Source: a virus
Lineage: Duplodnaviria; Caudoviricetes
IMG/VR virus record: IMGVR_UViG_3300037195_000370
Span: 1 to 59,022 of that record
Reading direction: 5' to 3' (one strand)
DNA: 59,022 nt
Position numbers and translations under genes: made by a program
Shown here: positions 1 through 59,022 of the stretch, in pieces
How positions within the stretch are numbered: the first letter of the stretch is position 1
Layout of the letters: every line of letters starts with the position of its first letter
The notes under the pieces: model-generated
What the model saw: only the letters and a program-made list of their open reading frames with translations
Database searches by the model: none
What the model was told of the DNA's origin: nothing

Positions 1-77
1 CCGTTCAGGTAATGAAACAGGACGTTCACAATCTTCAGTTAGTTGTTCGGGTGGAGGTTGAAGATTCGGCGGCTCAA
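1..77. repeat. Terminal direct repeat (assembly overlap), identical to 58945..59021
   Basis: ccgttcaggt...cggcggctcaa occurs at both ends. 77 bp is a common assembler k-mer, and an ORF runs through the join. Confidence 0.95.
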
Positions 78-177
78 TGGATCCTATTGAGTCTTCGCAC
101 GCTGTCAACGCCAAAAGCGGGAAGATCAGCATGTGGATCTTCTCGACCTTGCCTTTTGATTTCTTCGATTTCTTCAT
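1..177 (-). CDS. o-spanin (Rz1-like lipoprotein), 5' part; continues at 58944..58816
   Basis: Manual translation MKKSKKSKGKVEKIHMLIFPLLALTAC-EDSIGSIEPPNLQPPPEQ: lipobox LTAC, Pro-rich, overlaps the 3' end of the i-spanin in another frame. Alternative start at 132. Confidence 0.8.
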   Translation of the reverse strand, partial: MKKSKKSKGKVEKIHMLIFPLLALTACEDSIGSIEPPNLQPPPEQLTEDCERPVSLPER

Positions 178-448
178 TTCTAGCGCTCAGCCGTTCTTCA
201 AGTTGTTTGATTTGGCTTCGCGCTTCTGCTAGTGCTTCTTCACCAGCTTTTCTTATTCTTTCGCGCTCTTCCAGTATCAAAGTTTCATATTTGATGGTGG
301 TTTCGGCAACGCCATCGTTGTAAGCATCCCACCGGATATACAGATAGGCGCCTGCCATCAGGAGCGCGCCCAGGATATAAGGCAAAGCGCGCCCAATGAC
401 AACCCCAGCGTGTGCTCCGACTAGCTTTGTTAGAATAGAAATTATCAT
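74..448 (-). CDS. i-spanin (Rz-like)
   Basis: Start re-called at MIISILTKL (GGAG SD). N-terminal TM helix then coiled coil, with an overlapping lipoprotein gene. Confidence 0.75.
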   Translation of the reverse strand: MIISILTKLVGAHAGVVIGRALPYILGALLMAGAYLYIRWDAYNDGVAETTIKYETLILEERERIRKAGEEALAEARSQIKQLEERLSARNEEIEEIKRQGREDPHADLPAFGVDSVRRLNRIH

Positions 449-451
449 GAG

Positions 452-600
452 AGCTCCCTGGACGTGCTGGTGGCTAGGCAATGGGTAATAGCACGGCCAG
501 CGCGGCCACAGGATGCCGTCAGAGGGCCGCTTTGTGGGCTGTTGGCTACCATACCACCCGCCAGCCACAAAGGCCGCTGCTGGACGTCCTCAGACGCTCT
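452..600. repeat. Dispersed GC-rich element(s) with CTGGACG/TCAG arms and a TC/GA-free core
   Basis: 455-473 equals the reverse complement of 44691-44709. 573-594 is identical to 31785-31806. CTACCATACCA at 546-556. Confidence 0.7.
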
Positions 601-829
601 TACCTTGTTCATAGCTAGCTGCCACATAATAGCCTAGAATGAGAGCAGACCACAACCCTGTCCCGGTCGTGATAAGCCAGCGAATGTCTTCCATACTTTG
701 GGCTGCACCTTCCACGAAAAGCCCAATTGGGATAAGGAGTATGATTGTTGATGACATCATTATGAAAGACGCCAAAGCAATTCGCCGACGATGGCGAAAG
801 CGGAGGTTCATTTGTTCTTCTGTCATCAT
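590..829 (-). CDS. Holin-like membrane protein
   Basis: 79 aa, two hydrophobic helices after a basic RHRRR patch, just upstream of the spanins. Confidence 0.55.
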   Translation of the reverse strand: MMTEEQMNLRFRHRRRIALASFIMMSSTIILLIPIGLFVEGAAQSMEDIRWLITTGTGLWSALILGYYVAASYEQGKSV

Positions 830-3291
830 TGATTAAACGTGAACGGCAAGAAACCGTATTCATCAGAGTTGAGAACATCAGGATCAGGAGAAGTGTAGTT
901 CCAGCGAGTAATGATTCTGATTTCTCCTTGTCCATTCAAAGTGACAGTTGAGAAATCTATTGTCGTAGATGTGCCAGAAACTTCTAGCTGAGTCAAGCTA
1001 CTAACGACAGCACCATTGTTATAGACGTAGACGTCGTAGACTTCCGAAACAGCATCGCTTACATCTGGAGTTTGATCAGCATCTGTTTCTAGAACGATTT
1101 GACTAGCCTCTCGGTTAGTCCTTTTCCAAGAAACTGTCTTTGTCGTTGTAGTTCCATCAACAGTTATTCCAGTTCTAGCACCATCAAGGCGAATGTCACG
1201 AACACGCTGACCACGCCTCGCCCATCGCTGCATGACTTGACTAGCCTCTGCGACTTCGTCATCATCGATTGCTGTAGGACCAACACGATCGAGAAGCTTA
1301 TAGTAGAGAGTTCCCTCTTCGTCTAGATTATCGAGAGTTCCGAGACCAAACATTTCTGGGTTGATTTGCCAGATACGAGTTCCCACTGCGTGTTCTCTTG
1401 GGCGAGTTCCTAGAAGCCCACGATAGATACCGCTGATTGTCCAAGTTCCATCAAGATTATCGACCGCTGATGTATAACCGATAAATTCACCATCCATGTA
1501 GATAATGCCGACTTCGCCCAGCCTGATATCACTCACTGAGGAAGCTGGGAAGAATTCTCCGACAACATTGCTGATTGTGAAACCAGTAGCGTCCACACCA
1601 TCAAATCCGGCTGTTTGACTATATGTTGAAGTCAAAGTCCCGGAACCAGGATAATCTAGCTCTTGAGGCTCCCTTGTATCAAGATCGCCCGACACAATTC
1701 CAGCGAGAAGATCATAGGTTGAGGAAGCTGTTGAAGGCTTGAGAGCTAAAGGTATCACACCAGCATTACCATCAGGAATTGGGAACTCAACTCGGTTCAT
1801 ATAGAACCTAGGCATTTCTACGATTTCTGAGGTAACGATCTGTTGAGGATCAACGATAGGAGCAACCCAATTGGTCTGCTCTGGGGAAGCGAAAACCACA
1901 GTAGAAAGAGCGAACTTGTCCTGCAAGCACCGAACAACAATCTTACCGTCTAACAGCGATCCAAAGTCAAACTCTTGAACTCGAAGAACAAGATTTTGAA
2001 TTCCATACTCCGACCAGTTCAGCTTGAAGACATCACCCGGTCGCAGAGTATTGGCATTTCTGTTCATTTGCAAAGTTATTCTGAAAAGAGGAATTGAAAG
2101 CTGTGCTCTTTCACGAGAAGCGATTTGATTGGCAAGATCAGGATCATAGCAGAATGGCATTGCAATCGTAGTGCTGCGAAGACGCCCAATCATCCCAGCA
2201 GTCGCCATGTCTTGGGACACAGCTACGATATCGCTGTCTTTCTCTCTTGAACGGAAGCTGACCTTCACTTGGGCGATAACTTCGTCCCAGCCAGAACGTG
2301 AGAAATTATCAACTTTGATGATATCATCTTCATCATAAGTTGGGATCACGTTGATATCATAATCTTCACGAATCAGCTTGAATTTGATCCTTCCTGTTTC
2401 AGGATCTTGATAAGCCACACCATCTATTTGACGAAGAATTTCTTCAACGACTTTCTTACCAGTAGATTCAGCAGTTACTTGAACGCTGACCCCATTACCT
2501 TCTAGATATAGTGTTTCTCCGATGCTGATCAAGCTGCTGATATCAAGCAGCGAGGGAGAAATACCCAGACCTCTCCATTCATCAGTGAAGATCTGATAGA
2601 GAGCCTCTGCTGGATTCATGTCTTCACCAATCTTACCGGCCCCGGTAAGACCGAGATCATTGGTATAGCATTCTAGAATGAACGACATCTTCCGAAGTTG
2701 GGCAGATTCTCCTAGCTCCCCGCCGAGAACGATATGCGAAGTCCCAAGATAAGCAGGAACTTGACCAGCACCTACTTTGTTCTCTATTAGAAGATCAACG
2801 GGCTGATCTACTAAGTTGTCTGCACCAGAGTAGAAGGTTCCGGCCATATTCATTTCGCCGCCCTTCTTATACCCTCCGAAGCTGATGCCTACGTTACTCA
2901 CAGCAGCAGGACCAGCGCCGCCGGTGTTGCCAGACCAAGCCAGCTTATCATCAACGTAGATCTCTGTGCAGGTTATGCCCGGACCCATAGCCAAAGCCAG
3001 ATCCATTGTGAGATAATACCTGTATGCGACGATTACTCTTGTTGAAGAGAAAAGTCCAGTCTTTACTTTTTCTTTGATCGGAACCGTGTAGAAATCTCCA
3101 TACCAGATCACATTGGGCGCTTTCATACGAACCTTACCCAAGATGAGAGGGATTGGAGCGTTTTCAGTCGCTCTCGGAAAATTCACGTCGTCAAGAGTTT
3201 GAGCTCTCGCATTTTCAACTTCCGGCTTTGGTGCCAGCAAGGCCACAACCAGAAATGAAACAACGAATAGAGCAAGCGTGAACCAAATCAT
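826..3291 (-). CDS. Tail tip / central tail protein (Phage-tail_3, GTA g15-like)
   Basis: 821 aa with FPRATENAPIPLILG, PNVIWYGD, MNPAEALY and RGLLGT motifs; last gene of the tail operon. Confidence 0.8.
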   Translation of the reverse strand: MIWFTLALFVVSFLVVALLAPKPEVENARAQTLDDVNFPRATENAPIPLILGKVRMKAPNVIWYGDFYTVPIKEKVKTGLFSSTRVIVAYRYYLTMDLALAMGPGITCTEIYVDDKLAWSGNTGGAGPAAVSNVGISFGGYKKGGEMNMAGTFYSGADNLVDQPVDLLIENKVGAGQVPAYLGTSHIVLGGELGESAQLRKMSFILECYTNDLGLTGAGKIGEDMNPAEALYQIFTDEWRGLGISPSLLDISSLISIGETLYLEGNGVSVQVTAESTGKKVVEEILRQIDGVAYQDPETGRIKFKLIREDYDINVIPTYDEDDIIKVDNFSRSGWDEVIAQVKVSFRSREKDSDIVAVSQDMATAGMIGRLRSTTIAMPFCYDPDLANQIASRERAQLSIPLFRITLQMNRNANTLRPGDVFKLNWSEYGIQNLVLRVQEFDFGSLLDGKIVVRCLQDKFALSTVVFASPEQTNWVAPIVDPQQIVTSEIVEMPRFYMNRVEFPIPDGNAGVIPLALKPSTASSTYDLLAGIVSGDLDTREPQELDYPGSGTLTSTYSQTAGFDGVDATGFTISNVVGEFFPASSVSDIRLGEVGIIYMDGEFIGYTSAVDNLDGTWTISGIYRGLLGTRPREHAVGTRIWQINPEMFGLGTLDNLDEEGTLYYKLLDRVGPTAIDDDEVAEASQVMQRWARRGQRVRDIRLDGARTGITVDGTTTTKTVSWKRTNREASQIVLETDADQTPDVSDAVSEVYDVYVYNNGAVVSSLTQLEVSGTSTTIDFSTVTLNGQGEIRIITRWNYTSPDPDVLNSDEYGFLPFTFNQ

Positions 3292-4094
3292 GTCAAAGTG
3301 CTCGTGAATGGGTTTCTATCTGGAACAATCGGAAATCCTCCGAACCTGTCACCATTAGCGAATTTATTCTTGCAGTCGCCATTGAAAGCGTGATCACAAC
3401 CTTTTCTTAACGTGATTGTATCACCAACTGACAAGTTCGCGAAAGGATAGGTAACAGTGATATCGGTTCCTAGAACTTCTGTGATCATCCTTTGCTCGCC
3501 ACCCGGAGAGATCATTTGACCAGCGACTGCGTCGTTCGGTGCCCAGGGATAGCTATCAACTCTTATGATGTTTCCAGTAACTTGGGTGACTGTCGTGATA
3601 TGCTGATGAAGAGTAGGATCAACACCGCATCTACTATCATACAGAACATAGTTGCACGGAGCCTGATATCTCGGGGTTGGAGCATTCCCATTCAAGGCAT
3701 ATGACATCAAAGCCGGAACTTTGAGTTTCGCTATTCTGCCCTCTACTGAAAAACCTGTCACCCTTCCTTCCCAGAGGATAACAGAATCGTTTGGATTTTG
3801 TTCGTGGGCTCTCAACAGTGTGAGGACCAATTCTGGAGGAGCGTTCTGATACGCATAATCTGTCACCATTTGAATATCAAATGGGACTGTGATTTCTAAG
3901 GCGTTTTCAGTTTGGTCTTGAGTTGAAACCTTCAGCTTGTTTCTGCTGATAGGCAAAGGTTCGAAGACTTCACCATTAGAAGTGACCTGTTCAGTAAAGC
4001 TGGTGAATCTGTATGTGTTGAAAGTCCCAGAGAACCTGTATAGTTCCATGGGTCTAGCAGTTGTGAAACCAGTCTCTTCATCTTGATATGGCAT
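3288..4094 (-). CDS. Baseplate hub protein (DUF2163/BR0599, GTA g13-like)
   Basis: CNYVLYDSRCGV and GCDH...CKNKFANGDRFGGFP Cys motifs. Confidence 0.85.
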   Translation of the reverse strand: MPYQDEETGFTTARPMELYRFSGTFNTYRFTSFTEQVTSNGEVFEPLPISRNKLKVSTQDQTENALEITVPFDIQMVTDYAYQNAPPELVLTLLRAHEQNPNDSVILWEGRVTGFSVEGRIAKLKVPALMSYALNGNAPTPRYQAPCNYVLYDSRCGVDPTLHQHITTVTQVTGNIIRVDSYPWAPNDAVAGQMISPGGEQRMITEVLGTDITVTYPFANLSVGDTITLRKGCDHAFNGDCKNKFANGDRFGGFPIVPDRNPFTSTLT

Positions 4095-5825
4095 CTATTC
4101 ATCCGAACTAAACATACCGAAGCTGACTTCACTGTAGTTCGCCCAATGCTTAAAGGCAATCCTATCTGAAGCTCTCCATTTCATTAGAAAACTGATCAGC
4201 TTGATAGATTCGTTTTCTGGAGTATCAGGAATCGGAGGCGAGAAACTGATTGTTGCTGTTCCGTCTTCGTTTGTGACCGCACTATTTATCGTATGCTGAG
4301 AAGTAGATCCATCAGGATATTCGATTTGAATTCTCTTCCAAGTGTCATACTGATAGTATAGTCCCGGGAAATAATCCTCATTCACAATCAGCGTAGATGC
4401 CAGACGGAAGTTCTGATTTGGGTTCTGCAGAGTAAGATCAGGAAACCAAGTTGCCATCAAGAAAGATTTCTGACCTCCACGAACACTGTCTGCGAAAGAA
4501 CGCCAGTAGTCCATTTCATCTGGATCAAAAATTCGTTGAATCCTGAAAGCCCTAGTTCCAGAGATTTTCGGATGAAGCCAGGAGCTCTTGATTTCTCGAG
4601 CTCCTGTGTCATTATCTAGAATCTCTCTTTCAAAATTAAATTTCTCATCAGCAGAGATCAAGGGCCTTCTGTTCAAGAACGGAATTCCATCAAACGTGTC
4701 GATCGTCCTAGACGAGTTAGGACGGACTACAGTCTTTTCTTCAAAGCTGTCGGCTTTCACTGATAGCTTACCAGTTACGTTTCTCATATTGATACCACTA
4801 CCATCATTGATGATAGCGTTGATAGCTGGCGCTGCGACCCAATGAGTATCGACATCAACACCGAGAGGACTTTGAAGAGTTATTCCATCAAGATCGACAG
4901 ATGTGATTTTACTGATGACGATTTCCTCTGTGGTTGGATTTACAATAACAGCGAAATCTTCTGCTCTGAAATTCGAGTCAGAATTGTTTAGGAATATTTT
5001 CGTAGCGCCGATAAGACTTGGCTGATCCAAGTTCACCGAATACTGATACATCGGGACAAGCGATTGAGCACCGATATTCTTTCTTACGACGTTGTATTGT
5101 TCTCTTCGCTGTCTGGTATCGATTATTTCAAAGGTGAACTCTTGACGAACTCTTGGGTTCTTCCTAAGACAAATCCTTTGTTCTTGACCGATATGATTCA
5201 CGAGAATATCAGTCTTGTATTCCCAGATCTCTTTGACCGGTTCATCCGGAATAAGATTGAAAGTATCAGAGATAGCAGCAATGACCGACAGATAGCCGAT
5301 CATATTAGTCGTTATGATCTCAATGGTTGCCTCAATGCTGGGTTCTCCAGGACCAATCTGCATATTGACTTCTCTGAATTGGAAACTACCGAGAGAGTCT
5401 CCAGCAGAGATGTCAAATGTTAGAACAGAACTTCCGTTGACTAGAACCGAAGACACAGTCTCTCTGTCTGACCAAGTGTTCCAGATATTGAAAGGGATAT
5501 CAACATTCAGTTGAGGATTATTCAATTGCAGAGTCGAAGGAATAACCCAAAGACGATAGTGGAAATCGCCGTGCTGACTCGGGTGCTGAAGATAGTTGAA
5601 AGTTTCACCAGAAGGAACACCTATCGGGTTGCTTCCTGAAACAACACCTAGAGCGAAAGTAGTTTCAAACTCACCATCGTTAACAGACTCTCTGATATTA
5701 TCAGGAGAACCAGCATACTGAGGAGGACAACCCGGCTGTTGAAGAATTAATTGACCAGACGGAATGGACGGGGTTGTCGGATCAATAAAAGCCACAAGGT
5801 TTTCATCTGTGAGAACAGCGGGCAT
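4095..5825 (-). CDS. Virion tail / distal tail protein
   Basis: 576 aa; FHYRLWVIP and EIWEYKTDIL...EQRICLR motifs typical of YuA-like tail proteins; synteny. Confidence 0.7.
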   Translation of the reverse strand: MPAVLTDENLVAFIDPTTPSIPSGQLILQQPGCPPQYAGSPDNIRESVNDGEFETTFALGVVSGSNPIGVPSGETFNYLQHPSQHGDFHYRLWVIPSTLQLNNPQLNVDIPFNIWNTWSDRETVSSVLVNGSSVLTFDISAGDSLGSFQFREVNMQIGPGEPSIEATIEIITTNMIGYLSVIAAISDTFNLIPDEPVKEIWEYKTDILVNHIGQEQRICLRKNPRVRQEFTFEIIDTRQRREQYNVVRKNIGAQSLVPMYQYSVNLDQPSLIGATKIFLNNSDSNFRAEDFAVIVNPTTEEIVISKITSVDLDGITLQSPLGVDVDTHWVAAPAINAIINDGSGINMRNVTGKLSVKADSFEEKTVVRPNSSRTIDTFDGIPFLNRRPLISADEKFNFEREILDNDTGAREIKSSWLHPKISGTRAFRIQRIFDPDEMDYWRSFADSVRGGQKSFLMATWFPDLTLQNPNQNFRLASTLIVNEDYFPGLYYQYDTWKRIQIEYPDGSTSQHTINSAVTNEDGTATISFSPPIPDTPENESIKLISFLMKWRASDRIAFKHWANYSEVSFGMFSSDE

Positions 5826-6898
5826 CAGATCACTTTCTTATATGCTAGTCCATAGAGACCACTTGTGACTTGATATTGGACTCCGAGTGTGCTTTTGTTC
5901 TTTCTGCACAACAAAGGAAAGACTTTCCAGGTATCACCGGAATATGTGATTTCATCTCCTGGAAGCAAGTTCTCAAGAGAACAAGATCTAACATTTGGAA
6001 ACGATCCAACATTAATGAATCGAAGTGAAGAACTGGCAGTATCACCGTTCGCCACGAACATTGGAATTGGCATCAGCGACACACCGCCTGAGTATAGCTG
6101 AGACTGAGCCATCATTACTTGGAAAGAAACTCCCATATTGATTTCAGAGAAATCTTCAGAAGATGGAATAATTGAAGAAGAAGAGTTCTTCAACACATCG
6201 ATTATTCTGTTATAATCGTAGAGAGTATCAGGGCTGGGCCAGACAGACAAAGACGGGAAAGGATTGTTCGTGCTGGGTGTCATGAAAACGATCGGATTAT
6301 AGGTTTCGAACCTATTCGCAGAAAATCCAAGTCTTCCGGAGAAAATCCTGTTGATTCTTGCATATGCTCCAGCATTAGCGTCGTTTGAATTTTGTCCGGA
6401 AGAAGTATTCGGAGAAAAGCCCCTAACCGGATGCCCGCTCGCATAAGCGACACCACCATGTGACATTCCATACTTATTCACTTCCCCAAAAGAGAAGTGT
6501 CCGAATACTTGTGCATCTATTCCATTGCTGAATTGGACAACGACATTGATATGATCTCCAATAGAGGGATCAGAGAAAATATGCCAAGCGTCGAAAGTGT
6601 ATTCCATATTAGGAGCATTGGCAGAAGTCGTGTCACTAGATGCGTTAGTTGTCGCAGCAGCAGTGGTCTCTCCAACAGAAATTCTCAACCAGCGAGTAGT
6701 CTTTGGAACTCCAGCGCCGGAAGTGTAGTCTGTGTCAGAAACTGTGAAAGTGCTCCAATCAACTCCACGAACATTGCCTTTGCTGATCGGCCAGCCCGTG
6801 CCGACACCACCAGCCTCAACCCATCCATCAGCAACAGCATGGGCTAGAACCGCTGCCATCAAAGCGTTGTAGTCGCCAGATCCAGTAGAGTATGCCAT
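5825..6898 (-). CDS. Virion structural (tail) protein
   Basis: MAYSTGS start, GDEITYSGDTWKVFP...YGLAYKK C-terminus; paralog-like to the next gene. Confidence 0.7.
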   Translation of the reverse strand: MAYSTGSGDYNALMAAVLAHAVADGWVEAGGVGTGWPISKGNVRGVDWSTFTVSDTDYTSGAGVPKTTRWLRISVGETTAAATTNASSDTTSANAPNMEYTFDAWHIFSDPSIGDHINVVVQFSNGIDAQVFGHFSFGEVNKYGMSHGGVAYASGHPVRGFSPNTSSGQNSNDANAGAYARINRIFSGRLGFSANRFETYNPIVFMTPSTNNPFPSLSVWPSPDTLYDYNRIIDVLKNSSSSIIPSSEDFSEINMGVSFQVMMAQSQLYSGGVSLMPIPMFVANGDTASSSLRFINVGSFPNVRSCSLENLLPGDEITYSGDTWKVFPLLCRKNKSTLGVQYQVTSGLYGLAYKKVI

Positions 6899-8346
6899 TA
6901 GTTTTCTCTCACCACGAACCAGTTGCAGCCTTCCCTTCTAGTTCTGTTTGGGAAGACTCTGTAATTTTGACCAGAAATAGCGAAAACTTGTTCTGGTGCT
7001 AATGTAGAACCTGGAACAGCGAATACTCCTTGAAGAGCACCGATATTTCCATAGGTCTTGTTTTGAACAAGAACTGGATACAACGGAACATCGTTCTGAT
7101 TTGTTGGGTCTTGTTGATTTAGCCAGTGAGTATCAAATGTTTGATAATCACCGACAACGATATTGGGCCAACTTCCGATGAAAGTAGAACCAACATGAAA
7201 CGGCCAAGTCCAGAAAGTTATATTTCTTTGATACAGATTAGCCAAGGAGCTATCGCCTCTGTTCTCTAGGATATTCCAAGAATTATCCCAAAGACGAACA
7301 GCAGCACAACCATCTCCAGGATCTGCCATAGAAGAGAAACGATTGTTGTTCTCACTCAAGAAATTAAGATCATTGCTTGTGCTAGACAAGAAAAGAGGTT
7401 GAGGATAATCATCAGGAGTAGCGAAAGCAGCCAGGAATCCTATATACGATGAAGTATAATCGGACGTTCCAGACTTAGTCACAACGATCAATCTGGTGTC
7501 ATTCATATAAATCCAATAGGTTACTGGATTCACATCAAATAGATGAAACACCTTCCCATATCCGCCGATTTGCTGACCAAGATACGGGTTTGCAGAGTCA
7601 TACTCTGGGCTGATACCGATTTCCAAGAAGCTCGTGCTAGTGGCGGCATTGAAATGTCCGCGAGCTTCTATATAGATACGACGATTAGCATCGTATCCAG
7701 GAGCCTGCCAAATGAATCTATCGTTACAACTTTGAGAGAAAGAATCAGTGTATGGTAGAATAGGAACTGGAACTTCTCTTACATCGTAACCAGCACGAAC
7801 ACATTGAGTTGAGCTTATGTGATCGGAGAACAGATATCCATCATCGAATTGAAAAGTTTTCGTTTCATTATCAACCCAAGACAAGTTATTCACGCCGAAC
7901 ATAGTGGTCCAAGTGAGATCATCATTCGACCACTGAATGAAGAAATCACGAGGAGACTCATTGTCAGTTTGACATTGGACCACACATTCACGAACGATAG
8001 TCGGAGATCCACAATCCAACTTGATCCAGAACACATCGTCATTTATGTCGGCAGAACGAAAATAACCCGGAGGAGCCCCGCTCGCGACACCGGGAGTAGA
8101 CCAAGTTCCTGAAATGGCAGCGCCGCCCAGAGTGGAGCGGAATTCAATGCTGTTCAGTTCGCGAAAATCATTGTTGACGTCTTCATTCTCAATCCAGAGG
8201 AGACGCCAATACCTCGCTGATTTGGGAGAAACCGGAACCTGATCAGTTTCTCCACTAATCTTAGTCCAGCCATTCGCAGTAACTAGGGTATTGATTGCAG
8301 AAAGAAGTTCACCGGGAGTATTCGCAGTTCCAGTTGAAAACGGCAT
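6898..8346 (-). CDS. Virion structural (tail) protein with discoidin/F5-8C-like insert
   Basis: SARYWRL and SPRDFFIQWSNDDLTW galactose-binding-like motifs; GQNYRVFPN C-terminus. Confidence 0.65.
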   Translation of the reverse strand: MPFSTGTANTPGELLSAINTLVTANGWTKISGETDQVPVSPKSARYWRLLWIENEDVNNDFRELNSIEFRSTLGGAAISGTWSTPGVASGAPPGYFRSADINDDVFWIKLDCGSPTIVRECVVQCQTDNESPRDFFIQWSNDDLTWTTMFGVNNLSWVDNETKTFQFDDGYLFSDHISSTQCVRAGYDVREVPVPILPYTDSFSQSCNDRFIWQAPGYDANRRIYIEARGHFNAATSTSFLEIGISPEYDSANPYLGQQIGGYGKVFHLFDVNPVTYWIYMNDTRLIVVTKSGTSDYTSSYIGFLAAFATPDDYPQPLFLSSTSNDLNFLSENNNRFSSMADPGDGCAAVRLWDNSWNILENRGDSSLANLYQRNITFWTWPFHVGSTFIGSWPNIVVGDYQTFDTHWLNQQDPTNQNDVPLYPVLVQNKTYGNIGALQGVFAVPGSTLAPEQVFAISGQNYRVFPNRTRREGCNWFVVREN

Positions 8347-8349
8347 TCT

Positions 8350-11300
8350 TCACCCCTGAACGATTTGTCTGATTGTGGAGGCGTTTCGCTGAATCATGTT
8401 GACGACAACAGTTTCACCTTCTGAATTGTCAAACGCGCCGACAATATCGGAAGGCGAAATGACAGCCGCCACATTCGTGGTAGAGTTGACAACAGGAGCA
8501 GCCTGAGTTCCATCCATTCCATTAAGCCTTCTGTTCTGTGCGGCTTGCTGACCCGGAGTTAGGATGTCAACTCTTTCATCAGGGCGCTTGTTGAATGCCA
8601 CTATCTCAGTATCAGTCGAACCGGGTCCAGTTGGACTGAGGCTACCACCGCCAGCAAAGGAAGGCAATATCGAGCCGCCAAGACGAGCACCGGGGATTGT
8701 CCCACCGCCAGATACTCCAGTCAGACCAGCCCCAGGAATACCCAAGAAGCCACCAATGAACTGGAGAAGAAGTCTTTGGGCCGCGAGACGCAGCAACTGT
8801 GCGAACAGATCTTGGAAGAACGCACGAATGTTGAACTGACCAGTCTTCGCGAACTCAACGATAGCGTCTGCTGCTTTGCCTGCCGCACCGACCACGAAGT
8901 TTCCAAGCGTTTCGCCGAACTGACCAGCCGATTGGATACTCGAAGCGATTGCAGCACGGAACCCACCACCGAGAGTGTTGGCAGCGCGGTCAGCAGCGAT
9001 TTGTGTCTCTCGCAATTTGGTGTTGTATTGCTCCAGAGTTATCGCACCTTCAGCAAATAGTTCATTGAGCGCGGACTGCGTGAAACGAAGAGTTTCTTGA
9101 GGTCCGAGAATTTCTTGAAGAACTTCGCCTTGGATTTTACTAATCTCAAGAAGCCGTGTTGCTTCTGCAACTTGCTGAGCCTCCACTTCCGAAAGTTCGC
9201 GCTTGAGGTTCTTTTCGATAGAAAGGATGTTATTAGTGATCTCTTTTTGAACACCATACATTCTCTCAAGCTCGATCTTGTCCTGAATAGCGGATAGCTC
9301 AGAAGCAAAATTTGCAGAAGTGCCACCACCGCTTCCTGAGCCACCACCATCATCACTCCCCGGTGGGATAGACGGAGGAAGTTCAGAATCAGTGATAGTT
9401 CCTATTTCTTCATTAGCGATATTCTGACGCGCTCTTTTGATTACAGCGTCGCCAAATCTACTAAGAACATTTCTTACCCTGCCACCTTCGAAAGTAGATG
9501 TGAACGCTTCTGTGAATGCTTCTCCGACTTCTTTACCACCAGCACCGAAATTCGTTCTAAGATTATCGAGAGTTACTGGATCTAAGGTATCTTTAACCGT
9601 TAGTCCGAGTTTTTCACCTACTGCTGTATCAGCGATTAGGTTAAATCCTCGAATGATTTCGTTTACAGCCTCAATGCCGAGATTAGCGATATTTTCGAAA
9701 CCAGTTGCAAAGAAATCAGTGATCTGATCTACGATATACCCAAGAGCAAGCGGAAGTTGATCCCATACGGCGATGATGCCAGCCACCACGCCAGCGATAA
9801 ACCTTGGAACGGCTGTGAACGCATCAAAGATGATTTCAATTGATCTTACAACGAAATCCTTGATACTTTTTCCAACTTCATTAAACTTTTCGCCAATGAA
9901 AGAGAAAGCAGATCCTAAAGAATCTCTAATGTAGCGACCGACGGGAGCGACAGCCTCTACGATTAGCTGGAAAGCAGCGATTGCAGCATCTTTCAAAGAA
10001 ACCACGCCATCTTCGGTGACTTTGATTCTATCACCGAAAGTGAATAGAGCAGCAACTGCGAGACCTATCGCAGTAACGACCGCACCGATTGGGTTCGCTG
10101 CGAGTAGAGCAAACAATCCACGGACGGCACCGCCCGCCAGCCTAGCACCGCCCGCCAGTGTGGGGAAGGTGGCGCTCAGACGCGTCAGAACGCCTCCCTG
10201 AGCGGCTCTGGCAGCAGTTGCACGGGTAGCAGCAGCCGCCGCCGCGTTGTCAGCAGCAGCAGCAGCAGTTCTCGCAGCAGTGAGCTTTGTAGTCAGCCCA
10301 AGGTTGACACGTTCAGCATTCGCGAGACGAATACTTGCAGCAGTCAGTCTATCACGAGCAGCAGCGTTTGAAATGAACCTCCCAGTCAATGCGTCTCTGG
10401 CTCGCCCGTTTTGAAATGCAGCAGCAGCCTCTGCATATTCTATCTGAGCGGCTCGCACTTGGGCAGCAGATCTTGCGGTCATCTGTTGAAGATTAGCTAC
10501 TCTTGCGCGAGTATCATTCACAACAGCAGCAGTTGAAGCCACTTGTGCTTTCGTGTAGGCGACTTGTAGAGCTCTTAGTCTTGCAAGAGCACCGCCAGAT
10601 ATTCTAAGTTTTGCGATAAACGAAGTGAAAGAACGAATTACTTTTGAAGCGAATAGGCCCGCTAGAGCAGCCGCGACTCCACCTATCACAGTTAGAAGAA
10701 CATCGAAATTTTCAGAGATTTTGATGATCAAATTAGCGATTGCGGCACTAGCACCAGTCGCATCATCAAAAGCGTCCAAGAATTCCAGGAAGTTAGTTTT
10801 CGCAACATTGAAAGCTTGTTCAATCGTTGGCTGAGTTTCAGCAAAAAGCTTATCGATATCAGATTTAGAAGATTGGATTGCTCTGAAGATTAGCTCAGAA
10901 GTCAGCTTACCTTCACGACCAAGTTCTCGCAGAGTGCCGCGAGTAACGGTTCCAAATTGCTGGGTCTCATTGAGATAATCAACGATGATATCGGCAACAG
11001 CAGGAAGCTGTTCAAGAACAGAACGAAGTTCGTCACCAGACAGACGGTCGGAGGCGATACCTTGCCCAAGCTGGATTAGAGCAGCATTTGCTTCTCGTGC
11101 AGACGCACCAGAGATGATGGCAGCTTTCTGCAAAGTCTCGGTGACGTCCAGAATCTGTTTTTGGCCAACACCGAGATTTCGCGCAGAAAGCGCAATTCGG
11201 TTGTAGACGTCAGCAGTAGCCTGGAAAGAAGATCGACTTCTTCTAGCAACGTCGAAGAGTTGACTTTGGGCTGCTTCTAGATTTGCCGTGCTGGAAGTTG

Positions 11301-11514
11301 TGAGTCGTAGTCTATTCTCTACGTTAGTGAGAGCATCAGCATATCGCTGAAGCCCGCGAGCGATGCCAGCACCACCAATTACGAATAGAGCTCGCTGGAG
11401 AAGGAAGATCCCGCGAGTTGCGTTATTCGCCGCTTTACCAATTTCGTCAATTCGACGCTTGATTACTCTAGCACCAGATTCTCGAAATCTAATGTTTACA
11501 TTTTCAGTAACCAT
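8350..11514 (-). CDS. Tape measure protein
   Basis: 1054 aa, Ala-rich and helical; ALIQLGQGIASDRLSGDELRSVLEQLP tape-measure motif. Confidence 0.93.
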   Translation of the reverse strand: MVTENVNIRFRESGARVIKRRIDEIGKAANNATRGIFLLQRALFVIGGAGIARGLQRYADALTNVENRLRLTTSSTANLEAAQSQLFDVARRSRSSFQATADVYNRIALSARNLGVGQKQILDVTETLQKAAIISGASAREANAALIQLGQGIASDRLSGDELRSVLEQLPAVADIIVDYLNETQQFGTVTRGTLRELGREGKLTSELIFRAIQSSKSDIDKLFAETQPTIEQAFNVAKTNFLEFLDAFDDATGASAAIANLIIKISENFDVLLTVIGGVAAALAGLFASKVIRSFTSFIAKLRISGGALARLRALQVAYTKAQVASTAAVVNDTRARVANLQQMTARSAAQVRAAQIEYAEAAAAFQNGRARDALTGRFISNAAARDRLTAASIRLANAERVNLGLTTKLTAARTAAAAADNAAAAAATRATAARAAQGGVLTRLSATFPTLAGGARLAGGAVRGLFALLAANPIGAVVTAIGLAVAALFTFGDRIKVTEDGVVSLKDAAIAAFQLIVEAVAPVGRYIRDSLGSAFSFIGEKFNEVGKSIKDFVVRSIEIIFDAFTAVPRFIAGVVAGIIAVWDQLPLALGYIVDQITDFFATGFENIANLGIEAVNEIIRGFNLIADTAVGEKLGLTVKDTLDPVTLDNLRTNFGAGGKEVGEAFTEAFTSTFEGGRVRNVLSRFGDAVIKRARQNIANEEIGTITDSELPPSIPPGSDDGGGSGSGGGTSANFASELSAIQDKIELERMYGVQKEITNNILSIEKNLKRELSEVEAQQVAEATRLLEISKIQGEVLQEILGPQETLRFTQSALNELFAEGAITLEQYNTKLRETQIAADRAANTLGGGFRAAIASSIQSAGQFGETLGNFVVGAAGKAADAIVEFAKTGQFNIRAFFQDLFAQLLRLAAQRLLLQFIGGFLGIPGAGLTGVSGGGTIPGARLGGSILPSFAGGGSLSPTGPGSTDTEIVAFNKRPDERVDILTPGQQAAQNRRLNGMDGTQAAPVVNSTTNVAAVISPSDIVGAFDNSEGETVVVNMIQRNASTIRQIVQG

Positions 11515-11969
11515 TATCTATCCACGAATAAGCGGAAGTTTCGGATCGATGCCCGAGCTTCCACGGTTGATGCTTCAACAGCGCCGCCCACCAACGCTTT
11601 CTGGATATATGATACGTTATTCGTGATATAGATTGCAGTTTTCAAACCGACGCCGCTGATACCTCTCACAGAATTAATTCGCGCATTACCAGCAGCGATC
11701 GCAGCGGCAGCATTCGCACTTTCATTGATTCCCTGACCCAAGGCTTTGGATCCCTTGGGATAGCGAACATAAGGTTCGATAACGGCTGTAGGACGAGCAC
11801 CGATACCGACACGCCAATTAGAACGAGCTACGCCTTTGTCAACTTTCGTATTCAGAACCAATGACCGCAAAGTCCTCCGGGCCATAGTCCTAACCAACTC
11901 AGAAGCAGAGTTTTCAAATTGTCGGCCACGACGACGAATATTTTTCGAAAACTGGAGAGTCGGCATCAC
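11514..11969 (-). CDS. Tail completion protein (HK97 gp10-like)
   Basis: TKVDKGVARSNW and IYITNNVSYI motifs. Confidence 0.7.
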   Translation of the reverse strand: MMPTLQFSKNIRRRGRQFENSASELVRTMARRTLRSLVLNTKVDKGVARSNWRVGIGARPTAVIEPYVRYPKGSKALGQGINESANAAAAIAAGNARINSVRGISGVGLKTAIYITNNVSYIQKALVGGAVEASTVEARASIRNFRLFVDR

Positions 11970-12271
11970 TTGTTCTTCTTTTGAAGGTGCTTGATGTATG
12001 CTTTATCCATTTCAGCGACATGATGGTGCATTGCCGCAGTTTGATCATCGTCTAGTTCTAGAACTTCACAATACTTCTGTATCGCGAGCCACGGAATAGG
12101 ACCGACACCAAAACCGCCGAGTGAACGTGTTGAAGTCAAGTCCAAGAACCCGATATAGTATAGCTCCAGGCCGGGCAAAATACTAGGGGCATTTTGGATG
12201 CGATCAGGTATTGGCAAGCCGCTGCGAACGGCTTGCTTGATGATCTGTTCTTCGATGTGTCCTTGATCCAT
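11966..12271 (-). CDS. Tail assembly chaperone, C-terminal (frameshift, gpT-like) part
   Basis: In the -1 frame of the upstream chaperone via GGGAAAC; GPIPWLAI motif. Confidence 0.8.
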   Translation of the reverse strand: MDQGHIEEQIIKQAVRSGLPIPDRIQNAPSILPGLELYYIGFLDLTSTRSLGGFGVGPIPWLAIQKYCEVLELDDDQTAAMHHHVAEMDKAYIKHLQKKNK

Positions 12272-12291
12272 TTGGTATTCAAGGACAGATA

Positions 12292-12720
12292 CTAGTTTCC
12301 CGATTCTTCCTCTAGTTCTGCTTTCCGAAAGTTAGCGATAGAGTTGGCCTGCTCTTGAATATCAATGAACAGGTTAGGAAGATCGATGAAAACTTGACGA
12401 ACGTTTTCGTAATTGAAGGGCATGATCTGCCCATCACGTGATTCGATACCCTTGACAAGCTCACCCTCTTTCATGGTTTCCCAATCAAGGACAATGGTCT
12501 TGGCGTAGATATCCGACATGATGGACATTGATCGCTCATTTGAAAGAGCGCCAGCCTGCATAGCCTTGCGAACAGGTTTCAAGGCTTTTTCGGCATATTT
12601 CACATATTTCTTGTTACCTTGACCAGCAGATGCGATTTTCACGCGGAAATCGCCATAGTCCAGCCAGATGCCAGAAGTTTCGAGATCCTCATCGGTCTCA
12701 AAAACATCATACATTCCCAT
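12292..12720 (-). CDS. Tail assembly chaperone (gpG-like)
   Basis: Start re-called at MGMYDVFETD (GGAG SD); lies between tail tube and tape measure. Confidence 0.8.
   Translation of the reverse strand: MGMYDVFETDEDLETSGIWLDYGDFRVKIASAGQGNKKYVKYAEKALKPVRKAMQAGALSNERSMSIMSDIYAKTIVLDWETMKEGELVKGIESRDGQIMPFNYENVRQVFIDLPNLFIDIQEQANSIANFRKAELEEESGN
12295..12301 (-). promoter_or_regulatory. Programmed -1 frameshift slippery site G GGA AAC
   Basis: Immediately before the chaperone stop codon; the -1 frame reads GKLVSVLEYQ-MDQGH, open into the next ORF. Confidence 0.85.
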
Positions 12721-12773
12721 ATTCAGTTCTCCAGTATGTTGTGACGGGTGACTAGAAGCCACCCGTCTAGTGG

Positions 12774-14336
12774 TTATGCGGCGCTCGGGACATAATCGAA
12801 GTATGTGATCAGAGCGGTATGATCTAGATCAGTAGAGACGTCTTGACCAGAAGCAGCGTCAGTGGAAAGAGGCAGTGTGATAGGCTGATCAACCTCCACA
12901 TTTAGACGACCATCGCCCAAAGAGATCAGAGGCAGATCGATGATCATTGCCGTGTTATCTTTGACGAACGAGATGTCAAGAGTCACATCAGAGTTGTTCC
13001 TGACGGCTTGGGTCGCTGCAACATTCGAGAAGTAAGCAGTCAGTTCGCCAGATACTTCAAACGTGCCAGCAGTCACATCAAAAGCGCCAAGGACTCCAAC
13101 CGCTTTGTTGGGCGTGACGTTATTGTTGATGTTGATTGTTGCCTCAGTCACATAAGCGAAAAGAGCCGTAGGTGCTTCGTCAACATCTGACACGGCAGCC
13201 AAACGAATACGACCGATGTCACTCGAAGTGTTGTATTCAGTGGCCGCAACAGGATCTTGAACATTCGTCTGCTTAGGACCAGTTGCAGAATCACGTTGTT
13301 CATTGTCAGTCGCAACGAAAGTGAAATCCACAGAAGCAAGATCCGCTTGTGGGATATTGAAAGACACTTCGTTAGGAACAGCACCTTTCAAAACTTCAGA
13401 CTGGATCTGAGAAGGAGAAGCATCGTCAGGAGCACCGAGAGTTCGCTCGATGTTGTAAGTTCGACGACGAATCAGAGAGCCAGTTTCATTGCGAAGAACA
13501 TCGCCGTAGAAAAGACGAATAGTCTTACCAGCGATACCCGCATCACCGACCATCGCAGAATCGGACTTATCGAAAGTGATGCCATCGGTAGCAACCGCTC
13601 GGATACGCTTGAACCCGTTATTCGCTGCGTCACTGAACGAATTTGCAGTTACATCACCTCCAATGTAAACCCATTGACCCGGGACAAGCCCAAGAGTGGT
13701 GAAGTCAGCCAAACCTCCGTTCGAAGTCAAACGAGGAAGATTGCCAGATACGTCGATAACGGCATCAGCGTCATCGAATTCGTAACCAACTACCTTGAGA
13801 ACCGCGTTCGCCGGAGGAGAAGCTTCTGCGACTAGCTGACCATCAGCAACTTCTACCGAAATATTTGCAACGATTGCAGTCACTTTGTTGACGGCATTGT
13901 TCGCAGCGTTGACGAAATTCTTACCCATGACGAGATTACCGACCAGATAGCCGGAAGTATCAGCGATTTCGTATTCGTCTGGGTTGACCGTATCGGTATC
14001 AACAGCAGTTACAGTCTCTTCTGCTTGGGCACGAATATCAGCGAAGAACACACCCTGCATCATATCGCTGAGATTCTCATAGGTGAGACTATGATTAAAT
14101 CCACCAGAAGCATTGAGATCCGTAGTCACACCTTTACGTCGTTGACGAGAAGGGTTGATCGGATTGGGTGCTACAGTGATGATTTCACCGCCAAAATCGC
14201 TATAGCTGTTCGGGTTCAGTCGTTTCCAGACTGGTGTGCCGCCAAGACCCCCTTCACCGGGCAGAAGGCCGAGAGAGGCTTCTTCCGCATAAGCGAGGCC
14301 GGTGATATTGGAGTCGATCTTAGGGACCTGTGCCAT
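12774..14336 (-). CDS. Major tail tube protein
   Basis: 520 aa; KIDSNITGL, PNSYSDFGG and RQRRKGVTTDL motifs of YuA-like tail tubes. Confidence 0.88.
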   Translation of the reverse strand: MAQVPKIDSNITGLAYAEEASLGLLPGEGGLGGTPVWKRLNPNSYSDFGGEIITVAPNPINPSRQRRKGVTTDLNASGGFNHSLTYENLSDMMQGVFFADIRAQAEETVTAVDTDTVNPDEYEIADTSGYLVGNLVMGKNFVNAANNAVNKVTAIVANISVEVADGQLVAEASPPANAVLKVVGYEFDDADAVIDVSGNLPRLTSNGGLADFTTLGLVPGQWVYIGGDVTANSFSDAANNGFKRIRAVATDGITFDKSDSAMVGDAGIAGKTIRLFYGDVLRNETGSLIRRRTYNIERTLGAPDDASPSQIQSEVLKGAVPNEVSFNIPQADLASVDFTFVATDNEQRDSATGPKQTNVQDPVAATEYNTSSDIGRIRLAAVSDVDEAPTALFAYVTEATININNNVTPNKAVGVLGAFDVTAGTFEVSGELTAYFSNVAATQAVRNNSDVTLDISFVKDNTAMIIDLPLISLGDGRLNVEVDQPITLPLSTDAASGQDVSTDLDHTALITYFDYVPSAA

Positions 14337-14348
14337 TCCTGGCCTCCT

Positions 14349-14765
14349 TTACTTCGTTTCATGATATTCGAAATCAATGACTACATTAGTCTGGAAGAAA
14401 GTTCCTTCTCTACCTAATTCATTGATTCGAACGTTGCGGAACCATATTCCATTTGGTGACGATACACCTTCATAGGCATCTGACACGACTTTAGCCAAGT
14501 TATAGCCTTCTGACAAGCCAGAACTTGATGGAGTATTGATAGTGACGACAATCGTTCCTAAGCGAAGAAATTGTCTGTTTCCTATTCCGCCTAAAGTATC
14601 TTGTTGTCCAGCCGCATGTCGAACAACGACCGTCGCCCATGGCGACTGATCAATCTCTCTTTGGTCACGAACTGCTTCCCAGAACATCTTGTGACCAGTG
14701 GTATCCCACGCTGTCTTCAGAATAGACAGCATTTCATCGTTAGCTTCTTTGTAAGTCAAGCTCAT
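14349..14765 (-). CDS. Tail terminator protein
   Basis: Position before the tail tube; GIWFRNVRINE motif. Confidence 0.7.
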   Translation of the reverse strand: MSLTYKEANDEMLSILKTAWDTTGHKMFWEAVRDQREIDQSPWATVVVRHAAGQQDTLGGIGNRQFLRLGTIVVTINTPSSSGLSEGYNLAKVVSDAYEGVSSPNGIWFRNVRINELGREGTFFQTNVVIDFEYHETK

Positions 14766-15157
14766 CGACGAACTCCAATGTAGCCGACGAGAGTAACGTC
14801 CTTGGGTTTCAGCTCTTGTGTCGCTTCTATTTGGAAATCAATGCCATTATCACGAACAAAAGTAAATTGAGAAAGATCATTCTCTCCAGGGAAAACCACA
14901 TAGACAAGCTCGCTATAAGTCACCAAGCCACGAAATTCATTTGCATCACCGAGAGCGGACAACCCAAAGATGCGAACGGAATTAGGGAGGAGTTGAACAC
15001 CGGGCACGTCTAGGGTTGTCTCGCCCCCCGAAGGACCGTTCCAAGGCTGAGTTGGATCTGCGGGAGATTCTGTTGGTCTGACGAGAGTGATTGTTCGACC
15101 AGCATCAGTGATTAGTCTCTGAGCAGTAGCAGCGAGTTTTGCATAGTCGATCGCCAT
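14762..15157 (-). CDS. Head closure / head-tail joining protein
   Basis: AQRLITDAGRTITL...PTQPW; synteny. Confidence 0.7.
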   Translation of the reverse strand: MAIDYAKLAATAQRLITDAGRTITLVRPTESPADPTQPWNGPSGGETTLDVPGVQLLPNSVRIFGLSALGDANEFRGLVTYSELVYVVFPGENDLSQFTFVRDNGIDFQIEATQELKPKDVTLVGYIGVRR

Positions 15158-15675
15158 TATCTGATAACGCCTCCAACACTGGTCGTCCAGAAAGTTAGGA
15201 GTCTGTCAGCAGCAGGATAAGGACGAATAATATCAGGACGAGCAGATCCATCTTGGTATTCTACTTCTGTCTCGATAGGTCCGACTTTCTCAAAAGTCTT
15301 CTTCAAAGCTTTTGCACTATCTGATACAGTAGGATCAGGCAGTAGATCTGCAGAAAGAGCCCGAACAGCATACTCACAAACAGCTTTCTTTACGTCCTCA
15401 GGAATTCCAGTTTCGAGTTCTCCCTTACGGTTATAGAGATATTGACGAGGAAATGAAAGAGTTGTTGCTTCTGGGGCAAGAATACCCTTCCACTTGTCTC
15501 TGAACCTTATTTCAACATAGTCAGTGGCTTTGACAAGTGCTATTTCCTTAGAAGACGTATCTGCAGAACTCCAACCAGAGTTTGCACGATCTAGAAAATA
15601 TGCGTCAGCATATGCAACGTCAACATAAGAGTTGGCGTCTGCAATTCCTGTTCCGTCTTCTACAATGAAAGCCAT
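15157..15675 (-). CDS. Head-tail adaptor (DnaT-like ssDNA-binding fold family)
   Basis: FIVEDGTG..ANSY, ALVKATDY, LSFPR and KVGPIETEY motifs. Confidence 0.8.
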   Translation of the reverse strand: MAFIVEDGTGIADANSYVDVAYADAYFLDRANSGWSSADTSSKEIALVKATDYVEIRFRDKWKGILAPEATTLSFPRQYLYNRKGELETGIPEDVKKAVCEYAVRALSADLLPDPTVSDSAKALKKTFEKVGPIETEVEYQDGSARPDIIRPYPAADRLLTFWTTSVGGVIR

Positions 15676-15677
15676 TA

Positions 15678-16451
15678 TTACAGATCCGTGAAGTTTCCGG
15701 CAACGACATCCAAAGGAGTCGGGACCAATCCTAGGTTATCGCCAGAATTGATATCAGCAGCAGTGAGATCACCACCGAGCCAGATGTCTGGAGTTGGAAG
15801 TGAAGACAAATCTTTCGGTTGTCCAGATTCATCAGCGAAAGAACTGTATCCTTGTGGGTTATCAGTGCAATGAACCCAAAGATCACCGAAATCACCAATG
15901 AAGGGTTGAGTTCCGTTAGTGAGAGAGAATAGGTTCAAAGTAGAGTTGAGGGCACAGTCTCCACCAGAATTCACACTGACGTTTAGTCCACTTCCGGGAG
16001 TCAGAGAAACACCGTCAAGTCTGAAATCGTAAGTTTGAGTTTGTGCGTCATACTGAAAATACAGATGATAATCCACACCTTCCGAAGTCGCATCAGTAGT
16101 GGTCGCATCGAATATTCGAAGATTACCACTACTATGAACTTCGATCGTAATAGTTCCGCTAGAGTTTATCAAGACCTGAGTATCGTTAAGCTCAGAGAAA
16201 ATTCTCATAGAGCTTCCACTGGCTGACCTTTTGAACCAGAAAGAGAATTCGAAATATCTCGAAGAAACCGTGTAACCAGTTTTCTGGATATTAGACCCAA
16301 CTAGATCCTGATATCTATTTTGCGAGTATGTCGCAGGACCGCTAGAACCGCCCTGCAAGCGCCGCAAGCGCCGCTTGCGGGCATAGTATAGGGCAGCCCG
16401 CAAAAGGGCGCTCTGAGGGCCTCTGAGGCGTTCTGAGCGCGGCATTACCAT
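15678..16451 (-). CDS. Putative virion protein with concanavalin A/LamG-like domain
   Basis: FSFWFKR, YHLYFQYD and FIGDFGDLW beta-sandwich motifs. Confidence 0.5.
   Translation of the reverse strand: MVMPRSERLRGPQSALLRAALYYARKRRLRRLQGGSSGPATYSQNRYQDLVGSNIQKTGYTVSSRYFEFSFWFKRSASGSSMRIFSELNDTQVLINSSGTITIEVHSSGNLRIFDATTTDATSEGVDYHLYFQYDAQTQTYDFRLDGVSLTPGSGLNVSVNSGGDCALNSTLNLFSLTNGTQPFIGDFGDLWVHCTDNPQGYSSFADESGQPKDLSSLPTPDIWLGGDLTAADINSGDNLGLVPTPLDVVAGNFTDL
16346..16440. repeat. Dispersed GC-rich element; (C/T)TCTGAG x3 at 10-bp period
   Basis: ctctgagggc ctctgaggcg ttctgagcgc at 16411-16440, beside a TC/GA-free core. Confidence 0.6.
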
Positions 16452-17098
16452 TAGCGCACCGGGCGTTGGCCACCACGGCCAGTCTTTCGCGCAAAAGCTT
16501 TGTCAATAGCAGCTCGAGGATCCAGCTTGGCGATGTCAGAAGGCTTCAGTCCACCAAGGATTTCTTGAATCTGCTTAGACTTCTTCATTCGATTATTGAA
16601 AGAAGATTGAATGTAAGCCTTGATCGCTTCCTGATTGGTCATATCGGGAATAAGCTGCTTGATCCACGAAGAAGTCGTAGCTCGGCAAAGCTTCACTTTC
16701 CGCTTCATCTCTTGAAGCTGCTTTTCTTTCTCTTCGATGATTTGAAGCTGCTTAGTCAGAATATCCATCACTTGAGGAAGAAGCTTAGGATCCATCTTCT
16801 TCAGAAAGTTCTCGACCAGTTCTGAAGGATCCATGGGCTCTTCTACAGAGAAATCTTCAAGAAGAGAGATGTCGATCATCTCTTCCTCTTCTTCTTGTTC
16901 TTGCTCCTCTTCTTGTTTCTCACTGAGATCCATGTTCTCTCGCGTGAATTTTGGAGCAGCGTCGATGATTTCTTGACGGCTTACTTTACGACCAATGATT
17001 TCAGTGACAGCGGCAGTCGCAGGAGCACCATCGGCAGTCCAGTGAGAATCTTCCATCGAGTCGAGTTGAGCGAGTGCTTCTTTGATTTCCATTTCCAT
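16451..17098 (-). CDS. Hypothetical head-region protein
   Basis: 215 aa; HWTADGAP motif, acidic linker, coiled coil. Confidence 0.7.
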   Translation of the reverse strand: MEMEIKEALAQLDSMEDSHWTADGAPATAAVTEIIGRKVSRQEIIDAAPKFTRENMDLSEKQEEEQEQEEEEEMIDISLLEDFSVEEPMDPSELVENFLKKMDPKLLPQVMDILTKQLQIIEEKEKQLQEMKRKVKLCRATTSSWIKQLIPDMTNQEAIKAYIQSSFNNRMKKSKQIQEILGGLKPSDIAKLDPRAAIDKAFARKTGRGGQRPVR

Positions 17099-17100
17099 TT

Positions 17101-17622
17101 TCAGATCCTTGTGATAACATATTCAATTCGATTGATCGTGCATGGCGCAGTTGCCTTCATCAAGATTTTGGCACCATTTGCTTCCCACGTATCTAGCGTG
17201 TAGCCAAACCATGTCACATTTACGTCATTCATGCCATCACCTCTTTGTTTGACTTGAAGATCATGAGGCAGAATTATGATTGGGCTATCATCGGTTCCTA
17301 TATCAAGAGCAACTGTTGCAGATCTTTCTCTGTCTCTGTTTTTGCCCCTATCAGCAGGAAGTAGAAAACCAATTCGAAGAGAAATCAGAATTAGACGACC
17401 ACTAATACCTGGAATTTTTCCATCAACATACAGAGGATCTTGTTCACTGAGAAAAGTTTTTGGACCACCTAGTCCATCATTGATCAGACGAACCCAAACA
17501 TCTTCATCAATTTCATAATCTGGACCCAAGTGGAAATAGGCTCCCCAAAGTGGGAAGGCTCCGGTTTCTTTCGTGAGCAAGTCGAGGTTATTGCTCAGGC
17601 TTCTTTTGAGACCTTTGACCAT
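17101..17622 (-). CDS. Hypothetical, possibly virion (head) protein
   Basis: 173 aa, translationally coupled in the head operon. Confidence 0.65.
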   Translation of the reverse strand: MVKGLKRSLSNNLDLLTKETGAFPLWGAYFHLGPDYEIDEDVWVRLINDGLGGPKTFLSEQDPLYVDGKIPGISGRLILISLRIGFLLPADRGKNRDRERSATVALDIGTDDSPIIILPHDLQVKQRGDGMNDVNVTWFGYTLDTWEANGAKILMKATAPCTINRIEYVITRI

Positions 17623-17996
17623 TAATCGAGAATTGTCATGACCAATGTGCCGGTTCCATCATCAGTGAAAGCGACAGTGTTTGTTCCAGCGGCGGCATCA
17701 GCTTTTGTTGGATGGAGAGTGTAGAGGTTAAGTCCCGCATCTGCGATCCAATACAGAACACCTGTATCTAGTTCAGCGGGTAGAGAACCTTCAAGGATAA
17801 CTCGTGGATTATCGGCGGCTAGATTGTCTTCACCAGCCACAGTGAGCTGATTCGTCAAATTGTCTGCCGTGAAAACGTATGTCGGTTTCGCACCTGGAAC
17901 AATGCCCAACGAGAGGGCATCTTTCGTATGATCAAGACGATCACGAGCAAGACCGTCTAATTCACGATGACGAAGGTGGCGCATTCTGGCTGTCAT
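17622..17996 (-). CDS. Virion structural protein (head decoration-like)
   Basis: GGAGG SD; directly after the capsid gene; LHPTKADAAAGTN motif. Confidence 0.65.
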   Translation of the reverse strand: MTARMRHLRHRELDGLARDRLDHTKDALSLGIVPGAKPTYVFTADNLTNQLTVAGEDNLAADNPRVILEGSLPAELDTGVLYWIADAGLNLYTLHPTKADAAAGTNTVAFTDDGTGTLVMTILD

Positions 17997-18017
17997 TTGG
18001 ATACCTCCAGATGTGAA

Positions 18018-18041
18018 GGAGGGCGACCGAAGCCGCCCTCC
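18018..18041 (-). terminator. Stem-loop after the major capsid gene
   Basis: GGAGGGCGGC-TTCG-GTCGCCCTCC with a weak U tail. Confidence 0.65.
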
Positions 18042-18047
18042 AAGAAG

Positions 18048-19106
18048 TTACGCTTCGCGGGTAACGAGACGAGCGAACTTGATCTGCTTCCGCTCGGGAT
18101 ACACGCGATTCCACGAAGAAGCTTCATCAAGATCATCGCCAGCGGTGCCAGTATTCGCGGGACCACCATCGCCAGCGGTGCCGACCCATGCGTGACCAGT
18201 CGGGTGAATCGTCCACATAACGCGCGAGTAGAGCACGTCTTGACCACCACCATTACCACCGCCCGGCTTGCGATCAACTTCGGTGGCGACGGGAGGAGTG
18301 CCAACACCAAATTGAGTCGCACCAGAGCCGAAGATCCAGGTGTCATACACCGAACCAGTTCGCGGCAGACCATCGTCAACGATAACTTCACGGCCAAGGA
18401 AGGTCGGGATGGTGATTTCCCCACGAGCATCCGGAATGAAGTCGATCAGGTTGTTCTTCTGCATCCGGTTGTAGACGACAGAGTGAACAGCCACAGCGAC
18501 AAGATCCTCTTGGGAATCACCCATCGTCTGAGCAGCGTCGAGGAACGCTTCGGCAGAGAAGTTGGTCACGCCATCGACGAAGCTTGCGCCCGAGATATCG
18601 TTGACATAATCTCCCGAGTCGTTGAGAGTATTGTCAGCGATAACACCGTTCCAAGTTGCGATGAAAGCTGCTTGGAGACGACGAGCCCAATACGAAGCAA
18701 CACGATTCGCGATTGCTTGCATCGGATCAGCGCCAGCAAGAATCGCAGCAAGGTCACTCGAAGACCAGGAGTTGTTGCGATTCAGTCGAACGGCGATTTC
18801 TTTCTGGGTCAGAATCTTCCGCGGGTCGGGCGGTCGAGCCACACCAGCCGGAAGAGAAGCGTCAGCATCTGCAAACGGAACCGAGGTATCAGTCGATACG
18901 CGATCTTCGTCGTTGTCGAGATCACGGAACGAAGGAACCTGGAAAGTGATGCCACCACCAGAGAGAAGATTGTCAAGAGCTTCGGAGCGAGCAAGCAGAC
19001 CAGATTGAACAAGTCGGCTCTTTTCTTCCGTAAGAACTTGAGTGTAGGGAGTAAAGACTTCGGGGACAACGAGGTCGCTCACCCGAGTCGTAGGTCCTGC
19101 TGCCAT
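18048..19106 (-). CDS. Major capsid protein
   Basis: TRVSDLVVPEVFTPY, EKSRLVQSG, GADPMQAIANRV and WNRVYPERKQI motifs of YuA-like coat proteins. Confidence 0.93.
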   Translation of the reverse strand: MAAGPTTRVSDLVVPEVFTPYTQVLTEEKSRLVQSGLLARSEALDNLLSGGGITFQVPSFRDLDNDEDRVSTDTSVPFADADASLPAGVARPPDPRKILTQKEIAVRLNRNNSWSSSDLAAILAGADPMQAIANRVASYWARRLQAAFIATWNGVIADNTLNDSGDYVNDISGASFVDGVTNFSAEAFLDAAQTMGDSQEDLVAVAVHSVVYNRMQKNNLIDFIPDARGEITIPTFLGREVIVDDGLPRTGSVYDTWIFGSGATQFGVGTPPVATEVDRKPGGGNGGGQDVLYSRVMWTIHPTGHAWVGTAGDGGPANTGTAGDDLDEASSWNRVYPERKQIKFARLVTREA

Positions 19107-19183
19107 GAGTTAAACCTTTCTTGGCAATTTTGAGGGGAGAGCGACCCATGTCGCTGAAATGCGATGACATCACGTCACGCATC

Positions 19184-19212
19184 ACCATAGGGTGATGCAA
19201 GAAAGATTGCAA
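19184..19212 (-). promoter_or_regulatory. sigma70-like promoter for the capsid gene
   Basis: TTGCAA-N17-TATGGT; the -10 lies in the hairpin GCATCACC-CTAT-GGTGATGC. Confidence 0.5.
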
Positions 19213-19336
19213 CAGGGTTTTTTGTGGGAGTGCGCCCCGGCGAAAGGTGGGGTTTTCACCGGGGCGCGGGGCTTGCGGCGGGCTACCATACCAGCGCCAC
19301 AATACCTTGTAACGCAAAGAAAAAGCGTTTGCAAGT

Positions 19337-20173
19337 CTATTTGTTCGGTTCGGGAGGTCTTGTTGCTCCAACGAAAGAACCAACGGATTTTGCAGCTTCT
19401 TGAGCTTTCGACATTCCGTTCTGCTTGATATATTCGCCTTGTTTGGTGATAGACCAGCCGTTTTTCGACCACGGGTTGTCTTCAGAGTCGCCTGTTCCCT
19501 TGCTGCCTCCAGCGCCACCACCTTGCGATTGAGGCCACCAGTGAGGACGCAGCTTCTGCATCTCTTTCATGAATTGGCGAATATCTGCACCCGGAGTCAC
19601 GCCATTCGCATCCGCTTTGACAATAAACTCACCAGTGGTCTCATCACGTTCAAGATAAAGACCAGCGACAAGCTCGACATCAGCGATTGCAGTCGGCAGA
19701 ACCTTCATTTCAGTAGCCACAGAACGAATAGCGTCATTACGATCGCGAGTTACGAGCGTATTCTTCAGTTTTTCGTTCTCAGACTTGAGTTCTTCCAAAT
19801 TGGAGGTTGTTTCTTTGAGCTGACGTTCAAGAGGAGCAGTTTTCTGACCGAGACGCTGCTCTACAAGCTTTTGAATCGCAGATTCATCAAGCTTTCCCTC
19901 AGCGGCAGCTTCCAATTCGCCAATTCGATCAAGCTTCGCCTGGATTTCAGCAGGATCTTCACCCAAAGCCTTCCAAGGCTTCAGGGCTTCGCGAGCAGCA
20001 GAGTGATTTTCACGCTCTTTTCGCAATGCCTCCTGCACATTCAAGACGTCTTGAGGAGTCTTGATTCCAGAGATTCCTGTTAGAACTGCTTTCCCATCTT
20101 TTTCGCTATAAAGTGAACGAAATTCCTCAGGAACAGCATCCATGCTGTCATAATTGATTTCGAGCGGATCCAT
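19337..20173 (-). CDS. Capsid scaffolding protein
   Basis: Coiled coil; RPHWWPQSQGGGAGG...NPW C-terminus; between portal and capsid genes. Confidence 0.82.
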   Translation of the reverse strand: MDPLEINYDSMDAVPEEFRSLYSEKDGKAVLTGISGIKTPQDVLNVQEALRKERENHSAAREALKPWKALGEDPAEIQAKLDRIGELEAAAEGKLDESAIQKLVEQRLGQKTAPLERQLKETTSNLEELKSENEKLKNTLVTRDRNDAIRSVATEMKVLPTAIADVELVAGLYLERDETTGEFIVKADANGVTPGADIRQFMKEMQKLRPHWWPQSQGGGAGGSKGTGDSEDNPWSKNGWSITKQGEYIKQNGMSKAQEAAKSVGSFVGATRPPEPNK

Positions 20174-20191
20174 GTCCGTTCTATCTCCTTT

Positions 20192-21718
20192 TTATTGGGC
20201 GTCACGCCCGCTTGGGTTTGTGGTTTGACCCGGAACGTTGTTTTCACCATCTGGATCGTTCGGATCATTAGGCTGGAGAGCCGCACGGTCTCCATCCTTC
20301 TTCTTAGCGAAGACGAAATCTTCGTTCTCCGCTTCTTTTTCTGCTTCAGCGATCTCTTCCTCAAACGTCTTCGTCGTCATACGACGTTTCCGAGAGAGGT
20401 CGTGCATCGATTTGGCAGAAATCGGCCAGCCGAGATTTCTCGCAGTAGCGATCTCGACCATAGTTTGTCCCGTGAGTGGCATTTCGCCGAATTCTTTGTT
20501 CGGAATAACACTGACTTCGCTTGGATCTTCATCCATCCATTCAGCGCAAATCTTCAAAACTTGTTCTAGACCAGCAGCACCAGTATCGGCAATCGTATTC
20601 AAATCTGCGGTCCGAGCCGCCATGCGAATTCGCAAGGAGTCACCAGACTCTCGTTCTCTGCTAACAGAATCAAGAGTCTGGGCTCCCATGCTTCCTGCTC
20701 GCATTTCCAGATTCTCTAGTGCCTGTCGTTGCTCAGAAAGACCAGCGCTCGTCACACCTACATATTTCGCATCACCACCTTGCGGTAGATCAATACGAGC
20801 GCCAGCGCCTACTCGAACCTCGTCTGTTTCGTCCCAACCGCCGCCGATTGTTACGAAAGTATCTTGGCCCTGCATGAAAAGATTCTGGCGATAGTCTGCT
20901 TCGGATCGATAGATCGCCATGCACATATTGCCCAAATCGAGTAGAGGAGGATCGTCAACATCAGGAGTGATATCGCAAGAATTGATGAAGACGAATGGAA
21001 TCTTGTTCAAAGTCCGACCACGCCAAGTCGGTGCAATCAGCTTAGAAGGATCAAAATTAGTCTCGTCGAATACACCTTGCTGATAAAGACCAGAAGTTTC
21101 ATTATCGAGAATATCGCCCATCACCAGAACGCGATACTTCTCTTCTGCAGTCCAAGAAAAGTCGGAATTTCGTTCGTATTCGCTCTCATTGATGACTACC
21201 AGATTGAGCCTTTGGGGAACAATCTGCTCAACTCGCCCATCATCCCAATTGATGATCCTCTCTGGCAAATATGTCGCCAAATACGGAATGTCTTCTCCGG
21301 GTTCAGGATTCGTCGGAAGATCAGCCATCACACCGACTCGTCCAGTCAGTAACTGTTCCTTGTTAATTTTCTGCAGAACGACTTTTAGAGGCTCCCCCAT
21401 GCGACTTGTGATCTTTTCCATCGCCTTTGGAAGCTTGATTTCAGGCGGCTGGGAGTGCATCATGCCCAAAGCCTGCTGAATCGCCTCTCGAGTGAAGTTC
21501 GGGAACCTCGCTCGCATTTTATAGGCCATATAGGCTCGATATCCAAGACTTTCAACGCTATTCAGACCACCATCAGCGATTTGAGAGCTAGTCATCGGCA
21601 AATAAACCGTGTTCTTGCTCTTGACTTGCCGCTCACCCTTATACGCATCACGCATAAGAGTCCAATCTGGCTTCGCCTGAGATGCTTCTGGGTGAATTGA
21701 TGAGAGTATTGTGGGCAT
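20192..21718 (-). CDS. Portal protein (DUF4055 family)
   Basis: 508 aa after TerL; VKSKNTVYLP, IPFVFIN and PPLLDL motifs. Confidence 0.88.
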   Translation of the reverse strand: MPTILSSIHPEASQAKPDWTLMRDAYKGERQVKSKNTVYLPMTSSQIADGGLNSVESLGYRAYMAYKMRARFPNFTREAIQQALGMMHSQPPEIKLPKAMEKITSRMGEPLKVVLQKINKEQLLTGRVGVMADLPTNPEPGEDIPYLATYLPERIINWDDGRVEQIVPQRLNLVVINESEYERNSDFSWTAEEKYRVLVMGDILDNETSGLYQQGVFDETNFDPSKLIAPTWRGRTLNKIPFVFINSCDITPDVDDPPLLDLGNMCMAIYRSEADYRQNLFMQGQDTFVTIGGGWDETDEVRVGAGARIDLPQGGDAKYVGVTSAGLSEQRQALENLEMRAGSMGAQTLDSVSRERESGDSLRIRMAARTADLNTIADTGAAGLEQVLKICAEWMDEDPSEVSVIPNKEFGEMPLTGQTMVEIATARNLGWPISAKSMHDLSRKRRMTTKTFEEEIAEAEKEAENEDFVFAKKKDGDRAALQPNDPNDPDGENNVPGQTTNPSGRDAQ

Positions 21719-21756
21719 AATTCAGAACCTAGCTCATGTCTATAATCTGTGGCAAG

Positions 21757-23289
21757 TCAAAAATGACCAGTCACGGCTCCAGATGACGCCGGAGCTTGAA
21801 CCCAACGGACCAGATAGCGAGTTTCGTCTGCAATATGGTCTTCGGCGTCACTATTTACGTCGTCCATATTCTTCTCGTCTCGAGGAAGCACTGGAACTGT
21901 CTCAAAGAACCACTTACACGACTCACAAACGAACAATCCGGGCCTCTCGCGAGGATAAAGAAGAGTCTCTCCATTGACGACTTTTTTATTCGGATGAGCA
22001 TTTTTCATTCTTTGACGCATCTGATTCCATCCAGTCGCCCTAGAACCCGGTCTTTTGTCTGCTGGCATCCACTTGATTCCAGGATAGCGAAAACCGTCGT
22101 CTAAACGAATCTTCACTTTCATGTCAGTCGCAATACAATTGCCATTTTCAGCCGCAAAAATCTGTGAATCTGCTACTCCAGTCTTCACGCGACACCAATT
22201 ATCACCCAAGCGCCTCCATCCCCACTCTAATTCACGCTTGACGATTCCTTCGGCAATTTCAACCGCGAGTAAATCCAAACCTTCGTTTGGCTTTCCTGTG
22301 CATCCATACCATTCCTTGACTCTGAACACATCTCCGCGAACAGTCGATTTCCAACTCCCGTCGGGGAGCTGGAAGTCACATCCATCAGAGATAGCCCACC
22401 ATCCAACAGAGAAAGGCTTGCTCGCGCCCCAGTCAAAAGATCTAACTATTTTCCACGATTCAGGGATTTCAAAGTCTGGAACCACATTATACTGTGGATC
22501 CCAAACATCGTCAAACATGCCTCCGGAGACGATATCCCAAGAACCTTCCAGCCAAGCCTTCTTCTCCGCTTCATTTCGCGCCGCAGCGGCGATCTTCTGC
22601 TTATAATCCGGATCAGCTTCGAGCAGAGCCTTGTTCTCATCAATATGGCTCATGATCGACAAACGAGGAGGTTCTTTCATCCCATTTTCATCAACGAGAT
22701 CCTTTTGAACCACCATGTTCAACAAATGAGGCTTGAATCTAAATTTCACCCAATTGTGCCCAGGACCATATGGGTTCGTTGTCGACCTGACCATGCGCGG
22801 CATTCCCTTCTGGGAACTCCGACAGCACGACATCATCCTCTTATATCCCTCTTCAGTCGACCAGTTGCAAAGCTCTTCCCAGCCGATCCACGGATACTCG
22901 TGTCCGTGATAATTCCAATAGTCGTCAGGTTTTTGAAACTGGCGAAGCAGAAGCTGCTCCCCCGTCGGCCAAGTCCACACATGCTCCGAATGATTGAATT
23001 TCGCATCCGGCCAAATCTGCGGGAACCATTTCTTCGTCTTCGTGATGACGTCCGTTAGCTGCTTATACGTTTGACGAAAGAGAATGCCTTTCCAGGCAGC
23101 GCCGAAACCCTTTCCAACGTGCATCCCAAAAGACATGAGCAGGCAATCAGTCTTGCCTCCTCCTCGGGTGCCGTGGAATAATACCTCAAAGATAGGCGTG
23201 GATGAAAGGAAGGCCTCTTGCGAGCCTTTCATCGGCCTCCAAATTACATTACTGGGAAATTTTGTATTCATTACAAAGACAGCATTCAA
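21757..23289 (-). CDS. terL: Terminase large subunit
   Basis: Walker A GTRGGGKT, WIGWEEL, TTNPYGPGH, RSFDWG and EDHIADETRY nuclease motif; start may be 23271. Confidence 0.95.
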   Translation of the reverse strand: MNAVFVMNTKFPSNVIWRPMKGSQEAFLSSTPIFEVLFHGTRGGGKTDCLLMSFGMHVGKGFGAAWKGILFRQTYKQLTDVITKTKKWFPQIWPDAKFNHSEHVWTWPTGEQLLLRQFQKPDDYWNYHGHEYPWIGWEELCNWSTEEGYKRMMSCCRSSQKGMPRMVRSTTNPYGPGHNWVKFRFKPHLLNMVVQKDLVDENGMKEPPRLSIMSHIDENKALLEADPDYKQKIAAAARNEAEKKAWLEGSWDIVSGGMFDDVWDPQYNVVPDFEIPESWKIVRSFDWGASKPFSVGWWAISDGCDFQLPDGSWKSTVRGDVFRVKEWYGCTGKPNEGLDLLAVEIAEGIVKRELEWGWRRLGDNWCRVKTGVADSQIFAAENGNCIATDMKVKIRLDDGFRYPGIKWMPADKRPGSRATGWNQMRQRMKNAHPNKKVVNGETLLYPRERPGLFVCESCKWFFETVPVLPRDEKNMDDVNSDAEDHIADETRYLVRWVQAPASSGAVTGHF

Positions 23290-23476
23290 ACTCGGGGGAA
23301 TCTTCGTGAATCGCCATGTAATCCCAATCAGGGCACAAGTGAGCCTTTTTCTTACCCTGCTTATGATAATGCTTGAGAAGAACTTCTTCGTGATCTAAGT
23401 TTTCTGACCAGTTCACGATATGTTCCTTCATATTGACACCTATAGCGAGAAGTTCTTTATGACTATCATGTGGCAC
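23249..23476 (-). CDS. Hypothetical small Cys/His protein
   Basis: HLCPDWD...ECCLC; start is probably 23431 (MKEH). Confidence 0.6.
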   Translation of the reverse strand: MPHDSHKELLAIGVNMKEHIVNWSENLDHEEVLLKHYHKQGKKKAHLCPDWDYMAIHEDSPEFECCLCNEYKISQ

Positions 23477-23594
23477 ATTATCATACGACGATATGCAATA
23501 AAAGCATCACATGTTGTGATCCTAATAAGTCCAGTTTTCTTTTCTATTTTGGTCCAGGTTGATTGTTAGATGGGGTTGGTCGAGCCCCGGCCTG

Positions 23595-23630
23595 CCGCCC
23601 CCAGACGGCCTTTGCCGTGCTTGGGGGCGG
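23595..23630 (-). terminator. GC-rich hairpin closing the TC/GA-free operon
   Basis: CCGCCCCCA...ACGGC-CTTT-GCCGT...TGGGGGCGG, just past the peptide stop; no clear U tail. Confidence 0.45.
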
Positions 23631-23640
23631 GTGTAGTGGC

Positions 23641-23745
23641 CTAGTGCAGCGTGGCTAGCGCGGCCACGGTAGCAACTACCTTGGGCCACGCCATAAGCGC
23701 GGCGGTGGCAACGGCGGCAATTGGCAAAAGCGTATGCATGTGCAT
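23641..23745 (-). CDS. 34-aa hydrophobic peptide
   Basis: MHMHTLLPIAAVATAALMAWPKVVATVAALATLH; has the same CAACACAAGGGGTTT leader/SD as the upstream gene. Confidence 0.6.
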   Translation of the reverse strand: MHMHTLLPIAAVATAALMAWPKVVATVAALATLH

Positions 23746-23806
23746 TGGGCAAACCCCTTGTGTTGGTGGCGGTGGCGCGCGCCGTGTAGCGCGCGCCGTG
23801 GCGGTG

Positions 23807-24175
23807 TTAGCTGCCCTGCACGGGCACAAGGTAGGTTTGCGTAACGGGCCAGCGGGCGTGGGCCATGCAATTGCCGTTGGGCTTTTGGGCGGTGCCAAAG
23901 CCCGCGCTGGGCGCGCGCCCGCCGCTTTGCACCCATGCGTTAAGGCCGCTGGCAAGCGCGGTGGCGTATTGCTGCACGGTAAACCCGCCCTTGTGTTGGG
24001 CGTTAAGTTGGGCGGCAACTTTGTAAAGGTAGCAACGTATGCTATTGCCGCTTTTGTGCTTGGCGGGCCAAGTGGGCGCAAGCTGGTAGCGCGTGGCGGT
24101 GGCCTTTACGGGCGCGGGCGCAGCGGCCTTGGCCTTGGCTTTGGTGTTGGTGTTGGCCTTGGTGTTGGTAGCCAT
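23807..24175 (-). CDS. 122-aa basic protein without Asp/Glu, putative immediate-early factor
   Basis: MATNTKANT...PVQGS; AAGGGG SD; directly downstream of a promoter. Confidence 0.8.
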   Translation of the reverse strand: MATNTKANTNTKAKAKAAAPAPVKATATRYQLAPTWPAKHKSGNSIRCYLYKVAAQLNAQHKGGFTVQQYATALASGLNAWVQSGGRAPSAGFGTAQKPNGNCMAHARWPVTQTYLVPVQGS

Positions 24176-24230
24176 TTTTAAACCCCTTGTGTTGTGTTGG
24201 TGGCGGGCACCATTGCCCGGCCATGTGCTT

Positions 24231-24259
24231 AATGTAGCACCTGGCATGGGGCAAAACAA
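24231..24259 (-). promoter_or_regulatory. sigma70 promoter of the TC/GA-free operon
   Basis: TTGTTT-N17-TACATT with extended -10 TG. Confidence 0.65.
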
Positions 24260-24310
24260 GGGCCAAAGTTGGGCATTTTTGGGGCAAAAATGTGGCGAAA
24301 ATGTGGCGAG

Positions 24311-24420
24311 CGGACCGGAGCGGACCGGAGCGGAGCGGAAAATGAAGAAGAAGATCGGATAGACTCACTCGGTCAAAATCGCTCACTCGGTCAATCGGAC
24401 TCGGTCACTCGGTCAAAATC
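24311..24420 (+). repeat. CGGA(CC)GGAG tandem and (CT)CACTCGGTCA repeats
   Basis: Copies at 24364, 24382, 24399 (partial) and 24405. Confidence 0.85.
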
Positions 24421-24566
24421 TGTCTTCGTTTTCTTCCGCTTGTCGCTCATCAAATGTGGAAAATGAAGATGAAGAAGATTCGTTCGGAGAAGAAAGAAGA
24501 CGAACACACACAGGCTGTCTCGAAAATGAAGATGAAGAAGAAGATTCGTTCTAGTAAGTCAAGGCC

Positions 24567-24767
24567 CTAGAGGACCTTGACCAGCTTGGCATTTCCGAGA
24601 GGACCATCGAGAGAGGAGATACCCTCGAAGAAGTTCTTCTGCTGAAGTCTCTCAACCTCGTTCCTGTGGCGAGGAGGGAGGAATCTGCAGAGCTGACTGA
24701 AGGAAACATCGACGACTTCGATGTGACCATCGTGATACTTGATTCTGACGCGGTAGAGTTCGGACAT
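24567..24767 (-). CDS. Hypothetical early protein
   Basis: GGAGG SD and its own promoter cassette. Confidence 0.75.
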   Translation of the reverse strand: MSELYRVRIKYHDGHIEVVDVSFSQLCRFLPPRHRNEVERLQQKNFFEGISSLDGPLGNAKLVKVL

Positions 24768-24829
24768 GGTAGCCTCCTTGGGTTGCCCTATGCTTGCAAG
24801 GTAACAAGCTGCGATTTAGAATGCAACTC
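24765..24829 (-). promoter_or_regulatory. Promoter-RBS cassette, copy 1
   Basis: TTGCAT-N17-TACCTT ... GGAGGCTACCATG; near-identical to 25325-25393. Confidence 0.75.
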
Positions 24830-24900
24830 TTATTTATCACTGGTTAGACGGAAGTCTTCTTCCAGGTCTTCATTATCCTCATCTTTATCTTCATCCTCGG

Positions 24901-24957
24901 ATTATCTCAATCGGTCATTATCTCAATCGGTCATCCTCAGATTATCTCAATCGGTCA
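24901..24957 (+). repeat. ATTATCTCAATCGGTC x3
   Basis: Units start at 24901, 24917 and 24941; variant of CTCACTCGGTCA. Confidence 0.9.
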
Positions 24958-24989
24958 ACGAAGAAGAAGAAGATGATATCCAGCCCAAG

Positions 24990-25020
24990 GAGAAAGGGCG
25001 AGCCTATCCGAGACTCGCCC
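24990..25020 (-). terminator. Rho-independent terminator
   Basis: GGGCGAGTCT-CGGAT-AGGCTCGCCC-TTTCT after the 25027 ORF. Confidence 0.65.
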
Positions 25021-25026
25021 CCTATC

Positions 25027-25200
25027 TCAGCGAACGTAGATGCTGGGAATCTCAGCACCGAGATTGTTGAACGGCGACTTATTGCGCCGGAATCCAGCGC
25101 CTTGGGCCACGCGAGCCGGACAGACTGTGATCTCGCCACCGTTTTCCAGATACTCGGCAACAACCTTGTTGATGAATTCACGAAGTTCAGACTTGGACAT
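25027..25200 (-). CDS. Hypothetical early protein
   Basis: Start MSKSELREF with GGAGG SD; EYLENGGEITVCP motif common in small phage proteins. Confidence 0.75.
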   Translation of the reverse strand: MSKSELREFINKVVAEYLENGGEITVCPARVAQGAGFRRNKSPFNNLGAEIPSIYVR

Positions 25201-25324
25201 GGTAGCCTCCTTACATGCTGTGAATCCTGAGTATCCAGCGGTAAAAACCAAACCGCCTCTCAGGGCTCACCTTCTTTCCTTCAAGAAGTATAAGCGCCCG
25301 GAGTTGTGGATCTCGCAGCTTTGA

Positions 25325-25393
25325 CATGGTAGCCTCCTTGGGTTGCCCCCCCCATGCTTGCAAGGTAACAAGCTGCGATTTAGATTACAACTC
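25325..25393 (-). promoter_or_regulatory. Promoter-RBS cassette, copy 2
   Basis: TTGTAA-N17-TACCTT ... GGAGGCTACCATG, leading only to a 15-aa ORF. Confidence 0.75.
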
Positions 25394-25448
25394 CTTTTTA
25401 TCTCCATCTTTATCCGGGGAAGAAGAAGATGAAGAATTATCCCCCCAC

Positions 25449-25476
25449 AAAAGGATCGGCGCCGCAGCGCCAATCC
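25449..25476 (-). terminator. Rho-independent terminator
   Basis: GGATTGGCGC-TGCG-GCGCCGATCC-TTTT. Confidence 0.7.
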
Positions 25477-25486
25477 CCATTATCTA

Positions 25487-25831
25487 TTAGGCCAAGCCCA
25501 TTGCCCACCGCATGACGTTGTAGGTAAAGTCTTCAAGCGGGAAAGTGTAGAGGGGCACACCAAGCTCTTCAACATTGTAGCCCTGCTCTTCACAATCCCA
25601 CATATTCACCGTTCTTCCGTCTTCGGCAAGGCTGTAGTAAACACCGACGCCGCTGTTAAACGGATCGGCGCCCCACGCCTGATAAATAAGACGGTTGCCA
25701 GTATCGGGCACAATTTGCGGCGCGCTGGGCGGCCCCTCTTCGGTGGGCACCAGCAAGCAAAGGTTTGCAGCCGCAACGAAGAGTTGCATGGCCTGCTTGC
25801 CGTAAATCGTGTTAATAATGCGTTTATCCAT
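25487..25831 (-). CDS. Hypothetical early protein
   Basis: Start MDKRII (AAGGG SD); upstream TTTTCT-N17-TAGGCT promoter and a downstream terminator. Confidence 0.75.
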   Translation of the reverse strand: MDKRIINTIYGKQAMQLFVAAANLCLLVPTEEGPPSAPQIVPDTGNRLIYQAWGADPFNSGVGVYYSLAEDGRTVNMWDCEEQGYNVEELGVPLYTFPLEDFTYNVMRWAMGLA

Positions 25832-25992
25832 GGCGGTAGCCCTTTCTGTGTTGCCCCACATATACAGCCTAACCCAAGGAAGTTTAGAAGAAAACTCCTA
25901 TTTCTCTCTCTTTTTCTTCGCGTCTTCGTTTTCTTCAATAGAGATGAAGAAGAAGATGAAGATGAGGAAGATCCGACCGACGATCGGACAAA

Positions 25993-26042
25993 CTCACTCG
26001 GTCAATCTTCATCTTCTTCGGACGGACTCACTCGGTCAATCT
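25993..26042 (+). repeat. CTCACTCGGTCAATCT x2
   Basis: Copies at 25993 and 26027, overlapping the TerS 3' end. Confidence 0.85.
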
Positions 26043-26658
26043 GGAGTTGATCCTCGCTCGGCGTTACGTCCTTCATCCTCTTGAACTTAGTTTCCCAATC
26101 CTCGATTGAATCAACTTCGGCTGGCGCGAGAAGAACGCCGCCTGAATGCTTGTGAGAGATCTCCTGTTTTTCTCGGTATCCCTGATCGTGCTTCTTCAGT
26201 TCTAGCTCGATGAGTCGGATTGGGTAGATTGTCTCTTCGGAGACGAGGTTGCCGTTGCGATCATAGCTCTTCTTAATCGTCCCATTGAACACGAGATCTT
26301 GGTGATGCCCAATGAGCTTATCCTTGTATTCCTCCTCAGCGATAAGCAGTGCCTCGGCGAAATCCTCGTCTTTATCGATGTGCGCGCGAACGCACTGAGT
26401 CGATACTCCAGCGGCGGCTGCCGCTTCTCCCATGCGACCCCATTTCCGGTAGACTTCTAGAAAGATCCCCTTTTCTTTATCTCCGAACTTTATCCGGGAC
26501 ATTTTTATCCGACGTCGCCACTCTTTGAGTTCGTCATCCCACTCTTCGACCACCACAGGCTTGGATCCTCTGGTGAGCAACGAGCGCGGACGAGTCCGGA
26601 CATTGTTGCGATCGTAAGTATCTTCGTTGTAGTCGTTGGTCATCATTCTCACCTGCAT
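26002..26658 (-). CDS. Terminase small subunit
   Basis: HTH-like GRMGEAAAAAGVS...DEDFAEAL; C-terminal YREKQEISHKHSGGVL...EDWE; start is likely 26646. Confidence 0.7.
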   Translation of the reverse strand: MQVRMMTNDYNEDTYDRNNVRTRPRSLLTRGSKPVVVEEWDDELKEWRRRIKMSRIKFGDKEKGIFLEVYRKWGRMGEAAAAAGVSTQCVRAHIDKDEDFAEALLIAEEEYKDKLIGHHQDLVFNGTIKKSYDRNGNLVSEETIYPIRLIELELKKHDQGYREKQEISHKHSGGVLLAPAEVDSIEDWETKFKRMKDVTPSEDQLQIDRVSPSEEDED

Positions 26659-26706
26659 TCATGCGAAAAGAAGAGAAAGAAGATCTCCCGCTTTAGACTA
26701 TCCCAC

Positions 26707-26937
26707 ATGAGCCCAAAGAGGACAACCCCTGTTATCTGCCGATTCAGCCTCTGCTATTAGAGTATGGTAAGTCCGCCATCCTATCCTAGACCCATCCCCT
26801 TGTTTTTATTATATTCTTTATACTAATCTATAGATAATTAAGTAATAAAAGGAAAGGCCATACTGGAAGCTGGTAGCAGTAAAACGGAGGAACCCTAGCA
26901 ACTTAAAAACGCGGTGGTAGTTCCTCTTTGGGCTCAT
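26707..26937. promoter_or_regulatory. Divergent control region: 16-bp inverted repeat around an AT-rich core
   Basis: ATGAGCCCAAAGAGGA (26707-22) and TCCTCTTTGGGCTCAT (26922-37); AT-rich at about 26800-26850. Confidence 0.7.
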
Positions 26938-27031
26938 TGTATATAGAAGTGACAAACAGCCCCTTGTCAAACAACGTCTAATTGATATCATATATGGGCC
27001 ACTGGCCACACGTCTAAAAGGAACTATCCTC

Positions 27032-27703
27032 ATGAATAACCCGAAGCTGATCAACCCCTACCAGCCTGAAAGACCACGGCATGACCCGGAGACCGGAGAA
27101 GTTCTGCTGTATCGCACTCGGCCCAAGAGAGGGAAATACAACTTTCATATCCACACCTACGGAAATCAGCTCGCTATGCTCAGCCTCTACCGCGCTGTCT
27201 GTCGTGGAGAGGTTCCGCAGCAGGTTGCGATCAACGATCTATACCAGTGGCTGACTGATGGTGAATTCGGGAAGCGTAATCTCGGCACTGTCGTCGTCAA
27301 TGCTGTTATCTACGAACCTCGCAAGCTCTACAACAATAGGTCTGTCGGCAAGCCCACATCATCCTACGTCTTCCGCAACATGCTGGATCTCCAGTATGGA
27401 TTGGAGTGGATGATCTGCACTTGGTTCCGGAAATACATAAACAAGACCGCGCCTGCTGACGAGCAGATAAACAGCAGAGGCGACATGGCAGAGGAACTGC
27501 GTATGCTCGCAGAGTCGACTGATGACGAGTTCCGAGAGGTTTACGTCTCCGACCTCATGGAGTTTATGATGGAACCCGTGGATTGGCACGAGCAGGCCAA
27601 ACTGAATGGATGGACATGGGAAGAAGTTTTACCTGAAGAAGCTGCGCCAAAGAAAAAGCCCAGGACCCCGCCAAGGGATCTGAGCCTTTTGAACAGCGCG
27701 TGA
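27032..27703 (+). CDS. Hypothetical protein (only convincing plus-strand gene)
   Basis: 223 aa, AAGGA SD, upstream TTGTCA-N16-TATCAT; no competing minus-strand gene. Confidence 0.8.
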   Translation: MNNPKLINPYQPERPRHDPETGEVLLYRTRPKRGKYNFHIHTYGNQLAMLSLYRAVCRGEVPQQVAINDLYQWLTDGEFGKRNLGTVVVNAVIYEPRKLYNNRSVGKPTSSYVFRNMLDLQYGLEWMICTWFRKYINKTAPADEQINSRGDMAEELRMLAESTDDEFREVYVSDLMEFMMEPVDWHEQAKLNGWTWEEVLPEEAAPKKKPRTPPRDLSLLNSA

Positions 27704-27731
27704 GTCATGATACGGAAGGAGTATGCCTCCC

Positions 27732-28241
27732 TCAGATCATCTCCATCAGCAGGCCAACTTGCAGTCGGCAGTCTTCCAGGGCGTTGTGGGTGGGAGCAGT
27801 CCTGGGTTGCGTCCATCCTTTCCGCTTCGCCATCCAGCGCACGGTGCGGAAGTCGAGCTCTTCGCGGTATGACCACGGCACTTCTTCTCCGACGGAAGCG
27901 AAATGACCCTCGAGGATAACGAGATCGAAGGACGGGGAGTTGGCCCACGTCTTTTCTACCGATTGTCCTTCGTAAAGAAGGATTAAGTCACCCACTGAAT
28001 CGGCTAAAGTCACTCGGTCATGAACAACAGTAGGATCATACTGTTGTTCGCGCCACCAGTCCAGCGTCCCAGGCTGCGGACAACGCCCAGTCCGCCACAT
28101 CACATCCATGATATCAACGTGAGCGTGCATGTGAGAGATCTCTTCACCGTCCTCAGGATTGAAAAGCACACAGGCGATTTCAAATAGTGGAGCTTGCGTG
28201 CCGACACCGAGAGTCTCGATGTCAATCATTGCGTGTATCAT
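27732..28241 (-). CDS. 3'-5' exonuclease (DEDDh, DUF5051-like)
   Basis: MIDIETLG, WANSPSFD and HNALEDC motifs. Confidence 0.88.
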   Translation of the reverse strand: MIHAMIDIETLGVGTQAPLFEIACVLFNPEDGEEISHMHAHVDIMDVMWRTGRCPQPGTLDWWREQQYDPTVVHDRVTLADSVGDLILLYEGQSVEKTWANSPSFDLVILEGHFASVGEEVPWSYREELDFRTVRWMAKRKGWTQPRTAPTHNALEDCRLQVGLLMEMI

Positions 28242-28434
28242 TCATGTCCCTCCAAAGTTGCTTGGTCAGCTTCCCGAGTTCTATCGCCATCAGGATGAAG
28301 AACGACTCAATACCGCCGACCAGGAAGATGTTGATCCATGTGATTGGTAGGTCTTTTATCACTAAAAGAACTACCAACGGCCCTGCCACACAGAACGTGA
28401 TGGATCCAGTCAGAGCTATCAGAAACTTGTCCAC
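28222..28434 (-). CDS. Hypothetical membrane protein
   Basis: Two hydrophobic segments; overlaps its neighbours. Confidence 0.55.
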   Translation of the reverse strand: MDKFLIALTGSITFCVAGPLVVLLVIKDLPITWINIFLVGGIESFFILMAIELGKLTKQLWRDMNDTRND

Positions 28435-28751
28435 GTGACCATTCTCTGAATTTCCACCAAGGACGATTTTGCGTCCACAGAGTTGCCTTCCCTGTCCGAA
28501 CCAAGGATCAGGCCATTGCCAGCGAGCAGTTGACCGTCGATGTTGAACAACCGCATCTTCGGCTTGAGTAGTCCTTCATCATCGACATACAGGGTATCTC
28601 CGTTCGGCCAGTAGGTCGCCATCGTGAAGATGTGAACCTTCGGTCCGAGAGGGTTGGAGAGCAGACGATAGATATCTTCTATCGTCTCACCACATTCAAC
28701 CTCAGTGATCGTCTTCAGCCACGGGTCAATGAGAATTCCACGCATGTTCAC
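28419..28751 (-). CDS. DUF3846-like protein
   Basis: GILIDP, LYVDDEGL and LAGNGLILG motifs. Confidence 0.75.
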   Translation of the reverse strand: MNMRGILIDPWLKTITEVECGETIEDIYRLLSNPLGPKVHIFTMATYWPNGDTLYVDDEGLLKPKMRLFNIDGQLLAGNGLILGSDREGNSVDAKSSLVEIQRMVTWTSF

Positions 28752-28974
28752 CTCCTAGTATGTGCTTGGCGGCTTCCTTGAGGAACTCGCCATAGCCGTG
28801 ACGGTCGATCAGCAGACGCGCCTCGGTCTGTTCGGCCTTGAACCCGGCCATCTCCAGCCGTCTTGCGTCAACGCACATCTCGGCCATCTCCTCACCGTCT
28901 GCCCACTTGGCATCCGGCGCGATCTCCTGCGACACTTGGTTCAGTGCCGATTTAAGCTCTTTCGAGAATTCCAT
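28726..28974 (-). CDS. Hypothetical protein
   Basis: ORF in the tightly packed early array. Confidence 0.6.
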   Translation of the reverse strand: MEFSKELKSALNQVSQEIAPDAKWADGEEMAEMCVDARRLEMAGFKAEQTEARLLIDRHGYGEFLKEAAKHILGGEHAWNSH

Positions 28975-29020
28975 TGTCCACCATATCGGTTGCGTCAGAC
29001 GTGAAGTTCAGCGGCCTGTT

Positions 29021-29287
29021 TCATGTGCCAAGGTTCTCCCGCGACTTGCGGATCAGGTCGTTGGTCATCTTGGAGAAGACTACCGGGTCCGACTTGCCAT
29101 GCACGATCGAGAACAACGCTGGATCATATCCAGCGTTCTGCACCCAGCCCTCTTTCTGGATCAGGGCGGCTTTCTCACGCTGTTCAGGCGTGTCGAGCTT
29201 GATACCCGGCATCGTCTTGAACTTGCTCGTGGACGTGATGGTCAGCATCAGCCGCCCATCGTAGTAGAGTCGTGTTGCTTCTGCCAT
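29021..29287 (-). CDS. Hypothetical protein
   Basis: Start MAEATRL (AAGGAG SD), downstream of a TTGTCC-N17-TATTAT promoter. Confidence 0.7.
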   Translation of the reverse strand: MAEATRLYYDGRLMLTITSTSKFKTMPGIKLDTPEQREKAALIQKEGWVQNAGYDPALFSIVHGKSDPVVFSKMTNDLIRKSRENLGT

Positions 29288-29402
29288 GTCTCTCTCCTTT
29301 GGCTTTTTAATAATAGCATAAGAGCCGGGCCGGGACAAATTCGCAATGTCCTGGCCCGACAATAATGCGTCACTCCGGTCCCGCGCTTGCGCGAGGGGAG
29401 GT

Positions 29403-29504
29403 CGGGCTACCACTCAGAGCCCGCCAGAGCCGCATCTGCTGGGGTTACTAGGCCACTACCCAGCTAGGCCGTCCAAGCGCCTCCTGGACGCGCTCAGAGC
29501 GTCC
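29403..29504. repeat. Dispersed GC-rich element
   Basis: ctcagagc..ccagagc arm, TC/GA-free core with TACC/CTAG, cctggacgcgctcagagcgtcc arm. Confidence 0.6.
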
Positions 29505-29662
29505 TTGCTATCACCACGGCCAGCCCCAGCCAAAGCACCGTCGGCCACAGCCACCTGAGCCACAGAGGTCTTGTGTCCAACTTGCAGACATAGGGTCTCA
29601 TCCGCTTCTTGTTCATTCGTCTCCACCGAACTGCCTCCGGGTCCGGATCAGCCCAGGACCAC

Positions 29663-29983
29663 TTATTCTCCACGGGACACCGGCGTCTCATCATCCCAAG
29701 CACGATCAAGCAGGTTGGCTGCTTCCGCTGCAAGAATGACGACACGATCCGGTAGCTCGGTCAGCTCGAAGCGGTAGTGGAAGTCGGGCGAATACCAGCC
29801 GCATGCTTCCACGATGACGACCTTGCCACGGCGACAGACAGTGAACTGCGCCATCTCGGTGCCAGCCACATGGTCCATGTAGTTCGTCACGCCGTTCCAG
29901 ATCACTTCGTTCTTGTTCTCGTCGTAGAAGGCATACATGCAATAGCTGTCGTCGCCCTCAACGGGCAGATATTCAAGTTTCAT
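29663..29983 (-). CDS. Hypothetical protein
   Basis: GAGGTG SD; follows a TTTTCA-type promoter. Confidence 0.7.
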   Translation of the reverse strand: MKLEYLPVEGDDSYCMYAFYDENKNEVIWNGVTNYMDHVAGTEMAQFTVCRRGKVVIVEACGWYSPDFHYRFELTELPDRVVILAAEAANLLDRAWDDETPVSRGE

Positions 29984-30018
29984 GTTTCACCTCGTTGGTT
30001 AGCGTTTACCGTGCCACC

Positions 30019-30052
30019 AGTAAACCATGCGAAACTAGCCGTGAAAACTCTT
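30019..30052 (-). promoter_or_regulatory. TTTTCA-type promoter
   Basis: AAGAG-TTTTCA-N17-TTTACT. Confidence 0.55.
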
Positions 30053-30331
30053 ATTGGTCGCATCGAAGTAGGTAAAGAACTTATGGCAAATATCACTCAC
30101 TTCAATGTTAGCGATCTCGTTAACCTCCGAACCTGAAGGTGCTACGATAGATCCCATCTCGTTAACATAGATTTCATGCTCCAAAGTGCCTTCTGGGCAT
30201 TTCACTTCAAAGAGAAGAGCTCTAGTCACTTTATTCCCAGAGTGAACGAGCGCATGTGCGAGAGCTTCCCAATCTTTGGTCCCACGACCCCATGACATGC
30301 GGTCAGTCGCTACGATGTAGAAGGTATTCAT
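30035..30331 (-). CDS. Hypothetical protein
   Basis: 98-aa ORF with SD; WGRG motif. Confidence 0.7.
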   Translation of the reverse strand: MNTFYIVATDRMSWGRGTKDWEALAHALVHSGNKVTRALLFEVKCPEGTLEHEIYVNEMGSIVAPSGSEVNEIANIEVSDICHKFFTYFDATNKSFHG

Positions 30332-30510
30332 TTCTTTTCCTTTCCGAAGGAATGCGCCCTATACGATTAGAGAGCATTTCGATTTCATCATCTGTCATCG
30401 CACTTTCATAGATCACAGCCGTCATTATGTCGGCGAACTGTTTTCCAGATAGTGAAATAGCGATGATCAGTAGTTCAACAGCATCACGCTGAGCCTTCGT
30501 TATCTGCATT
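30303..30510 (-). CDS. Hypothetical protein
   Basis: Probable start MQITKAQ within the tracked 30303..30584 ORF; start is approximate. Confidence 0.5.
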
Positions 30511-30666
30511 TCATTCCAGCGATATATCCTTGACGGAAAGCGATCGCCTCTTCTTTGGTGTCGAACTCCTTGATGTAGTTCCAAGCTGCACCACCGAAGT
30601 TAGTTTCATACTTGGAATAGACACCCCACTTCGTGGAATTTTCGATTTCTTTCACCTTGATTTCCA

Positions 30667-30921
30667 TCAGATCATTCCCTTAATTCCTAGGACCTCACGC
30701 TGCTTTTCGGGGAGCTCCGCATTCATCTCCATGACCTCACGCATACGACGCCTCACCTTGGGCAGCCAGACGATCTCACAGGGAGAGTTCACGGCCAAAG
30801 CGTGATCCAGCGTGTAGTAGGTCTCGCAGTAGGTCGGATTATCCATGTCGTTCATGAACCAATACTGCTTTTCACCAGTATCGGGCGAAACACCGATATC
30901 AACATACCACTTTTTCATCAT
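30667..30921 (-). CDS. Hypothetical protein
   Basis: Coupled to its neighbours. Confidence 0.65.
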   Translation of the reverse strand: MMKKWYVDIGVSPDTGEKQYWFMNDMDNPTYCETYYTLDHALAVNSPCEIVWLPKVRRRMREVMEMNAELPEKQREVLGIKGMI

Positions 30922-31139
30922 TCAACCCTCCAGATCCGAGCACCGTTACCTTCAGTTCTGGTGCGAAATTTCCAACCTTTACGCTTTCGCCAGTGAGAGG
31001 CAGCGTTTTGAAGTTGATTGGTGGTCTTGCCTTCAACGAAGAAGCTATCGCCCACTTCCATTTCGGCGAAGGGATACAACGCTCCATTTCCCGTGGTCTC
31101 GGGAATTGGAATGTTCTTTTCAATTTTAATTTCTGGCAT
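30918..31139 (-). CDS. Small conserved phage protein, possibly DNA-binding
   Basis: IEKNIPIP...YPFAEMEVGDSF...ARIWRVE motif. Confidence 0.75.
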   Translation of the reverse strand: MPEIKIEKNIPIPETTGNGALYPFAEMEVGDSFFVEGKTTNQLQNAASHWRKRKGWKFRTRTEGNGARIWRVE

Positions 31140-31174
31140 GGCTTTTTCCTCTCTTGTTTAAGCCCCATACTTAC

Positions 31175-31207
31175 ACTATACCCTGCGAAAATTGGCTTGA
31201 AAATTCT
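31175..31207 (-). promoter_or_regulatory. TTTTCA-type promoter
   Basis: AGAA-TTTTCA-AGCCAATTTTCGCAGGG-TATAGT; near-copy of 32655-32688. Confidence 0.7.
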
Positions 31208-31448
31208 AATTTATCACTTCTTCCCAATGCTCATAGTCGAACATCTCAGGAACCCATTCGTCAATTATGAGGATCGTCTCCAGACGTTGCCTTTTCCCTA
31301 AGTCGGGGCGGAAGAGCACCCCAACCCGAAATTTGAGAACACCTTCCATCAGCTTCTGTTCTAGAAGAGTTCCTGGAACGTGATCACCAAGATCTGGTCC
31401 AACGTAGTATCCCTTGGGTTGAAAGGCGACTTTGTGATTCTGTTCCAT
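31206..31448 (-). CDS. Hypothetical protein
   Basis: Probable start MEQNHK (GAGG SD). Confidence 0.5.
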   Translation of the reverse strand: MEQNHKVAFQPKGYYVGPDLGDHVPGTLLEQKLMEGVLKFRVGVLFRPDLGKRQRLETILIIDEWVPEMFDYEHWEEVIN

Positions 31449-31483
31449 ACCGCCTCGCCAAAACCCAATTCTTACTCCTGCAC

Positions 31484-31886
31484 TTATCCTAGCCATTCGG
31501 GCCAACCTCGCTTATCTGTTTTCCATCTTTCTTGAATATAGGTTCAGGAACTGGTAGATCACTGAAATCTAAACCTTGTCTGGCGCTGTTCTGGAATAGA
31601 TTCTATGAACTGTCGTATGTATTCTGTGCGATATCCAGAAGCATGGAAAGTTCTGCCATTCTTCTATTAGCGTAACGGCATGGGCAAAGCACCATGCAAA
31701 ATTAGACCTCGTAGCGCCCACCCAGAGGGTCACTGGATGGTGCTGATGCGTTGGCCTGCACAACATACCCGGCCCAACCTCAACGCCGCTGCTGGACGTC
31801 CTCAGAAGGGCTGTTGACATCGTAGAATTGCATTCCATAAGAGCCTTATCGTCAAGATACATTGCGGATAGTTGATCCAGGTTCAT
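31484..31886 (-). pseudogene. Degraded pyrimidine-dimer DNA glycosylase (DenV-like family)
   Basis: YLDDK, PTHQHHPVTLWV and TRSNFAW in one frame; NSARQGLDFSDLPV and YIQERWKTDKRGWPEWL in the two other frames. Confidence 0.7.
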
Positions 31887-32203
31887 GTTTCAACTTCTCC
31901 ATACTCGGAGGCAGTTTCAATCGCTGCGTTCAAGATCTCTTGCCCCTCTGGGAACAAATCTGCGAATTGATCTTCGGTGAGTTCTACCGGCTTCGCGTTT
32001 TCGAGAATGATCTTGACTTTCTCAACCTCCCAAACAGGACTGGAAGGTGGTTCGTAGAACTCAGGAGCCTCGAATTTGCTGCCTCCGGGATCACCTGGAG
32101 ATGTGCATACCAGAGTGATCAAAAGCATCACGTTATTGGGCTCTTCATCATTGTCATTGTAGATCAAGAAATCTTCATATTCGTAGAAGTAATTTCCATA
32201 CAT
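31883..32203 (-). CDS. Hypothetical acidic protein
   Basis: Probable start MYGNYF (GGAGG SD). Confidence 0.65.
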   Translation of the reverse strand: MYGNYFYEYEDFLIYNDNDEEPNNVMLLITLVCTSPGDPGGSKFEAPEFYEPPSSPVWEVEKVKIILENAKPVELTEDQFADLFPEGQEILNAAIETASEYGEVET

Positions 32204-32204
32204 C

Positions 32205-32426
32205 TTAGCCCTCCACCTTGTGAAGTTCGCCCTTCTCGTTGCGAACGTATTTCTGTCCGAAGCCTGTTCCAAGCTTACCGATACCATTGAGCTTCCACGA
32301 TTTTTCAGTCATGGTAGCCCAAGGACCATATTTCGTTGCAGCATCGTAGACGACTTCGCCAACTTTCATGGTGAAAAAGTCGCCGAAGTCGTCCTGATGC
32401 AGCTTTTCAGCCGACACGTATCTCAC
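32205..32426 (-). CDS. Hypothetical protein
   Basis: YDAATKYGPWATM...GKLGTGFGQKY conserved small phage motif. Confidence 0.75.
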   Translation of the reverse strand: MRYVSAEKLHQDDFGDFFTMKVGEVVYDAATKYGPWATMTEKSWKLNGIGKLGTGFGQKYVRNEKGELHKVEG

Positions 32427-32635
32427 GAGAGAAACTCTTCAATGTCGGCGAGAGCCAGCTTGTATTGACCGCGCTTGTATTTCTTGCCGGTGATTTGGCT
32501 CGCCGCTTTGAGGATCTGGGTGCCGCTGAGCTTGGAATTTTTCATGCCCAAGGCGAGCATCTTGAGATGCCCCTTGAGAAAAACGGCCGCAAGACGGTTG
32601 TCGGGTTGAATGAGAGTTACCATTTTCACCTCCAT
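32423..32635 (-). CDS. Hypothetical protein
   Basis: Basic 70 aa; GMKNS...ITGKKYKRGQY. Confidence 0.75.
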   Translation of the reverse strand: MEVKMVTLIQPDNRLAAVFLKGHLKMLALGMKNSKLSGTQILKAASQITGKKYKRGQYKLALADIEEFLS

Positions 32636-32654
32636 GGTTTGGTAGCCATACTTA

Positions 32655-32688
32655 CTTATAGCCTGCGAAAAACGGCTTGAAAATTCTT
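32655..32688 (-). promoter_or_regulatory. TTTTCA-type promoter
   Basis: AAGAA-TTTTCA-AGCCGTTTTTCGCAGGC-TATAAG. Confidence 0.7.
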
Positions 32689-32693
32689 ATTTC

Positions 32694-32817
32694 TCAGCCA
32701 AACATTCTGTCCATGAGATAGGCTGTATCGATGTGATCTTTATCTTTATCTTTCTCATTATCAAAAAATGATGCCTTCTGTATTGGAGTTATTCCAGACG
32801 ATCCAGTATTCTTTCAT
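32694..32817 (-). pseudogene. Small ORF frameshifted in a T6 run
   Basis: MKEYWIVWNNSNTEGIIF then stop; removing one T continues as DNEKDKDKDHIDTAYLMDRMFG. Confidence 0.4.
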
Positions 32818-33026
32818 GGTTTCTTATCCCAACTTTGAAACCTGCCATCAAAGAATTCTTCGGCAGGTCGGACCCAGACAGGTCCTCCATCTTCTTGTTG
32901 ATAAATCACTACCGGCTCAAGAGACGACTCTAACAGGCCATGATGCAGGATCACATACATCTTGCCCGTTTTCTTGTGAACCCACGTCACCCTCTCTGGG
33001 TGACTGCTCGGATCGGCTATCGTCAT
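32814..33026 (-). CDS. DUF1653-like protein
   Basis: HKKTGKMY...VVIYQ...VWVRPAEEFFDGRF. Confidence 0.8.
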   Translation of the reverse strand: MTIADPSSHPERVTWVHKKTGKMYVILHHGLLESSLEPVVIYQQEDGGPVWVRPAEEFFDGRFQSWDKKP

Positions 33027-33231
33027 AGAATCTTAACTCCTCTACATTAATTCGACCTATTGGATCCTTAGATGTGAGATAGTGAGGTTGATAGTGTTGA
33101 GCAGAAACTATGTTTCCCTCGCTATCAAGCCCAAGACAGATACACATGCCATCAGATTTCTGAGAGATCACGATCCAGATATCGCTGGGTCCTGGTCCTC
33201 TTCTTGGATATATGTTACCGATCAAGTTCAC
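32917..33231 (-). CDS. Hypothetical protein
   Basis: Fills the gap after the ATPase; 3' part overlaps the DUF1653 gene. Confidence 0.5.
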   Translation of the reverse strand: MNLIGNIYPRRGPGPSDIWIVISQKSDGMCICLGLDSEGNIVSAQHYQPHYLTSKDPIGRINVEELRFYDDSRSEQSPREGDVGSQENGQDVCDPASWPVRVVS

Positions 33232-34363
33232 GTTTCACCAACTCCAGAATTTTGTCGAAAAGAAACTGCTGCATTCCACGACTTTCATCATGGTATCCCA
33301 TCTTATCGTGGATCCACTCCTCATACATTGTGATAGCTAGAAAATCAACTCCGTTAGCGATTGTCTGACGAGTTATCAGCATCTTTCCGTCTTTCGCTTG
33401 GGCATAAATTCCAGGACCAAGCGTTTCAACGAAAGTGAAGTCATCAGGTTTTGCATAGCAATTCAAAGCTTTGAGAATTCTAAACGCTGAATTCACCACA
33501 GCTTCTTGCTCTGGAGTCAAGGTGAATGTGTCCCATTCGGTAACTTTTCTATGTCTTAGAAGCATACTCTTACGATCTTCTTTCATAAGAGCGTTTGCCC
33601 TATGCTTCTCTAACGCATCGAGGAATTCTTCGCTTGGATCATAGCAGTCTGAAAAATCAAGGGAAACTTCGTATCCATCCCAATTAGGATCAACAATTCC
33701 GTTAGCGAACGCTGGATCTGGTATCCTGGGAAGTCTCATAGAAAGCTTGTAGTTAAGATCATAGGCAGAAGCCAAGGTTCGATCCTCAGTCAAGCTCATA
33801 GGACAGGTTAGATTATAGGTAAAGCGACTCGGTTCTGGCAGTCTGTGAACACGAACTCCTCGATAGTAAACAAATTCGGATTTACCTCGATGGACCTCGA
33901 CTCCTTGTCCGACTATCCACGGATCGTTCTGTAGAAAGATACCTCCTCTTTCAGCATGGACCTGATCAATTTCAGGGCCAGAGACTGCGAAAACAGTATC
34001 GTCTTTCTTGTAATGAGTGGAAACACTTCCCATCTCATCCATGGTGTTTGAATACAATTCGCGATAAGCCTGCCAGACTTGCCAATTCTTGCCGAGTTCT
34101 GTTGTGAACCCAAGCTGTTCATCATTCATGCAGACAATGTGAAACTCTTTACCACGAATACTCTTGCTTATTTTGTTGAATTCGTATTTCTCACCTGCTG
34201 AGATCAGAGTAACAGCATGATCTGTTCTAAGCAGAGTTGCGATTGCATATTTGAGACCGGTTCCGAAGAAACCTATCGGGTTATCAGTTTCTTTTACAGA
34301 AACACCCATTGTCTTTATGACATCTAGGTCAATGACTCCAGGATTAGAGAAATATACCGTCAT
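33215..34363 (-). CDS. GHKL/HATPase-like ATP-binding protein
   Basis: IGFFGTGLKYAIA motif; AYRELYSNTMDE. Confidence 0.75.
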   Translation of the reverse strand: MTVYFSNPGVIDLDVIKTMGVSVKETDNPIGFFGTGLKYAIATLLRTDHAVTLISAGEKYEFNKISKSIRGKEFHIVCMNDEQLGFTTELGKNWQVWQAYRELYSNTMDEMGSVSTHYKKDDTVFAVSGPEIDQVHAERGGIFLQNDPWIVGQGVEVHRGKSEFVYYRGVRVHRLPEPSRFTYNLTCPMSLTEDRTLASAYDLNYKLSMRLPRIPDPAFANGIVDPNWDGYEVSLDFSDCYDPSEEFLDALEKHRANALMKEDRKSMLLRHRKVTEWDTFTLTPEQEAVVNSAFRILKALNCYAKPDDFTFVETLGPGIYAQAKDGKMLITRQTIANGVDFLAITMYEEWIHDKMGYHDESRGMQQFLFDKILELVKRELDR

Positions 34364-34364
34364 T

Positions 34365-35078
34365 TCAGGCCCCTATTGCTTTTCTTCCGCCCGGTCCATT
34401 CTTGATTGGGCGATTCAGGTTAACACGATCTCCGGCCTTGCGACCTTCATTCATTGCAGACCCGTCAGCCATAATTCCGCGATTAGTGGCTTTCTTGAGT
34501 CTTAGCTCAGGAAGCATTTCTTTCATTCCAGCTTCCACCAACTCCATCTTCTTGACTACTAGATCAGTTCCAGTGCTAGGGCTGACCTCACGAGCAGACA
34601 TTAGATCTATGAGCTTGGTATTGATCCTTTCGGCCATGCCCAGCATGAAGGACCAGTATTCTCTGTGTCTCGATACTCCAGGACGAGGGGGATTATCCTT
34701 GAGATAACCTTTCCACTCTCGGTTCATCGAATCGTGAACAAGCTTTACAAGAAACTCGAACATTTCAACGTCGCCGTTAAACCCGAAAGCGTTTGAGCTT
34801 CTGCTTGCGACGCTATACCATGCCTTCACACCGCAGAACTTCGCAATCATTGCGACGCAGAACTTGGAGCATGGATGTTCAGATTTGATCCCATACTGGA
34901 ACTCTCCTTCTTTCATGTCGCGCTTTGCTTCGGCGACCTCCAGGTCAGCTTCAGTCAAACCATGCTCTGTCATAAGCTTGTCGGCCTTGGCGAGAGCCGC
35001 CATTGCCTCAGCTTCGCTTGCCCCGCGCTCCTCAATCATGTTGCGCAGGGCAATGATTTTTGCCCGAATATCACCCAT
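34365..35078 (-). CDS. DUF2786-domain protein
   Basis: KIIAL...EAEAMAALAKADKLMTEHGL; GRKAGDRVNL. Confidence 0.8.
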   Translation of the reverse strand: MGDIRAKIIALRNMIEERGASEAEAMAALAKADKLMTEHGLTEADLEVAEAKRDMKEGEFQYGIKSEHPCSKFCVAMIAKFCGVKAWYSVASRSSNAFGFNGDVEMFEFLVKLVHDSMNREWKGYLKDNPPRPGVSRHREYWSFMLGMAERINTKLIDLMSAREVSPSTGTDLVVKKMELVEAGMKEMLPELRLKKATNRGIMADGSAMNEGRKAGDRVNLNRPIKNGPGGRKAIGA

Positions 35079-35259
35079 TGATAATCACCCCGTTGAAAAA
35101 CCCGTTAGCAGAAACGATGTATCCCTTGCCTTCGAGAACATCATCGAGAAAGTCCTCGGCATCATAATCGTCCCTGAAAACCACGCAGGTCTTCTTGTCA
35201 AGCTTAACAATATCGTAGGGAGTATCGAACGGCTGTCCGTTCTTGCGAAAGAATTTCAT
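35071..35259 (-). CDS. Hypothetical protein
   Basis: GAGGAG SD after a TTTTCA-type promoter. Confidence 0.7.
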   Translation of the reverse strand: MKFFRKNGQPFDTPYDIVKLDKKTCVVFRDDYDAEDFLDDVLEGKGYIVSANGFFNGVIING

Positions 35260-35288
35260 GGTGCTCCTCGTTTAGTTGCCATATGTAT

Positions 35289-35322
35289 AGGGTAGCTTAC
35301 GAAGCAGCGCATGAAAATTCTT
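35289..35322 (-). promoter_or_regulatory. TTTTCA-type promoter
   Basis: AAGAA-TTTTCA-N17-TACCCT. Confidence 0.55.
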
Positions 35323-35328
35323 ATTTGT

Positions 35329-35625
35329 CTAAGCTGAGACAGCCTTTTTAATTAAGGTGCGAACGCCTATTGGAATGACCTTTTTATTCTTAGTGATTGT
35401 AATCTCGTATCCGATGTAATCTAAGATCTTGAATAGAGTTCTGGGCCGAGGCCAGATCGTTCTTCCGGATCTGAAAGCATAAATCGTTGATGGTGAAAGT
35501 CCAAGATCGAACGACATTTCTTCCACATCGTAGTGGTAGCATTCCAGCCTAGCTTCTCTCAAGAACTCAAGGGCTTTCTCGTGTTCAGGTGACATAGATG
35601 TAGACTCCAAACCATTCTTCTCCAT
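35329..35625 (-). CDS. HTH DNA-binding protein
   Basis: VEEMSFDLGLSPSTIYAFRSGRTIWPR, Xre-like HTH. Confidence 0.7.
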   Translation of the reverse strand: MEKNGLESTSMSPEHEKALEFLREARLECYHYDVEEMSFDLGLSPSTIYAFRSGRTIWPRPRTLFKILDYIGYEITITKNKKVIPIGVRTLIKKAVSA

Positions 35626-35818
35626 CTTTGATATCCAGTTGGTCAGTGTTGTGATAAACCCAATCGTAGAACCTACGATCTTTGATCCACTCGTAACGAA
35701 ACATGAACTCTGTTTGCTTCTCTCTTATGAAAGAAGCCCATCTTTCCCTCGCATCCATTGGGATTTTATTTCCCATTGCTTTGAGAAACTTATCTTTCAA
35801 AACTTCGTGAGTGATCAA
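35585..35818 (-). CDS. Hypothetical protein
   Basis: Coupled to the ligase stop codon. Confidence 0.55.
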   Translation of the reverse strand: MITHEVLKDKFLKAMGNKIPMDARERWASFIREKQTEFMFRYEWIKDRRFYDWVYHNTDQLDIKDGEEWFGVYIYVT

Positions 35819-36732
35819 AACAATTCACCTTGCATATCATCAGGATCTCTGAAGCCCAAGAATACGGGAAACCTTGGTGCGTCTTTAACGCCGACTTCAA
35901 AGTATTTGAATTTCACAATCTTACCAATCAACTCAGACCTTTTCTCCCAGAAGAGTTGCCTTTGTTGAGCAGACAGTCCGGTTCCGATTCGGACAAACTC
36001 ACTCGTCAAATTTTTGACATTGTGTTTTACCTCGAAAGCGCCGAGAGTTCCTTTGCCGATCAAGTTTTCTTTGTGACCGCTGTGCTCTGTATATCCTAGC
36101 TCATTGATGGTCGCAGGATTTGCGTTGTGCATTTCTTCATGGCAAGCTACGATAACGCCTTCGGCGTCTGCAAACCGTTTCAGCTTGATCAGCTCGCCCT
36201 TCTTGGGCGATGATCTCCCATATTTGTAAGGAGTATCACGTCTTCGAAGTATTACGCCTTCATATCCCTGATTTAGCCATTTAGTCTCATACTCTTCTAG
36301 CATTTTGAGATCTGAGACCAACACTGTTTGAACGACTTCTACCCAATCAGGGAATTGGTCCATCAAAGAAAGAATGTCACTGTATCTGTTATCGTAGTTA
36401 GACTCAGAATGCTGCCAGACATCGAAAACTTGAAGCGACATATTCGAGATATCTGAATTCTCGTATGACATAACTGCCGAACTTGTTCTCCGGTAACAAT
36501 CCGGCGCGGTTTTATCTCCGACAATTATCTCGGCATCTAGACCTCTCAGAACAGGAGTATGCCTTATCAGTGATTGAAGTTCAATGTTTCTCACAGGTTT
36601 CAGACTGCGAGTATATGCGTATCCGTCACTCCCAATAAGAATACGAATTCCGTCAAGCTTCGGTTGAGCCCAGAACGGGAACATACTCTCATGGATATCT
36701 GGATCCCACTTACAGGCTAGCATCGGCTTCAT
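35815..36732 (-). CDS. ATP-dependent DNA ligase
   Basis: QPKLDGIR, EGVILR, KLKRF, IGTGL and RFPVF motifs. Confidence 0.95.
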   Translation of the reverse strand: MKPMLACKWDPDIHESMFPFWAQPKLDGIRILIGSDGYAYTRSLKPVRNIELQSLIRHTPVLRGLDAEIIVGDKTAPDCYRRTSSAVMSYENSDISNMSLQVFDVWQHSESNYDNRYSDILSLMDQFPDWVEVVQTVLVSDLKMLEEYETKWLNQGYEGVILRRRDTPYKYGRSSPKKGELIKLKRFADAEGVIVACHEEMHNANPATINELGYTEHSGHKENLIGKGTLGAFEVKHNVKNLTSEFVRIGTGLSAQQRQLFWEKRSELIGKIVKFKYFEVGVKDAPRFPVFLGFRDPDDMQGELF

Positions 36733-36932
36733 ATGAATACGAACCTCATAGCTTGAAGGATTGAAGCTTCTTCCTCAGGTGTTAGATCTACTGTTTCGAA
36801 CAGAACACGACCCTTATCTGGATTATTCTCAGCGTATGATTTGGTTACTTGTTCTTCAAACATAACGAAGCTGCTTTGATATTGGTCATTGCCTTTGACT
36901 GACCAAGGTATGATCCAGAAGTTGCTAAACAT
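36729..36932 (-). CDS. Hypothetical protein
   Basis: Downstream of a TATAAT -10 at about 36967-36972. Confidence 0.6.
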   Translation of the reverse strand: MFSNFWIIPWSVKGNDQYQSSFVMFEEQVTKSYAENNPDKGRVLFETVDLTPEEEASILQAMRFVFI

Positions 36933-37007
36933 TCTCGAGTAGCCTCTTTTTGCTGTTTACACGATAATTATACCGCAGCGGCACATGGCTGACCAATTCT
37001 AGTTATC

Positions 37008-37098
37008 CCAGGGCGTCCGGAGAGCGTCCAGGAGGCCCTTGGACATGCTGGCTGCACCCTTACCCTACCAACGGCATCCAGCGGCGTCTGAGGGCCTT
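37008..37098. repeat. Dispersed GC-rich element
   Basis: ccttggacatgctgg-N20-cggcatccagcg, collinear with the reverse complement of 44651-44716. Confidence 0.7.
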
Positions 37099-39502
37099 AA
37101 AATGGGGTCTCATGCTGCGCGTCCATGTCTAATTGGACAGGTTCTTCCCAATCAACTTTACCATGAGATCTTTCCCATGCCTCTCTGCATTGATCAAGAG
37201 TTCCAAAGTCATAGAACGACACTCTTCTAGAAACTCGACGAGATGACCCAAAGCCGTCATCTATGTCAACAGTCGCTCTTTTACGAACCTTCTGCAGATG
37301 TGGGCAAACTCTACTCAAGAACCTTCCAAGAGATGTCTCATTACCACGACGATTAAATCGCCATAGCTCCATGTATTTCACGAAGTCTTGAGTAAGCTTA
37401 TCTGTCGGAACAAATCGATTCCATTCATCGTCAGTATCTAGCAGGCGTCCCTCTTGCAATTTGTTGAACCACCACTCTTCATCATAATTCATGGAGAGCA
37501 ATTTCTGTTCTTGCAGAGCATCTGTCTGCGGGACTTTACGAACTTGAAAGTTGCTAATGTCTATTGATTGTAAGTAATAGAGTAGAGCCTCATAGCCCCC
37601 ATTTTCCATTTGGTCATTAAGACGACCAAAGAACTCTGCGTTCTGACGTTTGCCCTCTCCGACATTAAGCACGAAATATCTCCGTTCATCTCCGGTCGCA
37701 CGGATAACGTGGGGATCATTAGAAGCCATGATCATATGAACGAAGTTAGGTTGAGCTTCTACATCATAGCCCTTCTTCTCGATTGGCAGAATATCCTCAG
37801 TGATCAGCATCTTGAGAACGCTCTCATGGGACTTGTCTCCCGCAAAGAAAGCTTCGTCAGCAAACAGAACGCAACAATCTTGAAGATGGGCGTTGAAGTT
37901 TCCAACCAGATGTTTCGCATTTGCGATATGCAGGAAGTGTCTTCCAAACAATCTGCCAAATGTTCTTGCGAACCAGCCCTTACCTGTTCCTTTACCGCCT
38001 CGCAGAACGACAGCTACTTCACCAGCACTAGCAGGTTCCTGAACGGCTCTCGCCATCCAGTTGATTAGATATTCGTAATAAAACTGGTTTCCGTCACAGA
38101 TGTTCTCTTTGATATGCTGCAAATAGAGAGAGCAGTCACCGGGAATTGCTTCGTAAGCAAATCCCCTCCATAGATTATACACCCCTTCTTTCTCAATCAG
38201 AGGCATAAATCTCATATGGTCATACTGTCTCCTCATTGGGTGTTTCAGCCACCACTTGCCGAGTTCTTCAGTGACGTCTGCGCCTTCTTTAGTCGTGCCG
38301 ACCTTGATACGCTTGTTCATGTATCGTTGACGAATACTATCAAAGCTAGACATGGTCAATTTCGTCCGCTTGAAAGTCTGACCGTTATGCAGCTTGAGCT
38401 GATCGTCAACCTCTTCTATGACCGCAGTCTTACCTCCGATGTTGCCGATTACTGCGTGTCTGTCATTCATCATTAGTAGATCTGGATCTTCGCTGTATTG
38501 CTTCGCTCTCGCAATTTGTCTGCGAGCATATCTGTCAGCGCCAGACTTTAGCTCAAGAACACTGGAAGAAATAGCCCATCCTGGATCTGTTAGAATACTG
38601 TAGATCACTGAGTCTGGAACACCGTGGCGAGCAAGAGAACAGCAGCAATCAAAAACCCAAGCGGAACGAGAATTGTCCTTCGCCTTGGGTTGATCAGGAT
38701 GGTGTCCTTGGGCGATGATAATTTTCACACGATCAGGAACAGACCACTCGTCAAGCTCGCTTAGATCTTGAATGCGTTCAATGTTACCTACGTCGATATC
38801 TACTTCTGATGTTTCGCCGCCATCCATCATTGACCCAGATGACTGAACACCTGCGGCCTTCTTGAACTCAGAAATATCATAAACTCTTGAGCTATCAAAC
38901 TCAAGAAGTTTTGCCTCTACCTCCTTACGACCCTTCTTTCTCTTTTGAGGATTCGGTATGTTTATTGTCCCAGGAAGACGGGCGATCCGATCTACGTTGA
39001 AGCAGTGATCGCCTCCGAAAACCTGCTCAAGACGTTTGTTGTAGAGTTCGAAGTCTTCCCACTTGGACTCTGTTCCTTCAATAAGAACAGGCTTTTTCAG
39101 CTTCCAGAAACCCCAATAGCCATTTCCTGAGAAGACAATCGCTGTCGGCTTCGGCATACCTTTCGGCAGCTTGTCGGTAAGCGAAGACAGAAGCATGTCT
39201 AGATCATGTTCAAGACCTTCTTCATCGGTAGCAGAGCTATCGATGTCGACATGAAGCCACCCAGCTTGATAGATATCTGTCTTAGACGGTTTTGTGTCGA
39301 TTTCCCTATTAGTTTCGTTTACTAGAAAGTAGAGATTTCTTTTACCGTTCTCTTTCTCTATGAACTCATAGGCTTCTTTCTCTTCCGTAAATGTGCGGAA
39401 CGTTACTGCTTTTCTGTCAGTAGCAATCGCACCCAAAGTCCAAGGACCATTAGGGTTGAATTTCTTGAGGAAGCTGACTGCATGTTCACTATTTCCTTTC
39501 AT
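37097..39502 (-). CDS. DNA primase-helicase (RepB-like primase plus SF3-type helicase)
   Basis: LHVDID, FSGNGYWGFW and RIARLPGT in the primase part; GGKGTGKG Walker A, FADEA and MASN in the helicase part. Confidence 0.9.
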   Translation of the reverse strand: MKGNSEHAVSFLKKFNPNGPWTLGAIATDRKAVTFRTFTEEKEAYEFIEKENGKRNLYFLVNETNREIDTKPSKTDIYQAGWLHVDIDSSATDEEGLEHDLDMLLSSLTDKLPKGMPKPTAIVFSGNGYWGFWKLKKPVLIEGTESKWEDFELYNKRLEQVFGGDHCFNVDRIARLPGTINIPNPQKRKKGRKEVEAKLLEFDSSRVYDISEFKKAAGVQSSGSMMDGGETSEVDIDVGNIERIQDLSELDEWSVPDRVKIIIAQGHHPDQPKAKDNSRSAWVFDCCCSLARHGVPDSVIYSILTDPGWAISSSVLELKSGADRYARRQIARAKQYSEDPDLLMMNDRHAVIGNIGGKTAVIEEVDDQLKLHNGQTFKRTKLTMSSFDSIRQRYMNKRIKVGTTKEGADVTEELGKWWLKHPMRRQYDHMRFMPLIEKEGVYNLWRGFAYEAIPGDCSLYLQHIKENICDGNQFYYEYLINWMARAVQEPASAGEVAVVLRGGKGTGKGWFARTFGRLFGRHFLHIANAKHLVGNFNAHLQDCCVLFADEAFFAGDKSHESVLKMLITEDILPIEKKGYDVEAQPNFVHMIMASNDPHVIRATGDERRYFVLNVGEGKRQNAEFFGRLNDQMENGGYEALLYYLQSIDISNFQVRKVPQTDALQEQKLLSMNYDEEWWFNKLQEGRLLDTDDEWNRFVPTDKLTQDFVKYMELWRFNRRGNETSLGRFLSRVCPHLQKVRKRATVDIDDGFGSSRRVSRRVSFYDFGTLDQCREAWERSHGKVDWEEPVQLDMDAQHETPF

Positions 39503-39920
39503 CTTCTCCCCAATACCTCACCAGTAGGTTAGGACTGACCTTACCTTTTTCCATCATGTTATACCAGTATCTGGAGATACCAGCATCTTCGGCACATTCG
39601 TTTATTGTCCACCCCGAGCGTTTCCTAAGAATGAGACAAATCTCGTTTGCTTCCAACTCTCCAATGAAAGGGATCTCTGTTAGTCGAATTTCTCTCTTAC
39701 CGTTTTCAACTTCCTTATAGAAATTCCAACTCATGCTTAGATAAGGGGCAGCTTCTTTCTGGGTGAAACCTTTACGCTTTCTCCAGATTAGCAGCTTCTC
39801 ACCAAGAGTTAGATCTGATACGGTGATTTCAGGAATTCGCACAATTCCTTCTGAGGTAGTGATTTTTCGAAAACTTTTAGAGACCATTGATACATTTCCG
39901 GTCGAGTCATATTGTCCCAT
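39489..39920 (-). CDS. Tandem Xre-HTH transcriptional regulator
   Basis: Two HTHs (RKRKGFTQKEAA; RKRSGWTINECA); the true start may be further downstream. Confidence 0.75.
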   Translation of the reverse strand: MGQYDSTGNVSMVSKSFRKITTSEGIVRIPEITVSDLTLGEKLLIWRKRKGFTQKEAAPYLSMSWNFYKEVENGKREIRLTEIPFIGELEANEICLILRKRSGWTINECAEDAGISRYWYNMMEKGKVSPNLLVRYWGEDERK

Positions 39921-40234
39921 AAATTATTCACTTTCAGCGTAGTAGCGGAGAAAAAGAACCATGTGCTGCTGACTTTGCAACATACTAGCGAAATGCCTCC
40001 GCGTTTCTCTCTTCTATACCCCCACACCTGCTGTTCTTTGGTCCAAGCATGAGGAAATCTCACAGGATTTGCTTCTGCTCCCTTGGGCCAAGCTTTCAGG
40101 GCTTTACATTCTATCCATCCATGCGTATAGTTGACATCAGGTATGCCTAGACCAGTCATTGGAGACTCAATGGAAACTGCGTCTAGTGAAGACGCTCGTT
40201 TTATAAGCGTCCCCTTCATGCTGTTTTCTGACAA
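39809..40234 (-). CDS. VRR-NUC / Holliday junction resolvase-like nuclease
   Basis: GIPDVNY...WIECK PD-(D/E)xK motif; EQQVW...GG. Confidence 0.75.
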   Translation of the reverse strand: MSENSMKGTLIKRASSLDAVSIESPMTGLGIPDVNYTHGWIECKALKAWPKGAEANPVRFPHAWTKEQQVWGYRREKRGGISLVCCKVSSTWFFFSATTLKVNNLWDNMTRPEMYQWSLKVFEKSLPQKELCEFLKSPYQI

Positions 40235-40280
40235 GAGAACTCTCCAGGATAGTTGGCTTTTAGTTTAGCCTGTCTGAAGG

Positions 40281-40754
40281 TTAGGGACAACCCTCAAGAA
40301 TTGGCATGATTGGTCCTCTTTTCTGCTCTTGATACTTTCCCTCATAGCCATCTGTTGCTTCGTCAACAAAGTGGAATATGATTTGGGCGATAGGCATTTC
40401 TCGTTGAATGATGATTTCTCTATCACTATGATTTGTTAGCTCAAGAGTGAGAAAACCTTTCCATCCTGGCTCAATGACGGTGTTCTGAACTGCAAGACCG
40501 AACCTAGCCCAAGTGGACTTGTCGTGGACAATTCCGAGAACATTGTTCGGCATATTGAATTGTTCGATTGTAGACGCCAGTCTGAATTCTCCAGGTTCAA
40601 GAGAAATCTGTGGGATCTCACCCCTCTCGTCGAATTCAACTCGCACATCGTATCCCGCTGGTCCGCAACCGAAAGTCATGCCCTTGTGCCGGGTCCGCCC
40701 GTAGAACGGGTTCATGATGTCAAGTCTCTGGATGGTCTTACCGCTTAAGATCAT
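40281..40754 (-). CDS. dcd: dCTP deaminase
   Basis: Start MILSGK; AGYDVR, HDKSTWAR, VIEPGWKGFLTLEL and YEGKYQ motifs. Confidence 0.9.
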   Translation of the reverse strand: MILSGKTIQRLDIMNPFYGRTRHKGMTFGCGPAGYDVRVEFDERGEIPQISLEPGEFRLASTIEQFNMPNNVLGIVHDKSTWARFGLAVQNTVIEPGWKGFLTLELTNHSDREIIIQREMPIAQIIFHFVDEATDGYEGKYQEQKRGPIMPILEGCP

Positions 40755-40917
40755 TTGCGCATCTCTCGCATCTGTGAATGTTGTATCCATAGAAACGCCA
40801 GCCTTCTGCTTCCGCATCTTCCCACGCTTGGTAGAAGTCTTGCGTCTCGTCTCCGGTTTGATCTCCGCAGTCGTCACACTCGAATATCTTACCATTCTTT
40901 CCATTCAGAGCAGCCAT
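40738..40917 (-). CDS. Small Zn-finger protein
   Basis: CDDC...GW...HRCERC; GGAGG SD. Confidence 0.65.
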   Translation of the reverse strand: MAALNGKNGKIFECDDCGDQTGDETQDFYQAWEDAEAEGWRFYGYNIHRCERCANDLKR

Positions 40918-40918
40918 C

Positions 40919-41641
40919 TCACCCTCCGATCTTGATGTAGGTTGCCAGTGTCTGCCACAAGCTCTCGTTGTGGAGCCGGGGCGGAACTTCTGCTTCGAAT
41001 CCATTGTTCAGCATCATGTCGTGCAGGTCTTGGGCTTTCTTCAAGCCGAACCCGTTGATGTGGATTTCCAGCGCGACTTGACGCAGATCAGGATACGCAG
41101 CGATCAGCGTCTCCATGAACTCGAACTCCGCACCCTCGCAATCGATCTTAGCGACGTCGATCACCGGATGCTTGTTCTTCAGAGTGGCGACCGACATGAA
41201 GCTGATCGACACTTCCACCCGGCCACGTCGCGGCGTCGTGCTGGAATTACCGGGATTCTTGCCTGTTTTGCTGAGATACAGCACACCGTCACCGTCCTGG
41301 CTCGAAGTCAACGCCTTGTTGTGAAGTGTAGTATTCTCTTCATCTTTCATGTTCAGCGAAAGCATGTTGAAGTTGTTTACTTCCGGCTCCAGCGAAATGA
41401 CGTGCATCGCACCTTTGTCCACAGCCCAGCGGGTGAAGCAGCCGATGTTCGCGCCGATGTCTAGCACGACCCTTCCTTCCACGTCCAGCTTGCCATAGCT
41501 GCGATTGATCTCTTTTGAGACATATTCATCATAGGTGTTGTTTCTACACCAGATAGGCTGTGTGAAACCTTTTGATGTCACTTGATACAGTGAACGTTCT
41601 TCGAACTCACCATCAACAAGGACTCCGTATTGTTCAGACAT
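40919..41641 (-). CDS. FkbM-family SAM-dependent methyltransferase
   Basis: VLDIGANIG, SLEP and KIDCEGAE motifs. Confidence 0.9.
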   Translation of the reverse strand: MSEQYGVLVDGEFEERSLYQVTSKGFTQPIWCRNNTYDEYVSKEINRSYGKLDVEGRVVLDIGANIGCFTRWAVDKGAMHVISLEPEVNNFNMLSLNMKDEENTTLHNKALTSSQDGDGVLYLSKTGKNPGNSSTTPRRGRVEVSISFMSVATLKNKHPVIDVAKIDCEGAEFEFMETLIAAYPDLRQVALEIHINGFGLKKAQDLHDMMLNNGFEAEVPPRLHNESLWQTLATYIKIGG

Positions 41642-42083
41642 TTCGTCTCTCCTTTCTTTGTTCCATTGTATCGTTTAGAACTCTGTCCATGATATTATCA
41701 CTCTTAGTTGACCACATCACATGTCTCGGATTTATACATTTCTTATTGTCACAGAGATGTGAAGCTTCTGCATTCTTAGTTGATTTCTTTCCAGTCGCTA
41801 CAATCCTATGAACATATTCTGATCCTGTCCAGGCATATCCAGCACAAAGGCCGAAAGGCCATTCTACACAATCATCAGTATCACTATGAATGGCTTCATT
41901 AATGAATCTATGAATCTCTTCTTTCGTTGCATATTTCTTAGTCTCATGAAGTGGATCTCCATGCCTCATGAATTTATTGTAGTGGGATAGACACATTTGT
42001 CTTTTCTTGTTGACGATAGGTCTATCACATCCATTTACTGAACATTTATTCCACACTTTTGATTTCACCCCAGCTAGGTCCAA
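41634..42083 (-). CDS. HNH (His-Cys box-like) endonuclease
   Basis: CSVNGC..CLSHY, CVEW, VHR, ASHLCDNKKCINPRH...N. Confidence 0.85.
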   Translation of the reverse strand: MDLAGVKSKVWNKCSVNGCDRPIVNKKRQMCLSHYNKFMRHGDPLHETKKYATKEEIHRFINEAIHSDTDDCVEWPFGLCAGYAWTGSEYVHRIVATGKKSTKNAEASHLCDNKKCINPRHVMWSTKSDNIMDRVLNDTMEQRKERRNV

Positions 42084-44124
42084 CTTCTGTATCGACTCTG
42101 AAGGGCACCCAGAGCTTGCCTGGATACGCGTCGATGATACAGTCTCTCATGATGTTGCCAGCTTCTTTCGCTTCGGCAACAGTAGAATAGCTTCCGTTAG
42201 TATCGTCATGAACCTGCAACTGGATGAAATGCCCAGCACGATCAAGTTCACAGATAGCAAGCTTTGTCTGGTCAGCAGATGAGCCTTGGATTACACGATT
42301 GAGAGCTTTGTGTGTGAAATCGTAAGATCCATCTTCACGACGTTCAAAGTTGAGCCTTCTACCGAGAATAGTTTTTACGAAACCGATAGCTTTAGCTCTT
42401 TCAGTAGCTGCTTTCGCAAGTTCTCGGACATATGGAACTTCGCTATCAAAATTGTCTAAGATCTCTTGTCCTTCTTCACCAGCCATTTCTCGCACGAAGC
42501 CTTTCTGGATTTCCATGCGATAAGACATGGCCTCTCTTTGGGTTTCGAAGAACTCCATCCTGCGATCTTTACCCCATCCATAGGTCACAGCCCAACGAGT
42601 AGGCTTACCGATGTCGCGGCATAGCTTGGCTCCACCTTCACCATAACACAACCCAAGAAAGATGTTCTTGGAGTAACCACGGTGAACCTTGTAGGCTCCT
42701 TTCGGATCATTCTTGAACCACTCATCTACCTGCTTATCACCATAGACCAGCCGGGTCATCATGTCGTGGTTATCTGTGCTGGGATCGTTCTGATATCTCA
42801 GAGCTGCTTCTCTTGCTCTGGGCAAATCCAAAACCGCAGCAAAATGAGTTGTCCATCTTGGTTCTTGCTGCGAATAGTCATTACAGCCCCACAGAGCGTC
42901 TTCCTCAGGGATAAAGATCTTGCGCCACTCGCCAGCAATTTCAGGGTCTCTATCAGGACTAGGCTGCTGCTGAAGGTTCGGATCAGCAGCGGACAGTCTT
43001 CCGAATCGGACACCAACAGTGTCACCGGAGGAGTCAGACATCGCCATTTGCCTAAATGAGCAATGAAGTCTTTCTCCAACAGCATACTTTCTGATAGAAG
43101 CCGCAAATGTCGTTCGTAGTTTGTTGACTTTTCTGGCTCTGAGGATTGCTTGCGGGACGACATGATCACTACCTCCTAGCAAATCTCTATCGATTGATGG
43201 GGCACCAGTTGCAGTCTTAGGCAGCCTCATACCGATAGCTTCTAAAGCAGGAGCAAGAGCACCGGGCTTCCACACTTCCCCAAATCCAATTTGGACGCCG
43301 GTCTCTCGTTTGATCAAGTCAAGAGCCTTACGTTCCTCAGACTCAGCCCACTTTTCAATCCGTTCTAGTTTATCAAAATCAATCCTGACGCCACGCCGTC
43401 TCATTCTAACTAGAACTGGTATAACTCTGCTTTCTAGTTCCCAGATTTGTTGTAGCCCATCTCTTTCAATTATCTCTTCTTGTCTTTTTAAGATCTCTAG
43501 GGGAGATGCTACATCCTGCTCCCCATATTTTCCGACATACCGCCCCGGTAGTCTCCAGAGACCCTTCTTTGGATCAAGACCGAAAGCTCTCGCAGCTTCC
43601 AAAAGTGTGGATTCGTCTTTAGCCTCGATACCATATCGTTTTCCAATTGCATCAAGGGAGTAGCTTCGATGAAGTTCGTAGATGAGGGGGTCAGCAATTT
43701 GAATGTCGCGGAACTTCGCATCTTGGTTCCATTCAAATCCATCGTTGTATCCATAATCAATATCGTAGGCGAGGTTGGCTCCCACGAACTCTCGATCAAA
43801 TCCTTTAATTTGTTCTCTAAGGTATCGGAGAACCATTTCGCAGTCGAGGTTATCGCCTCCTTCATGGCGGATCGGGAGATAGTGTCTAGGACCTCCTTCA
43901 ATGGCAAATGACCATCCGACAGTATATCCGTCGCGAAGAGATCCAGGTCCCAACTTCGCACCAATACTCGGGTCTCTGGTTTCGGCATCAATCGCAATCC
44001 TTTTAGCGTCCTTCCACGATGGAAGGTCAGAAAGTGACGGTGGACGCCACTCCGCCTCAGGCATAAAGAACCCAAGCTGGAGAGCGCCACCGTTATTCGG
44101 GTCTGATTTCTTTCGTGCTGCCAT
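42046..44124 (-). CDS. polA: DNA polymerase, family A, with 3'-5' exonuclease
   Basis: IDAET, DYSQQEPR, KNIFLGLCYG, IQGSSADQ and VHDD; start re-called at MAARKK. Confidence 0.95.
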   Translation of the reverse strand: MAARKKSDPNNGGALQLGFFMPEAEWRPPSLSDLPSWKDAKRIAIDAETRDPSIGAKLGPGSLRDGYTVGWSFAIEGGPRHYLPIRHEGGDNLDCEMVLRYLREQIKGFDREFVGANLAYDIDYGYNDGFEWNQDAKFRDIQIADPLIYELHRSYSLDAIGKRYGIEAKDESTLLEAARAFGLDPKKGLWRLPGRYVGKYGEQDVASPLEILKRQEEIIERDGLQQIWELESRVIPVLVRMRRRGVRIDFDKLERIEKWAESEERKALDLIKRETGVQIGFGEVWKPGALAPALEAIGMRLPKTATGAPSIDRDLLGGSDHVVPQAILRARKVNKLRTTFAASIRKYAVGERLHCSFRQMAMSDSSGDTVGVRFGRLSAADPNLQQQPSPDRDPEIAGEWRKIFIPEEDALWGCNDYSQQEPRWTTHFAAVLDLPRAREAALRYQNDPSTDNHDMMTRLVYGDKQVDEWFKNDPKGAYKVHRGYSKNIFLGLCYGEGGAKLCRDIGKPTRWAVTYGWGKDRRMEFFETQREAMSYRMEIQKGFVREMAGEEGQEILDNFDSEVPYVRELAKAATERAKAIGFVKTILGRRLNFERREDGSYDFTHKALNRVIQGSSADQTKLAICELDRAGHFIQLQVHDDTNGSYSTVAEAKEAGNIMRDCIIDAYPGKLWVPFRVDTEVGPSWGEIKSVE

Positions 44125-44600
44125 CAGGCGTATTCTCCACAACCACGACCCGTCTTGCTGCTGTCGGTCGGCGAGGTGAAATCCTGCCACGACACCCAGC
44201 CCTTCGGACACTGGAAGCCCCAGTCCCGAACCTTCGGCCCGGTAGCGAACAGCGAGATCGCACGCTGACCGGGGATCACCTCCAGACGATGCAGGTCGGT
44301 AGGCTTGCGGTGAACGATATCACCAGCCTTCCGCTCAAACACACCTTCCGGCGTATGTTCAATATAGCCGCCGGACAGAAGGAGCGACGTGTTCTCCCAC
44401 GGATGGTCGTGCATGGCACGGTCGTCGTCGCTCTTGCGAATGTCGTGGAGATACAGGTTGTAGAGTTGGTTTCTCGGGATGACCCACCACCGGAGCAAGT
44501 AGTGGTCGCCGATAATGAAGTCCGGATCACGGCCTGCCATCAGGTCTTCTGCCCAAGCAGCCATGTCCTCAAGGGATGCGTGACCGAGATCAAGGCTCAT
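44124..44600 (-). CDS. Cupin-like protein
   Basis: YLH...DDDRAMHDHPW...GGYIE...LHRLE metal-binding cupin pattern. Confidence 0.7.
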   Translation of the reverse strand: MSLDLGHASLEDMAAWAEDLMAGRDPDFIIGDHYLLRWWVIPRNQLYNLYLHDIRKSDDDRAMHDHPWENTSLLLSGGYIEHTPEGVFERKAGDIVHRKPTDLHRLEVIPGQRAISLFATGPKVRDWGFQCPKGWVSWQDFTSPTDSSKTGRGCGEYA

Positions 44601-45253
44601 TATTCGTCTCCTTCGTAGCCAAACGGGGCGGGATGGTTGATACCGCCGACCTCTCTGGACGCGCTGGATGCCGCGCCCTGCCCTACCATACCACCAGCAC
44701 GTCCAGGGACGTCCTGTTTTGGTCCAGCAGCGGGCCTTGGCGGTGGGCAGTAGGGGTTAGGGGCATTAAGGTCAAACCCCGCCTCCTGCGCCATTTTAGC
44801 GGTCCTAATAAGGTTAGCCAACCTCTCCTTTGCTAGCTCAATCATTGACAAAGGACATTGACCAATCAAGATTTCAAAAATACCACGCTCGTCTCCGAAC
44901 AAACCGAGAGTTTCAACAATGCGATCAGTGCAAGAACGTATTGTGTATCCTTTTCCATGATTGAAAATGTATTCAGGTCTCCTCATTCTAACTGCTATCA
45001 TTTTGTCTAGATAGCTCATGGCCTTGTTCAAATCTTCAATTCCATGTTTCTTACGCCAACGAGAAACATATTTCGTGCAATTTCCAACGAGATAGTGTAG
45101 CTGACAATCAATGACCCAGTCCCAATGTTGATATTCGGCCTGATAGTGGTCTCCTCCTTCTTGGGCTACATAGGCGCGACAATCGCAGGTAGCTCCATCC
45201 CAAAGCTCTTTTCCACACCGATTACACCGTTTTACATCACGATCATGGCTCAT
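44600..45253 (-). CDS. DUF3310 (T7 gp1.7-like nucleotide kinase family) protein
   Basis: GGDHY...GNCTKYVSRWRKKHGIEDLNKA. Confidence 0.8.
   Translation of the reverse strand: MSHDRDVKRCNRCGKELWDGATCDCRAYVAQEGGDHYQAEYQHWDWVIDCQLHYLVGNCTKYVSRWRKKHGIEDLNKAMSYLDKMIAVRMRRPEYIFNHGKGYTIRSCTDRIVETLGLFGDERGIFEILIGQCPLSMIELAKERLANLIRTAKMAQEAGFDLNAPNPYCPPPRPAAGPKQDVPGRAGGMVGQGAASSASREVGGINHPAPFGYEGDE
44651..44716. repeat. Dispersed GC-rich element inside a CDS
   Basis: ctggacgcgctgg-N26-ccagcacgtccag inverted arms with a CTACCATACCA core. Confidence 0.7.
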
Positions 45254-45840
45254 GATACATCTCCCAGATCCGGCATAAAGGACCAGTCATGATTGGAGCT
45301 TTCCCAATAAGTATCCAAGATCTTAGGGTGAAACTTCTCACCGTTTTTCTTGATATACTTATGAATACGATCAAGCATGACTTCAAGATTACGATTTCCA
45401 ATATGGATTTGATCTCGGCAGAATAGCGCAAGCTCTAAGATATCGAGACCGTGAAGCCACTTTTTCTCAATTTCGTTGAGAGCAGAACCGTGATCATAAT
45501 TGATGGTATCAATCAAAATGTCACTCTCAAGATCTGATAAACTCTCACTGTCAATTAAATTCAGCCATTTGGCAGGAGCGGGAATATCACCAGTCAGCCT
45601 TTCTGGAATATCATGCTCAATGATAGCCCAAACGAGAAACAGGCTCGCTTCTGGCCAAAGGACTCTCAGCATTGAAAGCATGTTGAACTTGTGAATAGCC
45701 AAGTTGTATTCACCAACGATAGGAATAGTGTGACAGCGACGAACTGCACCTGCCTCCCTCATGAATTTGATTTTCTCAATCGAACTCACAGCATGTTCAT
45801 AAGTCTTCATTTGCTTCTCCTGATCAGCCATTCCACACAA
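45250..45840 (-). CDS. HD-domain 5'-deoxynucleotidase (YfbR-like)
   Basis: VRRCHT, AIH, HDIPERLTGDIPAPAK and LDILE. Confidence 0.85.
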   Translation of the reverse strand: MCGMADQEKQMKTYEHAVSSIEKIKFMREAGAVRRCHTIPIVGEYNLAIHKFNMLSMLRVLWPEASLFLVWAIIEHDIPERLTGDIPAPAKWLNLIDSESLSDLESDILIDTINYDHGSALNEIEKKWLHGLDILELALFCRDQIHIGNRNLEVMLDRIHKYIKKNGEKFHPKILDTYWESSNHDWSFMPDLGDVS

Positions 45841-46826
45841 GCTTTCCTCCAGTCTTCAGCAGCGATCTTCTCTGCCAACTTCAGCGCATTTTCTGCATGA
45901 TTAGGGTTCTCGCGATCTTTCCATGCCATCCAAGATTGAAACATTGGTGAAGCAACTTTCTTGAAGAACACATCTTTGAAGCCCATTACTGGACCAACTT
46001 CCATGAACATTTCTAGATCTTGGAACCATTCGTCAATAGGTGAGTTCACAACTTTAAAAGGTCTTACGTTTCCAAGAGAATAGTCATCGAACCCAGGACT
46101 GATTTTGAGTAGATCGGAATGCTTCTTCAGTATGTTGTGATAGGCATGGAAATTCGTGCTTACCTGCCAATATCTCCCGATTGGAACTCCGACCCAAGCC
46201 GCCATCACCTCTTGGAGCATGGAAAAGTGAACTGCATTCGCACCATAGGCACCCCAGATCATATCGTTTGATCTGTTGAATACCGTCATGTCCAGAAAGT
46301 TGTATGGACTGATGCGAAATGTCGCGATCAAGTTGCAGGGGAAGTCTTTTCCTTCCATTCCGAGATCTGCAGAAGTATCCCACATTTGCAACACGACTCG
46401 TCTGTCGTCAGGGTTCATTTTGAGAAGTGAAGCAATCGTAGTGAGCTGATCAACGACGACATCCTTATATTGATAATCTCCTATGGCTGGAGAAAACCAG
46501 TTTCTCCAACGATAACCGTAGGCCCCATGAAACGTGACGCCGTCATCGCTGTAGTTCATTATGTTCGTGGAAAACTGGCTGATCCACTCTACATCTCGTC
46601 TGCCAGATAGCATCCACAAACTTTCCATGAAATGGAAGTATGGATTAGCATCCCTTTCTGGGAAGAACACCACCCTTTCTTCGGGTTCTTGATAAACAGT
46701 TGTCACAGGTTCTGGGAATACCCGAACCATACCATTTCGTGAGTCACGGTCCACACCTTCTTCTTGCAGAGCATTAAGCCCAAGAAGGAGAGCTTCGTTC
46801 ACATTGCGCGCAGATATGACTTTCAT
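45807..46826 (-). CDS. dUMP hydroxymethylase (thymidylate synthase superfamily)
   Basis: RDANPYFH, DFPCN catalytic Cys and RSNDMIWGAYGANAVHFS; Asn at the specificity position indicates dUMP. Confidence 0.88.
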   Translation of the reverse strand: MKVISARNVNEALLLGLNALQEEGVDRDSRNGMVRVFPEPVTTVYQEPEERVVFFPERDANPYFHFMESLWMLSGRRDVEWISQFSTNIMNYSDDGVTFHGAYGYRWRNWFSPAIGDYQYKDVVVDQLTTIASLLKMNPDDRRVVLQMWDTSADLGMEGKDFPCNLIATFRISPYNFLDMTVFNRSNDMIWGAYGANAVHFSMLQEVMAAWVGVPIGRYWQVSTNFHAYHNILKKHSDLLKISPGFDDYSLGNVRPFKVVNSPIDEWFQDLEMFMEVGPVMGFKDVFFKKVASPMFQSWMAWKDRENPNHAENALKLAEKIAAEDWRKACVEWLIRRSK

Positions 46827-48106
46827 ACCAGAATTCCATAGTGATTGAACATTAGATCGTCGAACTTTTCATAGAGATTGGGATCAACAGCACCAGTCTC
46901 TGTTTGGACGTCGCCATTAGCGAGATTGATAACCCTGTTCGCAACTGCTTTCCGGTCGAACTGGATCAAAATATCACGGGCTGCGTCCTGGAAATTACGA
47001 GCCTGCATTGCAGACATATGGCTCGTCTCGAGAATGATGTCAGCGTAGTCCTGTGCATCAAGGGCATCATCGAGAGGAACGTAGTGCTCGTCCGGCTTGA
47101 ACAGGGTAGTCCCCATGCCTCGCTTGTGTGCAACAGGGATAGCGCCTCGGATCATTGCATCAACCGCCACTCGATTCCAGTGACCACCGATCTTACTGTA
47201 TTTCTTGGACCAGCTTGGGTCAACAAGAACGCGAGCCATTTGCAGCCATTCGTCCACGTCTTGGGTCGGCCAGTAGTCGTGATGAGTCATTCCGTTCTCT
47301 AAGGCAACTTCCCAGATCCTGCGAGTATGAAATGGCTTTTCTGGATCATCGTGGAAATAGGCAGGCTTGCACTTTTCCTCACTCGTCATGTATTGATATT
47401 CAATACCCTTACCAGCGATCTCGCGAAGTTCACCCGGCATCCTTGGTGGCATGTAGGCGATTGACCGAACAAGCTCGTGAACATGCTTCCAAGCCTTGAA
47501 AGTCTGCATGTTCACAAAGCCAGAATACTTATCTTCCCATGAAGTAAATTCGCGAATAGGATTGAACTGAGGGTTCACAACCAATGCTCGCGGAATGGGA
47601 AAGATTACAGCAGAATTGAGCGCACATTCATGAACACATGCAAGCCCAGAGAGATGTTCAGCAACATGATAGAGATGCAGAGCATTGCTCTTAGCATTGC
47701 CATCGTGAATGAAAGCAACCTGCTTGACTCTGGGCTCAAGATCATAAAGCTCGGGCCATTTGTCATTTCCGAGATGCTGTCTGTTTTTCGGTGGAACCGG
47801 AACCGTCCAGATGACAATATCGTAATGATTCAAGATATGCTTGGCATTCGCCAAACCAGCAGAAGTCTTATAGGAGAGACGCGCATGTTTGGGAAAGTTC
47901 CAGCCCTTTCCCTGAGCGAACGGAATTCCGCTTGGTCCTCGTTCGAAATTGCCAGATCGCTCCTGAGCTTGGGCATTATCGGCATAGACAAGTTCATAGA
48001 GATGAGCCTCGTGACCAAGATCAAGGAAGCCGCCAATCAACTGTTCAGTATGATTGATGATACCACCAAGATCCATGCACGAATGCAGCGCAACAGCTAT
48101 TTTCAT
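46823..48106 (-). CDS. GT-B (GT4-like) glycosyltransferase, putative DNA-modifying
   Basis: N-terminal LGGIINHTEQL...LGHEA; C-terminal VLVDPS...VDAMIRGAIPV; start MKIAVAL; overlaps the hydroxymethylase start. Confidence 0.8.
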   Translation of the reverse strand: MKIAVALHSCMDLGGIINHTEQLIGGFLDLGHEAHLYELVYADNAQAQERSGNFERGPSGIPFAQGKGWNFPKHARLSYKTSAGLANAKHILNHYDIVIWTVPVPPKNRQHLGNDKWPELYDLEPRVKQVAFIHDGNAKSNALHLYHVAEHLSGLACVHECALNSAVIFPIPRALVVNPQFNPIREFTSWEDKYSGFVNMQTFKAWKHVHELVRSIAYMPPRMPGELREIAGKGIEYQYMTSEEKCKPAYFHDDPEKPFHTRRIWEVALENGMTHHDYWPTQDVDEWLQMARVLVDPSWSKKYSKIGGHWNRVAVDAMIRGAIPVAHKRGMGTTLFKPDEHYVPLDDALDAQDYADIILETSHMSAMQARNFQDAARDILIQFDRKAVANRVINLANGDVQTETGAVDPNLYEKFDDLMFNHYGILV

Positions 48107-48140
48107 GATGAGCTCCAGGGTAAGCAGTATGCCCCACCAT

Positions 48141-48169
48141 AGCGGCAGGACATACAAAAGACAATTATC
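48141..48169 (-). promoter_or_regulatory. sigma70-like promoter for the GT-hydroxymethylase operon
   Basis: TTGTCT-N17-TATGGT; coordinates approximate. Confidence 0.55.
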
Positions 48170-48424
48170 GTTTTGTCTTGTGTGCTCCTTTTATTATCGA
48201 GTAAACGATAATTATCGGAAGGAGCGGACCGATCATTAGAAAAGAGAGAAGAGCGACTAGCCAGTGCATCTTGGGCTTCAAACCGGCTCTAACTTGACGA
48301 TTATACCATTCTAGAAAGAACGCGAAAACCGCAAGCCAGTAGATCGTTATCCAGAAAACCCATGAATTAAATTCGAACACGATACTTGCTCCTCGGTTTT
48401 CCTTGCCCAAGACGAACACGTTCA
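48165..48424 (-). CDS. Small membrane protein (start uncertain)
   Basis: Two TM helices (WVFWITIYWLAVFAFF; LVALLSFLMIGPLLPIIIVY); no in-frame ATG next to the upstream stop. Confidence 0.45.
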
Positions 48425-49251
48425 TATTTGTCGAACTCACAAAGACCGAATTGAATGTCTGTGGGTGACAAAGTGAAATCGTGTTCAAAGAAAGCTTCTT
48501 GCATCTTTGTCATCTCCATGATTAGATCGAAAGCTTTCTGATTCTTCACAGGCTTGGCTTCGTCGTCTCCGAGAATACGGGCTGCTCCTCGCAATGCTCC
48601 TGGACCGATAGGGGTCCACTCGTTCCAGTCCTTTGGCAAGGATTTATTGTCGTAATACTTGTATGACCAGAAACCAGTGTAGGTCGTATCCAAAAGGATC
48701 TCTTTGGTCATGAATCCCGTGCCGCCAAAGCCTTGGATTTTCATCATCCGCTTGGCGACCTGTTCCCATGACTGAGTTGTCTGTGCCAGCTTTACGATCT
48801 CCGGCGTCGCTTGCCACAAAGCCTTGAGAAAGTGATGGACCACCACTTCTTGTTTCGGAGCAGAGATACCTTGATTTGTGATGACATACGCGCCCGTGAA
48901 TACTCTTTCACGATTTTCTAGCCTTTCAGCAGCTACTTCTTCTATGTAATTGAAACAGAAGTTATCATAGTCATGCCACCCAATAGCATTTGCGAATTCC
49001 CAGGTTCCGAAATACCTGAAAGTCGCACAATTCATGAGTATGGAACGACGGTCATCATGATATTTTGGCGTGTAGAATAGTTCCCTCAGCTTCATGCTTG
49101 TTCGATCGTGTTCTCGACGAACATTGGTGAATTTATAGGTCTGGAGAATAGGATCTTCAGTCCACGGAAAAGAATCGCCCGCCTCCTTTCGAAGGCGGAC
49201 GTTCTCACGTTCGTTCAGGTAATCGAAGAACGCATTCACGCGATTAAGCAT
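48367..49251 (-). CDS. aGPT-Pplase1 family protein (alpha-glutamyl/putrescinyl thymine pyrophosphorylase clade 1)
   Basis: ERENVR...PWTEDPILQTYKFTNVRREHDR, FTGAY, GPGALRG and LCEFDKYER. Confidence 0.88.
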   Translation of the reverse strand: MLNRVNAFFDYLNERENVRLRKEAGDSFPWTEDPILQTYKFTNVRREHDRTSMKLRELFYTPKYHDDRRSILMNCATFRYFGTWEFANAIGWHDYDNFCFNYIEEVAAERLENRERVFTGAYVITNQGISAPKQEVVVHHFLKALWQATPEIVKLAQTTQSWEQVAKRMMKIQGFGGTGFMTKEILLDTTYTGFWSYKYYDNKSLPKDWNEWTPIGPGALRGAARILGDDEAKPVKNQKAFDLIMEMTKMQEAFFEHDFTLSPTDIQFGLCEFDKYERVRLGQGKPRSKYRVRI

Positions 49252-49253
49252 GA

Positions 49254-49940
49254 TCAGGAAGCCTCGGCAGCCTCTTTCGCGGCCTTAGCAGCCTCTTTCT
49301 CTTTCTTTTTAGCCTCACGAGCGGCTTCACGTTCGGCCTTGGCCTTGGCGCGCTCTTCAGCTTTCCGAAGTTTCGCCGTTTCCGGATCTTCGCGACCGTG
49401 CTTCTTGAACCATTCAGCACGACGTTGGGCATACTCTTCGTCAGTGGGTTGCACGACTTCGACGTAGCCTTGCTTCTCCCAATTGAAGATATCCCAATCG
49501 CAGGTTCCCTCGCCTTCAATCGCTTCGATAACCATCATGCCGTCGCGATAATTACCGGAGCGATGAGAACGGTCCTCTTCCCCATCAAACGGCTTGATGA
49601 TTTTCATAACGCTGAACATCTTGCGAGTCGGACGCTTGACGTGGCGAGCTTCGCACGGCTTCGCGAGTTTGCGCTCTTTCGGTTCTTTCTTAACCTTACC
49701 TTTCTTAGCCTTGGGCTTTTCTTCGTCTTCGTCCGCAGACTCTTGATACTTCTGGAGAGCTTTCATCGTTTGCTCAACAGCAGTCTCGTGGTCTTTGAAC
49801 TGTTTAACAGCGGCTACTCCAAGATTGGAAGCGATCAGGTTGCGCAGTTCCAGCAGATCTTCATCGGGCATGCCTTCGAGATCAGCTTTGGTGTAGCTCT
49901 TGTCCAGGAATTGAATTGCTTCGGTCATAAGTGACTCCAT
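49254..49940 (-). CDS. Hypothetical charged protein leading the modification operon
   Basis: GGAG SD; upstream TTGCGG-N17-TAATAT; Lys/Glu/Ala-rich tail; no P-loop. Confidence 0.75.
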   Translation of the reverse strand: MESLMTEAIQFLDKSYTKADLEGMPDEDLLELRNLIASNLGVAAVKQFKDHETAVEQTMKALQKYQESADEDEEKPKAKKGKVKKEPKERKLAKPCEARHVKRPTRKMFSVMKIIKPFDGEEDRSHRSGNYRDGMMVIEAIEGEGTCDWDIFNWEKQGYVEVVQPTDEEYAQRRAEWFKKHGREDPETAKLRKAEERAKAKAEREAAREAKKKEKEAAKAAKEAAEAS

Positions 49941-50037
49941 TTCTCCGATATTTGTGGTCGCTGCTTGCGGCCAATACTCGAATATTAGCTATTCAAAGTT
50001 CAGACCGCAAGCATTATTTTTCCACCACTGGAAATTT

Positions 50038-51855
50038 TTATTCGTCGGCACAAGCGCCGGTTCGTTGACCGGTCTCGGGATCCCACCCACAGGCTTCTAC
50101 CAAACTCTCTTCCTTACTGGCGGACTTGATAGGCTCATCGTATTTGTCTGCCGGACGATAGGTAGTGCAGCCTTTCGCCCCACCTTCATACGCCATCAAA
50201 TACAGATCTTTGAAGTCATTGAAAGAGAAGTTCGCTGGAACATTCACGGTCTTTGAGCAAGCCGAGTCGATGTGCATCTGGGCAGTAGTGAGCACACCGA
50301 TATGTTCCGCAGCAGTGATTTCTCCGCTAACGACAGTCCTTCCACGAACACCGAGATATTCTACACCATAGTCGGGAACGACCACCTTCCGAGTCCCACC
50401 AGGAACGATAATCGTCCTCGCCTGCTTATAATCTAGGACTGGCTCAATGCCAGAGGATACGTTATCAGCAGTGAAGGAGATAGTGCCTGTCGGAGCAATG
50501 GAAGTGAGATGACTATTGCGAATACCATACTTCTTGATCATATCTTTGGTCTCATCCCAAAGACCTTCGATAAATCGAGAAGCCATATATCGATCTTCAT
50601 CGTAAAGCGGGAAGCTGCCCTTTTCTCGTGCGAGATTTGCAGAAGCCTGATAACATTTGTTCGTGATGAACGACATGATCTCTTCTTGCTTCTGCAGAAA
50701 CTTGACAGAACCGTAAGGGAAACCCATGGCCTCCAGAGCGTTAGCTACTCCGGTGTGACCGAGACCCATCCGCCTCTTCCTTTGGGCTTCCAACTTCTGC
50801 TGAGGAAGTGGATAACGGCTACGATCAACAACATTGTCCATCGCTCGAACAACGTGCGGGATATCAGCCTCGATTTGATCATAGTCAAACCAATATTTCC
50901 CATCAGCGTCTTTCTTGAGATATTTCACCCAATTGAAGCTGCCCAAGAGACAAGCGCCATAGGGAGGGAGAGGCTGTTCACCACATGGATTAGTTGCAGC
51001 GATCGTTTCACAGTAATAGAGATTATTCATCTCATTGATACGATCAATGAATAGGACACCCGGCTCTGCCCAATCGTAAGTCCCTCGCATAATCATGTCC
51101 CATAGAGCATGGGGATCGACTTCGCGATAGACCTTACCGCCGAATTGAAGAGGGAACGGTTTTCCAGAAGCGAGACACTCTATGAACTTGTCGGTAACAG
51201 CGATCGACATGTTGAAGCCGCGAAGAGGACGATATTCCCATGGGATAGAATCGTCATTGATCTGTTTAGCCCGAATGAAGGCTTCAATATCGGGATGATC
51301 AATGCGCATGACTAGCATCTGTGCGCCGCGTCTGTTGCCCGCAGAGGACGTCGCGCGGCATACAGCATCATATATAGGGGCAAAGGCAAGAGGACCATCT
51401 GTGGTGCTCTGAACGCCCCTGATGATGTCTCCAGAGGGCCGCAACGGGCTGATGTCGTAGCCCACACCGCCGCCCTGACGCATGGTGATTGCAGCGTTCT
51501 TAGCTGTGTCCATGATGCTAAGAGGAGCGTGTGACCCAGGAGGGAGAGCTTTGAGTTCTTCTCTTGTTGGTCCGTCTGTGAAACTATCGTGGATAGTTGC
51601 CATGACGAAACAATTATAGAGAGTGACGTTTTTCAGAGATCCAGCACCAGCTTGAACTCGTCCAGGAGGCATGAAACGCTGATACAGGCTGATATCACGA
51701 AAAGCCATGTAGTGTTCGTGATTATCTTGCAGAAATCCAGACCATCGATTCGCCGCTTCTCGAAAATCTTCGTTTTCGCCGCGATATTTTTCTGCGTGAA
51801 CTAGATCGCAGTCTGGGTTCTTTGGACCATACATTCGTCTTGTCTCCTGATTCAT
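50038..51855 (-). CDS. nrdJ: Class II (B12-dependent) ribonucleotide reductase
   Basis: TNPCGEQPL, IAPTGTIS and SSGIEP; no beta-subunit gene in the genome. Confidence 0.9.
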   Translation of the reverse strand: MNQETRRMYGPKNPDCDLVHAEKYRGENEDFREAANRWSGFLQDNHEHYMAFRDISLYQRFMPPGRVQAGAGSLKNVTLYNCFVMATIHDSFTDGPTREELKALPPGSHAPLSIMDTAKNAAITMRQGGGVGYDISPLRPSGDIIRGVQSTTDGPLAFAPIYDAVCRATSSAGNRRGAQMLVMRIDHPDIEAFIRAKQINDDSIPWEYRPLRGFNMSIAVTDKFIECLASGKPFPLQFGGKVYREVDPHALWDMIMRGTYDWAEPGVLFIDRINEMNNLYYCETIAATNPCGEQPLPPYGACLLGSFNWVKYLKKDADGKYWFDYDQIEADIPHVVRAMDNVVDRSRYPLPQQKLEAQRKRRMGLGHTGVANALEAMGFPYGSVKFLQKQEEIMSFITNKCYQASANLAREKGSFPLYDEDRYMASRFIEGLWDETKDMIKKYGIRNSHLTSIAPTGTISFTADNVSSGIEPVLDYKQARTIIVPGGTRKVVVPDYGVEYLGVRGRTVVSGEITAAEHIGVLTTAQMHIDSACSKTVNVPANFSFNDFKDLYLMAYEGGAKGCTTYRPADKYDEPIKSASKEESLVEACGWDPETGQRTGACADE

Positions 51856-51865
51856 CAGATTTTTC

Positions 51866-53116
51866 CTAGCTGTGCATATCTACGACGGTTATCCTTTCGG
51901 CTGCTCTCGTGATAGCCGTATAAAGCCAGCGCCTTCTTTCTTTCTTTGGACCCCAACTTTCATCAAATACACAGACGCTGTCCCATTGAGAACCTTGTGA
52001 TTTGTGGACTGTCAGAGCATATCCATAATCAAATTCTTGACCTTCTGACCTAAGCCAGTATTGGGTATCAAGCTCTTTCCCTCTACCGAGAAAATGCTGT
52101 TCAAGAGCAGCAACCTCGATATCCCCGGAAAGAGGATTATCTTGAGAACGGATATTCATGTGGACTTTTCCGTCCATGACACCATCAACGCCAGTGACGT
52201 TGAAAATAGCACCATTTAGCAAGCCTAACTCAGCGTTATTTCTTAGGCAAACTAAACGATCCCCGACCACGGGATATTCGTCATCAAAGTTGAGAAATTG
52301 ACGAACTCGCTTATTCATAGCTGATCGTGTCTTATTCTTACCCACGAGAAGCTGGTCGTATGATAGAACTTCTTCTTGAGAAAGCTTTGTCCCATAGGGG
52401 TGGACTGAGCAACCTTCACCCCAATCACCGAACTGTAATTCATTCCCTAGCCTGACTTCTGTAGCCATTCTAAGAATTGGGCTCTCTTTGGCTTGTCTGT
52501 GGATCTCGTCAAGCATTATGTCTGGGGTGACATTTTCGGTGAAATACCCGGCAGCACCAACAGGGGGAAGTTGAGCAGGATCACCCAAGACGAGAATGGG
52601 AGTTCCAAAGCTGAGAAGGTCTTGCCCCATGGAGGAGTCGACCATTGAACATTCGTCTATGATTACAAGAGGAGCGTTACGAACTTCGCTTTCTGTATTC
52701 AAAACGAACATTGGCTGATTGGCGTTTCTCGCTTCTTCGGCTATCTCTCTTTCAAGCGATCTAACTTTTGGGTGATTTTCGATGTATTCTTGCTTCATGT
52801 CTTCTAATGAAACAAGAAGTTCAGCCAGTTCGATCTTTAGTTCTTCAAGACGTTTCTTGCTTTTATCACGACTTCTATAAATCAGAGAGTGGATCGTAGA
52901 AGCGTTGGTGCATCCTTTGGTCTGCAGAACGTGCGCCGCTTTGCCAGTGTAAGCGGCGAACAAGACATCTTCACCGATGTTTTCTGCTAGATATTTTGCG
53001 AGAGTAGTTTTGCCCGTTCCTGCATACCCAAAGAGGTGAAATACCTGCTTATCGCCATTACGATACCAGTCATTCGCCGCTTTTAGTGCAGCTTCTTGCT
53101 GAGGACTAAATTTCAT
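51866..53116 (-). CDS. RecD/Dda-like SF1B helicase
   Basis: GYAGTGKT, IIDECSM, GDPAQLPPV, HKSQGSQW and YTAITRA. Confidence 0.92.
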   Translation of the reverse strand: MKFSPQQEAALKAANDWYRNGDKQVFHLFGYAGTGKTTLAKYLAENIGEDVLFAAYTGKAAHVLQTKGCTNASTIHSLIYRSRDKSKKRLEELKIELAELLVSLEDMKQEYIENHPKVRSLEREIAEEARNANQPMFVLNTESEVRNAPLVIIDECSMVDSSMGQDLLSFGTPILVLGDPAQLPPVGAAGYFTENVTPDIMLDEIHRQAKESPILRMATEVRLGNELQFGDWGEGCSVHPYGTKLSQEEVLSYDQLLVGKNKTRSAMNKRVRQFLNFDDEYPVVGDRLVCLRNNAELGLLNGAIFNVTGVDGVMDGKVHMNIRSQDNPLSGDIEVAALEQHFLGRGKELDTQYWLRSEGQEFDYGYALTVHKSQGSQWDSVCVFDESWGPKKERRRWLYTAITRAAERITVVDMHS

Positions 53117-53196
53117 GTGGACTCCAGATTTTGTGGGCGGCGACAAGGTTAAGATAATGAGTCAAACCATGTCGCCACCCTACCGTTCCGCCTGGA

Positions 53197-54045
53197 TCAG
53201 AACGGTATCTCTTCGCCCGATTCCTTGCTGTTGCTGCTGGCATTGTCGTCAGACTGACTTGCGCTATCGAAATCAGCGCGAGCCAAACCACTTTCAATCA
53301 TCTCAGCGAACTCTTTGGCTTCTTTCAGAAGTGCCTGACCTTCCGGCGTTCCCGGATTGATCAAGGACTCTCGCCAAGTCGAAGCAAAAGGAGCGATGCT
53401 ATAGTTGTAGAAAGTTCCAGATTCGTTCTTCTGCTTAACAGTCGAGATCTTGCAGCGGTTAGCAAAGATCGGAGGACGACCTTTCTGCGTGTAGAGCGCA
53501 GTCATCCAATCCTTGTAAACCTTGATCTTGGTAGAGCTGAACGACAGAACACAGTATCCTTCGATGCTGTTGCCTTCTTCGTTCATGGTCAGACAATAGA
53601 CATAGTAGGTCTCGACCAAGTCATTGCCTTCGGGAGATTTGAACGGAATGCGTTTCCCATCAGCATCTTTGGGCGGAATACGGGAACCACCGTTCTTCTT
53701 GATTGCTTCCAAGAAGATCTCGCTATCTACTTCATGACGAGCGACAAGACCGCCACCTTTGGTCCGAGGCTTCCATTCTACGATAGCTGCTTCTTTATAA
53801 ACAGGAATGACCGGAACCGGCTGCTTCAAAATCTCCTTTGTCACAGAGTTGACGAGATCACCCGGTTTGCATCCCTCAATAGTCTCATCCTCTACCTCTG
53901 GCGAGTTAGATTGCAGAACATTGAGAAACGGAATTGAGAGATCGTCAAGTTTCGTATCTTCAAAACCGTAGTGAGAATATTCTCCGTAGTCGAAAGCTTC
54001 AGAGACTTGTGTATTCTCAGTGTTTGCTACTTCATTCTTTGCCAT
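53197..54045 (-). CDS. Putative ssDNA-binding / recombination protein
   Basis: IPFLNVLQSNSPEV motif and acidic tail ending EEIPF. Confidence 0.6.
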   Translation of the reverse strand: MAKNEVANTENTQVSEAFDYGEYSHYGFEDTKLDDLSIPFLNVLQSNSPEVEDETIEGCKPGDLVNSVTKEILKQPVPVIPVYKEAAIVEWKPRTKGGGLVARHEVDSEIFLEAIKKNGGSRIPPKDADGKRIPFKSPEGNDLVETYYVYCLTMNEEGNSIEGYCVLSFSSTKIKVYKDWMTALYTQKGRPPIFANRCKISTVKQKNESGTFYNYSIAPFASTWRESLINPGTPEGQALLKEAKEFAEMIESGLARADFDSASQSDDNASSNSKESGEEIPF

Positions 54046-54113
54046 TGTATAGGCTCCTAGCTGATAGTTGATCGACCAGCGGTCATCCCCAACACTATCC
54101 TAGTTGGGCAGGA

Positions 54114-54668
54114 TTACAATTCTTTGACTTTCGCAATTCTTTGCCTAAAGATGCCGAATACGTCAACAGGCAAAGAAATTCCCTCGGATAGTTGTTCTTT
54201 CACCCAAGAGTTGAGGGTAGCGTGATGCACTGTGAAGTTCGTCTTTACGACCAGCGTTCCTAGATCTGATTCTAGTTCTTTCACTGCTTTGAGAAATGCT
54301 TCACACCGCTTTGTGTCACCTTTCGCAAACTCAACAATCACTTGTCGTTTTACGATGTGACCATATCCATTTTCGTCTAGCCATTGTATCGCAGGATTGC
54401 GTTTTTCTCCAGCGATACTGCTACGAATTTCTTCTTTGATTTGAAGTTCTCTACCATCACCAAGATCGAATTTGCCATCCATTCCTTCGGTGGCTTGAGG
54501 AATTCGAACCTCTGCGATGTCTTTCTTCCTAGCTTTTGCGACTTCCAGCTCTTTCTCTTTCTGGGCTACCTCTGCTTCAGCGGCGAGATATTCATCAGCA
54601 AGAGAACGAAGCACGGATTTGAAATTATCGCCGGGTTCACTGCGGAACGCCGCGTAGTCGTCTGTCAT
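54114..54668 (-). CDS. Conserved hypothetical replication-region protein
   Basis: AIQWLDENGYGHIVK; VHHATLNSWVKE. Confidence 0.75.
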   Translation of the reverse strand: MTDDYAAFRSEPGDNFKSVLRSLADEYLAAEAEVAQKEKELEVAKARKKDIAEVRIPQATEGMDGKFDLGDGRELQIKEEIRSSIAGEKRNPAIQWLDENGYGHIVKRQVIVEFAKGDTKRCEAFLKAVKELESDLGTLVVKTNFTVHHATLNSWVKEQLSEGISLPVDVFGIFRQRIAKVKEL

Positions 54669-54802
54669 AAAAACCTCCAGGCGGTTTTATTTGGTCGGGC
54701 TTATTTAGACACGCTATCCAGACTGCGGCCGAAGCCTTGCGTGTGGTCCTAGGTGGCCTGACCACGTTACCAGCTAGCAGCCAAAAGACAAGCGGTATTT
54801 GT

Positions 54803-55147
54803 CTAATATATCTTCGCCTTAATTTCTGTATATTCCCCGTGTCTTCCGCTCCACTGAAGGAATTTCACTCTTCCTTCATTGTAGTATGCAGCTAGAGCGG
54901 TTGACATGCCGATAAGTCCTGGATTTCCTATCAAAAGAAGATAATCATCATCATTGAATCCAGAAAGCTTTTCATGGAGATCACCCAAGACAAGATCAGG
55001 GTTGAACGGGTGAGCACTAGGCGAAAGAAGATAGACTATCTCTCCCCATTTTTCAGCTTTATTGATCGATGTGAATCTAGGAACAAGCTGACCTTTCGTC
55101 TGATCGAACTTCATCTGCTGTTGGACTACATAGACAGTCATATCCAT
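54803..55147 (-). CDS. Conserved hypothetical protein
   Basis: VYVVQ...AEKWGE...DDYLLLIGNP. Confidence 0.75.
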   Translation of the reverse strand: MDMTVYVVQQQMKFDQTKGQLVPRFTSINKAEKWGEIVYLLSPSAHPFNPDLVLGDLHEKLSGFNDDDYLLLIGNPGLIGMSTALAAYYNEGRVKFLQWSGRHGEYTEIKAKIY

Positions 55148-56613
55148 TCCTTCATATCATCACCTAGTATCTCTACTGATACCTGTTTCTTATTCCTCAA
55201 ATTAGTAACGATATGATTATCAATATCAAGATCACTCATAATATCGATGTAATTCACTGGATGCTCATCCATTCCTCCGCGATGAGCCCTGTCCTCAGAT
55301 TGAAGACGATCAATAAGTTTGAAACTGTTGCTGTAATATACGACAGTCTTAGCTTGAGTCAGAGTGAGACCCGACCCTCCCTTTTGGGCGTTCCCGACGA
55401 ACCATTTATACTCACCTCTTTGAAATGCCAGTTTATTTCTCTCTGCTGTATCATCATCGACAGCACCATCATAGCGACAAGCTTTGTCGCCCAGCATTTT
55501 CATTATCTGATCAATGTCGTGTCTGAACCTTGCCCAAATGATGCCCTGACCATGCGTCTCGGAGTCGATTTGATCTAAGACGGCCAGCCTTGGGTTTTTC
55601 TCTGAGAACATGTGAACAGGCTCGTCTTCACCTGTCGGAACATAGTTGCAAGAGATTTGCTGCAATCGCAGAAGCATCACGATAGGCAGTTCAGCGGTGA
55701 TCATAGAATCACCGATTTCAATCATCATCTCTTCTTTTATAGTTTCGTATGCAGACCTCATTTCACGCGAAGCTTCGAAGTATCGTTTCTGGTATAGCTT
55801 CGGAGGCAGATCAAGAACCTCATCTTTCACAACGCGATCTGAGATCTCACTCAACCATTCTGAAAGCTTATCAAGATTTTGATATTCAATCAGTTTGTCA
55901 TAGCCTGGATCATAGCCGTGTAGTCTCTGACAATCAGCACGAGTGAACCATCGCCCAAAGAAGTTGCGAAATTCAACTGATCCATGAATGCCTTTGTTCT
56001 TCCAGAAGAACTCGTCAAGAAATCTGATCTGGCTGTAAAGATCAAATGGACCGACAGAGATTGGAGTTCCGGTCAAGATTCTTTTATATTTCGCATAACG
56101 ACCAGCAGCTATGAGACTTTTCGTTCTCTTCGCATTGGGCGTCTTGATGTTGTGGGCTTCATCAAGAACCATCAGAGTTTTTCTGCTTTTGAGAAATTTC
56201 CAGCAGAGTTCTTTACCTTCTTTAGTCATGAAGGCATTGTAGCTAATCAGCAAAATAGACAGGCCGTCGTGAGGGAACAGGCTTTGCATGGCTCGCTTGT
56301 GCGCCTGAGTTCCCTTCTTGGCTGTCCTGAATACTTGAACGATAGTATCAAGAGCGATGTCTGGTGGAATGTGCTTTGGGATTTCGTCAGTATTCCAGTT
56401 TCGTTCAACTCCCGGAGGAGCAACGACAATCATACCGTCAATCTCGCCGGCCTGATAAAGAATAGCGGCTGTGTCAATAATCGGCTTCGTCTTTGCCGTC
56501 CCTTGTTCCCACAACAGCCCCCAAGACTTGCGAGTGAGATTATTCTCTAGGTGCTTCCTCTGATGCTGAAACGGTTTTACTTGATGTTCGTAGTTATTGA
56601 GTATATCTAACAT
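55138..56613 (-). CDS. SNF2-like SF2 helicase
   Basis: EQGTAKT, DEAH, LTGTP, GLTLT and QSEDRAHR. Confidence 0.92.
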   Translation of the reverse strand: MLDILNNYEHQVKPFQHQRKHLENNLTRKSWGLLWEQGTAKTKPIIDTAAILYQAGEIDGMIVVAPPGVERNWNTDEIPKHIPPDIALDTIVQVFRTAKKGTQAHKRAMQSLFPHDGLSILLISYNAFMTKEGKELCWKFLKSRKTLMVLDEAHNIKTPNAKRTKSLIAAGRYAKYKRILTGTPISVGPFDLYSQIRFLDEFFWKNKGIHGSVEFRNFFGRWFTRADCQRLHGYDPGYDKLIEYQNLDKLSEWLSEISDRVVKDEVLDLPPKLYQKRYFEASREMRSAYETIKEEMMIEIGDSMITAELPIVMLLRLQQISCNYVPTGEDEPVHMFSEKNPRLAVLDQIDSETHGQGIIWARFRHDIDQIMKMLGDKACRYDGAVDDDTAERNKLAFQRGEYKWFVGNAQKGGSGLTLTQAKTVVYYSNSFKLIDRLQSEDRAHRGGMDEHPVNYIDIMSDLDIDNHIVTNLRNKKQVSVEILGDDMKEWI

Positions 56614-57062
56614 TGTTTCTCCTTTTCTAGCAGAGCGATCATTCTGATTGCAGTTTCTTTGACGATATGATGATGTTCTTCTAAGTGTAGCCCAAGAGGG
56701 AACTTCCTGCCATCAGAAATCTCCAAGACACAGGGCACTCTTTTTCTTCTTTCGTTGTTCACTTTGTGGGTGACTAATCTCAAGTTATCGATCCTGTTAT
56801 TGGAAGGATCTCCATCAATGTGATCAATCACCAAATGCTTATCCGGCCAATATCCATTATAAGCGAACCAAACTATATGCGAGACTTGTTTTCTAACACC
56901 TCTTATCGATGCTTGCCTTCTAAGACCGTAGATATCAACGGTTCCAACAAGATCACCAGCTTTCACATGAGGAGGAAAAGAAACTTTCCAAACTGGATTC
57001 TCAGTGAAGTCGATCAAGGAGCGAATTTCTGCGACAGTTATGTCAGGATTTTTGCGTGCCAT
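56607..57062 (-). CDS. HNH endonuclease
   Basis: IDHIDGDPSNNRIDNLRLVTHKVN. Confidence 0.88.
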   Translation of the reverse strand: MARKNPDITVAEIRSLIDFTENPVWKVSFPPHVKAGDLVGTVDIYGLRRQASIRGVRKQVSHIVWFAYNGYWPDKHLVIDHIDGDPSNNRIDNLRLVTHKVNNERRKRVPCVLEISDGRKFPLGLHLEEHHHIVKETAIRMIALLEKEKQC

Positions 57063-57309
57063 ACTTTACCATCTCAAATAAGTAAGGTGAGGTTAAAGTA
57101 TGGCAATGCTAACCCATTGGCAATGCTTTATTATCTTTTCTCTGACCATACTTGTATATCTTACCATACTAAAAAAGGGACCATGGTAAAACTGCAAAAT
57201 GCTGGGGCTTGGGTTTGTGCCGTGGCAGGTGTGTCAGGTATGGTCACTGAAGTTTTTAGATTACAAAACAACATCTTAGGACTTTGTCCCTGACCATACT
57301 TGACCATAC
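57058..57309. repeat. Intergenic CCATAC / TGACCATAC iterated motif with hairpin
   Basis: TGACCATAC at 57143, 57291 and 57301, inverted at 57238; TTACCATAC at 57161; GCCATACTTTA/TAAAGTATGGC inverted repeat at 57058-57103. Confidence 0.75.
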
Positions 57310-57318
57310 CTTGAAAAT

Positions 57319-58128
57319 TCATCGAAGCTTCTTGAACAGCCAAAGAGCAACGATACCGAACACCATCACCATTCCTGCTGAGACTGCCCATTGCATTGGG
57401 CCTTCAGGAACAGTAGAGAAAGCAGTCATCCAAGCGGGGATCGATCCAGCTCCGAATTTAGCCGCGTTGTCCAAATTGAGACCCTCTTTTGTCTCTTCAA
57501 CAATAGAGAGTTTCTCATCAACAGTCTTCACATTAGCACCATCATGAAGGGGTTTAGGAGGAGGAATATCACCCTTCTGACGCCACAGCATGATAGATCT
57601 GTCAATCACACCATAGTCTTCTGTTTGAAATCCTTCTTTGCTGCCCATGACACGCCTAGTCCAACCTTTTCCGAATGTCTTCCAATGGCGAAGTCTTTTC
57701 AGCCATTGCCAGCGATCATAATTCAATGCTGAGATGATATTCTCAATATCGCCTCTTTCCATAATCGCGGAAAAAGTCACGTTACCCATGATCCCGTCTT
57801 GGGTTACTCCTAGAATCCTTTGAAGGAACTTGATTGCTCTAGAAGGCCCAGAGTTGATTGCAAAATCATAGACGCTGTAATCGAGACCGCTTGGAAGGTG
57901 GTCTCCCCAGACTTTGTCCCAATACTGATCTTTGTAAATGGCAACTACTTCGTCTTTTGTGATTTTCTTTACCGATTGAATCGGCATACCTTTTCGACGT
58001 CGCCAGCCGTCATAGACTCGCTGAGTGACGCCCATGTTCGTAGCGCCGCCTGGATCCTCTGGGTGATTCACATATCCACCTTCGTGGACGAGAACCCATT
58101 CTGTGACTTTCTCTAGGTTATTCCTCAT
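57319..58128 (-). CDS. Endolysin, GH108 plus PG-binding domain, hydrophobic C-terminus
   Basis: HEGGYVNHPEDPGGATNMGVT, DFAINSG and FGKGWTRR. Confidence 0.93.
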   Translation of the reverse strand: MRNNLEKVTEWVLVHEGGYVNHPEDPGGATNMGVTQRVYDGWRRRKGMPIQSVKKITKDEVVAIYKDQYWDKVWGDHLPSGLDYSVYDFAINSGPSRAIKFLQRILGVTQDGIMGNVTFSAIMERGDIENIISALNYDRWQWLKRLRHWKTFGKGWTRRVMGSKEGFQTEDYGVIDRSIMLWRQKGDIPPPKPLHDGANVKTVDEKLSIVEETKEGLNLDNAAKFGAGSIPAWMTAFSTVPEGPMQWAVSAGMVMVFGIVALWLFKKLR

Positions 58129-58138
58129 TATTCATCTC

Positions 58139-58603
58139 CTAAGGATAGAATCTAGTGTATGTGATCCACAGCGGATGACAGCGATGCGACGTTATCGCAA
58201 TGCTTCCATCTAGCTCATCAATTCCGATTATTTCCCAGGGACCACTTCGCTGGTTTCTTAGAACTGGTCTCGTTATTGGAATTTCTCCAGAAATACCAGT
58301 AGAGTCTGGTTGAAATAGAATTGGAGATCTTTCTCCGAAACTATCATACCATGAAAGCCCAATGAATTCACAGGCTCTCACCTTATCGAAAGAAACAAAG
58401 ACTCTGATACCTTTGTCTGTCTTTTCGATAAATTGAACATCTACGTTTTTGACAACAGGGAATACTTTTCCTTCATAATGAGAAAGGATTGGGAAAACCA
58501 GAGGGATGAAACCAAAGAAAATTAGAATTCCTAAAACAGGAAGACTTAAAATTCTAGAAAGTCTCCTGTTGATCTTCTCAGATTCCGACATTAAGACCTC
58601 CAC
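58139..58603 (-). CDS. Hypothetical membrane-anchored protein in the lysis cassette
   Basis: N-terminal TM helix then a soluble domain (KVRACEF...HRCHP); start may be 58591. Confidence 0.65.
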   Translation of the reverse strand: MEVLMSESEKINRRLSRILSLPVLGILIFFGFIPLVFPILSHYEGKVFPVVKNVDVQFIEKTDKGIRVFVSFDKVRACEFIGLSWYDSFGERSPILFQPDSTGISGEIPITRPVLRNQRSGPWEIIGIDELDGSIAITSHRCHPLWITYTRFYP

Positions 58604-58823
58604 TGATAACGAAAGTTATGAGAGAACCTATGATCCCGAGAATGATAACCCAAACTATGCGAAGAAGATATCCTTTGACTTCGTTCACACTTTCTTTCAG
58701 TTCGTCAAATCTTTGGTCCATGTGTTTGTCACGTTCTTTCCTTACAGCAGCATCGGTTGTTTGGGTATTTCTCCACTCTTCGAGAGATTTTACCCTTATT
58801 TCAAGATTTTGAAGATCAGTCAT
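58578..58823 (-). CDS. Small coiled-coil plus C-terminal TM protein (holin-like)
   Basis: Start MTDLQNL overlaps the o-spanin stop. Confidence 0.55.
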   Translation of the reverse strand: MTDLQNLEIRVKSLEEWRNTQTTDAAVRKERDKHMDQRFDELKESVNEVKGYLLRIVWVIILGIIGSLITFVISGGLNVGI

Positions 58824-58944
58824 TACTAATCCTTCTATCTCTATCCTCATAGTAGCTTTGGAGAAGTTTTTTCAATTCACTGCACTTGAGGAGGTTTGCT
58901 CGATCAGTAATCCAGAAGGATTCAGCTTCCGATCTTGTTAAAGT
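58816..58944 (-). CDS. o-spanin, 3' part (joined from 177..1)
   Basis: Reads in frame across the junction: ...SLPER|TLTRSEAESFWITDRANLLKC...RISND stop. Confidence 0.8.
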   Translation of the reverse strand, partial: TLTRSEAESFWITDRANLLKCSELKKLLQSYYEDRDRRISND

Positions 58945-59021
58945 CCGTTCAGGTAATGAAACAGGACGTTCACAATCTTCAGTTAGTTGTTCGGGTGGAG
59001 GTTGAAGATTCGGCGGCTCAA
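58945..59021. repeat. Terminal direct repeat, identical to 1..77
   Basis: Exact match; the final base 59022 (c) differs from base 78 (t). Confidence 0.95.
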
Positions 59022-59022
59022 C

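What the first reader, a model, noticed from the sequence alone, without database searches (positions are those of the whole stretch)
23605..24297. 693-bp island with zero GA/TC dinucleotides holding a whole transcription unit
Seen: no GA or TC for 693 bp in a TC/GA-rich genome. At a neutral rate of 1/8 per position the chance is about 1e-40. The island covers a sigma70 promoter, two genes with a shared leader and most of a closing hairpin. Inference: this unit is kept free of the bulky base modification so that unaided host RNA polymerase can transcribe it first, and its products then permit expression of the modified genome. This would be a sequence-encoded unmodified entry cassette paired with the glycosylation cluster. 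I am not aware of a description of this.
Basis: partly seen in the sequence, partly recalled or inferred. Interest (0 to 1): 0.93.

Follow-up and report, generated by a model that had tools for sequence, protein, structure and literature searches.

The report
Phage gene cassette purged of TC/GA
An uncultured marine phage that appears to put a sugar on its thymines keeps one small gene unit, control regions included, free of the DNA step TC/GA, at the cost of every aspartate and glutamate in its protein, most likely so that this stretch alone stays unmarked and readable.

Summary
Bases 23605-24297 contain no GA or TC; the next longest gap is 67 nt. The probability is 2e-67 under the genome's Markov model.

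The island is one minus-strand cassette between terS and terL. It holds a leader, a 122-aa basic protein without Asp or Glu, a 34-aa hydrophobic peptide and a closing hairpin.

The purge is conserved. In 24 related viral loci the homologous gene carries 90 GA/TC against 1569 expected.

Every GT444-positive record that is at least 82% complete (12 of 12) has such a depleted cassette. GT444 is a GT-B glycosyltransferase whose best structural match is T4 alpha-glucosyltransferase. None of 7 records lacking it has the cassette.

Published work places phage thymidine hypermodification at TG/TC steps. It also shows that bulky or phosphorylated 5-hmU templates shut down bacterial RNA polymerase.

Best reading (0.55): the transcription unit is purged of the phage's own TC-specific modification sites. 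Metatranscriptome contigs cover the gene.

Not shown: the modification itself, "transcribed first", and any licensing role of the products.

This scan noted the same phenomenon on other phage DNA. My three searches for such an exempt region found no published description.

The parts
23605..24297 (.). GA/TC-free island of 693 nt, 65% G+C against 47% for the genome
23807..24175 (-). Gene for P0001: 122 aa, no Asp or Glu, disordered Ala/Lys/Pro/Thr-rich N-terminus (residues 1-24), then a compact strand-3 helices-strand core. No Pfam or PHROG family.
23641..23745 (-). Gene for P0002: 34-aa hydrophobic peptide. A similar 33-34-aa peptide gene follows the main gene in relatives L011, L016, L014 and L018.
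24231..24259 (-). Weak promoter-like site: TTGTTT (24259..24254), 17 nt, TACATT (24236..24231). It matches 7 of 12 consensus positions and the scan tool did not call it. One exact RNA contig ends at 24224, about 7 nt downstream of the second hexamer.
24176..24224 (-). 5' leader with a small hairpin (not better than shuffles) and a ribosome-binding site. The 15-nt leader repeat is also found before P0002 (plus strand 24180-24194 and 23751-23765).
23772..23800 (-). G+C hairpin between the two genes (-23.4 kcal/mol, z -3.4). Relatives have a hairpin at the same place.
23589..23641 (-). Closing hairpin (-40.5 kcal/mol, z -3.6) with no U-tract. The island ends inside its 3' arm. Relatives end on a like CCCCGCCCC...GGGGCGGGG hairpin.
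24298..24560 (.). First of the GA/TC-saturated repeat spacers that abut the island (GAAGAAGA-type runs and CTCACTCGGTCA 15-mers)
26002..26658 (-). Terminase small subunit. The cassette lies between it and terL in 8 of 8 genomes mapped.
21757..23289 (-). Terminase large subunit
46823..48157 (-). GT444: GT-B glycosyltransferase. Best structural match is T4 alpha-glucosyltransferase bound to DNA. Its presence runs with the purged cassette.
48367..49251 (-). PF18723 ('HMUDK_hel') protein without a P-loop. GenBank relatives are labelled aGPT-Pplase clade 1.
45807..46826 (-). Thymidylate-synthase-family enzyme with Asn where the CMP hydroxymethylase in the PDB alignment has Asp. Candidate dUMP hydroxymethylase.

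Best explanation
The island is a complete small transcription unit: upstream control region, leader, a 122-aa basic protein gene, a 34-aa membrane-peptide gene and a closing hairpin. Selection has purged it of the step 5'-TC-3' on both strands.

Inferred mechanism:
1. The phage replaces T by 5-hydroxymethyl-dU, using a TS-family enzyme with the uracil-type Asn.
2. After replication it decorates those bases that are followed by C. The likely agents are a T4-AGT-like GT-B glycosyltransferase and a PF18723/aGPT-Pplase1-like protein.
3. With no TC on either strand, the cassette can never receive the bulky adduct and stays plain 5-hmU DNA.
4. Host RNA polymerase can therefore bind and read it whatever the modification state of the rest of the genome, including on the fully modified DNA that enters the cell.

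What is shown: the ban, its DNA-level nature, its conservation, its match to one gene unit, its co-occurrence with GT444, and the presence of the gene in RNA libraries.

What is inferred: the chemistry, the TC specificity, the effect on RNA polymerase in this system, and the role of the two products.
For: (1) DNA-level selection.
- The ban spans non-coding flanks.
- Given the protein sequence and the genome's codon usage, the chance that all P0001 codons are internally free is 10^-8.4.
- Junction-safe C-ending codons replace the genome's preferred T-ending ones (GCC 15, GCT 2; genome GCT 455, GCC 162). This also explains the island's high G+C.

(2) The protein pays for it.
- Asp and Glu make up 6.6% and 6.9% of the genome's proteins but 0 in P0001.
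- 21 of 25 aligned family members have no Asp or Glu.
- At the one column where three Asp/Glu-bearing members have Glu, the free ones have Gln (16) or Ala (5).

(3) Conservation.
- 26 HMM hits in 24 related loci carry 90 GA/TC against 1569 expected; 9 have none and 18 have 3 or fewer.
- Complete islands of 447-721 nt occur in relatives.

(4) The extent equals a gene unit. In most relatives the free zone starts at or up to about 40 nt upstream of a conserved promoter-like region and ends in the terminal hairpin.

(5) Link to the modification genes.
- GT444-positive records at least 82% complete: 11 of 12 carry the family gene. The twelfth (G010) has a GA/TC-depleted zone at the same place, and its close relatives L041 and L042 hold a depleted cassette with another cargo gene.
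- GT444-negative records: 0 of 7.
- No other dinucleotide class gives such an island in any of 16 genomes.

(6) GT444 model (pLDDT 80, pTM 0.83): the top PDB match is T4 alpha-glucosyltransferase with DNA (E 8.5e-12).

(7) Literature, passages read.
- Thymidine hypermodifications sit at TG/TC steps (PMC6449724; PMC13458397 section 45).
- A phage T-dioxygenase prefers NTC (PMC13229309).
[quoted passage not shown] Phosphorylating them with 5-HMUDK drops the yield to about 10% of that, and bulky caging groups give negligible transcription (PMC6457204).
- Bulkier groups block promoter contacts (PMC11550810, introduction).

(8) RNA. Exact contigs from 3 metatranscriptome runs (2 samples, 1 study) cover 23722-24224, 23730-24164, 23810-23963 and 24040-24209. 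No exact contig lies on the 11 kb of structural genes laid beside them; only short low-complexity pieces lie at 16879-16914, plus traces of depth in 16.0-19.3 kb.
Against: - No modification has been measured, and the TC specificity is inferred from the sequence ban alone.
- No P-loop 5-hmU DNA kinase is present, so the pathway differs from the characterised ones.
- Other genes of the phage, including ones found in the same RNA runs (25.0-31.7 kb), are GA/TC-rich. Modification therefore cannot be an absolute block to transcription.
- Relative G008 seems to carry another DNA glycosyltransferase (TAGT-like, E 5.8e-6, just under the Pfam cut-off) plus a sugar epimerase, and has no island.
- The promoter is a weak consensus match that the scan tool did not call, and the hairpin has no U-tract.
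- In L162 the 5' leader and promoter region do contain TC.
- The co-occurrence counts come from related phages and are not independent events.
- RNA contigs cannot show level, strand or timing.
Confidence: 0.55

Rival explanations
1. Reader or partner model. P0001 is a DNA-binding protein whose job is tied to the modified base: it coats, silences, protects or helps to install it. Its own gene is kept free of TC so that the protein, or the mark, never acts on its own template. This would be escape from feedback rather than a general need of RNA polymerase.
For: The family gene strictly co-occurs with GT444. P0001 is a very basic protein with a disordered Lys/Ala/Pro tail and a compact core. The weak nearest structural neighbours of that core are winged-helix-like (PqqD, MarR and IclR-type, TM below 0.5). 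Only this unit, not the other early genes, is purged.
Against: No DNA binding is shown and no structural match is significant. In the G010 group the depleted cassette at the same place carries a different small protein. That points to the slot rather than to this protein.
Confidence: 0.15
2. Recognition-site model. The stretch between terS and terL must stay unmodified because a protein or process other than transcription has to read it. Candidates are packaging initiation (pac), an origin, or a recombination site. The genes inside merely adapted.
For: The cassette lies between terS and terL in 8 of 8 genomes. Contigs often end at or near it. Relatives without the family gene also show GA/TC-free repeat arrays in this interval.
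Against: The free zone follows the gene unit's edges and its length (447-1000 nt) tracks the cargo. Those other arrays are tandem repeats, for which a long gap is trivial. The distance to terL varies from 0.5 to 6 kb. The iteron-like 15-mers next to the island are packed with TC.
Confidence: 0.12
3. RNA-level model. The messenger must lack GA and UC to escape an endoribonuclease of the host or phage.
For: The free zone covers the transcribed region. In three relaxed homologues the residual sites are biased (sense GA 4, sense TC 28).
Against: Both reverse-complementary dinucleotides are banned at once. The ban continues about 70 nt upstream of the likely RNA start. In four other relaxed homologues there is no bias (19 against 14).
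Confidence: 0.04
4. Chance, a foreign origin of the DNA, or avoidance of host restriction sites.
For: The island has a different G+C content, as acquired morons do.
Against: The probability is 1e-42 or less. The ban persists across diverged homologues in many contigs. The high G+C follows from the junction-safe codon choice. Many common restriction sites without GA/TC (GGCC, GCGC, CGCG) abound in the island.
Confidence: 0.02

Closest known systems
Dinucleotide-context thymidine hypermodification from 5-hmdU (Pseudomonas phage M6, Salmonella ViI, Delftia PhiW-14, Acinetobacter SH-Ab 15599, Pbunaviruses)
   Same: A TS-family enzyme and a PF18723/aGPT-Pplase-type protein sit next to the DNA polymerase and nucleotide genes. 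Published resistant sites point to TG/TC steps (PMC6449724; PMC13458397 section 45; PMC12191111, passages).
   Different: There is no P-loop 5-HMUDK here, and no aGPT-Pplase2 among the ORFs scanned. A GT-B glycosyltransferase is present instead. None of the passages I read describes a stretch exempt from the modification. Lee 2018 (PMC5889632) says the motifs were then unknown.
T4 alpha-glucosyltransferase on 5-hmC DNA, and base J (glucosyl-5-hmU) of kinetoplastids
   Same: The GT444 model is closest to T4 AGT-DNA complexes. Base J marks the boundaries of transcription units and promotes termination (PMC4150806, abstract in the search listing).
   Different: Sequence identity to AGT is only 12-14%, and other GT4 enzymes score almost as well. 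The substrate and the sugar are unknown. T4 is not known to keep a modification-free cassette (recalled).
Motif avoidance in phage genomes, such as loss of restriction sites in the early-injected region
   Same: A short DNA word is purged by selection because an enzyme acts on it (PMC12455610: title and abstract seen in the search listing).
   Different: Here the word is a dinucleotide, the purge is total and confined to one gene unit, the rest of the genome is rich in the word, and the enzyme avoided is most likely the phage's own.
In vitro switching of bacterial transcription by groups on 5-hmU (Vanikova et al. 2019, PMC6457204)
   Same: It shows the proposed physical effect: 5-hmU DNA is a very good template, while bulky or phosphorylated 5-hmU is a poor one.
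   Different: Those were artificial templates with every T replaced. No natural genome arrangement that exploits the effect was described in the passages read.
Morons: autonomous gene units between conserved phage genes (recalled concept)
   Same: A small unit with its own control regions and a composition unlike its neighbours, in a variable slot between terS and terL.
   Different: The composition follows from the TC/GA ban. The unit is conserved and co-diverges with its phages rather than being a recent insert.

Membership tests
5-hmdU-derived thymidine hypermodification system (M6 / ViI / PhiW-14 type) | dUMP hydroxymethylase of the thymidylate synthase family | tested here: inconclusive
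   PF00303 at 5.6e-23 and phrog_5131 at 1e-121. The enzyme has Asn where the CMP hydroxymethylase aligned has Asp, which fits uracil (the residue rule is recalled). Hydroxymethylase versus methylase cannot be told from sequence here.
5-hmdU-derived thymidine hypermodification system (M6 / ViI / PhiW-14 type) | [quoted passage not shown] | tested here: not met
   The PF18723 protein has no Walker A motif. The Walker A motifs found in ORFs of 80 aa or more include TerL and the helicase; the other three are an ORF at 27544-27987, one at 593-832, and a plus-strand ORF across the island. None of these three was scanned against Pfam or PHROGs; I take none for a kinase.
5-hmdU-derived thymidine hypermodification system (M6 / ViI / PhiW-14 type) | aGPT-Pplase-type DNA transferase | tested here: inconclusive
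   P0017 matches PF18723 at 5.9e-39. Its tblastn relatives in GenBank phages are labelled aGPT-Pplase clade 1. The catalytic clade 2 enzyme was not seen among the 27 window ORFs scanned against Pfam; nine further small ORFs were scanned against PHROGs only.
5-hmdU-derived thymidine hypermodification system (M6 / ViI / PhiW-14 type) | Modified base present at TG/TC steps in virion DNA | not testable with these tools
   No virion DNA or raw signal data. Only the TC/GA ban points to it.
DNA hydroxymethylpyrimidine glycosyltransferase (T4 AGT-like, GT-B fold) | GT-B two-domain fold close to a DNA glucosyltransferase | tested here: met
   AF2 model with pLDDT 80 and pTM 0.83. Foldseek top hit is 1y6f_B (T4 AGT with DNA), E 8.5e-12, TM 0.59/0.65.
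DNA hydroxymethylpyrimidine glycosyltransferase (T4 AGT-like, GT-B fold) | Sequence membership in a curated glycosyltransferase family | tested here: inconclusive
   PF00534 at 22 bits, under the 26.4-bit cut-off. No PDB sequence hit. No relative in 50,697 GenBank phage records.
DNA hydroxymethylpyrimidine glycosyltransferase (T4 AGT-like, GT-B fold) | Transfers a sugar to 5-hmU in DNA | not testable with these tools
   Needs an enzyme assay.
Winged-helix DNA-binding proteins (for P0001) | Significant fold or sequence match to a winged-helix family | tested here: not met
   No Pfam or PHROG hit. The best Foldseek PDB E-value is 2.9. Atlas neighbours (PqqD, MarR, DUF742) have TM 0.35-0.46. This is a lead only.
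Moron (autonomous transcription unit in a phage genome) | Own promoter and own terminator flanking the gene(s) | tested here: inconclusive
   The promoter-like site matches 7 of 12 positions and the hairpin has no U-tract. The scan tool called neither. An RNA contig end fits the site, and the upstream region is conserved in relatives.

The most novel reading that the evidence does not exclude
The cassette is the one part of the injected, sugar-coated genome that host RNA polymerase can read at once. Its basic product is a reader of the modified thymine that then licenses, or later silences, transcription of the marked DNA. That would make a writer (GT444), mark (glycosyl-5-hmU at TC), reader (P0001) circuit with a sequence-encoded unmarked 'pioneer' gene. 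It would be a phage counterpart of base J and its binding proteins, and an epigenetic gene switch written into dinucleotide content.
Probability: 0.15. Interest if true: 0.95.

Novelty: new variant of a known kind. Interest (0 to 1): 0.82.

Why it matters
- It would be the first case where a virus exempts one gene unit from its own genome-wide DNA hypermodification by rewriting the sequence, to the point of removing two amino acids from a protein.
- It reads out the likely sequence context (TC) of an uncharacterised modification enzyme from sequence alone. That gives a cheap way to predict modification motifs in uncultured phages.
- It implies that thymidine hypermodification is not only a shield against nucleases but also constrains, and may be used to programme, transcription.
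- It singles out a small orphan protein family and a T4-AGT-like glycosyltransferase, neither found in any cultured phage record searched, as targets for experiments.

Tried and rejected
**Relatives of P0001**
- The word-based homology search found only the query itself.
- Pattern scans of viral contigs with P0001, P0009 and P0006 found nothing.
- Scans of metagenome contigs with P0009 and P0006 found nothing.
- tblastn of P0009 and P0007 against GenBank phages gave no match.
- The genomic context of the four Asp/Glu-bearing family members therefore could not be examined. That would have been the best independent test.

**The island DNA:** it has no blastn match in GenBank phages.

**Fold of P0001:** nothing significant in the PDB. 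BFVD returned only an identical entry, A0A516MGD2.

**Complex prediction of GT444 with the P0001 core:** no verdict (score 0.03). This is evidence neither way.

**PF18723 presence does not separate island-bearing from island-free genomes:** 12 of 18 records have it, on both sides. I first called this protein a kinase and dropped that.

**Genome-wide GA/TC excess as an imprint of modification: rejected.** Records without modification genes show as much or more.

**G010's depleted zone:** it is partly low-complexity repeat, and the gaps in L036 and L040 are tandem repeats, so I gave them little weight.

**Strand-specific depletion beyond the island edges:** looked for, not seen here.

**Template-strand bias of residual sites:** mixed result.

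**RNA runs**
- X11, from a sample whose DNA run holds the phage, gave only short low-complexity pieces.
- Parts without RNA cover are not counted as evidence of silence beyond the contrast described.

**Literature:** three searches for a modification-free or motif-depleted region in a hypermodified phage found nothing relevant. Chakrapani et al. 2022, on glucosylated 5-hm-pyrimidines and transcription, is not held; I saw only its title in a reference list. Supplementary files were not consulted. The supplementary tables of PMC6449724, and Figure 2 and the supplements of PMC8989533 (metavirome clusters), may bear on whether GT-type clusters like this one were already catalogued.
Full report
**What the window is.** The window is a whole IMG/VR virus record of 59,022 bp, 97% complete by CheckV. 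Its large terminase is 54-58% identical to those of siphoviruses such as Pseudomonas PaMx74 and PAE1, Bordetella MW2 and Roseobacter RDJL3. Nearly all genes lie on the minus strand. The runs that hold its DNA are marine metagenomes.

**The observation.**
- Bases 23605-24297 hold no GA and no TC. The next longest gap is 67 nt, while GA and TC are the most over-represented dinucleotides of the genome.
- The probability is 2e-67 under a first-order Markov model of the window and 4e-42 for independent bases of the island's own composition. Shuffles of the island never fell under 56 occurrences.
- Both words vanish at the same edges, and density jumps back to 24-44 per 200 nt immediately outside.

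**Anatomy, minus strand.**
- *Control region.* There is a promoter-like pair, TTGTTT, 17 nt, TACATT, at 24259..24231. It matches 7 of 12 consensus positions and the scan tool did not call it.
- *Leader.* It runs 24224..24176.
- *First gene.* At 24175..23807 it encodes the 122-aa protein P0001.
- *Intergenic hairpin.* A G+C hairpin follows (-23.4 kcal/mol, z -3.4).
- *Second gene.* The same 15-nt leader repeat precedes a gene for a 34-aa hydrophobic peptide, P0002.
- *Closing hairpin.* It has -40.5 kcal/mol (z -3.6) and no U-tract. The island ends in its 3' arm.
- *Setting.* The unit sits between the small (26002-26658) and large (21757-23289) terminase genes. This interval is otherwise filled with small genes behind repeated promoter/RBS modules and with spacers saturated in GA/TC.

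**The ban acts on DNA.**
- It covers non-coding flanks.
- Inside the gene, every amino acid that offers a choice uses only GA/TC-free codons (10^-8.4 given the protein and the genome's codon usage).
- Junction-safe C-ending codons replace the T-ending ones the genome prefers. This accounts for the island's 65% G+C without invoking foreign DNA.
- P0001 has no Asp or Glu, against 13.5% combined in the genome's proteins.
- An exhaustive phmmer search found 13 relatives. Of 25 aligned family members 21 have no acidic residue. At the one column where three of the four acid-bearing members have Glu, the others have Gln (16) or Ala (5). The family did not start out acid-free; the DNA constraint removed the acids.

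**Conservation.**
- I fetched 80 loci around related terminase genes.
- A family HMM found the gene in 19 of them and in 5 further records reached through GT444.
- Over these 24 loci the hits carry 90 GA/TC against 1569 expected. Nine have none and 18 have three or fewer.
- Full islands of 447-721 nt occur in L011, L016, L074, L024, L013, L020, L076, L049, L018, L162 and L163.
- Protein identity among these is only about 30-60%, so the ban has been held by selection for a long time.
- In most relatives the free zone starts at, or up to about 40 nt upstream of, a conserved upstream region and ends in a CCCCGCCCC...GGGGCGGGG hairpin. L162 is an exception, with TC in its leader.
- Four relatives also have the small hydrophobic peptide gene.
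- In 8 of 8 genomes mapped the order is terS, cassette, terL.
- Of 35 loci that hold the whole terS-terL interval, 14 carry the gene and 21 do not, at similar terminase identity.

**Link to the modification genes.** The window encodes, in one run next to the DNA polymerase:
- a dCTP-deaminase/dUTPase-like protein and an FkbM methyltransferase;
- an HD hydrolase;
- a thymidylate-synthase-family enzyme;
- a 444-aa protein with a sub-threshold GT1 match (GT444);
- a PF18723 protein, and a ribonucleotide reductase.

Three points about these genes:
- The TS-family enzyme has Asn where the aligned CMP hydroxymethylase has Asp. That fits a uracil substrate (the residue rule is recalled).
- The PF18723 protein has no P-loop. 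Its GenBank relatives are labelled aGPT-Pplase clade 1, and I identified no kinase candidate. The pathway is therefore not the kinase-plus-transferase route of M6 or ViI (PMC8989533, passages).
- An AlphaFold model of GT444 (pLDDT 80, pTM 0.83) is a GT-B enzyme. Its best PDB match is T4 alpha-glucosyltransferase bound to DNA, and GT4-family enzymes follow closely.

Across whole records:
- All 12 GT444-positive records that are at least 82% complete have a GA/TC-depleted cassette.
- Eleven of them carry the P0001 family gene.
- In G010 the depleted zone has no family gene, and its close relatives L041 and L042 hold a different 115-137-aa ORF there (7-9 GA/TC).
- None of 7 GT444-negative records has the gene or any comparable gap.
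- No other dinucleotide class gives an island in any of the 16 genomes.
- These phages are kin, so the counts are not independent events.
- G008 shows that the link is to this system rather than to glycosylation as such. In place of GT444 it has a TAGT-like protein and a sugar epimerase, and it has no island.

**What is known (passages read).**
- Resistant restriction sites in M6, ViI and PhiW-14 point to TG/TC (PMC6449724).
- The dapT base of phage SH-Ab 15599 sits mainly at TG and less at TC (PMC13458397, section 45).
- Pbunaviruses modify T in a TG motif (PMC12191111).
- A phage T-dioxygenase prefers NTC (PMC13229309).
- In 2018 the motifs were 'not yet known' (PMC5889632).
- With E. coli RNA polymerase, 5-hmU templates give 250-350% of normal transcription. 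Phosphorylation by 5-HMUDK lowers this to about 10% of the 5-hmU level, and bulky caging groups give negligible transcription (PMC6457204). Bulkier groups act by blocking promoter contacts (PMC11550810, introduction).
- A TC-free unit in a 5-hmU genome would thus be a permanently good template among variably poor ones.

**RNA.**
- Three metatranscriptome runs (two samples, one study) hold exact contigs over the cassette: 23722-24224, 23730-24164, 23810-23963 and 24040-24209.
- They also cover 25018-25306, 25600-25835 and 28195-31676.
- They hold no exact contig over the structural genes 12001-23339 laid beside them; only short low-complexity pieces lie at 16879-16914, plus traces of depth in 16.0-19.3 kb.
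- Uniform DNA carry-over would not give this pattern, so the cassette is probably transcribed in nature together with non-structural genes.
- One contig ends at 24224, about 7 nt past the TACATT hexamer.
- Contigs cannot show level, strand or timing, and the runs were found with this very stretch.

**Interpretation.**
- The best-supported reading is that selection keeps this transcription unit free of the target step of the phage's own thymidine modification (0.55).
- The reason for exempting this unit is open.
Ordinary GA/TC-rich genes are found in the same RNA runs.
- A reader or partner role for P0001 (0.15) would explain the strict co-occurrence with GT444. The different cargo in the G010 group weakens it.
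- A packaging or other recognition role for the DNA itself (0.12) fits the constant position between the terminase genes, but not the match to gene-unit edges.
- RNA-level selection (0.04) does not explain the purged upstream region.
- Chance, transfer or restriction avoidance (0.02) are excluded in effect.

**Earlier notes of this scan.**
- First-reader notes on this genome made me check the P-loop (e1-6283452) and the short GA/TC-free gaps. There are 12 gaps of 40 nt or more outside the island against 1.8 expected, several of them in G+C-rich hairpin elements.
- A word search shows that the scan has met GA/TC-free cassettes with acid-free proteins in at least 34 other phage genomes. These are AI notes and not independent evidence. 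I verified the phenomenon only in the records listed above.

**Novelty.** Three full-text searches, and the passages I read in the eight modification, transcription and defence papers cited above, gave no description of a region exempt from a phage's own hypermodification. Supplements were not consulted.

Noticed in passing
window 24338-26041: The spacers between the small genes of the terS-terL interval are packed with GA/TC. They hold nine GAAGAAGA-type 20-mers and nine copies of a CTCA(C/A)TCGGTCA 15-mer, in three clusters (24364-24418, 24906-24960, 25993-26041). The 15-mers look like iterons or operators. Inverted GAAGAAGATGAAGAT arms lie at 25949-26019.
   Followed up: partly
window 24763-24838 and 25323-25402: A repeated promoter/RBS module (26-nt and 53-nt repeats, 91-100% identical) stands in front of two small genes. 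It is GA/TC-free from the -10-like hexamer to the start codon (42- and 38-nt gaps).
   Followed up: partly
window 523-583, 16346-16412, 19257-19319, 44683-44772 and others: Outside the island there are 12 GA/TC-free gaps of 40 nt or more, against 1.8 expected (maximum 5 in 100 simulations). Several lie in G+C-rich imperfect hairpins that share the loop word TGGTATGGTAG (at 546, 19283 and 44683).
   Followed up: partly
window 48367-49251: Pfam names this protein after a '5-hmdU DNA kinase helical domain' (PF18723). It has no P-loop, and GenBank relatives are labelled aGPT-Pplase clade 1. The two names conflict and no kinase partner is evident in the genome.
   Followed up: yes
L101:4891-6655 (record G008) and L105:11522-13512 (record G009): At the position of GT444, relative G008 has a TAGT-like protein (just under the Pfam cut-off) plus an NAD-dependent sugar epimerase/dehydratase. 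G009 has a radical-SAM/SPASM enzyme plus an unknown protein. The modification cassette is swapped between otherwise syntenic phages.
   Followed up: partly
L042:7991-8710, L041:1-740, L044:111-620: The G010 group has a GA/TC-depleted zone of 510-740 nt at the same place (11-15 against 87-121 expected). In L041 and L042 it holds a different 115-137-aa ORF with a hydrophobic tail, flanked by GA/TC-free tandem repeats.
   Followed up: partly
upstream of the family gene in L016, L014, L017, L024, L074, L076, L018: A conserved leader word (GCAAGCAATAACGC and variants) lies about 30-45 nt before the start codon. In the window a small GGGCA/TGCCC hairpin with a CAATGG-type loop takes its place. This may be a translational or RNA-binding operator.
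   Followed up: no
window 27544-28751: An exonuclease (phrog_255) matches only the C-terminal part of the profile in ORF 27732-28241. Overlapping ORFs in other frames suggest a frameshift, a split gene or a wrong start.
   Followed up: no
window 41634-42083: An HNH endonuclease lies between the FkbM methyltransferase and the DNA polymerase. tblastn found no counterpart in any of the 15 related records, so it is probably a recent homing insert.
   Followed up: partly
window 25018-31676: The metatranscriptome contigs that match this phage exactly all fall in the cassette and in 25.0-31.7 kb; no exact contig falls in the structural genes 12.0-23.3 kb. This pattern fits early-phase or non-productive infection in the sampled cells.
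   Followed up: partly

Follow-up and report, generated by a model that had tools for sequence, protein, structure and literature searches.

Phages of the clade represented by the 59,022-nt genome analysed here (the window, meaning the whole stretch of DNA) probably keep one small transcribed unit free of TC/GA, the presumed context of their own DNA modification, and the lack of acidic residues in the protein encoded by its first gene, P0001, would follow from this rule; we assign this reading a probability of about 0.6. The island that holds the unit, the elements of the unit and the putative modification genes are listed in Table 1.

Table 1. Coordinates and main characteristics of the features described in the window.
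Feature	Position	Strand	Characteristics
GA/TC-free island	23605..24297	.	693 nt; 62.5% G+C (genome, 47.4%); unique in the genome
Upstream flank	24298..24560	.	GA/TC very dense; 10-nt repeats, GAAGAAGA runs, three copies of a 13-nt iteron TTGACCGAGTGAG (- strand)
Candidate sigma-70-like promoter	24231..24259	-	Found by eye; -35 TTGTTT (24259..24254), 17-nt spacer, -10 TACATT (24236..24231)
Putative 5' leader	24176..24224	-	Stem-loop 24201-24223, CA-rich run, Shine-Dalgarno-like AAGGGG 24183-24188
P0001 gene, acid-free basic protein	23807..24175	-	122 aa plus stop; 0 Asp, 0 Glu
Hairpin of 10 G-C pairs	23774..23797	-	Right after the stop codon; -28 kcal/mol, z -2.4
P0002 gene, hydrophobic peptide	23641..23745	-	34 aa; second gene of the cassette
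Strong terminal hairpin	23595..23630	-	Downstream edge of the island; -35.5 kcal/mol, z -3.2; none of 200 shuffles equally stable
Divergent thymidylate-synthase homologue	45807..46826	-	PF00303, 81.9 bits (cut-off 24.3)
GT-B-fold glycosyltransferase	46823..48157	-	Adjoins the kinase gene; Pfam GT1 22 bits, under the 26.4 cut-off
5-hmdU DNA kinase	48367..49251	-	PF18723, 134.6 bits (cut-off 25); residues 5-282 align with profile positions 4-277 of 281

GA and TC together make up 16.0% of all dinucleotides of the genome, and the second-longest gap free of them measures 67 nt. At this genome-wide frequency the island has a log10 P of -52.6, and 20,000 mononucleotide shuffles of its sequence contained a mean of 77.7 GA/TC and never fewer than 53, compared with 0 observed; therefore, a chance origin is excluded. 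Apart from the 16 trinucleotides with GA or TC in them, all are present in the island. Outside it, 1-kb bins show 130-184 GA/TC per kb, and the rest of the genome over-uses these dinucleotides (observed/expected of 1.28). An assembly artefact was ruled out by the DNA runs, the RNA contigs and 16 related loci that carry the stretch; five DNA runs of three studies, possibly including the source sample, hold 0.99 of its sampled words. Positions 23400-24500 had no blastn match in 50,697 GenBank phage records, and Rfam reported nothing for the island.

Translation of the P0001 gene confirmed the original prediction of a protein with neither Asp nor Glu, whose probability is 2e-8 for 122 residues at the D+E frequency of the proteome (13.5% of 12,904 codons), and with Ser restricted to AGY: the six Ser codons are all AGC, while TCN accounts for 570 of the 812 Ser codons of the phage. 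The predicted exclusion of GAN and TCN codons also held as part of a wider rule, which further bars GA or TC at the end of a codon and across the junctions xxG-Axx and xxT-Cxx; accordingly, GA-ending codons are absent for Arg and Gly, and TC-ending codons for Phe, Leu, Ile and Val. Synonymous resampling of the ORF (n = 20,000), which kept the amino acid sequence and sampled codons according to the usage of the phage, yielded 28.6 GA/TC on average and never fewer than 13, compared with 0 observed, and the non-coding parts of the island likewise contain none. The constraint thus acts on DNA, not only on protein. An antisense ORF (23651..24181, + strand) was rejected because the conserved frame, start codon and ribosome-binding site are all on the - strand; it is a side effect of the loss of TGA and TCA stops in G+C-rich DNA.

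Selection at the protein level for an acid-free and extremely basic product, with the DNA pattern as a secondary effect, is hardly credible. The protein is basic (10 Lys and 4 Arg, net charge of ~+14 and pI of 10.4) and eight of the 12 database representatives of its family (P0003-P0014) also lack D/E, in line with the original prediction; however, the rule is obeyed by synonymous sites, codon junctions, non-coding DNA and the second, hydrophobic ORF, which has 0 GA/TC against a resampled mean of 6.4 (a fraction of 0.00035 of resamplings reach 0). TCN codons for Ser are irrelevant to charge and yet absent, and the synonymous resampling itself contradicts protein-level selection. Furthermore, three database homologues carry acidic residues (P0009, 23 D+E in 177 aa; P0006, five; P0005, two) and keep the core motifs, with Glu at core position 69 where 13 of the 16 acid-free members show Gln. 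Missing Asp/Glu and AGC-only Ser are therefore by-products of the DNA rule that the protein does not need, and the resampling and these homologues bear out the original prediction that the DNA imposes the acid-free state.

P0001 represents a new small protein family, whose members all come from marine and environmental phages that are uncultured. Among 1.84 billion representatives, phmmer found 14 matches at E<=0.001, and hmmsearch of six-frame ORFs from 80 TerL-related loci found the family in 16, always on the strand of TerL. Homologues of these 16 related phage loci share 26-63% identity, their alignment shows 10 invariant columns, and every family gene has both a start codon and a ribosome-binding site of the AAGG type; the P0001 ORF is a real gene. 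In the clade, 12 of the 15 copies contain 0 D/E (the window counted). In all 16 family-bearing loci, a stretch of 164-721 nt located over the gene is devoid of GA/TC, and in 14 relatives the CDS holds 0-11 GA/TC where synonymous resampling expects 25-32, with no resample as low. The six complete genomes (G000-G005) carry exactly one family gene each, located at the longest GA/TC-free stretch of the genome. tblastn of P0001 and P0009 against 50,697 GenBank phage records gave no match, and scans of viral contigs with P0009 and P0006, together with scans of metagenome contigs, gave no confirmed locus. The original prediction would have been contradicted by homologues of ordinary D/E content in phages with the same glycosyltransferase; none was found, P0005, P0006 and P0009 being matched to no genome.

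The window encodes a 5-hmdU DNA kinase, candidate writer of a context-specific thymidine mark, with homologues in five of five, four of five and two of five relatives in the three sets searched. The adjoining GT-B-fold protein matches PimA (E 3.5e-12) and T4 alpha-glucosyltransferase-DNA complexes (E 1.7e-11) in Foldseek. The thymidylate-synthase homologue scores 68 against an NCBIfam equivalog cut-off of 327, which fits a divergent paralogue, and it is expected to be the source of 5-hydroxymethyl-dUMP; the genome also encodes a dCTP-deaminase-like gene. The co-occurrence with the glycosyltransferase, proposed as a check of the original prediction, was upheld, as a glycosyltransferase homologue adjoins the kinase in all six genomes with the family gene. 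GT-B homologues were found in G001-G005 and G008, which with the window makes seven of the seven genomes having a gene-bearing island, counted over related genomes that are not independent events; no GT-B homologue was found in G006, G007, G009 or G012.

The genomes of the clade show a footprint of the presumed mark. In G000-G005, 6-bp palindromes containing GA/TC occur at Markov expectation (mean log2 observed/expected of -0.28 to +0.01) whereas those without GA/TC are depleted about 2-fold (-0.96 to -1.76). The contrast is significant in nine of nine genomes (G000-G008; Mann-Whitney U p of 7e-6 to 9e-3 each) and holds with G+C as covariate (t of 2.0-4.2), while the kinase-less relatives G010 and G013 show no palindrome signal. 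Among 4-bp palindromes, of which only two contain GA/TC, the contrast is not significant. In phage M6, used as control, the spared dinucleotide is CA/TG (+3.2, p 6e-6), in agreement with the TG activity of the M6 kinase reported in passages of PMC6449724; likewise, passages of PMC8989533 and PMC13458397 describe thymidine hypermodifications at TG or TC contexts. Since GA/TC palindromes are spared and the M6 control was reproduced, TC/GA is taken as the hypermodification context, which is the most likely assignment from an indirect genomic footprint only. On the same kind of evidence, the island is most likely the sole unmarked stretch of the genome. The contig depth of a DNA run (5.6 in the island, 3-6 in the flanks) gave no sequencing-bias signature of an unmodified patch, contig depth being a poor test for one.

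There is also a small chance that the mark is on the purine side, on G or A of 5'-GA-3' as in dPreQ0-like modifications; the logic of the cassette would be unchanged and only the chemistry would differ. A palindrome footprint cannot separate TC from GA, and a strict GA motif is described for the DpdA of Pseudomonas phage iggy, with >97% of GA sites modified according to a section of PMC10484667. Against this, no PF01702 transglycosylase was matched in the window at E<=1, whereas 14 of 14 control genomes matched, a distant DpdA being able to escape the Pfam model, and the genome has the 5-hmdU DNA kinase, the thymidylate-synthase homologue and the dCTP-deaminase-like gene.

In the preferred reading, the clade would make a thymidine hypermodification from 5-hmdU by means of the kinase and the adjoining GT-B glycosyltransferase, the P0001 gene would be the first gene of a unit kept free of TC/GA, and this cassette alone would remain ordinary DNA in the mature genome. 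In newly replicated DNA every T would be 5-hmU, the island included, so the island would be distinct only in mature, fully processed DNA, either incoming or pre-packaging. Some observations count against this reading. The relative G006 shows the TC footprint and lacks both the island and the family gene. In addition, restriction should strike an unmodified island more than any other part of the DNA, while 6-mer palindromes without GA/TC reach 20.2 per kb in it and 3.6 per kb elsewhere.

The candidate promoter, the leader, the P0001 gene, the hairpin, the 34-aa peptide gene and the terminal hairpin form a putative small self-contained unit. Upstream regions of 15 family genes show TTTACA or TTGGCT, N17 and TAnnnT at a similar place, although a consensus scan reported at its thresholds no promoter in 23200-24700 and no - strand terminator. 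The last 22 nt of the leader are repeated ahead of the second ORF, and a P0002-type ORF of 33-34 aa with its own ribosome-binding site is kept in six related loci. The stem-loop of the leader (-14.3 kcal/mol, z -0.2) is no better than shuffles, and RNAalifold found no consensus structure among 16 leaders. Relatives also show hairpins of different sequence at the corresponding place after the stop codon. Neither cassette hairpin has a U-tract, and at the terminal one GA/TC restarts inside and beyond the hairpin.

Identical RNA-library contigs from three runs of one study cover 23722-24224, 23730-24164, 23810-23963 and 24040-24209, with a contig end at 24224; the P0001 ORF is transcribed. Contigs of the same runs also lie over 25.0-25.8 kb and 28.2-31 kb, and no listed piece falls within 17.0-23.7 kb (capsid, portal, TerL), a region that is covered by a DNA run and in which one bin (18401-18867) shows a depth of 0.72 in X8. 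Of the immediate-early role originally predicted, a hint of early expression stands, as RNA covers the gene and non-structural genes and none of the structural genes examined; these contigs define neither ends, strand nor level, and the runs were found via this stretch, which makes them weak on timing. Genes with normal TC density, including the non-structural genes at 28-31 kb, are present in RNA; therefore the mark would not be a general block to transcription.

Avoidance at the RNA level, in which a transcript without GA/UC escapes an endoribonuclease and is long-lived, is very unlikely. The contigs over the gene are the deepest of the exact-match pieces (37.4 in X8 and 9.25 in X9), a depth that cannot rank genes, and stable hairpins lie at both ends of the message. 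However, the absence of both GA and TC is the signature of a motif in duplex DNA, the island exceeds the RNA contigs by 73 nt on one side and ~118 nt on the other, and the same dinucleotide carries the genome-wide DNA footprint. To our knowledge, no nuclease has a specificity for GA plus UC.

The location of the island bears on a further alternative, that it is a DNA element for packaging (a pac site, or a region recognised or cut by terminase/HNH, in which modification would not be tolerated) to which the gene has adapted. The island lies between terS (26002..26658, phrog_4044) and terL, and the 13-nt iterons, at <=2 mismatches, occur at eight sites in 24364-26039 and two elsewhere (with 2 mismatches), whereas 100 shuffles average 1.87 sites and never reach 10. 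The strictly GA/TC-free part is limited, in G002-G005, to the 160-300 nt nearest the promoter. Furthermore, the GA/TC-poor island of a sister subclade (L040-L044 and G008) carries a different ORF, taken as unrelated cargo because hhalign of the L042 ORF against the family gave a probability of 0.2, and an island that is distinct only once the DNA is mature is compatible with packaging too. On the other hand, the edges of the island match the candidate promoter and terminal hairpin of a transcription unit; the unit lies ~6.3 kb from terL in G005 and is inverted relative to terL in G008; no conserved DNA motif was seen inside the islands beyond the leader/promoter region; a weaker depletion spans the entire CDS, the partial cases included (5-11 GA/TC where ~30 are expected); and M6, which has a related terminase, lacks such an island. 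A role as packaging element is thus improbable, somewhat less so than a purine-side mark.

P0001 is predicted to consist of a Lys/Ala/Thr/Pro-rich disordered tail (residues ~1-27) and a winged-helix-like core (28-120). The AF2 model shows strands at 29-32 and 116-119 and helices at 46-60, 67-83 and 101-112, with a core pLDDT of ~90. The best structural matches are winged-helix proteins, first JetA (8as8_E; Z of 6.5, rmsd of 3.6, 81 aligned residues), then MukF (Z 5.4) and ORC, Cdc6, MCM and FoxP4 (Z 4.5-4.8); all matches are below Z 8, a level that the tool itself grades as a common arrangement. Weak PqqD-like matches were also found with TbtB (Z 6.4), MibB (5.2), NisB (4.6) and McbB, MccB and TigE (4.1-4.4), with PqqD rows of the ESM Atlas at TM of 0.41-0.46 and no sequence match to a RiPP recognition element. 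The structural check suggested with the original prediction thus gave a modelled core and no PDB match at E<=0.001 in Foldseek, and in BFVD Foldseek found only the identical protein A0A516MGD2.

According to Pfam, P0001 belongs to no family at E<=1 and the 20 alignment members show scattered single matches only; no linker-histone globular domain was among the matches of these scans. P0001 also had no match in PHROGs, NCBIfam or the PDB sequence profile, and a word-index protein search returned only the query. The nucleic-acid binding that was originally proposed is plausible from the winged-helix-like model, the basic tail and the net charge of ~+14, with weak fold matches (best Z of 6.5), and P0001 would most likely bind DNA. 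The other proposed roles, RNAP binding, an aid to transcription through modified DNA and a block of host defence, are conjectural.

With the island distinct only in mature DNA and the RNA data suggestive of the non-structural (early) programme, the cassette may be read as an entry-stage unit: when the marked genome enters the cell, host RNA polymerase would transcribe the unit at full rate, and readers or cutters of the mark would be blind to it; we hold this only tentatively. A broader proposal appears unlikely, namely that DNA-hypermodifying phages in general carry a 'clean-DNA' cassette, a promoter-to-terminator unit purged of their own motif and the sole plain DNA of a fully marked genome at entry, with a histone-H1-like reader or shield of the marked DNA as the cargo here. 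Under that proposal the gene would be hidden from the readers of the mark, either host modification-dependent nucleases or its own product, at the price of a protein without any acidic residue.

If the preferred reading is true, a phage deliberately holds one gene unit outside its own DNA hypermodification, which implies a cost of the mark, or a reader of it, that counts at one particular stage of the infection; such a finding would bear on how hypermodified genomes are transcribed and how modification-dependent defences are handled. A modification context would also be readable from sequence, through spared palindromes, which in M6 pointed to the TG context already published, and the dinucleotide purged from the island. 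In addition, it would show how far a DNA-level rule can push a fold, here a conserved domain without Asp/Glu and with Glu replaced by Gln at a core position.

Among known systems, the window resembles the 5-hmdU hypermodifiers Pseudomonas M6, Salmonella ViI, Delftia PhiW-14 and Acinetobacter 15599 in having the kinase and the thymidylate-synthase homologue. The likeness extends to a family-A polymerase of its own and a gene order similar to that of M6. M6 shares the type of palindrome footprint, for TG where the context of this clade would be TC. M6 has no dinucleotide-free island, and in the window a GT-B glycosyltransferase adjoins the kinase. The passages on 5-hmdU hypermodification describe no motif-free gene unit, and searches of openly available main texts found none; the proposed modification of this clade is read from its genes and footprint.

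The modelled architecture of P0001, a single winged-helix-like globular domain with a Lys/Ala/Pro-rich disordered tail, recalls the linker histones H1/H5, although its tail is N-terminal and there is no sequence relation. It also resembles the histone-like TF1 of SPO1, whose fold is of the HU type and not a winged helix, in being small and basic and in belonging to a phage that would replace its thymine through 5-hmU.

Morons are autonomous promoter-gene-terminator units found in the structural and packaging modules of lambdoid phages; what defines them is that they were acquired recently and are expressed from the prophage. The cassette is moron-like in its small size, a candidate promoter of its own, hairpins at its ends, a deviant G+C content (62.5% against 47.4%), a position between terS and terL, a cargo that varies in the sister clade and either orientation. 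Unlike morons, its composition reflects a maintained zero-GA/TC rule common to relatives that have diverged to 26% identity, and no integrase was found among the ORFs scanned, which are part of those of the genome.

Finally, the early region of T7 and the first-step-transfer DNA of T5 avoid the restriction sites of host enzymes. As in these phages, a local stretch of the genome would be shaped by enzyme action at entry, and its expression seems tied to the non-structural programme; in contrast to T7 and T5, the purged dinucleotide is over-used elsewhere in the genome and ordinary palindromes are enriched in the island.

The window is, by the record's own estimate, a 97% complete virus genome of 59,022 nt, with nearly all its genes on the minus strand. 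One of them, the acid-free gene, is located in an island devoid of GA and TC. Its serine codons are all AGC (6/6) and the product contains 10 Lys and 4 Arg, with a predicted pI of 10.4; the 122-residue protein without Asp or Glu and with serine encoded by AGY alone, as described in the original prediction, is thus confirmed. In the rest of the genome the longest GA/TC-free gap is 67 nt. Genome-wide, GA and TC make up 16% of all dinucleotides and are the most over-represented dinucleotide (observed/expected 1.28), and every 1-kb bin outside the island contains between 130 and 184 of them. Shuffled islands show 77.7 +/- 6.9 GA/TC (minimum 53) against 0 observed, and the only trinucleotides absent from the island are those with GA or TC inside. 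The island and its acid-free ORF are real and far beyond chance.

Features of the cassette (promoter to terminal hairpin, parts in 5' to 3' order along the minus strand), its island and the modification genes
Feature	Position	Strand	Characteristics
GA/TC-free island	23605-24297	.	693 nt, 0 GA, 0 TC
Candidate sigma-70-like promoter	24259..24231	-	TTGTTT, 17 nt, TACATT; read by eye
Leader	between candidate promoter and gene	-	stem-loop, CA-rich run, AAGGGG
Acid-free gene	23807..24175	-	122 aa, 0 Asp, 0 Glu (translation)
Hairpin after gene	3' of ORF 23807..24175	-	10 G-C pairs, -28 kcal/mol, z -2.4
Second copy of 22-nt leader end	between first hairpin and 34-aa ORF	-	repeat search
34-aa hydrophobic ORF	23745..23641	-	translation
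Strong terminal hairpin	after 34-aa ORF	-	-35.5 kcal/mol; 0/200 shuffles as stable
GT-B glycosyltransferase	46823-48157	-	444 aa, adjoins kinase; model pLDDT 70.9
5-hmdU DNA kinase	window genome		PF18723, 134.6 bits

The acid-free protein belongs to a new protein family. Used as query in a full HMMER scan against 1.84 billion protein representatives, it gave 14 matches at E<=0.001, and no sequence family was matched in Pfam, PHROGs, NCBIfam or a PDB sequence profile. Among 80 loci fetched via the large terminase, the family HMM found a member in 16, all on the terminase strand (16/16); these genes begin with ATG behind an AAGG-type ribosome-binding site. The 20-member alignment shows 26-63% identity to the query and ten invariant columns, which fall in the core W-P...R-x-Y...G-F-T...P. 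A GA/TC-free gap of 164-721 nt covers the family gene in 16/16 loci, three of which (L005, L006 and L007) encode an identical protein; among 26 loci without the family and with at least 3 kb available upstream of terL, four (L036, L042, L048 and L073) have a gap of at least 150 nt and in the remaining 22 no gap exceeds 89 nt.

The protein had been proposed to be constrained by its DNA, and synonymous resampling agrees: with the protein fixed and codons drawn by the phage's own usage, 28.6 GA/TC are expected in the coding sequence (minimum 13 in 20,000 draws) and none is found, while the coding sequences of 14 relatives contain 0-11 against 25-32 expected. Three database homologues carry acids: two residues in P0005, five in P0006 and 23 of 177 in P0009. 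At core position 69 these three have Glu, and 13 of the 16 acid-free members have Gln. Database scans for the genomic locus of these homologues placed none in any genome. Their acids show that the fold tolerates Asp and Glu, so that the acid-free state is a by-product of a DNA-level rule.

The AF2 model of the protein, built on a 20-row alignment (mean pLDDT 81, core about 90), shows a disordered tail (residues 1-27) followed by a beta-alpha-alpha-alpha-beta core. In an exhaustive comparison the best structural matches were winged-helix domains, namely JetA (Z 6.5), the TbtB leader-binding domain (6.4), Polycomb-like (5.5) and MukF (5.4), with ORC/Cdc6/MCM/Fox types also among them, all below the Z of 8 where such matches become specific. 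The likeness to linker histones, a winged-helix-like core joined to a Lys/Ala-rich tail, is confined to architecture. As for the nucleic-acid binding of the original prediction, we infer from the modeled fold that the protein may bind DNA.

GA/TC starts again at the terminal hairpin of the cassette. Six close relatives share the layout of the window, with a conserved 33-34-aa peptide and differing hairpin sequences; in more distant relatives, only the gene and hairpins are present. A TTTACA or TTGnnn, N17, TAnnnT arrangement is found upstream at a similar position in 15/15 family genes. The consensus scan reported neither a promoter nor a minus-strand terminator at the cassette; the canonical -35 hexamer contains GA and so cannot occur in the island, and the cassette hairpins are without U-tracts. 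Most of the 16 aligned cassette leaders show a hairpin-like block (GGCC/GGGC, an AAYAAC-type loop, GGCC/GCCC) and a CA-rich run before the ribosome-binding site; RNAalifold gave no consensus structure for these 16 leaders, whose stem register varies among sequences.

Exact RNA contig matches were found at 23722-24224, 23730-24164, 23810-23963 and 24040-24209, in three metatranscriptome runs of one study. Contigs from these runs likewise match small genes in the 25.0-25.8 kb region, as well as genes within 28.2-31 kb. The acid-free gene is transcribed, alongside non-structural genes. Among the matches listed, no RNA contig falls in 17.0-23.7 kb (capsid, portal and terL), a region covered by a DNA run at depth 0-6; the bin 18401-18867 has a depth of 0.72 in RNA run X8. 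Because contigs cannot reveal the level, strand or ends of a transcript, and this very stretch served to find the runs, the timing of the gene leans only weakly to the non-structural programme.

Besides the kinase, the window genome encodes a thymidylate-synthase homologue, a dCTP-deaminase-like protein, ribonucleotide reductase, family-A polymerase, primase-helicase and ligase, in a gene layout like that of Pseudomonas phage M6. The GT-B model matches PimA in Foldseek (E 3.5e-12), with T4 alpha-glucosyltransferase-DNA complexes among the top matches (1.7e-11), and the protein may transfer a sugar onto the thymidine-derived base. Near the modification genes lie a match to phrog_4786, a PHROG family annotated 'cysteine dioxygenase' (44124-44600, minus strand), and an FkbM-type methyltransferase (PF05050; 40919-41641, minus strand), both of which may belong to the pathway. 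An HNH endonuclease (PF13392) is encoded at 56607-57062 on the minus strand.

The footprint of the inferred thymidine mark was analyzed with 6-bp palindromes against Markov expectation in nine genomes (G000-G008) with terL at least 70% identical. Palindromes with GA/TC are at expectation in each of them (in the window, AGATCT 38 vs 39.9 expected and GATATC 39 vs 39.7), and palindromes without GA/TC are depleted (in the window, CAGCTG 0 vs 13.8); GTAC is wholly absent from the window (0 vs 95.6). Sites without GA/TC are strongly avoided. The mean log2(observed/expected) difference ranges between +0.72 and +1.77 (p 7e-6 to 9e-3) across the nine genomes, GA/TC is the largest positive effect among ten dinucleotide classes in 6/6 genomes in which all ten were compared, and the effect persists with G+C as covariate. 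In the M6 control the test picks CA/TG (+3.2, p 6e-6), TG being the context reported for the M6 kinase (PMC6449724), and in G009, of the TG type, CA/TG is spared (+1.57, p 0.01); the test thus recovers a TG-type context from nothing but sequence. Two kinase-less relatives showed no dinucleotide effect. As GA/TC palindromes are spared and others depleted, TC/GA sites behave as protected in this clade. Thymidine marks are reported in TG and/or TC contexts (PMC6449724; PMC13458397), and the simplest reading is that TC would be the site of the mark and the island the sole unmarked stretch. A purine-side mark at GA, as reported for phage iggy (PMC10484667), is a less simple reading, against which the window genome has no transglycosylase family match.

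Each of six complete genomes (G000-G005) has one family gene, at its longest GA/TC-free stretch. In G008 and its subclade (L040-L044) the island is GA/TC-poor, with a similar promoter and leader and an unrelated ORF; these islands (L042 4427-5123; L044 112-596; G008 60.8-61.6 kb and 1-330) lie in the same region, are flanked by long tandem repeats and carry a 99-115-aa ORF (hhalign probability 0.2 vs the family). G007 shows a 158-nt repeat only. GA/TC-free stretches of about 155-200 nt with the family gene absent occur at L036 4628-4817, L048 3210-3399, L073 3085-3291 and G007 58771-58929; they are GGGCA-type repeats of 72-76% G+C and may represent what is left of the island, or a non-coding version of it. 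Neither family gene nor island was found in M6 and G009. G001-G005 and G008 carry the GT-B gene and G006, G007, G009 and G012 lack it, so that its homologues occur, among the relatives examined, only with a gene-bearing island. As for the glycosyltransferase co-occurrence suggested for checking, 7/7 genomes with a gene-bearing island (window included) thus have the GT-B gene; they are related to each other, which makes this a lead, not a statistic.

Upstream, the DNA adjoining the island is extremely dense in GA/TC and contains 13-nt iterons as well as GAAGAAGA runs. Eight of the 10 genome sites of the iteron TTGACCGAGTGAG (minus strand, <=2 mismatches) fall in 24364-26039 in three clusters, each lying upstream of one small gene unit in the terS-terL interval; across 100 shuffles the mean was 1.87 sites and none reached 10. 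With GAAGAAGA/TCTTCTTC runs alongside, and an inverted repeat of 15 bp (25949-25963 / 26005-26019), the iterons could serve as operators, as pac sites or as boundary elements. The small minus-strand genes starting at 24767 and 25327 have in common a nearly identical block of some 80 nt upstream, repeats D6/D7 (24763-24838 and 25323-25402, 91-100% identity), which spans the ribosome-binding site and start. The small protein of 25027-25251 (minus strand) resembles the SutA RNA-polymerase-binding domain (PF20661) below threshold (E 5e-5, 23 bits vs a 29.3 cut-off); a similar ORF lies between terS and island in L016 (3593-3829), and the L049 and L013 islands show look-alikes, by eye, on the opposite strand. 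Between island and terL, a conserved Cys-rich 75-aa ORF (23249-23476, minus strand; homologue L016 5308-5478) matched no family in Pfam and PHROGs.

In the reported pathway every thymine is 5-hmU after replication (PMC8989533), the island included, so that the island would stand out only once the DNA is mature, either on the incoming genome or shortly before packaging. The RNA leaning to the non-structural programme favors a role of the cassette at entry, a tentative reading to which we assign a probability of roughly 0.3: the cassette would be plain DNA, readable at once by host polymerase, and invisible to readers of the mark. A simple model in which the mark blocks transcription is opposed by the presence in RNA of genes with normal TC density, by G006, which shows the GA/TC footprint and copes without an island, and by the five-fold richness of the island in palindromes avoided elsewhere (20.2 vs 3.6 per kb, counted as 6-mer palindromes without GA/TC in island vs rest of genome). 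The island holds the sole ATGCAT of the genome and half its GCGCGC and CGCGCG sites. This richness would be at odds with the island being unmodified DNA. The main rival to an entry-stage role, a packaging element that must be unmodified, would suit a position between terS and terL; it is improbable given the transcription-unit boundaries of the island, its 6.3-kb displacement in G005 and its inversion relative to terL in G008. A full-text search of open-access literature gave no account of a gene unit purged of the phage's own modification motif. Context-specific hypermodification and motif avoidance are both already known kinds, and the island is a variant of both.

What the first reader, a model, noticed from the sequence alone, without database searches (positions are those of the whole stretch)
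44600..49251. Thymidine hypermodification cluster pointing to glycosylated 5-hydroxymethyluracil (base J-like)
Seen: aGPT-Pplase1, GT-B glycosyltransferase, dUMP hydroxymethylase (Asn specificity residue), HD nucleotidase and DUF3310 in one run, with dcd, nrdJ and FkbM nearby. Established: M6, ViI and phiW-14 replace T with hmU and modify it through a 5-hmU DNA kinase and amino acid/amine transferases. T4 glucosylates hmC, and kinetoplastid base J is beta-glucosyl-hmU. Here I see no kinase, radical SAM or PLP enzyme; a glycosyltransferase occupies that position and overlaps the hydroxymethylase start. Inference: direct glycosylation of hmU, probably alpha-linked if GT4-like and probably at TC sites. 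Similar gene pairings may have been predicted computationally; I cannot check this.
Basis: partly seen in the sequence, partly recalled or inferred. Interest (0 to 1): 0.9.

Follow-up and report, generated by a model that had tools for sequence, protein, structure and literature searches.

The report
Kinase-free sugar-on-hydroxymethyluracil phage DNA cassette
An uncultured marine relative of Pseudomonas phage M6 carries genes that should replace thymine with 5-hydroxymethyluracil and then attach a sugar to it, a base-J-like phage DNA that has been predicted but not yet measured.

Summary
On the minus strand lie translationally coupled genes for aGPT-Pplase1/HMUDK_hel (48367-49251), a GT-B glycosyltransferase (46823-48106), a thymidylate-synthase homolog with the dUMP-hydroxymethylase signature (45807-46826), an HD hydrolase and DUF3310. 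dcd, FkbM and NrdJ are nearby. No 5-hmdU DNA kinase, amino-acid:DNA transferase, radical SAM or TET/JBP match was found in six frames.

The backbone is syntenic with phage M6, but the glycosyltransferase stands where M6 has its kinase cassette. Three new lines tie it to hydroxymethyluracil DNA:
- Of 63 related loci, all have the helical protein. Twenty-three have a kinase, 12 this GT-B, 16 a TAGT (PF20691) DNA glycosyltransferase and 8 a third GT-like protein. None has both a kinase and a glycosyltransferase.
- GT-B and TAGT swap between close lineages on the TS tree.
- An unrelated Pol III-type phage encodes this GT-B fused to the helical domain, directly upstream of its TS homolog.

The likely product is O-glycosylated hydroxymethyluracil, perhaps methylated on the sugar. 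The chemistry, anomer, site preference and role of the helical protein remain untested. The TC-site idea has no support.

This scan found the same cassette before on other DNA. I found no paper reporting the base in a phage. The cultured marine phage PhiJL001 carries the TAGT version and could be tested.

The parts
48367..49251 (-). aGPT-Pplase1 / HMUDK_hel (PF18723) helical protein, 294 aa. It is the homolog of M6 gp55. Cys271-Glu272 are invariant in an LCEFDK motif.
   Evidence: E 5.9e-39. (29% identity to M6 ORF055). (invariant residues). (model pLDDT 92.1). (no PDB fold match at E<=0.001).
48165..48488 (-). Small hydrophobic ORF between the helical gene and the GT. Its start is uncertain, since the ORF as listed overlaps the 3' end of the helical gene. 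It may encode a membrane protein of about 70-80 aa. Whether it belongs to the cassette is unknown.
   Evidence: translation. Relatives found in 16 of 35 GT loci. No Pfam match.
46823..48106 (-). GT-B fold glycosyltransferase, 427 aa. It is the predicted DNA hydroxymethyluracil glycosyltransferase.
   Evidence: PF00534. (pLDDT 91.6; top PDB hit is T4 alpha-glucosyltransferase 1y6f_B, E 1.3e-11, TM 0.61-0.65). (a compact family always next to the TS homolog). (fusion with HMUDK_hel).
45807..46826 (-). Thymidylate-synthase homolog, the predicted dUMP hydroxymethylase, 339 aa.
   Evidence: (52% identity to M6 gp58 over the full length). (catalytic Cys; Asp at the L143 position, Asp at D169, Asn at N177). 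(far below the NCBIfam thymidylate-synthase equivalog cut-offs).
45250..45810 (-). HD-domain phosphohydrolase, YfbR-like, homolog of M6 gp59. The probable start is the ATG at 45810, which overlaps the TS stop.
44600..45253 (-). DUF3310 protein, counterpart of M6 gp61. Function unknown.
40919..41641 (-). FkbM-family SAM methyltransferase, a candidate sugar O-methyltransferase. This role is inferred.
   Evidence: It lies in the slot between the helical gene and the GT in L026 and L030-L032. It occurs in 11 of 36 glycosyltransferase-type loci and 0 of 23 kinase-type loci.
40281..40904 (-). dCTP deaminase, which supplies dU nucleotides.
42046..44211 (-). Family A DNA polymerase. It is context: the enzyme that would incorporate hmdUTP.
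50038..51855 (-). Class II (B12-dependent) ribonucleotide reductase NrdJ. Context only.

Best explanation
The phage replaces thymidine with 5-hydroxymethyl-deoxyuridine before replication.
- dCTP deaminase gives dU nucleotides.
- The TS homolog hydroxymethylates dUMP.
- The HD hydrolase probably trims competing nucleotides.
- Host or unidentified kinases make hmdUTP, and the phage PolA incorporates it.

After replication, the GT-B glycosyltransferase moves a sugar from a host NDP-sugar onto the 5-CH2OH group of hmU in DNA. The product would be a base-J-like 5-(glycosyloxymethyl)uracil. The linkage is probably alpha, because the fold matches retaining enzymes.

The helical protein aGPT-Pplase1 works with the transferase on the same substrate, most simply as the part that recognises or exposes hmU in DNA. 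The FkbM methyltransferase may O-methylate the sugar. The likely benefit is protection from host restriction nucleases.

Shown here: the gene content, the residue signatures, the fold, the conserved context, the exclusivity with kinases, the swaps with TAGT and the fusion.
Inferred: every chemical step, the sugar, the anomer and the roles of the helical protein and FkbM.
For: (1) Synteny with M6, a phage with hmU-derived bases. The order is Dda helicase, RNR, gp49-like, helical protein, [slot], TS, HD, DUF3310, PolA. The TS homolog is 52% identical to M6 gp58.

(2) TS signature, following sections 24 and 28 of PMC13326640. The L143 position is Asp (hydroxymethyl product), D169 is kept (not a 5-hydroxylase) and N177 is kept (uracil). 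This holds in 36 of 36 sequences: the window, M6 gp58 and 34 loci. It also holds in PhiJL001 and L119.

(3) No kinase or AADT. There are no PF18748 or PF18724 matches in the window. There are none in 4 of 4 relatives that are 99-100% complete, while the M6 control is found at 1.1e-19 and 2.3e-48. PF18748 is also absent from 5 of 5 further records, PhiJL001 included.

(4) The GT always travels with the pair. The TS homolog follows it in 34 of 35 loci and the helical gene precedes it in 33 of 35; the exceptions are truncated. GT identity falls as low as 35%. The family is compact: 277 hits at E<=1e-3 among 1.84 billion representatives.

(5) Slot survey seeded on the TS homolog. Sixty-three loci have at least 2.5 kb upstream.
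- Helical protein: 63 of 63.
- Kinase: 23.
- GT-B: 12.
- TAGT PF20691: 16.
- GT-like 'U330': 8.
- Nothing in the slot: 4.
- Kinase together with any glycosyltransferase: 0.
TAGT was confirmed by Pfam in 5 of 5 proteins tested. Its known members glycosylate DNA (passages of PMC13216743 and PMC13390438).

(6) The TS tree needs GT-B in at least 3 places. Two of these sit beside or inside TAGT lineages, with 99% SH-aLRT support.

(7) Fusion. P0255/P0331 has GT-B at residues 7-444 (E 1.2e-57 to the family profile) joined to HMUDK_hel at 510-790 (E 9.7e-86). It lies on two viral contigs, directly upstream of a TS homolog with the same signature, in a Pol III-type phage.

(8) Fold. The top PDB match is T4 DNA alpha-glucosyltransferase bound to DNA. 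The viral library returns DNA alpha-GTs and the SP-15 GT.

(9) The genes are translationally coupled.
Against: - There is no chemical measurement of any virion DNA from this clade.
- The fold does not single out DNA as acceptor. T4 AGT (E 1.3e-11) barely leads glycogen synthase (2.4e-11), MshA and PimA.
- No sequence membership in the AGT family (PF11440; also absent from the 22 members scanned at E<=1) or TAGT (PF20691).
- The window protein's own PF00534 score is under the gathering cut-off.
- I recognised no sugar-nucleotide gene in the window, so the donor is unknown.
- A simple O-glycosylation does not explain why the helical protein is universal. It keeps an invariant Cys-Glu pair, and it occurs with the TS homolog alone in 4 of 63 loci.
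- No cultured phage (0 of 50,697 records) and no bacterial genome carries this GT-B.
- The loci are related and partly come from the same contigs as the first set, so the counts are not independent events.
- The kinase and AADT screens of the 115 loci used single M6 queries, plus one round of profile building for the 80 TS-seeded loci only, within 8-9 kb flanks. A very divergent or distant kinase could be missed there.
- The window record is rated 97% complete, not closed.
Confidence: 0.65

Rival explanations
1. The sugar is not the end product. The GT, in place of the kinase, loads a group on hmU. The helical protein then uses its invariant Cys-Glu pair for the C6-attack chemistry shown for the clade-2 aGPT-Pplases. 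It would exchange, rearrange or remove the group, so the virion base would differ from O-glycosyl-hmU.
For: - The helical protein is present in 63 of 63 loci whatever the transferase.
- It keeps an invariant Cys-Glu in a C-terminal motif that resembles, by eye, the E-x-x-L-C active-site stretch of M6 gp51 and PaMx11 gp46.
- It is fused to kinases in other phages and to this GT.
- GT and kinase occupy the same slot and never co-occur.
Against: - Profile-profile comparison of the helical family with AADTs gave only 3% probability, and the aligned stretch was not the Cys.
- The BLAST match over the motif has E = 4.
- Foldseek did not pair the model with any PDB entry, although PaMx11 gp46 structures are reported as solved (PMC11472151, abstract and sections 11 and 14 read).
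- M6 gp55 was dispensable for the in vitro reaction (PMC8989533 passages).
- A sugar alkoxide is a poor leaving group (chemical reasoning, not tested).
Confidence: 0.12
2. The phage makes plain hmU DNA, and the glycosyltransferase acts on something other than DNA, such as a virion or host protein or a cell-envelope glycan.
For: - Sequence and fold place it among GT4-like enzymes whose known members mostly act on lipids, sugars and small molecules.
- One source names relatives 'glycosyltransferase involved in cell wall biosynthesis'.
- Pyle et al. (section 9 of the preprint read) note that about 65% of phage GT contigs show no link to base modification.
Against: - Its place between the helical gene and the TS homolog, inside the replication module, is invariant in 33-34 of 35 loci.
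- Its stop codon overlaps the TS start.
- The slot is filled in sister lineages by TAGT, a DNA glycosyltransferase family.
- It is never found with the DNA kinase.
- It is fused to the hmU-pathway helical domain.
- No relative was found in 185,579 bacterial and archaeal species genomes.
Confidence: 0.08
3. The TS homolog makes a different precursor, either a 5-hydroxy pyrimidine as in RB69 and DLP3 or ordinary dTMP. The GT would then glycosylate that base or none.
For: - TS homologs next to DNA glycosyltransferases were recently shown to be 5-hydroxy-dCMP synthases (PMC13326640: abstract and sections 24 and 28 read).
- The best PDB sequence match of the window protein is a CMP hydroxymethylase (MilA, E 3.7e-18).
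Against: - The residue signature from that paper argues against it. Asn at the N177 position points to uracil, not cytosine. Asp is kept at D169, whereas 5-hydroxylases have Asn. Asp at L143 points to a hydroxymethyl product, not methyl. This holds in 36 of 36 sequences.
- The protein is 52% identical over its full length to M6 gp58.
- All NCBIfam thymidylate-synthase hits are far below the equivalog cut-offs.
Confidence: 0.04

Closest known systems
Thymidine hypermodification clusters of Pseudomonas phages M6/YuA and PaMx11, also ViI, PhiW-14 and SP10 (Lee et al. 2018 PMC5889632; Lee et al. 2021 PMC8989533)
   Same: Both share the replication-module backbone and gene order. Both have the dUMP hydroxymethylase homolog (52% identity), the aGPT-Pplase1/HMUDK_hel protein (29%), the HD hydrolase and DUF3310. 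Both place the modification genes next to the TS homolog and PolA.
   Different: The window has no 5-hmdU DNA kinase, clade-2 aGPT-Pplase (AADT), PLP enzyme, radical SAM enzyme or Nmad5. A GT-B glycosyltransferase fills the slot. The appended group should therefore be a sugar on the hydroxyl, not an amino acid or amine that displaces a phosphate.
T-even phage glucosylation of 5-hydroxymethylcytosine (T4 alpha- and beta-glucosyltransferases; T2/T6 TAGT-family beta-glucosyl-HMC-alpha-glucosyltransferase)
   Same: The logic is the same: a TS-family hydroxymethylase makes the precursor nucleotide, and a glycosyltransferase then acts on the DNA. T4 AGT is the top structural match of the window GT. 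TAGT fills the same slot in sister lineages.
   Different: The base is uracil-derived, with Asn at the specificity residue, not cytosine-derived. There is no sequence membership in PF11440 or PF20691. The helical protein has no counterpart that I know of in T-even phages (recalled, not tested).
Base J of kinetoplastids (JBP1/2 thymidine hydroxylases plus the JGT glucosyltransferase)
   Same: The predicted product class is the same: a sugar on the hydroxymethyl group of hmU in DNA.
   Different: Here hmU would be made before replication by a TS homolog, not by oxidation of T in DNA. No TET/JBP domain is present. The transferase is GT-B, whereas JGT is described as GT-A-like and its linkage as beta (recalled). 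The scale would be genome-wide replacement rather than about 1% of T.
Alphaproteobacteria phage PhiJL001 (AY576273; Keylargovirus, Mesyanzhinovviridae), cultured
   Same: It is marine and has the same backbone: Dda 50%, RNR 56%, helical protein 29%, TS 46%, HD 36% and PolA 43% identity. It is kinase-free and has a glycosyltransferase between the helical gene and the TS homolog.
   Different: Its transferase is a TAGT (GT-A) annotated 'glucosyl transferase', not the GT-B. It also keeps an Nmad5 gene. I could not read its 2005 genome paper, so I do not know whether its DNA was examined.
Phage GT-B/ThyS gene neighbourhoods surveyed by Pyle et al. (bioRxiv 10.1101/2023.12.21.572611; Cell Rep 2024)
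   Same: They report that about 28% of metagenomic GT-B-type contigs lie near a thymidylate-synthase homolog (section 9 read).
   Different: That survey is framed around cytosine hypermodification. The text I read does not describe the helical-protein/GT/TS trio, the exclusivity with the kinase or an hmU product.

Membership tests
M6/ViI-type thymidine hypermodification pathway (5-HMUDK + AADT) | dUMP hydroxymethylase homolog that supplies hmdU | tested here: met
   52% identity to M6 gp58. Cys, Asp(L143), Asp(D169) and Asn(N177) signature.
M6/ViI-type thymidine hypermodification pathway (5-HMUDK + AADT) | 5-hmdU DNA kinase (P-loop, PF18748) | tested here: not met
   No six-frame match at E<=10. 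No relative of M6 gp54. The control search finds M6's own kinase. The loose Walker A pattern matched 6 frames; two are the terminase and the Dda helicase, and the other four were not family-tested.
M6/ViI-type thymidine hypermodification pathway (5-HMUDK + AADT) | Amino acid:DNA transferase (clade-2 aGPT-Pplase, PF18724) | tested here: not met
   No match at E<=10. The control search finds M6 gp51 at 2.3e-48.
M6/ViI-type thymidine hypermodification pathway (5-HMUDK + AADT) | Hypermodified thymidine in virion DNA | not testable with these tools
   Only assembled contigs of marine metagenome runs hold the sequence.
Pfam PF18723 HMUDK_hel (formerly aGPT-Pplase1) | Score over the curated cut-off along the whole domain | tested here: met
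   134.6 bits against 25; profile positions 4-277 of 281.
Pfam PF18723 HMUDK_hel (formerly aGPT-Pplase1) | Helix-hairpin-helix DNA-glycosylase-like fold, as claimed in the literature | tested here: inconclusive
   The model is confident and all-alpha (pLDDT 92.1). Foldseek found 0 PDB matches at E<=0.001; the best has E 2 and TM 0.1-0.2. G-x-G motifs of the HhH kind are visible by eye only.
dUMP hydroxymethylase (thymidylate synthase superfamily) | Catalytic Cys; Asn at the N177 position (uracil); acidic residue at L143 (hydroxymethyl); Asp kept at D169 (not a 5-hydroxylase) | tested here: met
   using the criteria in PMC13326640 sections 24 and 28.
dUMP hydroxymethylase (thymidylate synthase superfamily) | Formation of hmdUMP from dUMP and methylene-THF | not testable with these tools
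   Needs an enzyme or in vivo assay.
GT-B fold, GT4-like glycosyltransferases (PF00534 clan) | Pfam score over the cut-off | tested here: inconclusive
   The window protein scores 22 bits against 26.4. All 22 of 22 family members match at E<=1, best 5.7e-9.
GT-B fold, GT4-like glycosyltransferases (PF00534 clan) | Two-Rossmann-domain GT-B fold | tested here: met
   pLDDT 91.6. 290 PDB matches at E<=0.001, and the listed ones are GT-B enzymes.
T4 DNA alpha-glucosyltransferase family (PF11440, CAZy GT72) | Sequence membership | tested here: not met
   No PF11440 match in six frames at E<=10, nor in any of the 22 family members at E<=1.
T4 DNA alpha-glucosyltransferase family (PF11440, CAZy GT72) | Structural likeness | tested here: met
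   1y6f_B is the top PDB hit (E 1.3e-11, TM 0.61/0.65), but GT4 and GT5 enzymes are within tenfold.
TAGT, TET-associated glycosyltransferase (PF20691) | Sequence membership | tested here: not met
   No match in the window. TAGT fills the equivalent slot in 16 of 63 related loci and in PhiJL001.
Base J system (JBP + JGT) | TET/JBP dioxygenase that makes hmU in DNA | tested here: not met
   No PF12851 match.
Base J system (JBP + JGT) | Glycosylated hmU as product | not testable with these tools
   Needs mass spectrometry of virion DNA.

The most novel reading that the evidence does not exclude
Glycosylation stands in for phosphorylation as the activating step. The GT and the helical Cys-Glu protein would form a two-part enzyme, fused in some phages, and the helical part would do C6-attack chemistry on the glycosylated base. 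The virion base would then be neither plain hmU nor a simple O-glycoside. It could be a rearranged or C-linked sugar base, or thymine regenerated at chosen sites. The helical protein would be the common catalytic core of all hmU-DNA modification systems.
Probability: 0.1. Interest if true: 0.85.

Novelty: new variant of a known kind. Interest (0 to 1): 0.62.

Why it matters
Glycosylated hydroxymethyluracil (base J) is known from kinetoplastids. In the papers I could search, phages are credited with sugar-bearing cytosines and with amino-acid- or amine-bearing thymines, but not with a sugar on hmU.

The survey here suggests that glycosyltransferase-type cassettes are at least as common as the characterised kinase type among relatives of the M6-type hydroxymethylase. 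In the sample taken they number 36 of 63 loci against 23. At least two, probably three, unrelated transferases fill the same slot.

If the prediction holds:
- It adds a widespread class of phage DNA with consequences for restriction, CRISPR and type IV defence, and for sequencing marine viromes.
- It gives new DNA glycosyltransferases that are specific for hmU as tools.
- It shows that the 'kinase helical domain' is not a kinase part but a general hmU-DNA module.

PhiJL001 offers a cultured entry point.

Tried and rejected
- **Complex prediction.** GT with the helical protein, both as alignments: no verdict, score 0.00. This is no evidence either way.
- **RNA evidence.** No RNA holder was listed for the stretch. 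The holders are contigs of marine metagenome runs from 3 studies and may be the source, so I did not lay reads. Contigs cannot show base modification.
- **Gene neighbourhoods by exact protein look-up.** I used the search for related loci instead.
- **Prophage or host search with the GT.** None found in the bacterial and archaeal species genomes. The host remains unknown.
- **Cultured carrier of the GT-B.** None among 50,697 phage records.
- **Homology of the helical family to the AADTs.** hhalign gave 3% probability and BLAST gave E 1.1-4. I therefore do not claim that Cys271 is the counterpart of the AADT catalytic Cys.
- **Residue four before that Cys.** I asked whether Glu or Gln tracks the partner enzyme.
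  - GT-B: Gln 13 of 13.
  - TAGT: 7 Gln, 7 Glu.
  - Kinase type: 12 Glu, 2 Gln, 1 Gly, and 7 without the motif by my pattern.
  - U330: 6 Glu, 1 Gln.
  - No transferase: 3 Glu, 1 Gln.
  This follows phylogeny rather than partner, so I dropped it.
- **Fusions of the helical domain.** The 'longer proteins' search listed kinases, PolA, primase-helicase, a MazG-like domain and an R-M methylase, but no GT. The GT fusion surfaced only in the exhaustive profile search.
- **Papers not held.** Iyer et al. 2013 and the PhiJL001 genome paper. What they say is recalled or unknown.
- **Supplements.** Those of Lee 2021 and Pyle 2023 may list similar contigs.
- **'Not in print'.** This rests on searches and on the passages read. 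The library lacks most subscription journals.
- **TC-site preference.** I found no way to test it and no basis for it.

Full report
**What is there.** The window is a whole IMG/VR virus record of 59,022 bp, rated 97% complete. Nearly all genes lie on the minus strand. Reading the minus strand from high to low coordinates:

| Coordinates | Gene | Evidence |
|---|---|---|
| 51866-53146 | Dda-like helicase | |
| 50038-51855 | Class II ribonucleotide reductase NrdJ (TIGR02504, 471 bits vs 400) | |
| 49254-49940 | 228-aa protein, no family match | |
| 48367-49251 | aGPT-Pplase1/HMUDK_hel (PF18723, E 5.9e-39) | |
| within 48165-48488 | Small hydrophobic ORF | |
| 46823-48106 | Glycosyltransferase | |
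| 45807-46826 | Thymidylate-synthase homolog | |
| 45250-45810 | HD hydrolase | |
| 44600-45253 | DUF3310 protein | |
| 44124-44600 | Cupin-like protein (phrog_4786) | |
| 42046-44211 | Family A DNA polymerase | |
| 41634-42083 | HNH endonuclease | |
| 40919-41641 | FkbM methyltransferase | |
| 40281-40904 | dCTP deaminase | |

Stop and start codons overlap as ATGA at GT/TS, TS/HD and HD/DUF3310.

**What is missing.** Six-frame searches of the record found none of the following:
- 5-hmdU DNA kinase (PF18748)
- amino-acid:DNA transferase (PF18724)
- radical SAM domain (PF04055)
- TAGT (PF20691)
- TET/JBP (PF12851)
- AGT-family match (PF11440)
- any relative of M6 gp54 or gp52

The kinase and AADT searches did find M6's own genes (1.1e-19 and 2.3e-48). 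They found nothing in four relatives that are 99-100% complete. The kinase search also found nothing in five further records.

A loose Walker A pattern matched six frames. Two are the terminase and the Dda helicase. The other four are short or antisense frames that I did not test further.

**Relation to M6.** The region is syntenic with Pseudomonas phage M6. M6 has this order: Dda, RNR, gp47-50, gp51 AADT, gp52 PLP enzyme, gp53 radical SAM, gp54 kinase, gp55 HMUDK_hel, gp56 Nmad5, gp57, gp58 TS, gp59 HD, gp60, gp61 DUF3310, gp62 PolA.

The window keeps the frame and gp55. It lacks gp51-54 and gp56. It has the glycosyltransferase between the gp55 and gp58 counterparts.

Lee et al. (PMC8989533, passages read) showed that gp54 plus gp51 suffice to glycinylate hmU DNA, and that gp55 was not needed in that assay. 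Table 3 of Lee et al. 2018 (PMC5889632, section 9 read) lists SP10 gp186 as a kinase fused to an aG/PT-PPlase. This probably explains the Pfam name 'kinase helical domain'.

**The TS homolog.**
- It is 52% identical to M6 gp58 over its full length.
- A 2026 paper (PMC13326640; abstract and sections 24 and 28 read) gives active-site criteria in E. coli ThyA numbering. N177 indicates uracil and Asp indicates cytosine. Leu at L143 indicates a methyl product and Asp or Glu a hydroxymethyl product. D169N marks the newly found 5-hydroxy-dCMP synthases.
- The window protein has the catalytic Cys, Asp at L143, Asp at D169 and Asn at N177 (alignment). So do M6 gp58 and all 34 orthologs from the GT loci, 36 of 36 in all. 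PhiJL001 gp24 and the TS of the fusion locus have them too.
- Its NCBIfam thymidylate-synthase scores are far below the equivalog cut-offs.
- This supports dUMP hydroxymethylase and argues against the 5-hydroxy route and against ordinary dTMP synthesis.

**The glycosyltransferase.**
- With an alignment of 22 relatives (A1), the model is confident: pLDDT 91.6, pTM 0.89.
- Foldseek against the PDB gave 290 matches at E<=0.001. The first is T4 DNA alpha-glucosyltransferase in complex with DNA (1y6f_B, E 1.3e-11, TM 0.61/0.65). Glycogen synthase, MshA, PimA and HepE are within a factor of about ten.
- The viral structure library returned an unnamed close match (TM 0.88, 25% identity), two proteins named DNA alpha-glucosyltransferase, a Bacillus phage SP-15 glycosyltransferase and FkbM-glycosyltransferase fusions.
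- So the fold is GT-B of the kind whose listed relatives are retaining enzymes. That assignment to retaining CAZy families is recalled. It is the only basis for 'alpha-linked'.
- By sequence the family is compact. The word-indexed search found 265 proteins at E<=1e-3, and the best 120 are at least 51% identical. The exhaustive search found 277, 210 and 140 representatives at E<=1e-3, 1e-10 and 1e-30 among 1.84 billion.
- It has no relative in 50,697 cultured-phage records or in the species genome collection.

**Context of the GT family.** Thirty-five viral loci with GT relatives (35-89% identity) were screened with window and M6 proteins.
- The TS homolog follows the GT in 34 of 35 loci. One locus ends inside the GT.
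- The helical gene precedes the GT in 33 of 35. The other two have under 600 nt upstream.
- No locus matched M6 gp51, gp52, gp53, gp54 or gp56.
- In L026 and L030-L032 the FkbM gene lies between the helical gene and the GT.

**A survey not seeded on the GT.** An alignment of the TS homolog (A3) found at least 581 relatives in IMG/VR, and the best 80 were kept. Some of these come from the same contigs as the first set. Sixty-three loci have at least 2.5 kb upstream of the TS:

| Slot content | Loci (of 63) |
|---|---|
| Helical protein present | 63 |
| M6-type kinase (18 also with an AADT) | 23 |
| Window-type GT-B | 12 |
| ~260-aa protein | 16 |
| 320-340-aa protein ('U330') | 8 |
| No added enzyme | 4 |
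| Kinase together with any glycosyltransferase | 0 |

- Pfam names the ~260-aa protein TAGT (PF20691) in 5 of 5 proteins tested, E 1.6e-8 to 2.3e-22.
- U330 has no Pfam match in 3 of 3 tested. The protein atlas places it among glycosyltransferases, including an AGT cluster (score 0.97-0.98, a lead only).
- TAGT includes the T2/T6 enzyme that adds the second glucose to glucosyl-hmC DNA (passages of PMC13216743 and PMC13390438).
- L046 has the window's backbone with TAGT in the slot.
- FkbM occurs in 11 of the 36 glycosyltransferase-type loci and in none of the 23 kinase-type loci. A SPASM radical SAM enzyme accompanies some glycosyltransferases.

**Tree.** On a tree of 61 distinct TS sequences (quick IQ-TREE, SH-aLRT only), the five labels need 12 changes. 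The minimum is 4 and the shuffled mean is 33.3. GT-B needs at least 3 origins or losses that well-supported branches force. L047/L049 (GT-B) are sister to L046 (TAGT) at 99. L066 (GT-B) sits inside a TAGT group at 99. Unrelated glycosyltransferases have thus replaced one another in one slot. This is what is expected if they do the same job on the same substrate.

**Fusion.** In the exhaustive search, one representative of 829 aa (P0255) matched the GT profile over positions 12-417 at E 1.2e-57.
- Pfam finds PF00534 in its first half and HMUDK_hel at residues 510-790 (E 9.7e-86). A Lys/Glu-rich linker joins them.
- Its cluster holds a second, 837-aa member from another source.
- Two viral contigs of 51 and 108 kb carry the uninterrupted gene. 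The two loci fetched around it are identical over 20,487 bp.
- The gene is followed at once by a TS homolog with the same signature, then a GIY-YIG endonuclease, an HD-like protein and a Pol III alpha polymerase.
- It is preceded by a cytidylyltransferase-like gene.
- The domain order, GT then helical, is the reverse of the window's gene order. Read-through of a window-like pair therefore cannot explain it.
- This phage is unrelated in backbone, so the trio is a unit that moves.
- Elsewhere the helical domain is fused to kinases, PolA, primase-helicases and a MazG-like domain. This fits a module that brings DNA-acting enzymes to hmU DNA.

**The helical protein itself.**
- Its model is confident and all-alpha but has no PDB fold match.
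- Residues invariant across 21 sequences include Cys271-Glu272 in an LCEFDK motif, which M6 gp55 shares.
- In PaMx11 gp46 the active site uses Glu243 and Cys247 (PMC11472151, sections 11 and 14 read). M6 gp51 shows a similar E-x-x-L-C stretch.
- Profile comparison does not establish homology: 3% probability.
- Its role is therefore open. It could be a recognition subunit (my preference), a co-catalyst, or an enzyme with a job of its own.

**Cultured relative.** PhiJL001 is a marine Keylargovirus. It has helicase, RNR, gp19 helical protein, gp22 TAGT (annotated as similar to the T6 enzyme), gp23 Nmad5, gp24 TS, HD, PolA and dCMP deaminase, and no kinase. I could not read its genome paper.

**Habitat.** The window's stretch stands complete in five marine metagenome runs from three studies. 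Each may be the source of this DNA.

**Literature.** Searches found no report of a sugar on hmU in phage DNA. A 2024 paper's introduction lists base J for kinetoplastids only (PMC11550810, passage). Pyle et al. note that about 28% of GT-B contigs lie near a TS homolog (section 9 read). A 2026 paper on phage T-dioxygenases links one clade to glycosyltransferases (PMC13229309, passages). Iyer et al. 2013, which named these families and may have predicted such pairings, is not held.

**Earlier notes of this scan.** The same GT-B cassette and TAGT versions were noted on other DNA. Their readings agree with mine. One note's mention of cultured carriers led me to look for PhiJL001.

**Verdict.** It is unproven chemically and unsupported in its details on site and anomer. 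It is a new variant of a known kind of phage DNA hypermodification.

Noticed in passing
window 48165-48488 (-): A small hydrophobic ORF lies between the helical gene and the GT. Its C-terminal 65 residues or so look like two membrane helices. Relatives occur in 16 of 35 GT loci. It has no family match, and its start is unclear.
   Followed up: partly
L090, L093, L095-L097, L102, L104, L107, L082, L110 (slot between the helical gene and TS): A third slot protein of 320-340 aa ('U330') has no Pfam match. The protein atlas places it among glycosyltransferases, including an AGT cluster. It is probably another DNA glycosyltransferase family.
   Followed up: partly
L083:1382-2353, L108:7714-8670; also L047 and L049: Radical SAM plus SPASM enzymes sit beside TAGT or GT-B in the slot of some relatives. 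They may tailor the sugar. The window has none.
   Followed up: partly
L119:8543-8980: A cytidylyltransferase-like gene (PF01467, 5.2e-12) overlaps the start of the GT-helical fusion gene. It may make the activated donor there.
   Followed up: no
proteins P0132-P0180: The HMUDK_hel domain is fused to family A DNA polymerase, primase-helicases, a MazG-like domain (PF18722), thymidylate-kinase-like kinases and an R-M methylase. It also occurs in long proteins of eukaryotic algae (Chrysophaeum, Aureococcus), with PHD or ankyrin domains in uncultured relatives.
   Followed up: no
window 41634-42083 and 56607-57062 (-): There are two HNH endonuclease genes. The first lies between PolA and FkbM and is present in only some relatives (L007-L010). 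They are likely homing endonucleases.
   Followed up: no
window 44124-44600 (-): A cupin-like protein (phrog_4786, annotated 'cysteine dioxygenase', E 3e-52) lies between DUF3310 and PolA. It was found in only 3 of 35 GT loci (L014, L016, L032). Its role is unknown.
   Followed up: no
helical protein, residue 267 (window 48367-49251): The residue four before the invariant Cys is Gln in all 13 GT-B-linked helical proteins but mostly Glu in kinase-linked ones (12 of 15 with the motif). TAGT-linked ones are split 7 to 7. This looks phylogenetic rather than functional.
   Followed up: yes
L079, L103, L112, L113: Four loci have the helical gene next to the TS homolog with no transferase or kinase detected in the slot. 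They may be phages with plain hmU, or they may carry enzymes that my queries missed.
   Followed up: no
window 53197-55147 (-): Three consecutive genes match Pam3 gp34, gp33 and gp32-like families. This ties the phage to the wider Mesyanzhinovviridae-like group.
   Followed up: no
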